Shown: positions 1 to 32,000, numbered from the stretch's first letter. The stretch: DNA of 32,000 nt from an uncultured archaeon (GCA_964354495.1 CAYHAA010000003.1:130507-162506); one strand, 5' to 3'. Notes: generated by a model from the sequence alone, not told the origin. A program made the numbers and translations.

Positions 1-222
1 GGACTCAAAGAAACGTGCCAAGTTCCAAGTATGAAGGCATTGGTTTCCACATGAAGCATTGCGGCAAAACAGATGGATATTGCTATTGACAAACGGTTCT
101 TCTATTCGTACCCATATCGTTTACCTTCAGTATTCCCAATTTGCTTCTTCCGTATAGCGGTCATTACACATTCGGTTTTCACAAGAAGTACTCGGTGGCT
201 GAGATAGAATGAGAGTCCGTCT

Positions 223-372
223 TTAGTTTCTATTTGCCAGAACAGAACGTAACTCATCTATCTGGTTTTGTATCTCTTCTGACAATCTATCTCCGTCTTC
301 CGATATTGCCAACATCCTGAATTGCGTAAGATCGTCAATCAGATATTGAACGCCATCATAATATCCTCTCAT
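223..372 (-). CDS. Small hypothetical helical protein (49 aa from ATG 372; ORF track extends it to 474)
   Basis: ATG at 372 overlaps the TAA of the upstream ORF (TAATG coupling); product MRGYYDG...VLANRN has no recognisable motif. It could instead be the frameshifted C-terminus of the upstream ORF. Confidence 0.35.
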   Translation of the reverse strand: MRGYYDGVQYLIDDLTQFRMLAISEDGDRLSEEIQNQIDELRSVLANRN

Positions 373-758
373 TACCACATCACGAAATCTATCGCTTCTT
401 GCAGCATCCACGCGCCTCTTGATTTGAACCAAACTTCTTCTTTTTTGAGTAGAAAGCTTGAATAATCCAACCAAGGATTTCTATACCGTTTCTCGCTAGC
501 TGCAAAGCTTAGGCCGATTAGTACGAGTAACACTACCAAGACTATTATAATTGAATACCCTTCTACTGGTGTTTGCGTCGCCAGACTAGCACCTACAAGA
601 GCAGCCCCTGCTACTGCAATTAATGCTTCTACCATTTTAACAATATAGTAAATCTGTTGTATTCGTGATACTGGAATGGCAGGAATTACTGGACTTCTAT
701 TATCACTCATTACTTCTTCAACTCCTACTCGCATCCCACTAAATGAAGCAATTTTCAA
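372..758 (-). CDS. Hypothetical membrane protein with 2 TM helices (likely start ATG 710 or 734)
   Basis: Two hydrophobic stretches (VEALIAVAGAALVGASLA; YSIIIVLVVLLVLIGLSFAA); AGGAG 11 nt upstream of ATG 710; TTATAT box at 770-765; region is visibly AT-richer than the rest of the window. Confidence 0.5.
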   Translation of the reverse strand: MKIASFSGMRVGVEEVMSDNRSPVIPAIPVSRIQQIYYIVKMVEALIAVAGAALVGASLATQTPVEGYSIIIVLVVLLVLIGLSFAASEKRYRNPWLDYSSFLLKKEEVWFKSRGAWMLQEAIDFVMW

Positions 759-764
759 TCTAAG

Positions 765-784
765 ATATAATGATTATCATTTAC
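765..784 (-). promoter_or_regulatory. BRE/TATA of the 2-TM gene overlapped by a Fur-box-like palindrome
   Basis: Minus strand reads GATAAT-CA-TTATAT (BRE plus TATA); palindrome AATGAT-T-ATCATT at 769-781. Confidence 0.4.
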
Positions 785-857
785 GGCTCTTAGTTCTCTC
801 CGGTTTATCTGAGAAAAAGAGCAATATAACTCCGTGTTCGTTGAATCATTAGAAGGC

Positions 858-865
858 TTAATAAA
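858..865 (+). promoter_or_regulatory. TATA box of secG
   Basis: TTAATAAA about 46 nt upstream of ATG 911. Confidence 0.45.
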
Positions 866-910
866 CACAACATCGTCTGAAGGCAGAGTGCTCAAGAGAA
901 GGTAGATACA

Positions 911-1105
911 ATGCCGAAGACCGCGAAAAAGAAAAAAGGAAAGCGCGGGGACGGACCGATGCCGAGCGGTGGAGCCGGCTTGATCAGATTCTTTGAAGAC
1001 GAAACCCCAGGCATCAAGGTGGGTCCCACTGTCGTCGTGATAATCGCAAGTATTCTTCTGGTCGCCACGGTGATTGCACACATATTCTACCAATTAACAA
1101 ACTGA
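911..1105 (+). CDS. secG: Preprotein translocase subunit Sec61beta/SecG
   Basis: Basic N-terminus, signature AGLIRFFEDE...IKVGP, single C-terminal TM helix, 64 aa. Confidence 0.93.
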   Translation: MPKTAKKKKGKRGDGPMPSGGAGLIRFFEDETPGIKVGPTVVVIIASILLVATVIAHIFYQLTN

Positions 1106-1151
1106 GCAGGTCAATCTGAGTCACAGATTCAGATGAGCCATGCCCTAAGTG

Positions 1152-1157
1152 TTATAA
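1152..1157 (+). promoter_or_regulatory. TATA box of the rpl44e operon (SD GGTGA at 1190-1194)
   Basis: TTATAA 43 nt upstream of ATG 1201; GGTGA 6 nt before the start codon. Confidence 0.6.
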
Positions 1158-1200
1158 GAGACTCTAAGCCGAATCGCACAGTCAAGACAGGTGACTCGCA

Positions 1201-1482
1201 ATGAAGGTAAAAGGCGAACTGAATAAGTACTGTCCCCGCTGCCATAAATACACTGAGCATGCCGTGTCCATCGAGAAGGCTGGAAAGAGACGGAGCATGG
1301 CTCAAGGTGAACGTCGTATGAGGAAGAGGACAAAGGGCTATGGATCATTCCCGAAGCCAATCCAGCACAAGTTCGCCAAGACAACAAAGAAGACTGTTCT
1401 GAAATTCAAGTGCAAGGAATGCAGCCACATCGTTTTGGCCAAGAGTATTCGAATGAAGAAGGTAGAGGTTGAACGAGCGTAA
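1201..1482 (+). CDS. rpl44e: 50S ribosomal protein L44e (eL42)
   Basis: YCPRCHKYTEH, KGYG..PKP, KTTKK, CKEC zinc-ribbon motifs; first gene of the conserved archaeal operon. Confidence 0.97.
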   Translation: MKVKGELNKYCPRCHKYTEHAVSIEKAGKRRSMAQGERRMRKRTKGYGSFPKPIQHKFAKTTKKTVLKFKCKECSHIVLAKSIRMKKVEVERA

Positions 1483-1493
1483 GGTGATTCTTA

Positions 1494-1694
1494 ATGACCA
1501 AGGGAGAGATAGTACAGCAGCCGAATTCGCGGTTCCTTAAGGTGAAGTGTCTTGATTGTGAGAACGAGCAGATTATCTTTGGGAATGCCTCAACAGAAGT
1601 GAAATGTCTTAAGTGTGGAAAACTACTTGCTAAGCCTAGTGGAGGAAGAGCCAAGCTCGAGCCAATTGCAAGAGAAGTTGAAGTCCTTCCGTAA
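1494..1694 (+). CDS. rps27e: 30S ribosomal protein S27e
   Basis: SRFLKVKCLDCENEQIIF...CLKCG..LA.PSGGRA C4 zinc finger; SD GGTGA upstream. Confidence 0.97.
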   Translation: MTKGEIVQQPNSRFLKVKCLDCENEQIIFGNASTEVKCLKCGKLLAKPSGGRAKLEPIAREVEVLP

Positions 1695-1706
1695 GGAGAA
1701 GAGAGA

Positions 1707-2501
1707 ATGGTATTCAAACGTGGCGAATGGCCGAATGTGGACGACTATGCGATAGCAGTTGCTACCAAGGTCGCCGCATATGGGGCATACGTCACGTTGC
1801 CGGAGTATGGTGACAAGGAGGGCTTCATCCACATCTCCGAAATCAGCAGCACATGGGTCAGAAACATACGTAACCACATCCATGAGAATCTGCGAGTTGT
1901 TGTCAAGATTTTGAAGGTCGATCCTGAGAAGATGCATATTGACTGCTCGCTCAGGCGTGTTTCTAATGAGTCGAAGAGAGCTAAGAACAATGAGTGGAAA
2001 CGCGCACAGAAGGCCGAGAAGATTCTTGAACTTGTAGCCAAGGAGAATGATATGACCCTCGAACAAGTCTATGAAAAGCTTGGCTGGCCAATTGAAGAGG
2101 TCTTTGGCGAGATCTACACAGGACTTGAGCGGGCGACGGACGGGGGAGTTGAGGCCCTCGATGAGGTTCAGTCCACAAAGAAACTGAAGAAACAGGTTGC
2201 AGACTTTGCGGCACAGAGAATCGAGATTCCATCGGTCGAGATTGATGGAGAATTGACCATAGCCGTGCCAGGGCCAGAGGGTGTAGAGGTGATAAAGAAG
2301 GCCCTCACAGAGGGACTTGCCAAGGGAAAATCGCACGAGAAGTCAACGACGGAAATATACACTCTTGGCGCACCCAGATATAAACTCAGGATTGTCAGTC
2401 CTGACTACAAAGAGGCGGAGGAGGTACTCTCCGAAGTTCTCAGTCTGATTCAGACACAGGTTGAGCACGATTCTGGTACTGCGAGTTTTTTGAAGAAGTA
2501 G
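1707..2501 (+). CDS. eif2a: Translation initiation factor aIF2 alpha subunit
   Basis: N-terminal S1 domain (EGFIHISEISSTWVRNIR, KVDPEKMHIDCSLRRV), C-terminal GAPRY..PDYKEAE; operon context. Confidence 0.96.
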   Translation: MVFKRGEWPNVDDYAIAVATKVAAYGAYVTLPEYGDKEGFIHISEISSTWVRNIRNHIHENLRVVVKILKVDPEKMHIDCSLRRVSNESKRAKNNEWKRAQKAEKILELVAKENDMTLEQVYEKLGWPIEEVFGEIYTGLERATDGGVEALDEVQSTKKLKKQVADFAAQRIEIPSVEIDGELTIAVPGPEGVEVIKKALTEGLAKGKSHEKSTTEIYTLGAPRYKLRIVSPDYKEAEEVLSEVLSLIQTQVEHDSGTASFLKK

Positions 2502-2510
2502 GGAACGACA

Positions 2511-2693
2511 TTGGCGCATCTCTTCAAATGCACGAAATGCAACAGATACACTCTCAACCAGAGAGTATGCCCATCGTGCGGAGGTCCTGTGTCAGAGCCC
2601 GGACCCCCGAAATACAGTCCTCAGGACAAATATGGTGTCTATAGACGAAAAGCAAAACGCAAGAGCGTCGCTGCACAAGACGTTTCGTCATAG
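2511..2693 (+). CDS. nop10: H/ACA RNP subunit Nop10 (TTG start)
   Basis: CTKC..YTL...CPSCGG...PPKYSPQDKYG.YRR; follows aIF2alpha as in most archaea. Confidence 0.95.
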   Translation: MAHLFKCTKCNRYTLNQRVCPSCGGPVSEPGPPKYSPQDKYGVYRRKAKRKSVAAQDVSS

Positions 2694-2757
2694 ATTGTTT
2701 CAGAGAGAAAATGCGGCAACTGATAGTGAACCAGCTGCCGTACAATTCATACTCTTT

Positions 2758-5484
2758 CTAGTAGAGCTGGACCGGAACCCAGTATATTCTCCATGGACTT
2801 GCAAAGATAGGCTCGCCAGTCTTGATGTTGTCCCACCATAATAGTCTGATTTGGTAGTTCATCCCAGGATACATCCCGAGATCCTGTGGATCTCCGGATT
2901 TCAGCGGAAGGAGGAACTCGATGACACCATTGCCAGTCGCGAACTCGGTGGTGTTCGTACCAGTAGAGTCCTGAGCCCAAGTACCATCATACCGAATATG
3001 GCCATCATAGGGCAAGCCGTTGTAATTCACAATTCGTATGTCGGAATCCAGAGGCATACCCTCAGGCGAGATCTGAATGCCAAAGGCATCATCACCCACC
3101 GTGTAGTTGTTCATCTTGATTCCATAGTACATGTGGGTCGAGTTGGATCGGGTGTAGATTTGGGACTTGTAGGTTCCAGCAAATGTGTACTCGTAACTGG
3201 GTGAGGAGAGCTCAGTTGTTGACAGGCTGCCATCCAGTGAAACACCAAGGTTTGCGCTTGCCAAACCAGGAACCCAATCAGCCTTTGTCTGGTTCATGTA
3301 TTGCTCGTACATTGTATAGTCAATCTCATAGATCTTGACAAGACCGTAGGCCGAGCTGGTGAATGGGTTAACAAATGCACCGTGAAGGTTCACAGGCATG
3401 TGATCCGTCCACTCAGTATCCCTCCAGAAGAGTTCGTCTACCGAGATCCTGATATTAGTGAGCCCAAGGTTGGTCCCCTCTGTTTCATCAAGAGGCTCGC
3501 CATAGGACAGCAACTTGTAGAGTGTTGAACTGTAGAATGCTTCAAGTGTCGAATCATCGGGGCCAAGGTATGTATCATCATCGATGAATTCAGACCCAAA
3601 CTGGTCCTCGGCGATACGAACCATCCATGGCCACTTGCCATCGTCACCACCGAATCCACCGTATCTGTGGCCCCAATACACTAGTACGTGTGTCGTGTTC
3701 CACAGTTTGAATGTCTTCAGTGATTCAGTAAGATTCAGTGCCATGAGTGCATATCCCATGAGCCCTATCTGCGTACTATTGAATGTTGCATTATCCACGA
3801 TTGTCTTCGCGTCTGACCCGCTATTTATCCAATAGCCATAGTCCCACCAACTACCTATAATGGACCCTGGAGGCAGAACATTTCGGATATAGGTGATAGC
3901 GTTCTGCCAATCAGTGAACTGAGTGCTATCTGAGAGGGGTTGTGATGAAAACTCCGGCTTGCCCACCTGGTTTGAAACATATTGCACACCCAGTATCACA
4001 TTGATAGAGAGAAGAAGGCCTATGAACGCAAATGCCGCGAGAGCATGCTCAGAGGTGAGTGACGAACTCATCCTGAATCTACGCCTCTCAAACACGGACT
4101 GCTGTGTGACGACCTTCGCATAGGGTGCAAGTACGCTGTAGGCTGCCACAGCAGCCAAGACCGCAACACTTGGACCGAGAATCATGCCCAGACGAATCAT
4201 GCTTCCTGCAAAGTAGACAGAGGTCAGACCGAAAGTTACCATTAGCCAGTCTTCATCACGACCTTTCTTGAACAGGAAGTACATTCCAAGTGGAAAGAAG
4301 AAGATTAGGACTAGCAGCGTGTTATAGAATGCACCCCACGGGCTGGGAAGGTGCTCTGCAACTGAAGCAAGGATTCTCTCATCCAATCTCGTAAATGGGT
4401 TGATCACAGTAAGGAACTTTGATCCAAGAGTCAGGATTGGGTTCGAGGTGAAGGGCCGGATTGTCAGCTCAATACTTCCTGCATAGAGCAAGTAGGCAAT
4501 GACGCCAACAGCTGGTGTGATTATTCCAAGGAGAATGGGTCTCATATGGGGCAAAAGCATATTTGCCGTGGCTTCGCGATAGTGACCCACTCGGAGCCAG
4601 ACTTCGTATAGAATAAGAACTCCGGCCACTGCGATAGGAACCAGAGTCGTGAAAGAGGTCAGATTGCTAAAACCAATCCTTGGCACCATGTTACCAATAA
4701 AGAGACCAAGTGATATAGTGATCAGATAGCTCGAGAGCAACCGTTTACTGTAGTGGCCTATTACGAGCATTAGGAAAGCATAGAGACCAAGCAAGCCTAG
4801 CATGAACTCTGCTGCTCCCCAAGATACCAGCAAATACCCAAGAGAGAGACCTGCTCCAACAGAAGCCACTAGAGACCCCCGTTTCAGGCCTCTCATGAAC
4901 AGAAATGTAGTAAGAACAATGGCAAAGACACCTACAGATTCATTGTCATAGAAGCCTGCAACCGTTCTCTGGAGATATGCAGGAATGAAAGCAACGAAGA
5001 TGCTAGTAAACAGCCCAACTGTGTTATTCATGAGCTCTCTGCCAAGGAAGAATGCAATTACTGCGGTGACAGCGCCCATGAATGCTGGGAGAGCCAAGGA
5101 AACAGTAAGAATATCTATTTTGATGCCCAATCCATTGAGCAGGAAGTAGAAGAATGCGCTTGTGAAAGGCACTCCTACATAGCTGGTCCTGGCCATGTCA
5201 CGACCAAAGGGAACCCAAGTCGAATCATCATACCATGTGAAAAAGGCACTGAACCCATTCTCGGTCACATATCTAGTGATACGTATCTGAAACCATGGAT
5301 CGAAAGCACGTACGATGGGTTGAGAGTCGATTAGAGGCTCCAAACGCAGCACAAGCGCAGCGATGAAAGTTATGACTAGAGTCACAACGATAAGGACTGA
5401 ACCACGTGAGATCTTCGATTTCGGCCTGTGAAATACCTGCTTCAGGAATCTTCCAGTGGACCTCTTTATCTTGTCAAACGACAT
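2758..5484 (-). CDS. aglB: Oligosaccharyltransferase catalytic subunit AglB/STT3 with an approx. 180-aa C-terminal extra domain
   Basis: FDPWF, DNE, SVAEH, MIRL, WWDYG, DNATFNST and DDGKWPWM (DK motif); multi-pass TM N-terminal half. Confidence 0.96.
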   Translation of the reverse strand: MSFDKIKRSTGRFLKQVFHRPKSKISRGSVLIVVTLVITFIAALVLRLEPLIDSQPIVRAFDPWFQIRITRYVTENGFSAFFTWYDDSTWVPFGRDMARTSYVGVPFTSAFFYFLLNGLGIKIDILTVSLALPAFMGAVTAVIAFFLGRELMNNTVGLFTSIFVAFIPAYLQRTVAGFYDNESVGVFAIVLTTFLFMRGLKRGSLVASVGAGLSLGYLLVSWGAAEFMLGLLGLYAFLMLVIGHYSKRLLSSYLITISLGLFIGNMVPRIGFSNLTSFTTLVPIAVAGVLILYEVWLRVGHYREATANMLLPHMRPILLGIITPAVGVIAYLLYAGSIELTIRPFTSNPILTLGSKFLTVINPFTRLDERILASVAEHLPSPWGAFYNTLLVLIFFFPLGMYFLFKKGRDEDWLMVTFGLTSVYFAGSMIRLGMILGPSVAVLAAVAAYSVLAPYAKVVTQQSVFERRRFRMSSSLTSEHALAAFAFIGLLLSINVILGVQYVSNQVGKPEFSSQPLSDSTQFTDWQNAITYIRNVLPPGSIIGSWWDYGYWINSGSDAKTIVDNATFNSTQIGLMGYALMALNLTESLKTFKLWNTTHVLVYWGHRYGGFGGDDGKWPWMVRIAEDQFGSEFIDDDTYLGPDDSTLEAFYSSTLYKLLSYGEPLDETEGTNLGLTNIRISVDELFWRDTEWTDHMPVNLHGAFVNPFTSSAYGLVKIYEIDYTMYEQYMNQTKADWVPGLASANLGVSLDGSLSTTELSSPSYEYTFAGTYKSQIYTRSNSTHMYYGIKMNNYTVGDDAFGIQISPEGMPLDSDIRIVNYNGLPYDGHIRYDGTWAQDSTGTNTTEFATGNGVIEFLLPLKSGDPQDLGMYPGMNYQIRLLWWDNIKTGEPIFASPWRIYWVPVQLY

Positions 5485-5595
5485 ATGGAGTGCTCTCTCC
5501 GTGCTCTTTCGAACTAGCAGCAGCGATTTTGTGATACGCTAAAAAGGTTGTTGTTAATTGTACAGTCGTCCTAACGACTAGTACTTGTAGAATAC

Positions 5596-5645
5596 AAAAA
5601 AGATTGAGAAATAGGGCCATGATGAGGCATCTTGGCCGCATCATG
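5596..5645 (-). terminator. Putative gcvH terminator (hairpin plus T-tract)
   Basis: Inverted repeat CATGATG(5618-5624)/CATCATG(5639-5645) with inner GGC/GCC pairs, then TTTTTT on the minus strand (5601-5596), just downstream of the gcvH stop. Confidence 0.5.
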
Positions 5646-5662
5646 TTTTGTGGAATCAGTAT

Positions 5663-6070
5663 CTATTCTGAAGCAATGAGAGCCCTGTACGCATCTGCCT
5701 TCATTAACTTCGCAAGATCGGCCTTCAGATTCGAGGGCTTAATCTTGAACATCCAACCCTTTCCATAGCAGTCTTCGTTGACAATCTCAGGGGCATCCTC
5801 AAGCTCAGTATTCACTTCAACGATTTCACCACTTACCGGCGAAAACATATCAGATGACGCCTTCATAGACTCTACAAGTCCGCATTCCTCACCTGCTTTG
5901 ACGGCAGTGCCAACCTCAGAGATCTCGACAAATGTAATCTCGTGTAGGGAATTCTGAGCATGGTCCGTTATCCCAACGACAACGATGTCACCTTGAACCT
6001 TGGCATACTCATGCTCCTTGCTATAATATAGTCCATCTTTGACTTCGGTGCCATCCATATAGTCCACCAA
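5663..6070 (-). CDS. gcvH: Glycine cleavage system H protein
   Basis: YYSKEHEY, VGITDHAQ, lipoyl-Lys motif VESMKASSDMFSPVSG, IVNEDCYGKGWMFKI. A TTTAAA box at 6094-6099 suggests its own promoter; start is TTG 6070 or ATG 6058. Confidence 0.96.
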   Translation of the reverse strand: MVDYMDGTEVKDGLYYSKEHEYAKVQGDIVVVGITDHAQNSLHEITFVEISEVGTAVKAGEECGLVESMKASSDMFSPVSGEIVEVNTELEDAPEIVNEDCYGKGWMFKIKPSNLKADLAKLMKADAYRALIASE

Positions 6071-6111
6071 GGACCACGGGTTATTGTACTCTGTTTAAAT
6101 CAGTTTGGATG

Positions 6112-7257
6112 TTACACGGTGCGCGATCCACCGTACTTCTCAGGATCATAGAAGGGCCACTCGGCAATCTCGGCCTTTCGATGACGCCCCTTGATATCAA
6201 TCTCAATTATGTCCCCTGTGTTGACCATATTGGGGGGGGCATATCCAAGGCCTATCCCCTTGCCCAAGACTGGAGAAACACCCCCACTGGTTATCTGACC
6301 TATTACGTTTCCATTCAGAAGAATAGGGTAGTGTTCTCTTGGGATTCCACGATCAATCATCACGAACCCGATGCGCGTCTTCTTCACACCTTCCTCCTTG
6401 TGACTTCTGACTGTATCAAAACCAATGTAGTGGGGCTCTACCTTGAACTTGACGGCATATGAAATCCTGGCCTCGATTGGAGATGTTTCCTCATCAAGCT
6501 CGTGACCATAGAGGACAAACCCGGCCTCAAGACGGGTCGAGTCTCTGGCACCGAGGCCGCAGGGCTTGATACCAAACTCAACTCCCTGTGCAAGAAGGAT
6601 CTCCCAGAAACTTATCGCTCTCTGCTTGCCCTTATCAGTAAAGGGACAGTCTAGTATAAGAACCTCGGCACCATCCTCACCGGTGTAGCCAGTTCTGCAT
6701 AGGTATGTATCATATCCTGCAATATCAACAGGGTAGCAGGTGAATCGGTTGTACTCACTGAGATCACGCCCTGCGATTTTGCTCAGTAGTTGGAGTGCTT
6801 TCGGGCCTTGCACAGCAATCATGACAATCTCTGAGGACCGGTCTATAACCTTGACATCATATGACTTGGACTGCTTTGACAGATGTCGCTTAATCTTCGG
6901 GCCATTCCCAGCATTGGTGATCCAGACATACTCATCAGTGCCTATCCTATAGAGCATCAGGTCATCATGTATGCCCCCGTGCTCGTTCAGGCAGGTCGCG
7001 TAGTGCCCGCCATTCACATCGAGTTTGCTCACATTATTCGTAGTCATCCTCTGGAGGAATTCTGCGGCCTGTGGGCCTTTGACAAAGAACCGGAACATAT
7101 GACTCGTGTCAAATATGCCAGCTCCATCTCTGACTGCCATATGTTCTTCTCTGATGTCACTGTACCTAACAGGCATCTCCCACCCGGCAAAGGGGATCAC
7201 ATCGCCATGCGCTTTATGCCAATCATAGAGCTGGGTTCGTTTCAACGCGTCACTCAT
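6112..7257 (-). CDS. gcvT: Glycine cleavage system aminomethyltransferase T
   Basis: KRTQLYDWH, FAGWEMPVRY, FDTSHM, GGIHDDL, VQGP, RTGYTGEDG, CGLGARDSTRLEAG.LYGHEL. Confidence 0.97.
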   Translation of the reverse strand: MSDALKRTQLYDWHKAHGDVIPFAGWEMPVRYSDIREEHMAVRDGAGIFDTSHMFRFFVKGPQAAEFLQRMTTNNVSKLDVNGGHYATCLNEHGGIHDDLMLYRIGTDEYVWITNAGNGPKIKRHLSKQSKSYDVKVIDRSSEIVMIAVQGPKALQLLSKIAGRDLSEYNRFTCYPVDIAGYDTYLCRTGYTGEDGAEVLILDCPFTDKGKQRAISFWEILLAQGVEFGIKPCGLGARDSTRLEAGFVLYGHELDEETSPIEARISYAVKFKVEPHYIGFDTVRSHKEEGVKKTRIGFVMIDRGIPREHYPILLNGNVIGQITSGGVSPVLGKGIGLGYAPPNMVNTGDIIEIDIKGRHRKAEIAEWPFYDPEKYGGSRTV

Positions 7258-7345
7258 TGAGATACCTCGTCTATTTCTTGGTTCTTGACTACATCAGCTA
7301 CATTTTATCTCCTTCTATACAGACTCTGAATAGAGGCGAACATTA

Positions 7346-8215
7346 TTGGAACTGCCCTATGTTGACGTGTCTGGGCTTCGGATTGGAGAGGGATATCCTG
7401 TTCGGGTCATGGGAATCCTCAATCTGTCACCGGAGTCGTTCTACAGGGACTCGGTTGCTATTGATGAAGACTCTATCCAGCAAGCTGTTGCTAGATTCGA
7501 GAGAGAAGGCGCAGATATCATTGACATAGGGGGAGCCTCAACAGCTCCCAAGAATATCTATGGCACTCCTGAAGTAAGTGTCAGTGAGGAACTCAGACGG
7601 GTCACGGAAGCTATTGCCATGATAACTACGATGACCAAGCTTCCATTATCCATCGATACTGTTTCTTCTATGGTGGCCAAGAAGGCACTTGATTTGGGAG
7701 CGTCAGTCATAAATGACGTGTCTGGATTGAGGGCGGACTCAAAGATGGCAAAGCTAGTGGCGAACAGATCTGTTCCAGTCATACTCATGGGGAACTGTGG
7801 AAACCCCTGTGGTAGCTATCAGGCTTCCATAGACTCACTGAGGAGCAGTTTCTCAATAGCTCTTGAAACAGGAATTGAATCCAGTATGATACTAGTTGAC
7901 CCAGGGATAGGCTTTGGCAAGCAGCCTGAAGTGGACTATGAGATACTACGCAATCTGCATGCGTTCATGGCACTTCATCGCCCCGTGCTTGTAGGCGTGT
8001 CCCGGAAGGCATTCATCGGATATCAGTTGGGGCAACCAGACCCCTCTGATCGACTTCTGGGATCGATTGCAGCAACCTCTGTAGCAGTATACAGCGGGGC
8101 CAGTCTCATACGAACACACGATGTCAAAGAAACAAGAATTGCAGTTGCCATAGGAGAGGCAATTCGAGGGAATGCGCCGGGAAACCGGAGAAACCAGATG
8201 GAGGATTCAAAATGA
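7346..8215 (+). CDS. folP: Dihydropteroate synthase (pterin-binding TIM barrel), TTG start
   Basis: MGILNLSPESF, DIGGAST, SIDT, INDVSG, DPGIGFGK, GVSRKAFIG, IRTHDV. Confidence 0.92.
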   Translation: MELPYVDVSGLRIGEGYPVRVMGILNLSPESFYRDSVAIDEDSIQQAVARFEREGADIIDIGGASTAPKNIYGTPEVSVSEELRRVTEAIAMITTMTKLPLSIDTVSSMVAKKALDLGASVINDVSGLRADSKMAKLVANRSVPVILMGNCGNPCGSYQASIDSLRSSFSIALETGIESSMILVDPGIGFGKQPEVDYEILRNLHAFMALHRPVLVGVSRKAFIGYQLGQPDPSDRLLGSIAATSVAVYSGASLIRTHDVKETRIAVAIGEAIRGNAPGNRRNQMEDSK

Positions 8216-8925
8216 GATGGCTCGATTGGGAACCAGTCTATCTTGACATCGTCAATAGACTGAACCTAGACCCAGCCATGGATCAAGAGGCAACAAGACT
8301 TCTCACAGAGATGTTGATGAAAATCGAGCCAAGGCCACTGCTTTGTCAGCTACAGAGAATAATCCAAGGTAAGACAATTGTGATCTGCGGGGCAGGACCT
8401 TCACTTGAAACACACCTTCAATCTGTGATGAGTACTAGAGATGGCTCAAGTTTCGTCTATGTTGCGGCGGATGGGGCGGTGTCAGCTCTTCTGAATCTGG
8501 GCTGCGAATGCAGTATCATCACCACGGACCTCGATGGTAATCTGGATGATATAGAGGAGGCCACAGAGTGCGGGGCAGTGACAATTGTCCATGCCCATGG
8601 AGACAACATGGACAAGGTGAGGGAAGTAGTTCCGAAACTGGGAGCAGTGCTCGGAAGTACACAGGTGGAGCCAACTGAACGTGCCTTTCTGTGGGGCGGC
8701 TTTACTGATGGTGACCGAGCATGTCATGTTGTGGCAGACTATTCACCAGACAGAATCATTCTCGCAGGCATGGACTTTGGTGTCCTCGTGGGAAAGTGGT
8801 CCAAACCAATGCATGAAGATCACTTCCCAGCGAGCGAACGAAAGAGAGTCAAACTCAATATTGCCCAGCATCTGATATCATCAGTGATGGAGCGAACAGA
8901 TATACCCTTCACAGTACTCAAGTGA
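8212..8925 (+). CDS. mptE: Archaeal 6-hydroxymethyl-7,8-dihydropterin pyrophosphokinase (DUF115 family)
   Basis: AADGA, TTDLDG, VHAHGDN, GGFTDGDRA, GMDFG, KWSK; ATGA overlap with folP. Confidence 0.92.
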   Translation: MRWLDWEPVYLDIVNRLNLDPAMDQEATRLLTEMLMKIEPRPLLCQLQRIIQGKTIVICGAGPSLETHLQSVMSTRDGSSFVYVAADGAVSALLNLGCECSIITTDLDGNLDDIEEATECGAVTIVHAHGDNMDKVREVVPKLGAVLGSTQVEPTERAFLWGGFTDGDRACHVVADYSPDRIILAGMDFGVLVGKWSKPMHEDHFPASERKRVKLNIAQHLISSVMERTDIPFTVLK

Positions 8926-8956
8926 CATCTGAGATGGGCATGCGGACGCGTAACGC

Positions 8957-9379
8957 CTAGATCTGGCCTGTCTTGATACCCCATAGATAACTGAAGATAA
9001 GGAACGATACACCAGACATGATGATGCCTAGAATCATGAGCCTGGTAGCATAGCCTGGCTGAAAGACGTATTTGGATCCGTAGTAGATAAGACCGAGGCC
9101 CATCACACCAACAAAAATGACAACTGATGCAACGACTCCTTCCATACCGAGCTGTGCATCAAGACCTGGAGCCACGAGAATTGGCGTTCCATCGGAGCTC
9201 CCTGCAATTGCAGGTGGGGTTCTTACGAGCGTGTATACATTACCACCGAGGACAAACAAGATAGCAATGAACATGAGGCCAAATATGACTGTGTCCGGAG
9301 GCCTGCTCGGCATCCTGAACTTGGGCCTTGAAAGCCTCACTTTGGGTCGTAGAATAATCCTCGGCCACCAAGCTCGCAT
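8957..9379 (-). CDS. OST3/OST6-family membrane protein, DC2/OSTC-like (3 TM, no thioredoxin domain)
   Basis: GGNVYTLVRTPPAI, QLGMEG and GVMGLGLI align in order with recalled human DC2 segments GGIIYDVIVEPPSV, QYIMEG and GGLGFII; similar length and basic/Pro-rich N-terminus. Confidence 0.8.
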   Translation of the reverse strand: MRAWWPRIILRPKVRLSRPKFRMPSRPPDTVIFGLMFIAILFVLGGNVYTLVRTPPAIAGSSDGTPILVAPGLDAQLGMEGVVASVVIFVGVMGLGLIYYGSKYVFQPGYATRLMILGIIMSGVSFLIFSYLWGIKTGQI

Positions 9380-9538
9380 AGTCTTACCTCAGGGGTTCGA
9401 ATTTATGTCTGCTTTTAAGAGTATCGAGAAATCAATCACTGTACTAGCGAGGAAACTTCAGAATCTGCGGTGTGTATTTAAAACTCGGGAGTTCATTCTA
9501 AGAGAGGAAAGACAGAGAGGCGAAAGGCGCTGCCCCGA

Positions 9539-11653
9539 TTGATGGTACTTACCGAAAAACCAACAGCGGCAAAGAAGATTGCTACTGCTCTTGACGAGAA
9601 AAGATTACCTAGAGAGGTCAAGAGAGGAAAGACATCATACTATGAATGCAAGAGAGGAATTGATGAACTCATCGTTGTATATGCTCTGGGGCATCTCTTC
9701 GAGCTTCAGCAGGTTGAGAAGGGATGGACCTATCCCCGTATGGAGAGTAAATGGGTTCCAAAGTATGAAGCAGATAAGAAGGCAACCAATACCAGACCAA
9801 TCATAAGCCTGATACAAAGACTATCACGAGATGTTGATGGATTCATTGTTGCAACAGACTATGATATCGAGGGCAGTCTGATTGGATATCTCACGCTGAA
9901 ATACGCCTGCAAAGCGGACCCGATGAAGGCACATCGGATGCTGTTCTCTGCATTGACTGAAACGGATGTGGAGAAGGCCTATGATACCAAAGGCGCTCTA
10001 GATTTTCCGGTCATTGAGGCAGGTCATGTTCGCCATGAAGTCGATTGGCTATATGGTATCAATCTGACAAGAGCTCTGACCCTGTCTGTCAAGAAAGCAG
10101 CTGGCTGGTTCAAGGTGGTTTCAACAGGACGCGTTCAAGGGCCAACCCTTTCATTCATAGCTCAGAGGGAGAGAGAGATCAATCTCTTCATTCCAACGCC
10201 CTACTGGACGATTCATGTGATTGGTTCTCATAATGAAGATGAAATTGAGTTGGAGTACTCCAAGGGGCAGGTCTCATCAAAGCGGGATGCCAACAGAATC
10301 GTGAGTAAGCTGAGTGGACAGGATGCAATAGTGGGCTCAATAAACAAACGGACTGCTACGCAGCAACCACACCCACCATTCAGTCTAAGCTCGCTTCAGG
10401 CAGAAGCCTACAAGCATTTCGGTTTCAAGCCCAGCCGAACCCTCGCAATAGCGCAAGGGCTCTATCTTGATGCTCTAATATCCTATCCAAGAACAGACAG
10501 TGAGATGCTCCCTCCCACATTGGACATCAAGAACATACTTACTGGCCTGGGAGGTATCAAGGACTATACGTCAATGGTGGCGACTATTCTAAAGGGCAGA
10601 CTAATACCGATTCAAGGAAAGAAGACGGATCCAGCACATCCAGCAATACATCCTACGGGAGAGAAACCGACCAGACAGCTATCACCGAGCGATAAGAGAG
10701 TCTACGACCTCATCGTACGAAGATTCCTCTCGCTCTTTGGAGAGCCGATTGTCAAGAATCATCTGAGAGCTGATATTGAGTGCGGCAATCATTGTCTATA
10801 CGCAAGAGGGCTCCAGATTGTGAAAAAGGGATGGCTAGAGTTCTATGAGCCCTACTTCAAGCCCGATGAAAAAGCTCTTCCTGACATTGAGGTGGGTGAC
10901 ACTATCCATCTTGCATCCGTAGACTCGGAGGACAAATACACGGAGGGGCCTGCCCGGTTCAACCCGTCTAGCCTCTTGAAGCTACTAGAGAGAGAGAATC
11001 TTGGAACAAAGGCGACAAGATCGAGTATTGTAGATTCAGTGAAATCGAGAGGATACACCCAAGGAGACAGATTTGAACTCTCTACTCTCGGATATGCTGT
11101 TTTTGAGACTTTGAACCAGTATATCCCAGAGATGCTATCACCAGAGATGACAAGACGACTGGAGGTAGAGATGGAGCGCGTTCGGAGCGGTATCAAGGGT
11201 CGGGAGAGCGTCGTCACTGAAGCGAAGGCCGACCTTCTCAGAAATCTCAAGGAATTCAAGAGCAAAGAAGGCAAGATAGGTGAAACACTGGTCAAGGGGC
11301 TCCAGAGATATTGGAGGGACACCGAAGAACTTGGGCCGTGTCCAAAATGTGATGATGGTATCCTCAGGATTGTAAGGTCTCCAAAGACGGGAAAGAGATT
11401 CGTGGGATGCTCAAACTACAGGGAAGGCACATGCGATCAGACATTTCCACTTCCTCAGAAGGGAACCATTGCGCCTCTTGATGATGTCTGCCCGTATTGC
11501 AACCATAGAATGATAAAGGTGATTTCTGGGCGACGAACATGGACCACGTGTATTAACTGGTCGAAATGTCCAGGAAGACAAGAAGACCTCAAGGCTCTGG
11601 ATGAAAGAAGAGCCAAGAGGGATGGTGACGCTGTTGGAGGGCAGGAGTCATGA
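9539..11653 (+). CDS. topA: DNA topoisomerase type IA (archaeal TopA) with C-terminal Zn ribbons
   Basis: TEKP, ATDYDIEG (TOPRIM), STGRVQGPTL, catalytic SYPRTDS, GTKATR, CPKC/CPYC ribbons; TTTAAAA box at about 9477; start TTG 9539 or ATG 9542. Confidence 0.97.
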   Translation: MMVLTEKPTAAKKIATALDEKRLPREVKRGKTSYYECKRGIDELIVVYALGHLFELQQVEKGWTYPRMESKWVPKYEADKKATNTRPIISLIQRLSRDVDGFIVATDYDIEGSLIGYLTLKYACKADPMKAHRMLFSALTETDVEKAYDTKGALDFPVIEAGHVRHEVDWLYGINLTRALTLSVKKAAGWFKVVSTGRVQGPTLSFIAQREREINLFIPTPYWTIHVIGSHNEDEIELEYSKGQVSSKRDANRIVSKLSGQDAIVGSINKRTATQQPHPPFSLSSLQAEAYKHFGFKPSRTLAIAQGLYLDALISYPRTDSEMLPPTLDIKNILTGLGGIKDYTSMVATILKGRLIPIQGKKTDPAHPAIHPTGEKPTRQLSPSDKRVYDLIVRRFLSLFGEPIVKNHLRADIECGNHCLYARGLQIVKKGWLEFYEPYFKPDEKALPDIEVGDTIHLASVDSEDKYTEGPARFNPSSLLKLLERENLGTKATRSSIVDSVKSRGYTQGDRFELSTLGYAVFETLNQYIPEMLSPEMTRRLEVEMERVRSGIKGRESVVTEAKADLLRNLKEFKSKEGKIGETLVKGLQRYWRDTEELGPCPKCDDGILRIVRSPKTGKRFVGCSNYREGTCDQTFPLPQKGTIAPLDDVCPYCNHRMIKVISGRRTWTTCINWSKCPGRQEDLKALDERRAKRDGDAVGGQES

Positions 11654-11871
11654 AAGAGTGTCGAATCTGTGGTCGCAACAGTACTGAGGAGGACCTCTGT
11701 GAATATCATAGCGCCGCCTATGCTGGTCTCAAATCTGTCTTTGAGAAGTGGGCAGCGGTAGTGGAGGGACTGACCTGGGAGAAGTACGTTGATAGCGTCA
11801 GGGAGCTCGAGAACACTGGGCAGTGGGTCAGAGAAATAATCGACGATATCAGGTCACAAGATGATTCCTGA
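11650..11871 (+). CDS. Small Zn-finger protein (CxxC-x9-CxxH) coupled to topA
   Basis: MKECRICG...LCEYH; ATGA overlap with the topA stop; GGAGG at 11636-11640. Confidence 0.75.
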   Translation: MKECRICGRNSTEEDLCEYHSAAYAGLKSVFEKWAAVVEGLTWEKYVDSVRELENTGQWVREIIDDIRSQDDS

Positions 11872-12193
11872 GAAGAGACATTAGCTCGATTATCACTTCA
11901 CGATTCATCTGTGCAAGACCTATGACGACCAAGCAAGTCCGATTGGTCCAATATGCAACTCGCTCACTCACTGTTCGTACCAGAGCGTTGTCAACGCCCA
12001 TTGACAATAACCCCGCTGAAGTGGGTTCTGTACTTCCTTGTCCAGGCGGAATCGCTACTGCCGAGATACCCAGCCTAAAACGTTCTTTGTCTGATATCAG
12101 TATCAGAAGGCCATTCTCAAGATCTAGAATCCGAACTCTAATTGTGCCCATGCTGGTTTCTGATGAGAACTCGGATATGTCATCAAATTTCAT
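11849..12193 (-). CDS. Proteasome assembly chaperone PAC4 (PSMG4/Poc4)-like protein
   Basis: Pattern VRILDLENGLLILIS-RLGISAVAIP-PTSAGLL-VSERVAYWTNRTCLV parallels recalled human PSMG4 HVMRLTDSLFLWVG-HLRNLAVAM-PVSTSLL-LAQRLARKTNKQVFV; similar size. Confidence 0.6.
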   Translation of the reverse strand: MKFDDISEFSSETSMGTIRVRILDLENGLLILISDKERFRLGISAVAIPPGQGSTEPTSAGLLSMGVDNALVRTVSERVAYWTNRTCLVVIGLAQMNREVIIELMSLLRNHLVT

Positions 12194-12296
12194 GAGAGGT
12201 CACGGATTGTTCGGAGGGGCACTTGGTTAAATCAATACCGACACTTGAAGCAACATGGTTATCAATGCCAACGATTGATTGAGCCTTGGCACCTCC

Positions 12297-14234
12297 ATGA
12301 CTGACAATGCTTCCAGACACACAGAATACTTTCCATATCCCTTGCCTCGACAAGGACAGAGTGAGATGATGACTGAGATTGAAACAGCCGTGGGCACAGG
12401 GGTCAACATATGTGCTGAGGCACCAAATGGGTTTGGAAAGACATGCGTCACATTGAGCGCCATCCTTCCTTGGATCAAAGAAAATGCTGGAAAAGTGCTC
12501 TACTGTGCACGGACTCATAGACAACTGGATCGTGTCATGGAAGAGATGCTGGAGATTTCAAGGCATCAAGACGTATCAGGGGTCTCATTCCGTGGAAGAC
12601 GACACATGTGCCTGAATCAGTTCGTATTGGAAAATGCGGACATTGTTGCCCCTATAAGTGAGGTCTGTGGACAGCTGAAGGCCACTGGAAGATGTTCATA
12701 CTATGAGAAACTGAAGAAAGCTGGAGATCCGGACGAGCTCCTAGAGGACTTGTCGGGAAAGGTTCTGACAGCCCCTGAGATTGTCAAGCTTGCAGAGAGC
12801 AAGTCGATGTGCCCGTACGAAATGGCAAAACGCTTGGCGAAAGTCGTGGATGTAGTCGCACTCTCATACTTGTACGTGTTTGACCCCTGGATACTCGAGG
12901 TGTTCATTCCAGAACTTGGAACGCCGCCCTCAAAGATGGTTCTTGTTCAGGATGAGGCTCATAATGTCCCTGCGACTGCCTTGGACTCTGCAAGCGACTC
13001 CCTGACCGTACGAGTTGTGAGACAGGCAACACGCGAAGTGGGTGATGGTCCGTATAAGGACACCACCTCGTTTGAGTTCTGTCGCGCCCTCACAAGGAGA
13101 ATGCTTGAGCTCACTTCGGATATGAAGGAGAATGGAGAGAAGACGGTCGACCCTCAGGAGATTGTTGATTCGGTCACTACTATTGCGGGACTGGACTCGA
13201 CTGATAGAGTGCTCCATCATATGAAAGACCACGGACTTGAGATAAAGAAGAGCCTGCTGAAAGCGGGCAAGTTCCCTCGTTCCTCCATTCATAGGGTGGG
13301 CGACTTTCTTCTGGATTGGGTGAAGTGCGCTAAGAGAGAAGACTTTGTGTTTTTCTTGGCAAACATGATAGAGAGTGGCGAAGGCAAACGGGTGTCCCTT
13401 GATCGTGTTGCTTTGAATCCCACCTCTGTGACGTCTCCAATCTTGAGTATGGTTCACAGCTCGGTTGCTGTCTCTGGGACGCTCTCACCATTAGATGCCT
13501 ATGCCGAAATGCTCGGGCTCGGCTCTGATGTAGTCAAGGCCACATTCCAGAGTCCGTTTGCCATGAAGAACAGGCTTGGACTGGTGGTTCATGGGTTGGA
13601 TACGACCTTTCAGAATAGAAGTAGCTCGATGTATCAGAGGATTACGAGTCATTGCTTAGCTGTTGTGAGTGCTACCCCTGGCAACACAGGAATATTCACA
13701 GCGAGCTATTCCATCGCAAGATCTCTCATTGAAGCAGGTCTTGAAAAACGCCTGAAGAGAAAGCTCTTCATTGAAAGACCTGGAATGAAGGGAGCAGACA
13801 ATGACAGAATGATTGAGGATTTCAAGAGCCGTGGTGAGAGAGGTGGAGCTGTGCTTCTGGGCGTTCAGGGAGGGCGAAACTCTGAAGGTGGCGACTTCCC
13901 GGGACCAACCATGGAGAGTGTTGTAGTGGTAGGAGTACCATATGCCAAACTCACACCCAGGGTGGAGGCGCTCATCAACTATTACGATAAGGTCTTCAAT
14001 CAAAGAGGCAAAGACTATGCCTATGTGCTACCAGCAATGACAAGAGCTATTCAGGCAGCTGGTAGGCCAGTTCGAAGACTAGATGATAGAGGGGCGATTG
14101 TGCTGCTTGACCAGAGGTTTGCAACCCCCTATCTATCGAGATTCATTCCCTCATGGCTCAAGGAAACGCTCCAAGAGGTCCCCGACAATCCTGATGTGGT
14201 CGCACATCGGGTCGAGAGCTTCTTCATGGCCTAG
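12297..14234 (+). CDS. xpd: XPD/Rad3-family 5'-3' SF2 helicase with 4Fe-4S cluster (ORF track starts at 12279)
   Basis: Q motif RQGQ, APNGFGKT, four FeS cysteines (HMCLN, EVCG, GRCSY, MCPYE), DEAH, SGTL, QAAGRPVR. Confidence 0.93.
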   Translation: MTDNASRHTEYFPYPLPRQGQSEMMTEIETAVGTGVNICAEAPNGFGKTCVTLSAILPWIKENAGKVLYCARTHRQLDRVMEEMLEISRHQDVSGVSFRGRRHMCLNQFVLENADIVAPISEVCGQLKATGRCSYYEKLKKAGDPDELLEDLSGKVLTAPEIVKLAESKSMCPYEMAKRLAKVVDVVALSYLYVFDPWILEVFIPELGTPPSKMVLVQDEAHNVPATALDSASDSLTVRVVRQATREVGDGPYKDTTSFEFCRALTRRMLELTSDMKENGEKTVDPQEIVDSVTTIAGLDSTDRVLHHMKDHGLEIKKSLLKAGKFPRSSIHRVGDFLLDWVKCAKREDFVFFLANMIESGEGKRVSLDRVALNPTSVTSPILSMVHSSVAVSGTLSPLDAYAEMLGLGSDVVKATFQSPFAMKNRLGLVVHGLDTTFQNRSSSMYQRITSHCLAVVSATPGNTGIFTASYSIARSLIEAGLEKRLKRKLFIERPGMKGADNDRMIEDFKSRGERGGAVLLGVQGGRNSEGGDFPGPTMESVVVVGVPYAKLTPRVEALINYYDKVFNQRGKDYAYVLPAMTRAIQAAGRPVRRLDDRGAIVLLDQRFATPYLSRFIPSWLKETLQEVPDNPDVVAHRVESFFMA

Positions 14235-14235
14235 C

Positions 14236-14994
14236 TCAGGTGACTAGATCATCCAATGCCATCTCATCAAGGAGAATTGCTCGTGCCTCGTCTGATGTGA
14301 GAGCCCGTTTTCCTCTTGTCAGACGAGCTACGAATTGCTTGAGGGAACGAATATACCCAACCTTTGCCTCAAGTATCATGTCAGCGGATGTCATCGGTCT
14401 TCCATTTCTTCCTGCAATCAATATCGCAGAAGACTCGTCGGACCCTGCCCCACTGGAAACTGTCGTGTTCTTCTCGTTCACAAGCTCAATCGTGAGGTTC
14501 TGGTCCTTGCAGAGAATTGCTCGTAGAAGGAGAGCAGAATAGAGCTTTGATCCTGTCCCGACTCTGACTACACTGTGACACTGTGGAAACAGCATTTCAA
14601 TATAGGCTGCAAGACGTTGGGACTGTTCTGTGACATCTTTTGGAGTGACAAGCGAGTTCTGATATACTGCAACTCCATCAATGACCAATGCAATCCCAGA
14701 GGTCATACCTGGGTCTATGCCGATGACGGCCTTAGCAGGATTCTGAATTGCTCTTAGTTTTACCATAACAGCAATCCGGACAAAGTCCATGTCGAAACCA
14801 TCCTGAACAAGTACCCGCCCTTCATGGTTCTCAAAGCCACCCTCAGAATCAGCGATAATCACATGAGAATAGTTGCACCGACTGTCTGTGGGACTACAGA
14901 TGACATAATCAATACCGAGCTCATTGAGAAGCTGGACTGCCCGATAGAGAATCCGAGGGTTTTCGGTCGCAATCGCAGCTTCCCATCTTTTCAT
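14236..14994 (-). CDS. YqgF-like RNase H-fold protein with extra N- and C-terminal domains (252 aa from ATG 14994)
   Basis: IGIDPG..GIA, VRVGTG, VNEKNTT and SDESSAILIA match the YqgF/RuvX motif order. The ORF-track extension to 15129 overlaps radB and is rejected. Confidence 0.75.
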   Translation of the reverse strand: MKRWEAAIATENPRILYRAVQLLNELGIDYVICSPTDSRCNYSHVIIADSEGGFENHEGRVLVQDGFDMDFVRIAVMVKLRAIQNPAKAVIGIDPGMTSGIALVIDGVAVYQNSLVTPKDVTEQSQRLAAYIEMLFPQCHSVVRVGTGSKLYSALLLRAILCKDQNLTIELVNEKNTTVSSGAGSDESSAILIAGRNGRPMTSADMILEAKVGYIRSLKQFVARLTRGKRALTSDEARAILLDEMALDDLVT

Positions 14995-15058
14995 CGACTC
15001 AATCCTTCTAGATACTCTTATCACAATGAGATGATAACTATCATGTAGTGAGGTATTT

Positions 15059-15748
15059 TTGATTCTTCCGTCAGGGCTTTCACTCCTTGACCGCATCATG
15101 AATGGCGGTCTCAGTACTGGATTTTTCACTCATGTCTATGGTGAGGCAGCAGCAGGGAAAACAACGCTCGCTCTAAAATACGTTGGAGAGCTCTGCAGAC
15201 AGGAGTTGGGAACAATCTACGTCAACTCTGAGAATACATCACCTGTTGAGAGACTCGAACAGGTAACAGGAAAGACGTTCAAGAATCTCGAGCCTTTTTT
15301 CAAGATACTGGCACCGAGGGGATTCCTTGAACAGGGAGTACTATTGGAGGACCTGGAGCTCTATATCCGCGGGAATACCAAGTTGGTTGTTATCGACACT
15401 CTGACGAAACACTACCGTCTTGCGCTTGAGGACAAGAGAACCAACTACTCCAATCATCGTGAACTTAATCGACAGACAGGACTCCTGAAGGGACTAGCAC
15501 AGAATTATGATATCGCAGTCTTGGTCTTGAATCAGGTCACTGCATCCATGCATGGAATCAATGATTTCGAACCAGTGGCAGGTAACATCTTGGACTACTG
15601 GTCTGATTATGTGATTAAGATGAGAATTGGGCGAACTCAGGGAGGACGGATACTCCAAAGGCTTGTCCCAGACAATGAAAAGCTTGAGGGCGAACTCTTC
15701 CTGACAAATGAGGGCTTTTCGATGAAACCTACTCATGAGAAAGAGTGA
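15059..15748 (+). CDS. radB: RadB-like RecA/RadA paralog (ATPase core only), TTG start
   Basis: SG...LDRIMNGG, Walker A GEAAAGKT, Walker B VVIDT, VLNQV, PVAGNILDYWS; SD GTGAGGT upstream; the usual C-terminal KHR motif is not seen. Confidence 0.8.
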   Translation: MILPSGLSLLDRIMNGGLSTGFFTHVYGEAAAGKTTLALKYVGELCRQELGTIYVNSENTSPVERLEQVTGKTFKNLEPFFKILAPRGFLEQGVLLEDLELYIRGNTKLVVIDTLTKHYRLALEDKRTNYSNHRELNRQTGLLKGLAQNYDIAVLVLNQVTASMHGINDFEPVAGNILDYWSDYVIKMRIGRTQGGRILQRLVPDNEKLEGELFLTNEGFSMKPTHEKE

Positions 15749-15771
15749 AATCTGTATCGTGAAGAGCTGAT

Positions 15772-16347
15772 ATGGAGTGCTGCTTGATGTACGAAGAACT
15801 GGCTCTCTTTGAGCTAGCAGTCTGGTTAGGGTTACCCGCGTGGGTCGCTAATGCCACACCAGTTCTAGGGGGTGGTGGAAGGCCCATTGATGGAGAACGT
15901 CATCTTCGTGATGGACGCCGACTGCTCGGAAAGGGAAAGACCGTGCGAGGTTTCATTGTCGGACTGATTTTTGGAGCCCTGACCGGACTTGCACAATTCC
16001 TTGTGGCTCCATACCTTCGACCACTTCTGGCCATGTTTGTTACTATTACGCCGGATATGGACTATGTGCTCTCCATGCAGATACCAGTGGCGGTCCTAAT
16101 GTCCTTTGGTGCGCTGACAGGAGACCTCGTGGGATCATTTATCAAGAGGCGGGTCGGCGTTGAGAGCGGAGACCCGTCACCGGTCATGGACCAATTGGGG
16201 TTCATCATTATGGCCCTAATCTTTGCAGCGCTCATCTTTAGGCCAAGTCCAGTATTTGTTATGATTCTTATCATCACGACATTCTTCGTTCACTGGTTCA
16301 GTAACGCGTTGGGATATCTTCTTGGGCTGAAGAAGCATCCATGGTGA
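15772..16347 (+). CDS. carS: CDP-archaeol synthase (start may be ATG 15787)
   Basis: PAWVANATPV.GGG.PID, DGRRLLGKGKTVRG, GDLVGSFIKRR, PVMDQLGF; multi-TM. Confidence 0.95.
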   Translation: MECCLMYEELALFELAVWLGLPAWVANATPVLGGGGRPIDGERHLRDGRRLLGKGKTVRGFIVGLIFGALTGLAQFLVAPYLRPLLAMFVTITPDMDYVLSMQIPVAVLMSFGALTGDLVGSFIKRRVGVESGDPSPVMDQLGFIIMALIFAALIFRPSPVFVMILIITTFFVHWFSNALGYLLGLKKHPW

Positions 16348-16494
16348 GATTGTTGACCAGTGCTTTTGTCTAAGGATAAAGATAAAAGGTAACCAAAGAA
16401 TTATGATACGGACAACAGGCTCAGAGGGCAGACTGTAAATCTGCGTGACCTGTTATTCCTTTGAAACTTCTATAAAACCGGAGTCAGTACAGCA

Positions 16495-17352
16495 ATGATG
16501 GTCAAAGACTGTATGCAATCTGATGTGGCCTATGTTTCCGTGCCAGGCACACGGGAGGATGTTCTTCAGATAATGGCTGAGAAACAAATCAGCGGTGTGC
16601 CCGTGGTGAAGAAGGGGACTAGGACCCTGGTTGGTATTATAACAAGGACGGATCTTCTGAAAAAAGCCGACGAGAACCAGCTAGCGATGTTGATGATCAG
16701 AGATCCTATTACCGTGAGCTCCAGAACGGACTTGAAATCAGCCACAAAGATCATGATTGACAGGAATTTCAGAAGACTTCCTGTGGTCGAAAAGGACGAG
16801 CTTGTTGGACTACTATCTATACCGGACATTTTGGGAGCGGTTCTAGAGAATAATGAGAAGATTGGGTCAAAAGGAATCTCGGAGTATATATCAAAGGAGA
16901 TTGCTGCGGTCTGGGACCAGACTCCACTTCCGCTCACCTATATGATAATGGATATGGCTGGAAAGAACTCTCTTGTCCTGATTGGTGCAAGTGGAGGAGT
17001 ATCAGGTATGATTACTGTCAGTGACTACATTCGTCTCTCAGAAGTCACTATCGAGGATAGTATATCGAAGACCTTCAGCGGACAGGATAGTACAGTTGAG
17101 TGGGGTTGGACTTCAAAGGACTTCCTTGTAGTCACCAAAAAACTGCTCAAGCTGCCCAGTATTCCAGTGGCTGATACAATGACAAAGAACATCATCAGTA
17201 TCAGTGAAATAGCCACGGTTTCGGAACTCGTGAGAATACTCCGTAAAGAGGATATTGATCAAGTACCTGTCCTCTCTGCAACTGGCAATCTAATAGGTAT
17301 GATTGAGGACAAGAATCTCTTGAAACTTGCACTTGAAACTCAATCTGAGTGA
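16495..17352 (+). CDS. Four-CBS-domain (two Bateman module) nucleotide-binding protein
   Basis: SGVPVV..LVGIITRTDL, RRLPVV..LVGLLSIPDI, SGMITVSD, DQVPVL..LIGMI; CTATAAAA box about 25 nt upstream. Confidence 0.9.
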   Translation: MMVKDCMQSDVAYVSVPGTREDVLQIMAEKQISGVPVVKKGTRTLVGIITRTDLLKKADENQLAMLMIRDPITVSSRTDLKSATKIMIDRNFRRLPVVEKDELVGLLSIPDILGAVLENNEKIGSKGISEYISKEIAAVWDQTPLPLTYMIMDMAGKNSLVLIGASGGVSGMITVSDYIRLSEVTIEDSISKTFSGQDSTVEWGWTSKDFLVVTKKLLKLPSIPVADTMTKNIISISEIATVSELVRILRKEDIDQVPVLSATGNLIGMIEDKNLLKLALETQSE

Positions 17353-20300
17353 TTATCAAGGAACTCGTCCAGAAACGTCTGTTCTGAAACAAAGAGCGAG
17401 TCCATTGAACTATTGATGAGCTTCAATCGTTCTTGCATGAACTGATCTAGTCCGTGGTCGTGGATTATCTTCTCTGTCACAGTCAGATACTTGGAGATGT
17501 TCCTCTCTCTGACAGTCAGTGACAGTTTCGATTCACCACAGACGCACTTTCCAGAGATTGGCACTCGGCGATAGATTCGATTACACTTCATACACCGGAA
17601 TCTCTGTGTGGAGTAGGCTCTGAGGTTCCCTTGAATGTCCCTGAAGAAATGAGTGGATAGAACCCTCTGGGCAACGTCCTTCGAGTCAACAGCATCAATC
17701 AATGTGGCAAGACGGAGTTGAGCCTCAAGCTTGTCATCCATGGTTTCCAGTATCTTGTAACGTGAGTTCTTCGGTCCGGCATCAATGGTCGTCGTGTTAT
17801 GAGTGAAACCAAATCCCTCGTATTGCGCAGGAGTGTTGAGTCGATTCGCAACAATATCAACTAGACCCTTCACAGCCTTAGGATGACGGGCATGAGCAAC
17901 CATGTCATAGAATCTGGCAGGATATCGTCTGCACACTTCCATGTTGTGACTCTCATCATCAACCTCCATGGGATTCAGAATCACCGAGAGAACCAGAGGA
18001 GCATCCATGAGACCACCTCGACCGGAGGGGAGATAATGCTTGGAAAAGTTCAGGAGTGCATCAAGAACCAAGATTAGAGCATCCTCATCGCCATCGCAGT
18101 TTCTGCGCTTCGCTGCATGCCAGTACGGCTGAGCATAACAGACACTTGCTGTTGTGAACCCAATGATTCTACCGATGATTCCAGCAGATGTATGTGGAGC
18201 AAGACCAATGACTAACTGTCCAACTATGTCCTCTTGGGAATTGATTTCATAATATCTGTGCAGCCCATAGATCTTCTCCAAGCAATCATCAACGAATCTT
18301 CCGACCCGTAGGAGGTAATCTGCACAGTTCTCAGACACTACTAGGTCTTGTACTTTGATTTCAACAATCTGATCCTCAGAAACAAGGGGGGCACCATTAT
18401 AGTCCGTCACATATCCCAGTTCTCTTAGTCTATCGACAGACACTCCGATTTCGTTGGGTACGAAATGAGTCAATGGAGCATCAGTGGCATCAAAACGAGC
18501 TGTGCCATCTCTGTAGCAGTACACATCATGTTTTGCCCGAAGAACCCCCTTGCCAAGATACTCAGGTATCTTATTGTCATTTGTAAGCCCAAGGACCCCG
18601 CGGACTCCATGCGCCTCGAACTCTCCAACCTCAGTCTTGACTCGCTCCAGAAGGGCTTTCAGGTCTATAGAAACTGTTCTTGTAGTGCGAATCATATTGA
18701 TATCATGACTCATGGGGCACAGACCGGTTGAAGGGTTGATAGGACGTCCACATCCTTCTTGTGCACACCATGGCTCTATCTCGGTATGAGAGCCACACTT
18801 GGAGCACCTTGATTCGTAGGTCTTATTGCCACAGCTAGGGCATCCACGAGATACTAGCTCGACCTCTACACCTGATGCTTCGGGTATCAAATTGTGCGTA
18901 GAGCTGCCTTCCTCAAAGGCATCTAGTGTCGTGACATATTGAACGTTCTTAGCCACCTCTTCCATTCTTCTCTCTGTGCCTTTGGCCCGACCAACCGGGA
19001 ACAGAACTTGAACGGGAGGCTTCATCTTCCGTGCCTCAGCTTTCTCAGGCCTTCCCATCCTAGCTCCGATGGAGAAGCCGATCTTGTCTTTGAGAGGCAT
19101 TTGTGACACTGAGTTTAGATACTCAAGTGTTGTTTCTCCTTTCGGGCGTCTTGAGCCATCTCCTATCTGTGCCATAATAGTGACTGGCTCGTCTGTCAAC
19201 ACTATTCTCTTCTTGTCTTTCATGAAACGGTGCGGGATACCTATTCTTTCGAGAAGGAATTTATGCGCTTTATCAAATGGCAGAACTATCCTCTCTTCTT
19301 CCGCGTTCTTTTCGATTTTGTATGTGCTGAGGATCCAATCACGAAGGTCCACAATTTCCTCTAATGAAAGAACTCCCCATCTATAGAGATAGTAAGGGTG
19401 AAGTGGCACCTTGAGTTTCTTTGAGAGATGAAAAGCCTGAAGAGCCGTGGGAATATGAGAGAGCGGAGATTCAACAATTTCGTTAATGCTGTCAGGGGAG
19501 ATGCCAGAGCCAGCAAGTTTCCGCGTGAGCTGTTCCTTAGTGATTATAGATAACGCATGTTCAAGATCATGAGACCACCATTCTTCGCAATATCCTGATG
19601 GAACCAGTGGATGGTTGTTCTCCAGAAACTCACCCAGTGCAACCAGAATATCGCCTAGAAAGATGACCCGTTCTATTTTTCCTTCGAGACCTCGTGCGTC
19701 ATCTGAACGGGAGAATCGAATGACAGAACCATCCTTGAGGAGCACAATTGGCCCCTCGATGGTATCAACAGGAGCAACTATGGAGCCTTTCCCAGGACGC
19801 TCAGTACGAATGTGTGTGCCTGTGGCAAGGAACTCCTCAACGACATACATAGTAGCTGGGTGAATGCCAACTCCTGCTAGACCCGTATCACGAGAACGGC
19901 CATACCTCAATCGAAACCCGCCAACACGGGAGGGGTGAGAGAACACGGGTCGTCCGCCAATGACATCAGCTAGGTAATCGTACTTTGGTTCAAGCTTCTT
20001 ATCAGCTGCGTTTTCATCCTCTTGGGGTGTTGCCTTCGATATCTTTGAGGCAAGATCATCAAGCCAATCCCAACCTTGAATATTCGCATCATGAACGATT
20101 TTCGCAAGCTTTGCGGCTCTTCCGACGACGCCATCGCTCAAAACAAGGACAGACCCTCCGCGAACACGGTTCGTTTCAATCCGTTCCAAGTCTCTGCTGC
20201 CTGAAACCTCAAACTCCTCCGTTGGCTCCCCGGTGAGCATGATTGGTAGTCTTGCAGCAGCAAAAAGAATCAGTTCTGGGTGAACTGGATATTGAAGATG

Positions 20301-20903
20301 CACATTGCGAGCGTAGAGCTCCACCTCCTCGAGCGCACGTTCGGTTTCTTCTTCAGTGGACTTGAAGGGTGGAAGCTTTAGCACCTGCCTGACGTAGTCA
20401 GCAACAAGAACAGTCATGGCAGCCTCAGTTCCGCCTGCTGCACGTATTGGACCAGCAAGATACAACGCAAGATATCGATCTTCTCCGGAACCTCGAATCT
20501 TGACCTTTGCAATACCTTCAAGCGGAGCTGCTGTTATGCTCTCTGTCAAAATGGCTAGGGCAACGCGCACAGCCTTGTCAGCAGCCTTTTCTTGATCTGT
20601 GATATTGCCAAGTGTCCCTTCAGCAATCTCCTTAGCCACGGCAAATGCGACCTCTTCTCGAGACCTGCCCTTCTGCAGTTCCCGAATCCGCTTTGCGACA
20701 CCCACTGGGCCCTCTAATGTGGCTTCAACACGAGCTGCAACATCATGTGCGGGAGGTATCTCGACCTTTATGGCAGGATCAAATCCCTTCGATCGTGCTT
20801 CCTCTGCGACAGCATATATCCGTGTGACTTCTCGATTCAATGAGTCAAAGTACTCTTTGTAACTAATACTGTGAGCTGGAAGGTCGTGTTCGAGTTCTGT
20901 CAC
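17340..20903 (-). CDS. polC: DNA polymerase D large subunit DP2 (no intein), GTG start
   Basis: AGPIRAAGGT, GGFRLRYGRSR, MGRPEKA, DGTARFDATD, catalytic HAAKRRNCDGDED uninterrupted, Zn fingers, C-terminal PIP box QTFLDEFL. Confidence 0.98.
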   Translation of the reverse strand: MTELEHDLPAHSISYKEYFDSLNREVTRIYAVAEEARSKGFDPAIKVEIPPAHDVAARVEATLEGPVGVAKRIRELQKGRSREEVAFAVAKEIAEGTLGNITDQEKAADKAVRVALAILTESITAAPLEGIAKVKIRGSGEDRYLALYLAGPIRAAGGTEAAMTVLVADYVRQVLKLPPFKSTEEETERALEEVELYARNVHLQYPVHPELILFAAARLPIMLTGEPTEEFEVSGSRDLERIETNRVRGGSVLVLSDGVVGRAAKLAKIVHDANIQGWDWLDDLASKISKATPQEDENAADKKLEPKYDYLADVIGGRPVFSHPSRVGGFRLRYGRSRDTGLAGVGIHPATMYVVEEFLATGTHIRTERPGKGSIVAPVDTIEGPIVLLKDGSVIRFSRSDDARGLEGKIERVIFLGDILVALGEFLENNHPLVPSGYCEEWWSHDLEHALSIITKEQLTRKLAGSGISPDSINEIVESPLSHIPTALQAFHLSKKLKVPLHPYYLYRWGVLSLEEIVDLRDWILSTYKIEKNAEEERIVLPFDKAHKFLLERIGIPHRFMKDKKRIVLTDEPVTIMAQIGDGSRRPKGETTLEYLNSVSQMPLKDKIGFSIGARMGRPEKAEARKMKPPVQVLFPVGRAKGTERRMEEVAKNVQYVTTLDAFEEGSSTHNLIPEASGVEVELVSRGCPSCGNKTYESRCSKCGSHTEIEPWCAQEGCGRPINPSTGLCPMSHDINMIRTTRTVSIDLKALLERVKTEVGEFEAHGVRGVLGLTNDNKIPEYLGKGVLRAKHDVYCYRDGTARFDATDAPLTHFVPNEIGVSVDRLRELGYVTDYNGAPLVSEDQIVEIKVQDLVVSENCADYLLRVGRFVDDCLEKIYGLHRYYEINSQEDIVGQLVIGLAPHTSAGIIGRIIGFTTASVCYAQPYWHAAKRRNCDGDEDALILVLDALLNFSKHYLPSGRGGLMDAPLVLSVILNPMEVDDESHNMEVCRRYPARFYDMVAHARHPKAVKGLVDIVANRLNTPAQYEGFGFTHNTTTIDAGPKNSRYKILETMDDKLEAQLRLATLIDAVDSKDVAQRVLSTHFFRDIQGNLRAYSTQRFRCMKCNRIYRRVPISGKCVCGESKLSLTVRERNISKYLTVTEKIIHDHGLDQFMQERLKLINSSMDSLFVSEQTFLDEFLDNHSD

Positions 20904-21056
20904 AATTCGTCATAGCGTGTCTACCGTATTCTGTGTTTCGCTTCAAGAACACACAAATTCACCAAGCTCGTTGCAAGAGAGTAGATTACTTTAAAGGATT
21001 GGGACAGGACAGGTACATTGCTAGGCACCACCAGCAAATAGAGGAAGGTGACCTGT

Positions 21057-22850
21057 TTGCTTACTCTCGAAGAAACGATTGAGTTGATTCTAAAACATAG
21101 GTCTGACTTTGAACGTAATGATATCCTGACAATGATTCAGGAGAAGCGCCAAGATCTCGGCCCTGAAGTCATCAATGACGAGTCTGCAGCAATGATTGTG
21201 GCCAGAGAACTAGGTGTAGACCTGCACAGGATGACCCCAAGTGCACGCCAGAGAATAGAGGATATCACTGAATCTACCAAGAATGTGAACGCACTGGTAG
21301 GCATTATCGACAATATCAGTGGTGTGCGGACATTCCAGAAATCGGATGGAACTGAGGGGAAGGTAGCAAGCATTGCCCTTCGCGACGAAACCGGCAGTAT
21401 CAGAGTAGTCCTCTGGGACGATATGACACGAGCCATATCTGAAGGCATTCTCGCTCTAGGCAGTGTGGTCCAGGTACGAGGAGCCTATGTAAAAATGGGA
21501 CTTGGTAATACGATTGAACTCAACATCGGACGTACGGGGACAATCCAGCCATTAGAAAACGATGAGATTGAAGAGTTGAGTGTTAATTTTGAAAGCAGAC
21601 CAACTTCAGAGGAAACCAAAATCAGTGAACTTCAGGATAGACTCTTCAATATTACGATGAAAGTCAAGATTCAGCGAGTCTTCAACCTCTCGACGTTCAA
21701 AAGAAAAAAGGATGATTCGGAGGGAAAGGTATTGTCGATGATTGTTGCAGACGATACCGGAACGACAAGACTTGTTTTTTGGGATGAGAAGGCCGAGGAG
21801 ATGAAGGATGCTCAACCAGACGAGATAATCAGAGTGACTGGAGCATATACAAAACTGAACAGAGATGCAACCGAGACTGAGATTCATGCGGGGAATGCTG
21901 CAAAGATAGAGCGAAAACTCAAGGGCAAGATGAAGACAGTGGAGGCCCCGGCCCGGACATCCAGCGGCTCTACCCCGCTAGGTATGAAGAGCGTTAGAGA
22001 GCTCACTACAGACATGTGGGATGTTGATATCGAGGGCAAGATAGTGACTGTTTACGATGCGAAGACCTTCACAAAGAAAGACGGCAGTGAGGGACAGGTG
22101 AGAAATGTGGTCATCGCAGACCAGACCAGCAAGATCAGAGTGACCTTCTGGGACGATGATGTTGACAAGATAGCGAAGGTCAAAGAGGGTGATGTTGTCA
22201 GAGTCCTTCATGGGTATACAAAAGAGGGATTCAGAGGAGGTCTGGAGTTCACCGTTGGACGCAAATCAGAGATCAAGTTGAATCCAAAGGACTCTCAATT
22301 GAAACAGCTAGACCTCTCTGAGGTATCTTTTGAGTCTGTGCCAACCCAAGCATCAAGAGTGCTCATTGGAGAGATAGATGATAGTACTGAGGGAAAGAAT
22401 GTTGAAATCTGTGGCATAATCGTTGGTATCGGGCAAACAGGAGTCATCTATCAGGCCTGTCCTACCTGCAATAAGAAACTTGAAGCCACTGACGAGGGGT
22501 ACAATTGCAAGTCATGTGGGCCTGTTAAGAACCCTGAGCCACGGATGTTATACAAGATTACGATTGATGATGGGTCAGGCTCGATAAGGGCGACACTCTT
22601 TGGCAGTGTTGGTGAAAAACTACTGGGAATGACGGCGGAGGAGGCACATAAAATGATCACCAAATCTGGGAAGGAGGACGAACCACTACGTGTGACTTCC
22701 GATAAGATACTTGGTAGATACATATCCATGGATGGACGCATCAAGAAATTCCGAGATTCCTTGGACATTTCCATCAACGGTTTTGAGTTTGCAGATCCTA
22801 TTCAAGAAATCAAGCGTCTGAAGGGAACAATCCAGAAGGAAGTCGGTTGA
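21057..22850 (+). CDS. rpa: Replication protein A large subunit: N-terminal helical domain, 3 OB folds and a Zn-finger OB fold (TTG 21057 preferred over GTG 21048)
   Basis: Repeated D.TG.IRV.LWD/FWD OB motifs three times; CPTC...CKSC in the fourth OB fold; SD GGTGA at 21047-21051. Confidence 0.93.
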   Translation: MLTLEETIELILKHRSDFERNDILTMIQEKRQDLGPEVINDESAAMIVARELGVDLHRMTPSARQRIEDITESTKNVNALVGIIDNISGVRTFQKSDGTEGKVASIALRDETGSIRVVLWDDMTRAISEGILALGSVVQVRGAYVKMGLGNTIELNIGRTGTIQPLENDEIEELSVNFESRPTSEETKISELQDRLFNITMKVKIQRVFNLSTFKRKKDDSEGKVLSMIVADDTGTTRLVFWDEKAEEMKDAQPDEIIRVTGAYTKLNRDATETEIHAGNAAKIERKLKGKMKTVEAPARTSSGSTPLGMKSVRELTTDMWDVDIEGKIVTVYDAKTFTKKDGSEGQVRNVVIADQTSKIRVTFWDDDVDKIAKVKEGDVVRVLHGYTKEGFRGGLEFTVGRKSEIKLNPKDSQLKQLDLSEVSFESVPTQASRVLIGEIDDSTEGKNVEICGIIVGIGQTGVIYQACPTCNKKLEATDEGYNCKSCGPVKNPEPRMLYKITIDDGSGSIRATLFGSVGEKLLGMTAEEAHKMITKSGKEDEPLRVTSDKILGRYISMDGRIKKFRDSLDISINGFEFADPIQEIKRLKGTIQKEVG

Positions 22851-22893
22851 AGAGGAGTAGCCTGTGCCCATTATGGTACAGACTCTGAAACTC

Positions 22894-24135
22894 CTATGAA
22901 CTGGCCTCGATGAGGGTTGCAAGCCCCTCAAGAAAGGCGTTGACATCATCGATGTTGTTGTACAGATAGAAACTAGCACGTGTAGTTCCCATCTTCGGGT
23001 CGATGCCCATTTGATAATGGAATGGTCCAACGCAGTGCCATCCGGAGCGTACCATGACATTGAATTCATCATTCAGGAAAGTGGCGACATCATGTGCCGA
23101 GGGGACACTGTCCACAGTGAAGGTGACTAGCCCTGTTTTGAGACTGATGTCATCAGTCCCAAGGATGTGTACGTGGCCCATTTCGAGCAGCCGCTTCATT
23201 GCAGATTCTAGGAGAAAACGTTCATGCTTCTCAATCTCGTGCATCCCAATTGACTGGAGATACTCGACTGCCGCACCAGCCCCTATTGCACCAGCATAGT
23301 TCTGTAGGCCAGCCTCGAACTTCTCAGGAGGATGAAGGTATTCTGGAACTATCTTTCCATTCTCGAATCGAACATCACGAACTGTATCACCACCAAATAG
23401 GAACATGTTCATGGATTCAAGATGCTCAAGCTTGCCGTACAGCACACCCATGCCGGTTGGACCGCACATCTTATGGACTGAAATAGCAGAGAAATCCACG
23501 TCAAGAGCTTGCACATCAAGAGGGTGATGAGGAGCATATTGAGCGTCATCACTCATGATAAGAGCGCCTCGATCATGAGCAAGCTCAGCAATCTCCTTGA
23601 TGGGCGCGATCGTGCCTGTTACATTTGATGAGTGTACTATAGACACTAGGCTTGTGCTGTGGTCAATGGCCCCTTTCCAGTCTTCAATATCGAAGGTCCC
23701 ATCCTCCTGAGCGTTGATGACCTCTATCCGTAGACCGTCACGTTTTGCTCTTTCAACAAACGGGAGCGAGCCGCTATGATGTTCAAGAGAAGTCGTAATA
23801 ATCTTGGAGCCTCTTGGCAAATTCACTGAGCTGGCAACGATATTCAAGGATTCTGTTGCATTTCTGGTCCAGATGCACTCTTCGGGTTGATTAGCATTCA
23901 AGAAGTCCGCAAATTTGCTTCGTGAGGCATGATATGCATTAGAGGCCTCTTCGCCGAATTTGTGAATGCTTCGTCCTGCACAGGCAGGATACATTTCATA
24001 GTACTCATTCATTGCATCAATGACCTGTCTAGGTTTGAGTGACATACACGCACTGTCTAGATACACAACTCGACGGCTGTTGATTCTGCGTCGAAGAGCA
24101 GGAAAATCGCCTCTTATTTTTCTCCAGTCAACCAT
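22894..24135 (-). CDS. sufS: Group II cysteine desulfurase (SufS/Csd-like)
   Basis: RGDFP, YLDSA, LEHHS, DDAQ, PLP-Lys in SVHKMCGPTG.G, FEAG, catalytic RSGWHC; start ATG 24135 (ORF track gives 24162). Confidence 0.93.
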   Translation of the reverse strand: MVDWRKIRGDFPALRRRINSRRVVYLDSACMSLKPRQVIDAMNEYYEMYPACAGRSIHKFGEEASNAYHASRSKFADFLNANQPEECIWTRNATESLNIVASSVNLPRGSKIITTSLEHHSGSLPFVERAKRDGLRIEVINAQEDGTFDIEDWKGAIDHSTSLVSIVHSSNVTGTIAPIKEIAELAHDRGALIMSDDAQYAPHHPLDVQALDVDFSAISVHKMCGPTGMGVLYGKLEHLESMNMFLFGGDTVRDVRFENGKIVPEYLHPPEKFEAGLQNYAGAIGAGAAVEYLQSIGMHEIEKHERFLLESAMKRLLEMGHVHILGTDDISLKTGLVTFTVDSVPSAHDVATFLNDEFNVMVRSGWHCVGPFHYQMGIDPKMGTTRASFYLYNNIDDVNAFLEGLATLIEASS

Positions 24136-24140
24136 GTCAA

Positions 24141-24374
24141 TCAGCCCCTGACCAACCGCCATCGGTACCCACCCTTGCCGAACGTCTTTGCAACCAGCTT
24201 CTTCTCTACCAATTGATTCGCTGCAGCGACAAATGCATCACCGCCAGCGCAGTCTGTACAGACATCAGAGTATTGCTCTGTGCTAGCAAGCTCGAGAATC
24301 TCAGTGGTAGTCAGAAAGTCTTTGGTTTCGAGTATCTTGAGCACACACTGAGCATTTCTTGAGAGATCGGGCAT
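24141..24374 (-). CDS. 77-aa winged helix-turn-helix protein with a CxxC insert
   Basis: Helix VLKILE, LTTTEIL, CTDC, recognition helix, beta-wing KTFGKGGYRWRL; stop lies 5 nt before the sufS ATG. Confidence 0.75.
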   Translation of the reverse strand: MPDLSRNAQCVLKILETKDFLTTTEILELASTEQYSDVCTDCAGGDAFVAAANQLVEKKLVAKTFGKGGYRWRLVRG

Positions 24375-24429
24375 TAATGGCCCGAGCGGAGCATACAGCA
24401 ATAAGAAAGCTTCGTAAGGTTAGAGCAAG

Positions 24430-24588
24430 ACACTCAGCGACTCTGTAGAATAATTCTCATATTGTTCACGAAATCAATGCCAAGAGCAATGAAATGGTTC
24501 TCTTTTGATAGTTTCAAGTTGAGATATGCAGATTTTCTCTCATCCAAGTCATATGAACTTTGATTTATTTTACAGGGCCACACTCAGC
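24430..24588. mobile_element. 141-bp MITE (24439-24579) with IS903-like 18-bp TIRs and a 9-bp target-site duplication
   Basis: ACACTCAGC at 24430-24438 and 24580-24588; left end GACTCTGTAGAATAATTC, right end (reverse complement) GGCCCTGTAAAATAAATC, 14/18 identical; AT-rich interior with no ORF. Confidence 0.85.
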
Positions 24589-24601
24589 AAAACGCTTAAA
24601 T
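24588..24601 (+). promoter_or_regulatory. BRE plus TATA of elf1
   Basis: CAAAAC-G-CTTAAAT directly after the right target duplication; SD GGGTGA at 24673-24678. Confidence 0.55.
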
Positions 24602-24684
24602 CAACATCCGGGCGGAGGAGCTCGTTCTATTTCTGTCGGGGCTTATGCTCTGGTAGGTGTGAAATAGGCATAGGGTGAATGAGA

Positions 24685-24936
24685 ATGGGAAGACGAAGAA
24701 GACAGAAAGTGCGAAGACGACCACAGAAACGTATTCCAGATGTATATCCTTGTCCCGCCTGTGGTAATACCGCCATAAAGATTGAGCTCTATCGAGATAA
24801 TTCCATGGCAACCGTGAAGTGTGGATCCTGTGGGATTGAAATGAACATTGATGAAGTCAATCCTTTGACCGAGCCCGTTGATGTCTACGGGAGCTTCATA
24901 GACAAGTTCTATGAAGAGCGTACTGCTGAGAATTGA
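24685..24936 (+). CDS. elf1: Transcription elongation factor Elf1
   Basis: MGRRRR basic tail, CPACG...CGSCG zinc ribbon, EPVDVYGSFID. Confidence 0.93.
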   Translation: MGRRRRQKVRRRPQKRIPDVYPCPACGNTAIKIELYRDNSMATVKCGSCGIEMNIDEVNPLTEPVDVYGSFIDKFYEERTAEN

Positions 24937-25003
24937 GTGTGATACAACCATCAATATTCAGCAACGGTTATAAGTGCACCAACTCCGAGAGCACAAGATT
25001 CCA

Positions 25004-25120
25004 ATGCAGACCATCAGTACTTTCATTTCAATACTTCTCATTCTATTGGCAGCGGCGGGCATATTCGCTCTTCTACTGACGATGGGATACATGGTATATG
25101 GTGGTGAAGAGGAAGACTAG
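25004..25120 (+). CDS. 38-aa single-pass membrane microprotein (below the ORF-track cutoff)
   Basis: MQTISTFISILLILLAAAGIFALLLTMGYMVYGGEEED*; TTATAA box at 24968-24973, about 30 nt upstream; fills the gap between elf1 and the next gene. Confidence 0.65.
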   Translation: MQTISTFISILLILLAAAGIFALLLTMGYMVYGGEEED

Positions 25121-25140
25121 TCTACGGGAAGTTGTTTCCC

Positions 25141-25371
25141 ATGATGGCGTCCATTCTAAGAACTGCTTTTGAAAATGTTATAACCCACATCTCCAACGTG
25201 GATGATGTAAGAGAACTGATAAACGATCTTGATAGGCAGAATGAACCAGTTGACCATTCTATTCATGTATTAGAGAAGATGGCCGAAGATGCTGAGGTGA
25301 CTCTCAGGACTGATATCCGCATCTTAATCAATGAATGTTGCCACCTTCGGAGCAAGATGACTGGCCGATGA
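25141..25371 (+). CDS. Small helical hypothetical protein coupled to lhr
   Basis: Amphipathic helical sequence; its TGA overlaps the lhr ATG (ATGA, 25368-25371); start ATG 25141/25144 or TTG 25132. Confidence 0.65.
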   Translation: MMASILRTAFENVITHISNVDDVRELINDLDRQNEPVDHSIHVLEKMAEDAEVTLRTDIRILINECCHLRSKMTGR

Positions 25372-28208
25372 GCGTGTCAACTTCACTGAGTAAGGAGATT
25401 GTTTCTTTTCTCAAATCAAGGGGAATAGTGAAGCCTACACCGATTCAGGAAAGAGCAATACCTCTCTTGCTCAATGCAAAAGAGAACGCGCTTCTTCTGG
25501 CACCCACGGGAGGTGGGAAGACCGAAGCAGCACTCATTCCCCTTCTACATAGACTTCAGCAGATGGCAAAGGACAAAGACTTGTTCGGGGTCTACATTAT
25601 CTATATCACACCTCTGAGGGCATTGAATCGTGATGTGTTCAAGAGAATCGAGGAACTGTGTGGGCATCTGGGTCTGACTGTAGATGTTCGACATGGAGAT
25701 ACAACTCAGTATGCTAGAAGAAAGCAGGCTATCAAACCGCCAAATCTACTGATTACTACCCCAGAGACCCTACAGGCAATTCTTCCTGGAAAACGATTGC
25801 AGTACCACCTGAAGACAGTATTTGCTGTGATAGTCGATGAAGTCCATGACCTGGCTAGCAGCAAGAGAGGGGTCCAACTCAGTCTTGGCCTTGAACGACT
25901 GCAGCGATTAGTGGGTACGAAGATTCAAAGAATAGGGCTCTCCGCTACAGTCGGAAATCCCGATGAAGTTGCGAGGCTCCTCAGTGGAAAAGAACCCATC
26001 AAGACCTTATGGGCGGGCTACGACAACCAGAAGATGAACTTGAAGGTGGAGATGCCCACTCCGACAGACCAAGATAAGATGTTAGGCAAAAGAATATCAT
26101 ACCCGGCACACTCAGTTGCAAGACTCGAGGCCATCATTCAGCTGATAGAAACCCATAAATCGGTACTAGTATTTACGAACACGCGTTCCTTTGCAGAGGT
26201 CCTTGGTGCCAAAATGCATGCCTTGAAACCGTCTTTCGATTTTGATGTGCATCATGGATCGTTGTCTAAGGATGCTCGACTCACTGCAGAAGATCGTATG
26301 AAGAGCGGAAGTTCGAAGGCTATCATAGCCACATCTAGCCTTGAGCTGGGTATTGACATTGGACAGGCAGATCTTGTGGTCCAGTATTCGTCTCCTAGAG
26401 AGGTTTCAAGACTAGTGCAGCGTGTTGGAAGATCGGGTCATGGGGTCGGGCGTATATCAAAAGGAGTGGTGATGTCAACCATCAATCTGGATGATATAAC
26501 TGAGTCCGGTGTGATAGTCAGAAGAGCGCGGCAAAACAGACTTGAAGATGCAAGAATCCCGATGAAAGCATGGGATGTTCTGGGCCATCAGATTTCGGGA
26601 GTCTTGCTAGATGTTGATGGCATTGAGAAAGCTGCCCTTCTGGAGCTGGTTAGGGGTGCTTATCCATTCTCTGAGGTGTCTGACTCTGAGCTGGACACGC
26701 TCCTCCAGTTCATGGCAAAAAGAAGACTTTTGGAGATGGATGGCTCACGTGTTTCAAGAGGGTCGAGAACGCGTGTCTTCTACTATGAGAGGCTGAGCAC
26801 TATTCCAGATGTTAAGCAGGTCAATGCTGTAGATATCATGACTAGAACGTCCATTGGAGTACTCGATGAGGACTATGTCTCTGCGAATGTTGAACCGGGC
26901 TCAGTCTTTGTGATTCGGGGCAGGCCATGGTCCGTTGTGAATGTCGATGAAACCAGCGGAGAGGTGATGTGTTCACCTGTTATCAGTATAGATATTGAGG
27001 CACCTCGCTGGATAGGAGAGATGATACCAGTACCATATGAAGTGGCCTCTGAAGTTGCAAAGGTATGGAGTTCCGCTGCTACAAAGGGACACAGAGACCT
27101 CAGGAAATGGCTTGATCATGAGTATGCAATATCTGGGAGGGCACAGGACCACGTCATTGAGACTGTTGGATTGACTAAGACGTTTCTGGGGGAACTTCCT
27201 ACCGTGGACAGGTTCATACTGGAAATGTGCGGAACAAGTATGATTCTTCATGCGCCCCTAGGGACAAGAGCCAATGAAACCTTGGGCATTGTAATCGCCT
27301 CGCTTCTGACAACACGACTTGGTATTGGCGTATCGGTCGAGAGAGATCCCTACCGTATCTTGTTCACATCAAGCGAAGAGCTCAATCCAGACCATGTACT
27401 TGATGTGTTACGGGACTATTCCGCCGTTCAAGCTTTACGTATTCTAGAGTTGGCCGTGAAACATACTCAGAACTTCGCCTCAAGATTCATTCATGTGGCT
27501 AGAAGAATGGATGTCATTCGAAGGGATGCCAGAACTAAGGAGATTCCAGTGAAGTATCTCATCAAGTCCTATGAAGGAACACCCCTGTTTGACGAGGCAA
27601 TGCGAGAGGTCATCGAGGAAAAAATGGATGTGAAACGTGCACTGGAGGTCTTTACTAAATTCTCTAGTGGAACCCTCACAATCCATGTGGTCAAGACTGC
27701 AGCACCATCACCTCTTGCAAGACTCATAATCGAGGAGAGAACGCGTTTTGAGGTGATGGGAGAAATAACGGACGAAGACGAGGTGCTACGAATGATGGAA
27801 GAACGTCTTCTTTCGAAACAGTTCAGACTAGTGTGCATGGCCCAGAACCACTGGGACTCTGTGAGAACAATCTCAACGTTCGAAGACAGAGTCGAATGTC
27901 CCATCTGCGGCTCGACGATGATTGCAGTAGTGTCGATTTCAGAGAAAGACTTCACAAAGCTTATGGTCAAGCGTCTCAAGGGAGAACCTCTTACAAAGGG
28001 TGAGCAAAAGAGATACAATGCAGCCGCGCTTACAGCGGAGCTCGTTTCAAGTTATGGAAAGACTGCGCTTCTGGTCCTGGCCGGACGCGGTATTGGAGCA
28101 GTCACTGCAGCACGGATTCTTCAGCCCGGACTCAAAGAAAGACTTGATATCCTTAGAGCAATTGCCAAGGGGGAACTTCAGTATGAGAGAACGCGACCCT
28201 ACTGGTGA
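25368..28208 (+). CDS. lhr: Lhr-family SF2 helicase with C-terminal Cys-rich/Zn module
   Basis: APTGGGKT, YITPLRALNRD, TTPETLQ, VDEVH, LSATV, HHGSLS, SSLELGIDIG, QRVGRSGH; C-terminal CPICGS and RGIG...RTRPYW. Confidence 0.95.
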   Translation: MSVSTSLSKEIVSFLKSRGIVKPTPIQERAIPLLLNAKENALLLAPTGGGKTEAALIPLLHRLQQMAKDKDLFGVYIIYITPLRALNRDVFKRIEELCGHLGLTVDVRHGDTTQYARRKQAIKPPNLLITTPETLQAILPGKRLQYHLKTVFAVIVDEVHDLASSKRGVQLSLGLERLQRLVGTKIQRIGLSATVGNPDEVARLLSGKEPIKTLWAGYDNQKMNLKVEMPTPTDQDKMLGKRISYPAHSVARLEAIIQLIETHKSVLVFTNTRSFAEVLGAKMHALKPSFDFDVHHGSLSKDARLTAEDRMKSGSSKAIIATSSLELGIDIGQADLVVQYSSPREVSRLVQRVGRSGHGVGRISKGVVMSTINLDDITESGVIVRRARQNRLEDARIPMKAWDVLGHQISGVLLDVDGIEKAALLELVRGAYPFSEVSDSELDTLLQFMAKRRLLEMDGSRVSRGSRTRVFYYERLSTIPDVKQVNAVDIMTRTSIGVLDEDYVSANVEPGSVFVIRGRPWSVVNVDETSGEVMCSPVISIDIEAPRWIGEMIPVPYEVASEVAKVWSSAATKGHRDLRKWLDHEYAISGRAQDHVIETVGLTKTFLGELPTVDRFILEMCGTSMILHAPLGTRANETLGIVIASLLTTRLGIGVSVERDPYRILFTSSEELNPDHVLDVLRDYSAVQALRILELAVKHTQNFASRFIHVARRMDVIRRDARTKEIPVKYLIKSYEGTPLFDEAMREVIEEKMDVKRALEVFTKFSSGTLTIHVVKTAAPSPLARLIIEERTRFEVMGEITDEDEVLRMMEERLLSKQFRLVCMAQNHWDSVRTISTFEDRVECPICGSTMIAVVSISEKDFTKLMVKRLKGEPLTKGEQKRYNAAALTAELVSSYGKTALLVLAGRGIGAVTAARILQPGLKERLDILRAIAKGELQYERTRPYW

Positions 28209-28809
28209 AGAAGAAGCGCCACTGATTGTCTTTACAGGCAGAAGCAATGTGGGAAAAAGTAGTGTGATTCGTGCACTGACTGGAAAGAAAGTACTAGTCG
28301 GAAAGCGCCCCGGAAGTACACGGTGGGAACAAATGATTGAGATGGGATCCATCACAATTGTGGACGTACCGGGTTTTGGTTTTATGGATGGTCAAAGCAA
28401 AACCACCATCGAAGCATCAAAAACACATATCATTCATTCTCTTGAGAGATGGAGCAACAGAATCTTGCTATCTGTCCTCATCACTGACATCTCTCTATTC
28501 AGAGACCTTCACGACCGGTGGACTGGCCGCGGCGAAATACCCGTAGACGTTGAGTTCTACTCATTCCTGTGTGAGATATCGCCACGTGTTGTTGTCATAG
28601 CCAATAAGGCCGATAAGCTGATGAAAGGCCGTGTTCAGGGCGAATTAGACTTTCTTGTTGAGAAACTCATGGAAGCAGTTACTGAGAGAGAACTGACTGT
28701 CATTGTGACAGTGGCCTCAAAGAAGACCGGTGTTTCACTACTCCGAGAGCTTATTGACGATATACTCAAGGAGGAGGGCCTCGAACCCCCCAGATGGGCG
28801 CTCACCTGA
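28183..28809 (+). CDS. engB: GTP-binding protein EngB/YihA family (start ATG 28183, overlaps the lhr end by 26 nt)
   Basis: G1 GRSNVGKSS, G2 PGST, G3 DVPG, G4 NKAD. Confidence 0.9.
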   Translation: MRERDPTGEEEAPLIVFTGRSNVGKSSVIRALTGKKVLVGKRPGSTRWEQMIEMGSITIVDVPGFGFMDGQSKTTIEASKTHIIHSLERWSNRILLSVLITDISLFRDLHDRWTGRGEIPVDVEFYSFLCEISPRVVVIANKADKLMKGRVQGELDFLVEKLMEAVTERELTVIVTVASKKTGVSLLRELIDDILKEEGLEPPRWALT

Positions 28810-29890
28810 ACTTCTTCAGCAGGTAGAAAGCCACACCGACAATCATGACTGCCGAGGATATTATCAGCATTGGAACTATAGCACTAGGTACTTCTGCGAA
28901 GTCCTTTGATAGCCAACCCATGATATTCATGAAGAGTCTAGCATTATCACCAACGTAGAACCAGTGTAATTCAGTATCTTCAAGATCTAATGGTCTTCCA
29001 GTGAACATGATTGTAGATCCGCAGATAACAACCCTGCTCGATCCAAATTCAAAGGCCGAGAGCCATGCTGGAAATGTACCATTGAGGGCCGAGTACGACA
29101 ATGGTTTTTGTTCGTATTCATCCAGAGTCATATTCGGATGAGAGTAGTTGGCCCAACCGTTCGCGCTTACTTGGTACTGCGCAAAGGAACTCTCATGGCC
29201 ATGGCCAATACCACTAGCGAGTCCGACTGGTTTTAGTGTACCAGTGATTGTGTATAGCTCGTTGATGTTCCTGAAGATTGGATGAGTGGAGTCCCAAGTC
29301 GTGGAGTCCATTTGTATGACCCAAGGTATGCTTTCATTGAGAGAGTGGTCATAATCGAACATTGTGTCAGACCAATCATGAGTGGTTGTATGATTGTTAC
29401 TGAATCTCACACCAGTCATATTGACACCATCAAGCAGACTGTTGATGACAATGTTGTCACCAATATCCTGTATTGCCGCTTCAGACCAGTAGGTGGATTG
29501 CTGACCGAGTGCAGGATTTCCTAGCACGAACAAAGAGCTGCCATTTGCCAGCATCTCGTTAATCCCATTGAACTCAGCTGCAGAGAAGGCTGAGCTCTGA
29601 TCCGGACCAGCAATTATGAGAACATCAACATCATTGAGTACTTCATCGGTGAGAGGAGCCGAATTGACACGGACAATGTATCTTGTTGTATCATTGACAA
29701 GGTCAAGGATCAGCTTTAACCCCAAATCAGCGTTATCAGCAGCAAACTGAGGAGAATGAGCGGCGTCGAACATGACAATAATGGGATCAAGGTCGGCTTG
29801 AGCCTGAACAGTAGCCTGAACACCTGAGAGCAGAATCATCACTGCCAAGATTGTCGCAAGTACTCCGCGGACTTTACTGAGCTCCTTCAT
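28802..29890 (-). CDS. Type I membrane glycoprotein with a GIFT-like (GldG/IFT52/OST48-N) extracellular domain
   Basis: Signal peptide; VMFDAAH, DVLIIAGP, GSSLFVLG, SRVVICGS..MF, NARLFMNIMGWL; C-terminal TM plus KKFR; 8 N-X-S/T sequons. Confidence 0.8.
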   Translation of the reverse strand: MKELSKVRGVLATILAVMILLSGVQATVQAQADLDPIIVMFDAAHSPQFAADNADLGLKLILDLVNDTTRYIVRVNSAPLTDEVLNDVDVLIIAGPDQSSAFSAAEFNGINEMLANGSSLFVLGNPALGQQSTYWSEAAIQDIGDNIVINSLLDGVNMTGVRFSNNHTTTHDWSDTMFDYDHSLNESIPWVIQMDSTTWDSTHPIFRNINELYTITGTLKPVGLASGIGHGHESSFAQYQVSANGWANYSHPNMTLDEYEQKPLSYSALNGTFPAWLSAFEFGSSRVVICGSTIMFTGRPLDLEDTELHWFYVGDNARLFMNIMGWLSKDFAEVPSAIVPMLIISSAVMIVGVAFYLLKKFR

Positions 29891-29976
29891 CTGTTGTATC
29901 CGACCTCTCTTAAAATGCCAGACTTGGAGCCGTGTTTTAAAGTTATCTTCACCACGATTGTTGAATCAACGTACTG

Positions 29977-30372
29977 TCAGTCAGTCCTTCGCCATTCAAC
30001 ATACATTCTTCGTCGTTCTGTGTCTGTGGACTCAACAATGTCGTACAGGTTTCGTATCTCTGCAATCTGTTGTGCCAAAAGATGGTAGCACATATTGGTC
30101 TCTCGTGATATCACTACATCTTGGTAGAAACTGCGGCAGGTGCAATAGATTCTGGGAATCATCATGTACTGACGGGCGCGCCCTCTTACTATCCAGATTG
30201 TCGTGTCACTCGGACGGAACTGGTACTTGCTCACCTTCTTCTCCTCGACAACCCGGAGTGCTCTGACGAATCTCTTTCCATACCTATTCCGAAAATACTC
30301 GATATCGTTTTGGGTGAGGCTCTCCCCTGAGAGTTTTTTCACTTCTGTAAGTGATAGCGCCATATTGTTCAT
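29977..30372 (-). CDS. SWIM zinc-finger protein, SWS1/ZSWIM7-like
   Basis: YCTCRSF...MCYHLLA (CxC-xn-CxH); start may be ATG 30363. Confidence 0.85.
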   Translation of the reverse strand: MNNMALSLTEVKKLSGESLTQNDIEYFRNRYGKRFVRALRVVEEKKVSKYQFRPSDTTIWIVRGRARQYMMIPRIYCTCRSFYQDVVISRETNMCYHLLAQQIAEIRNLYDIVESTDTERRRMYVEWRRTD

Positions 30373-30408
30373 TCTGTATCTAGTATAACGAGGTTAAAAT
30401 GTTGTATC

Positions 30409-31278
30409 ATGAAACAGAAACCAGCGATGGAGATATTATTCGAAGACAGAAGCATGATAGTTCGTGGGGATAGTGTATCAGCCGTATTGATCTCAGACCT
30501 GCACCTTGGATTTGAAAAGGTGGTTTCGAATGAGAAGGGCGTCAACTTTCCGCTACAACATACCGACATGCTTGAGAGAATAGGAACACTAGTCAAGAAA
30601 CATGACGTGCAGACACTATATGTCATTGGGGATGTCAAGCACACTATTGCAACAGATGTTCCGTATAACTGGGACATCTTACCTGATTTCATGTCTGCTC
30701 TATCAGGTCTTGTGAAGACTGTCGTTGTACCCGGAAATCATGATGGTGACCTTGAAGCAATGCTCCCACGGAGCGTGGACTTAGTAGATGTTCATGGAGT
30801 CATAATAGGTAAGGGGGATGAGAAGATAGGTCTGACACATGGGCATGCTTGGCCAGCACCAGAGCTACTTGATTCCTCATTGTTGGTTGCAGGACATAGT
30901 CATCCCTCAGTGAGTAGGTATCGTACTGTATCTAGTCCTGGAACGGGACGAGACAACAGAAGGAGATATGCTGGATCTGTACCCGTTGTTCTCCATTCAA
31001 AGTTGAGCAAGAATTCTGTCAGGCGAAACCTGGGTATGCTTGAAATTGCAGATGATGAATATGCCACACTTGTGACATTGCCAAGTTTTAACAAGATTAT
31101 AACAGGTATTGCTGTCAACTCGCCGAGCTCAAGACTGCAGGGCCCATTTTTTGATAACACCTGTTGTGAGCTTCTCAAATCAGAAGTGTTCAGCACAGAT
31201 GGACTGTTTCTCGGTACTGTTGGATGGCTAAGAAACCGTTTCAACGAAACGATTAAATCCAAGCCAAGAGGGGACTGA
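30409..31278 (+). CDS. Calcineurin-like metallophosphoesterase (type often linked to Lhr helicases)
   Basis: SDLHLGFE, GDVKH, PGNHDG, THGH, GHSHP, LPSFN. Confidence 0.92.
   Translation: MKQKPAMEILFEDRSMIVRGDSVSAVLISDLHLGFEKVVSNEKGVNFPLQHTDMLERIGTLVKKHDVQTLYVIGDVKHTIATDVPYNWDILPDFMSALSGLVKTVVVPGNHDGDLEAMLPRSVDLVDVHGVIIGKGDEKIGLTHGHAWPAPELLDSSLLVAGHSHPSVSRYRTVSSPGTGRDNRRRYAGSVPVVLHSKLSKNSVRRNLGMLEIADDEYATLVTLPSFNKIITGIAVNSPSSRLQGPFFDNTCCELLKSEVFSTDGLFLGTVGWLRNRFNETIKSKPRGD
31245..31258 (+). promoter_or_regulatory. Putative tRNA promoter embedded in the MPE coding 3' end
   Basis: CGAAAC-G-ATTAAAT about 33 nt upstream of tRNA G1; only 10 nt separate the MPE stop from the tRNA. Confidence 0.45.
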
Positions 31279-31288
31279 TTTGACCAAT

Positions 31289-31418
31289 GGGTCGGTGGTC
31301 TAGCTTGGTATCACACCATCACTCATGATGTGTGCCACAGTGATTCTTGGTTCGGATCCAAGTTCAAATCTGGCGAAAATCCAAGGGATCGGGCGTTCAA
31401 ATCGCCCCCGGCCCACCA
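31289..31418 (+). tRNA. trnP: tRNA-Pro(CGG) with two introns (21/22: 31311-31340; 37/38: 31357-31379) and encoded CCA
   Basis: Acceptor GGGTCGG/CCGGCCC-A-CCA; T-arm GGGCG-TTCAAAT-CGCCC; anticodon stem CTTGG/CCAAG with loop TT-CGG-AT after splicing; strict BHB at 37/38, relaxed BHB at 21/22; mature length 77 nt. Confidence 0.93.
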
Positions 31419-31423
31419 GCTCC

Positions 31424-31432
31424 TTTTTGTTT
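31424..31432 (+). terminator. T-tract terminator after the tRNA
   Basis: TTTTTGTTT 5 nt after CCA. Confidence 0.6.
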
Positions 31433-31605
31433 GAATAATGAAGAAACCCTGACTATGTCTGCATCAGGTGTGTTAATGACACTGGAAGAGTGATGACATT
31501 CGTAGAGAGCTGGAGCAACACTAATTAGAACAATGTCGATGGAAGACTTCAAAAGTACCGAATAACTACGGCGCGTTCAAAGACCGAGGTTGTGAGTGAG
31601 AGAGA

Positions 31606-32000
31606 ATGGGAATCGGTTCAGGCAAGGGAAAAGCAATCCTTTTTGGAGAGCATTTTGTGGTCTATGGATTCCCGGCACTCGCTGCGGGTATCTCATCAGA
31701 AACTGTGGCAAAGGTGACGAGAAAGCGTTCCAGTGGATGGGTGCTCCTAGATAATCGGCCAGCGATGCCAGGGTATAAGGAACAAAAGAGCGACGAGCAG
31801 AATGTGTCTATTGAGAACATCCTGAGATACTGTAATATCGATGCATCAAGAACGGGGTTCCAAGTCGAACTGGGAGGAAACCTGGTCTGCGCTTCGGGGA
31901 TAGGGGCCAGTGCAGCCAGCAGTGTGGCAATCGCCAGGGCTCTGAATGACGAGTACTCACTCGGCTTGAATGACAAGCGGATCAACGAGGCGGCCTATGA
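31606..32000 (+). CDS. mvk: Mevalonate kinase, 5' part (runs off the window; absent from the ORF track)
   Basis: Hand translation MGIGSGKGKAILFGEHFVVYGFPAL...GGNLVCASGIGASAA shows GHMP motifs I and II; open to the window end. Confidence 0.92.
   Translation, partial: MGIGSGKGKAILFGEHFVVYGFPALAAGISSETVAKVTRKRSSGWVLLDNRPAMPGYKEQKSDEQNVSIENILRYCNIDASRTGFQVELGGNLVCASGIGASAASSVAIARALNDEYSLGLNDKRINEAAY

Follow-up and report, generated by a model that had tools for sequence, protein, structure and literature searches.

Most archaeal AglB enzymes are single-subunit, and ribophorin I is the ribosome-docking subunit of OST. DC2/OSTC brings OST into contact with the Sec61 channel, and OST48/Wbp1 is associated with STT3 through Ost2/DAD1 and Swp1/ribophorin II. 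Mammalian DC2 works together with KCP2 (PMC5674889), and yeast Ost3 contacts Stt3 at TMH10, 11 and 13 (PMC7226087). For Asgard archaea, Carilo et al. (2024, PMC11417166) presented a Sec61/OST/TRAP translocon model for Ca. Prometheoarchaeum syntrophicum MK-D1, and Eme et al. (2023, PMC10307638) compiled a catalogue of OST subunits that reports Ost2, Swp1 and Wbp1 solely from Heimdallarchaeia, among them Njordarchaeales. The translocon-OST idea for Asgard archaea is already published in these two papers. The parts discussed below (Sec61beta, STT3/AglB and a protein resembling DC2) and the notion that they work jointly are likewise in print, and docking of STT3 and a DC2-like protein on SecYE-beta for co-translational glycosylation has been put forward there as a hypothesis.

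Genes of the window

We analyzed a window of 32 kb from a member of the Thorarchaeota (Asgard archaea) whose genome of 3.3 Mb is 97.7% complete. An earlier note on this DNA had described genes for Sec61beta, STT3/AglB, an OST3/6-family protein and a GIFT-domain protein. Open reading frame and profile checks confirmed that all four genes are real and lie, among their neighbors, as follows:

911..1105, + strand: Sec61beta (archaeal SecG), tail-anchored translocon subunit, 64 aa (PF03911, NF002318)
1201-1482, + strand: L44e (Pfam match), context, outside OST
1494-1694, + strand: S27e (Pfam match), context, outside OST
1707-2501, + strand: eIF2alpha (Pfam match), context, outside OST
2511-2693, + strand: Nop10-like zinc ribbon (assigned by reading the sequence alone), context, outside OST
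2758..5484, - strand: eukaryote-type STT3/AglB, putative catalytic oligosaccharyltransferase, 908 aa (PF02516)
5663-6070, - strand: GcvH (Pfam match), unrelated, between AglB and the DC2-like gene
6112-7257, - strand: GcvT (Pfam match), unrelated, between AglB and the DC2-like gene
7346-8215, + strand: pterin-binding DHPS-like protein (Pfam match), unrelated, between AglB and the DC2-like gene
8212-8925, + strand: MptE-like protein (Pfam match), unrelated, between AglB and the DC2-like gene
8957..9379, - strand: DC2/OSTC-like putative OST subunit, 140 aa (PF04756; OSTC match)
9539-11653, + strand: topoisomerase I (Pfam match), co-travelling, unrelated
12279-14234, + strand: XPD helicase (Pfam match), co-travelling, unrelated
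15059-15748, + strand: RadB-like protein (Pfam match), co-travelling, unrelated
15772-16347, + strand: CDP-archaeol synthase CarS (Pfam match), co-travelling, unrelated
28802..29890, - strand: type I membrane GIFT protein, 362 aa (AF2 fold; sub-threshold ABC_transp_aux / IFT52_GIFT)

As had already been recognized, the four genes do not form an operon: both strands are used, and L44e, S27e, eIF2alpha, Nop10, GcvH, GcvT, the pterin-binding enzyme and MptE are interspersed among them. The Sec61beta protein matches PF03911 (E 1.8e-13; 50.7 bits against a cut-off of 27) and NF002318 (E 3.7e-13), and its one hydrophobic segment is C-terminal (residues 32-63), which places it in the Sec61beta/archaeal SecG family. 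We take it to be the ordinary translocon subunit; none of our observations links it specifically to OST.

The STT3 and DC2-like proteins

The AglB protein matches the STT3 profile (PF02516) with an E value of 9e-49, carries WWDYG at residue 546 and was the sole STT3 found in a genome-wide search. Its membrane domain extends to about residue 505, and an extra C-terminal beta-rich region runs from about 740 to 908. In a PDB sequence search, the best matches were eukaryotic STT3/STT3A chains (E 4e-84 to 4e-82, residues 14-661), whereas archaeal and bacterial AglB/PglB chains, including P. furiosus AglB, matched around WWDYG only (E ~3e-4). By this measure the protein is nearer to the STT3 enzymes of eukaryotes than to either archaeal AglB or bacterial PglB and counts as eukaryote-type; as the single STT3 of the genome it would be the catalytic oligosaccharyltransferase.

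The 140-aa protein matches OST3_OST6 (PF04756; E 6.9e-10, 39.3 bits against a cut-off of 27) over profile positions 182-283 of 294 only, which is the membrane part, leaving positions 1-181 unmatched. It has three hydrophobic segments (26-54, 72-102 and 110-135) behind a conserved basic, Pro-rich N-terminal segment, and it has no thioredoxin domain. A phmmer search of the PDB with the single sequence returned OSTC only (human and canine, E 2.6e-4), and so did a profile of the Thor family (E 3.6e-7, residues 12-136 against 15-142 of 149); there was no Ost3, Ost6, TUSC3 or MAGT1 chain among the PDB matches up to an E value of 10. The protein is thus DC2/OSTC-like rather than Ost3/6-like, and the earlier note's DC2-like label is borne out. 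The gene is present in 83 of 87 Thor genomes, including all 24 of high quality, and the three-TM, thioredoxin-less architecture is also seen in other Asgard families; in the literature we searched, we found no paper that names an Asgard OST3/6 homologue as DC2-type. On another contig, a separate 168-aa frame gives a thioredoxin-like match to PF04756 (profile positions 46-106; C2:17421-17582).

When AglB residues 1-740 and the DC2-like protein were predicted as a complex, ipSAE was 0.78 in three runs versus 0.00 for the best of 3 controls. In our calibration, 58 of 80 solved complexes and 2 of 110 mismatched pairs attained the ipSAE mark, counts that hold only roughly because the alignments were our own. 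The runs agreed in at least 74% of contacts, with a partner pLDDT of at least 73, and the interface joins AglB residues 363-494 (TM10-13) to partner residues 29-136, which is the site of Ost3 in the solved yeast OST. An interface between AglB and the DC2-like protein, which the earlier note had named as a check, is predicted at the Ost3/DC2 site; because the pair is homologous to the solved STT3A-DC2 and Stt3-Ost3 complexes, this outcome may partly reflect likeness to those structures. As a DC2/OSTC-type accessory subunit, the protein would pack all three helices on AglB TM10-13, beside the entry side for lipid-linked oligosaccharide. From homology, conserved presence and the predicted interface, we infer that STT3 and the DC2-like protein may form a minimal counterpart of subcomplex II in the eukaryotic OST.

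Alternatively, AglB could act alone while the small PF04756 protein has a role unrelated to OST, for instance as a membrane transporter or an assembly factor. PF04756 is labelled a transporter family because of MagT1/TUSC3, and a lone AglB would be in keeping with most archaeal enzymes; yet the similarity of the small protein is specific to OSTC and nearly full-length, and to our knowledge the sole known role of OSTC is in OST. The predicted interface maps to the homologous STT3 surface, the controls score zero, and STT3 enzymes of the eukaryotic type, to which this AglB belongs, work with such partners. Gene linkage bears on this reading in both directions, since CarS and RadB, and not AglB, are the most faithful companions of the DC2-like gene, which in some Asgard families (below) has no linkage to STT3, but in one family (f4) it lies next to the AglB gene in divergent orientation. 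Glycoproteomics of an Asgard archaeon reportedly revealed no clear eukaryote-like traits (PMC11284389), in line with a lone AglB. On balance we regard this alternative as unlikely.

The GIFT protein and the conserved gene order

In the GIFT protein, a signal-peptide-like segment (residues 3-32) is followed by one extracytoplasmic GIFT domain (~37-333) carrying 8 N-x-S/T sequons, a C-terminal TM segment at 331-361 and a KKFR tail. Its Pfam matches to ABC_transp_aux and IFT52_GIFT are sub-threshold, and the fold was later confirmed by a predicted structure (AF2, pLDDT 85.8). The model aligns with the GIFT domain of IFT52 (5FMR, 5FMS; VIA Z 23.0-23.2), with the human OST48 N-domain (Z 22.1-22.6, rmsd 2.5-2.6 Å over 229-231 residues, OST48 residues 45-303) and with yeast Wbp1 (Z 19-20), and a profile of a wider family matches human OST48 (E 1e-10). 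OST48_N (PF03345) gave no match to the protein at E values up to 1 and none in the genome at E values up to 10; among Thor orthologues 1 of 32 matched (E 0.037), and proteins of Asgard families f4, f19 and f23 passed (41.5-52 bits against a cut-off of 36). In the AF2 model the TM segment starts at about 338, directly behind the GIFT domain, and the second (middle) luminal domain of OST48 is absent; the OST48_N-type Asgard proteins, at 431-460 aa, have an ectodomain longer by approximately 100 residues. Because the short type and the OST48_N type coexist in f4 and f19, the two are paralogues, and we rejected orthology of this protein with the OST48_N-type proteins of other Asgards in favor of a separate, one-domain paralogue group. 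Of the earlier OST48-like assignment, the GIFT fold and type I topology stand (Z about 22 to the OST48 N-domain), but OST48_N is unmatched, the middle domain is absent and IFT52 is an equally good match. The protein would be exported, probably N-glycosylated and possibly sugar-binding, in a family related to, and distinct from, OST48/Wbp1.

Among 80 Thor genomes, AglB and the DC2-like gene are on one contig in 62 and within 5 kb of each other in 60, with a median distance of 3.6 kb; two given genes would fall within 5 kb in a 3.3-Mb genome by chance in ~0.3% of cases. Linkage of the two genes extends to families f3 (4.3 kb), f4, f18 (1.6 kb), f15 and part of f5; in f9, f12 and f13 they are unlinked. 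The earlier note had named a lack of conserved proximity as an argument against its reading, and the proximity proves to be kept in Thorarchaeia and several other Asgard families. We then compared all window proteins by tblastn with neighborhoods from 11 other Asgard genomes. Family f15 (G102) recovers L44e-S27e-eIF2alpha-AglB-GcvH-GcvT-DHPS...DC2-like-CarS-RadB, with the same set of genes between AglB and the DC2-like gene, as well as Lhr-GTPase-RPA-GIFT-CBS-Sec61beta, and sub-blocks of these arrangements occur elsewhere. The most conserved neighbor cluster of AglB is eIF2alpha-S27e-L44e, which adjoins STT3 in four other Asgard families. The DC2-like gene has CarS and RadB as its most faithful neighbors (with, sometimes, XPD, they adjoin it in f3, f12, f13, f15 and f18), and the GIFT gene has PolD, CBS, RPA and Sec61beta. 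The proposed OST-specific neighborhood thus dissolves into a 32-kb window that is as a whole a conserved Asgard block, in which unrelated genes (CarS, RadB, XPD, PolD and L44e-S27e-eIF2alpha) are linked as faithfully, and neutral retention of gene order would explain the linkage equally well.

These data bear on the full proposal of a translocon-docked, multi-subunit OST, in which the DC2-like protein bridges STT3 to SecYE-beta after the manner of mammalian OST-A, the GIFT protein serves as a one-domain OST48/Wbp1 subunit and the neighborhood reflects joint function. The DC2-type subunit and its predicted binding to STT3 agree with this proposal, as do a GIFT ectodomain as near to the OST48 N-domain as to IFT52, the match of the wider profile to OST48 and a type I topology with a KKxx-like tail. 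In other Asgards, OST and translocon genes can be neighbors: ribophorin I is the direct neighbor of Sec61beta in f9 and f20 and sits 5-6 kb away from a gene of the OST48_N type in f19, and a distance of 2-9 kb separates GIFT-type genes from those for DC2-like proteins or Sec61beta in f5, f10, f12, f15 and f16. The MK-D1 model (PMC11417166) is a precedent in print. However, the OST48 middle domain is missing from the GIFT protein, which also has no match to OST48_N, the longer OST48_N-type proteins coexist with the short type, and PolD, CBS and RPA beside the GIFT gene point to background synteny. Ribophorin I was not found in the 97.7%-complete Thor genome, and among 41 other Thor genomes it gave nothing beyond weak matches in 3, compared to its detection in 86 of 119 other Asgard genomes; Thorarchaeia are thus nearly devoid of detectable ribophorin I. 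The OST48 partners are confined to Heimdallarchaeia in the published catalogue (PMC10307638), and mammalian DC2 acts with KCP2 (PMC5674889). Searches with the Ost4 and TRAP-gamma models of Pfam returned no significant match; as these and ribophorin I were not found, the complex may be much simpler than eukaryotic OST. We consider the full multi-subunit proposal decidedly unlikely: its DC2-type subunit with a predicted AglB interface holds, while the missing ribophorin I and the paralogous GIFT protein speak against the rest. More speculative still, and very unlikely in our estimate, is a minimal, ribophorin-less OST-A-like complex in Thorarchaeia in which the DC2-type subunit docks STT3 on SecYE-beta and the one-domain GIFT protein is a primordial Wbp1/OST48-like glycan- or donor-binding subunit, perhaps together with a conserved 48-aa single-TM protein. 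If this were true, the DC2 form that docks on the translocon would be ancestral, rather than the Ost3/6 form with its thioredoxin domain, and subcomplex-III-type subunits would extend beyond Heimdallarchaeia.

Taken together, these data partly support the interpretation in the earlier note. The window is probably a conserved housekeeping block in which three genes for membrane proteins of the machinery for secretion and N-glycosylation happen to lie, and their closeness would be inherited from an ancestral Asgard gene order rather than mark an operon-like functional cluster.

Comparison with known systems

The MK-D1 set and the catalogue of Eme et al. comprise the same families (Sec61beta, STT3 and OST3/6) and share the hypothesis of a eukaryote-like, translocon-associated OST; unlike in MK-D1, ribophorin I (OST1), which is central to that work, was not found in the Thor genome. 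The GIFT protein resembles OST48/Wbp1 (PDB 6S7O chain G, 8B6L chain N, 6EZN chain G) in the GIFT fold of its extracytoplasmic domain, and OST48 in its signal peptide, one C-terminal TM segment and short basic tail, but has one luminal domain instead of two, with an alignment limited to OST48 residues 45-303; it resembles IFT52 (5FMR, 5FMS) in the same fold to an equal degree.

The DC2-like protein shares PF04756, in its membrane part, with yeast Ost3/Ost6 and human TUSC3/MAGT1 (OST subcomplex II), and its three helices are predicted on the Stt3 surface used by Ost3 (TMH10, 11 and 13; PMC7226087). Unlike these proteins, it has no N-terminal luminal thioredoxin domain and three TM helices rather than four, and identity with Ost3, Ost6, TUSC3 or MAGT1 was rejected on these two grounds. 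Its closest known counterpart is human/mammalian DC2 (OSTC), the STT3A-specific subunit of OST-A (PDB 6S7O chain H, 8B6L, 8PN9, 6FTG). Sequence identity to mammalian DC2 is low, and since the Thor host lacks an ER, any complex would be located in the cell membrane. Like DC2/OSTC, the protein has ~140-150 aa, three TM helices, no thioredoxin domain and a predicted seat on STT3 TM10-13, and the match between them takes in the basic N-terminal segment, rich in Pro, as well as the GG..Y....PP and Q..(M/L)EG blocks.

The OST and translocon genes of the window

Pfam matches and reading of the sequence place all four ORFs of the earlier note, which had proposed a translocon-docked multi-subunit OST from their shared neighbourhood, exactly where it had put them:

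911–1105, plus strand: Sec61beta (PF03911, E 1.8e-13)
2758–5484, minus strand: STT3/AglB (PF02516, E 9e-49; WWDYG at residue 546)
8957–9379, minus strand: OST3_OST6-family protein, here the DC2-like protein (PF04756, 39.3 bits against a cut-off of 27; profile positions 182–283 of 294 only)
28802–29890, minus strand: 362-aa GIFT protein (signal-peptide-like N-terminus, C-terminal TM helix, sub-threshold GIFT-type matches)

The window is C3:130507–162506 of a 3.3 Mb genome (completeness 97.7%), and public proteins that are identical or nearly identical to those encoded here carry the name Candidatus Thorarchaeota. Its remaining genes are housekeeping genes: L44e, S27e, eIF2alpha, Nop10, GcvH, GcvT, a pterin-binding enzyme, MptE, topoisomerase I, XPD, RadB, CarS, a CBS protein, the PolD large subunit, RPA, cysteine desulfurase, Elf1, Lhr, a GTPase and a metallophosphoesterase. 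The genes are spread over both strands and, as the earlier note had also said, do not form a single operon. After eIF2alpha, a zinc-ribbon ORF of 60 aa begins at a TTG codon (2511–2693, plus strand); its sequence resembles Nop10 and, read in this way, it would round off the L44e-S27e-eIF2alpha-Nop10 cluster that is usual in archaea. A 114-aa ORF (11849–12193, minus strand) weakly matches two proteasome assembly chaperone models, PAC4 (E 0.0012) and PAC_bac (E 0.0029), both below their cut-offs.

STT3, the DC2-like protein and their predicted complex

STT3 is present as a single copy in the source genome. When we searched the PDB by sequence, we found that the closest solved structures to the window's AglB are eukaryotic STT3, STT3A and STT3B (E 4e-84 to 7e-78, residues 14–661), whereas archaeal AglB and bacterial PglB structures match around WWDYG only (E about 3e-4). 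Because the eukaryotic proteins are by far the better matches, the window's AglB is, as judged by sequence, a eukaryote-type STT3, a type that is known for Asgard archaea. At its C-terminus, AglB extends about 170 residues (about 740–908; window 2758–3300) beyond the STT3-alignable region, and this extension includes several sequons.

The DC2-like protein (140 aa) has three hydrophobic segments and is too short to hold a thioredoxin domain. When its single sequence was compared to all PDB chains, OSTC was the sole match (E 2.6e-4); a profile of 32 Thorarchaeial orthologues aligned with OSTC nearly end to end (12–136 with 15–142 of 149, E 3.6e-7), and this profile matched nothing else in the PDB, Ost3, Ost6, TUSC3 and MAGT1 included, at E values up to 10. 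The N-terminal segment, WWP..I..P..L.RP.F..P.RPPD, is strongly conserved, indicating that the gene starts at the first Met. Of the 87 genomes in the class, 83 carry the gene, among them every one of the 24 of high quality, and proteins with this short architecture are found in other Asgard families too. These features bear out the identity that had been assigned to the small subunit, and we classify it as DC2/OSTC-like. In mammals, DC2/OSTC couples OST to the translocon. Among the papers that we searched for OSTC and Asgard archaea, none calls an Asgard OST3/6 protein a DC2/OSTC type.

Separately, the thioredoxin-like N-terminal part of PF04756 (profile positions 46–106) matches a 168-aa frame on another contig of the source genome (C2:17421–17582, minus strand), and genomes of one other Asgard family (f19 in our numbering) hold frames of about 145–155 aa that match PF04756 positions 6–143 and lie about 17 kb from Sec61beta. 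These frames may represent a split luminal domain like that of Ost3; alternatively, they may be ordinary thioredoxins, since the PF04756 model also finds matches among bacteria.

The earlier note had suggested modelling of an interface between AglB and the DC2-like protein. We modelled AglB 1–740 (29-row alignment A4; the C-terminal extra region was omitted) together with the DC2-like protein (39-row alignment A5), and the pair reached an ipSAE of 0.78 in three of three runs as compared to 0.00 for the best of three controls. In calibration, 58 of 80 solved complexes and 2 of 110 mismatched pairs attained this ipSAE, counts that hold only roughly here because we used our own alignments. The runs share at least 74% of their contacts, with a partner pLDDT of at least 73, and the predicted interface brings AglB 363–494 (the last part of EL5 plus the four final membrane helices) together with partner residues 29–136. 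In the yeast OST, three Ost3 helices touch Stt3 TMH10, 11 and 13 (PMC7226087). As the AglB/DC2-like pair is homologous to solved complexes, its pass shows likeness and supports binding without demonstrating it. A minimal STT3-DC2-like pair is probable.

The GIFT protein and the other OST subunits

For the GIFT protein, an alignment of Thorarchaeial sequences only gave a poor AF2 model (pLDDT 52.4) and was replaced by a 74-sequence alignment. When 1.8 billion representatives were searched with a profile, proteins of 325–430 aa with the same layout emerged as a wider family, and with the 74-row alignment (A3) we obtained a good model (pLDDT 85.8, pTM 0.81). By structure comparison of this model, the ectodomain (about 37–333) is a GIFT domain, which matched IFT52 (Z 23.2 and 23.0), human OST48 over chain residues 45–303, the N-domain only (Z 22.1–22.6), yeast Wbp1 (Z 19–20) and generic GATase1-like folds (Z at most 16.4). 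In the modelled structure, then, IFT52 and OST48 are tied as relatives. Among 32 Thorarchaeial GIFT proteins, 29 matched ABC_transp_aux, 28 matched IFT52_GIFT and one matched OST48_N at E 0.037. Searched against the PDB, the Thorarchaeia-only profile weakly matched IFT52 (E 0.0055) and left OST48 unmatched; the profile of the wider family matched IFT52 at E 9e-14 and human OST48 at E 1e-10, the OST48 match needing this wider profile, which may contain OST48_N-like members.

Proteins of other Asgard families do pass the OST48_N cut-off (460 aa in f4, 431–437 aa in f19 and about 585 aa in f23). Their ectodomain is about 100 residues longer than that of the GIFT protein, and in f4 and f19 they coexist with genes of the short GIFT type, the relatives of the window's protein. 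The longer ectodomain and this coexistence indicate that the Thorarchaeial GIFT protein is a one-domain paralogue, not an orthologue, of Asgard WBP1-type proteins, which fits the report of WBP1 in Heimdallarchaeia, including Njordarchaeales, only (Eme et al., 2023; PMC10307638). The "OST48-like" gene of the earlier note is thus upheld in having a GIFT domain near the OST48 N-domain, but this domain is tied with IFT52 and belongs to a one-domain paralogue. That the GIFT protein is an OST subunit and that the assembly docks on Sec61 are speculative and, in our estimate, quite unlikely. The GIFT protein has eight N-x-S/T sequons whose Asn is invariant at every site in the 32-sequence Thorarchaeial alignment (A1), which suggests that it is itself a glycoprotein.

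The Ribophorin_I model had no match in the source genome at E values up to 10, and in other Thorarchaeial genomes it gave three weak matches in 41, inside frames of roughly 1000 aa. The same model matched in 86 of the 119 other Asgard genomes of the sample, indicating that the search works and that Thorarchaeia are probably without an Ost1/ribophorin I recognisable at the sequence level. In families f9 and f20, ribophorin I is adjacent to and divergent from Sec61beta, and in f19 it lies 5–6 kb from an OST48_N-type gene and about 33–39 kb from STT3. Because it occupies that position in f9, we considered orf128 (372–758, minus strand), which is divergent from Sec61beta in the window, as a ribophorin I remnant; this two-TM protein had no supporting match and we rejected it.

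The OST48_N model had no match in the source genome, where the models for Ost4 (E 1.6) and TRAP-gamma (E 0.16) gave noise only. Ost5/TMEM258 had a sub-threshold match in an 81-aa frame (C5:166658–166831, minus strand; E 0.011, 17.9 bits, profile positions 11–70 of 73); Ost5 homologues are reported in most Asgard classes (Eme et al., 2023; PMC10307638). A 56-aa frame overlapping the aglB start (5474–5644, minus strand), tried as an Ost4-like candidate, looks like a chance frame. Between elf1 and lhr lies a 48-aa single-TM ORF (24974–25120, plus strand) that is an open frame of about 45–50 aa in 80 of 87 Thorarchaeial genomes; it was set aside as an Ost4-like partner, as neither Pfam nor PDB searches showed a similarity, to Ost4 or otherwise.

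Gene order across Asgard families and the known Asgard toolkit

In the 80 genomes of the class that have both AglB and the DC2-like gene, the two share a contig in 62 and lie within 5 kb in 60 (median 3.6 kb); in the remaining 18 they are on separate contigs, mostly short. Among 161 genomes sampled from the phylum, those of f4 have the two genes adjacent and divergent with a 324-bp spacer, and linkage is also seen in f3 (at 4.3 kb), f18 (1.6 kb), f15 (about 6 kb) and, at 7.5–17 kb, part of f5. In f9, f12 and f13 there is no linkage (423 kb separate the genes in one closed genome). Sec61beta and STT3 are about 2.7 kb apart in most f5 genomes and 1.7 kb apart in the window. Short GIFT genes lie 4–9 kb from Sec61beta in f10, f12, f15 and f16. 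In much of f5 they are 2–3 kb away from the DC2-like gene, and in genus g34 the distance is about 7 kb.

As a control for synteny, we compared all 27 window proteins by tblastn to neighbourhoods that total about 0.55 Mb, taken from 11 other Asgard genomes, and found that almost all of the window follows a gene order kept across Asgard families. An f15 genome (G102) has L44e-S27e-eIF2alpha-AglB-GcvH-GcvT-DHPS-...-DC2-like-CarS-RadB-orf297, which is almost the Thorarchaeial order, and also Lhr-GTPase-RPA-GIFT-CBS-Sec61beta. The steadiest neighbours are eIF2alpha-S27e-L44e for AglB, PolD, CBS, RPA and Sec61beta for the GIFT gene, and CarS, RadB and often XPD for the DC2-like gene (f3, f12, f13, f15 and f18). 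The window is an ancient syntenic block, and synteny of such depth is uncommon for archaeal genes with unrelated functions. The conserved proximity that the earlier note had looked to is real, both in Thorarchaeia and in other families, but it is equally strong for unrelated genes; proximity alone is therefore no argument for joint function, and the control largely neutralises the neighbourhood argument. For "eukaryotic signature" neighbourhoods in Asgard archaea this is a caution, since in a deeply conserved 32-kb order closeness says little about joint function.

The CarS-like gene (CDP-archaeol synthase family; 15772–16347, plus strand), which encodes a cytidylyltransferase-family membrane enzyme, adjoins the DC2-like gene in the same five families, an association tighter than that of the DC2-like gene with STT3.

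Taken together, the proposed multi-subunit, translocon-docked OST is supported in part: its STT3-DC2-like pair is probable, a place for the GIFT protein in it and docking on Sec61 are speculative, and little is left of the neighbourhood argument. For Asgard archaea, the published homologues first comprised Ost1, Ost3/6 and STT3 and later also Ost2, Ost4, Ost5, Swp1 and Wbp1 (PMC10307638). A published hypothesis further gives Asgard archaea a Sec61/OST/TRAP translocon, with AF2 models superimposed on 8B6L and an Ost1 domain that binds ribosomes (PMC11417166). Should the STT3-DC2-like pair be a real complex, it would give a Thorarchaeial example for the argument, already in print, that the multi-subunit OST of eukaryotes had its beginnings in Asgard archaea, with two refinements: ribophorin I is apparently absent from Thorarchaeia, and the "OST3/6" proteins that we examined in Asgard archaea are built like DC2/OSTC (short, three helices, without a thioredoxin domain). 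The window's set is another member of the known Asgard toolkit, with modest refinements.
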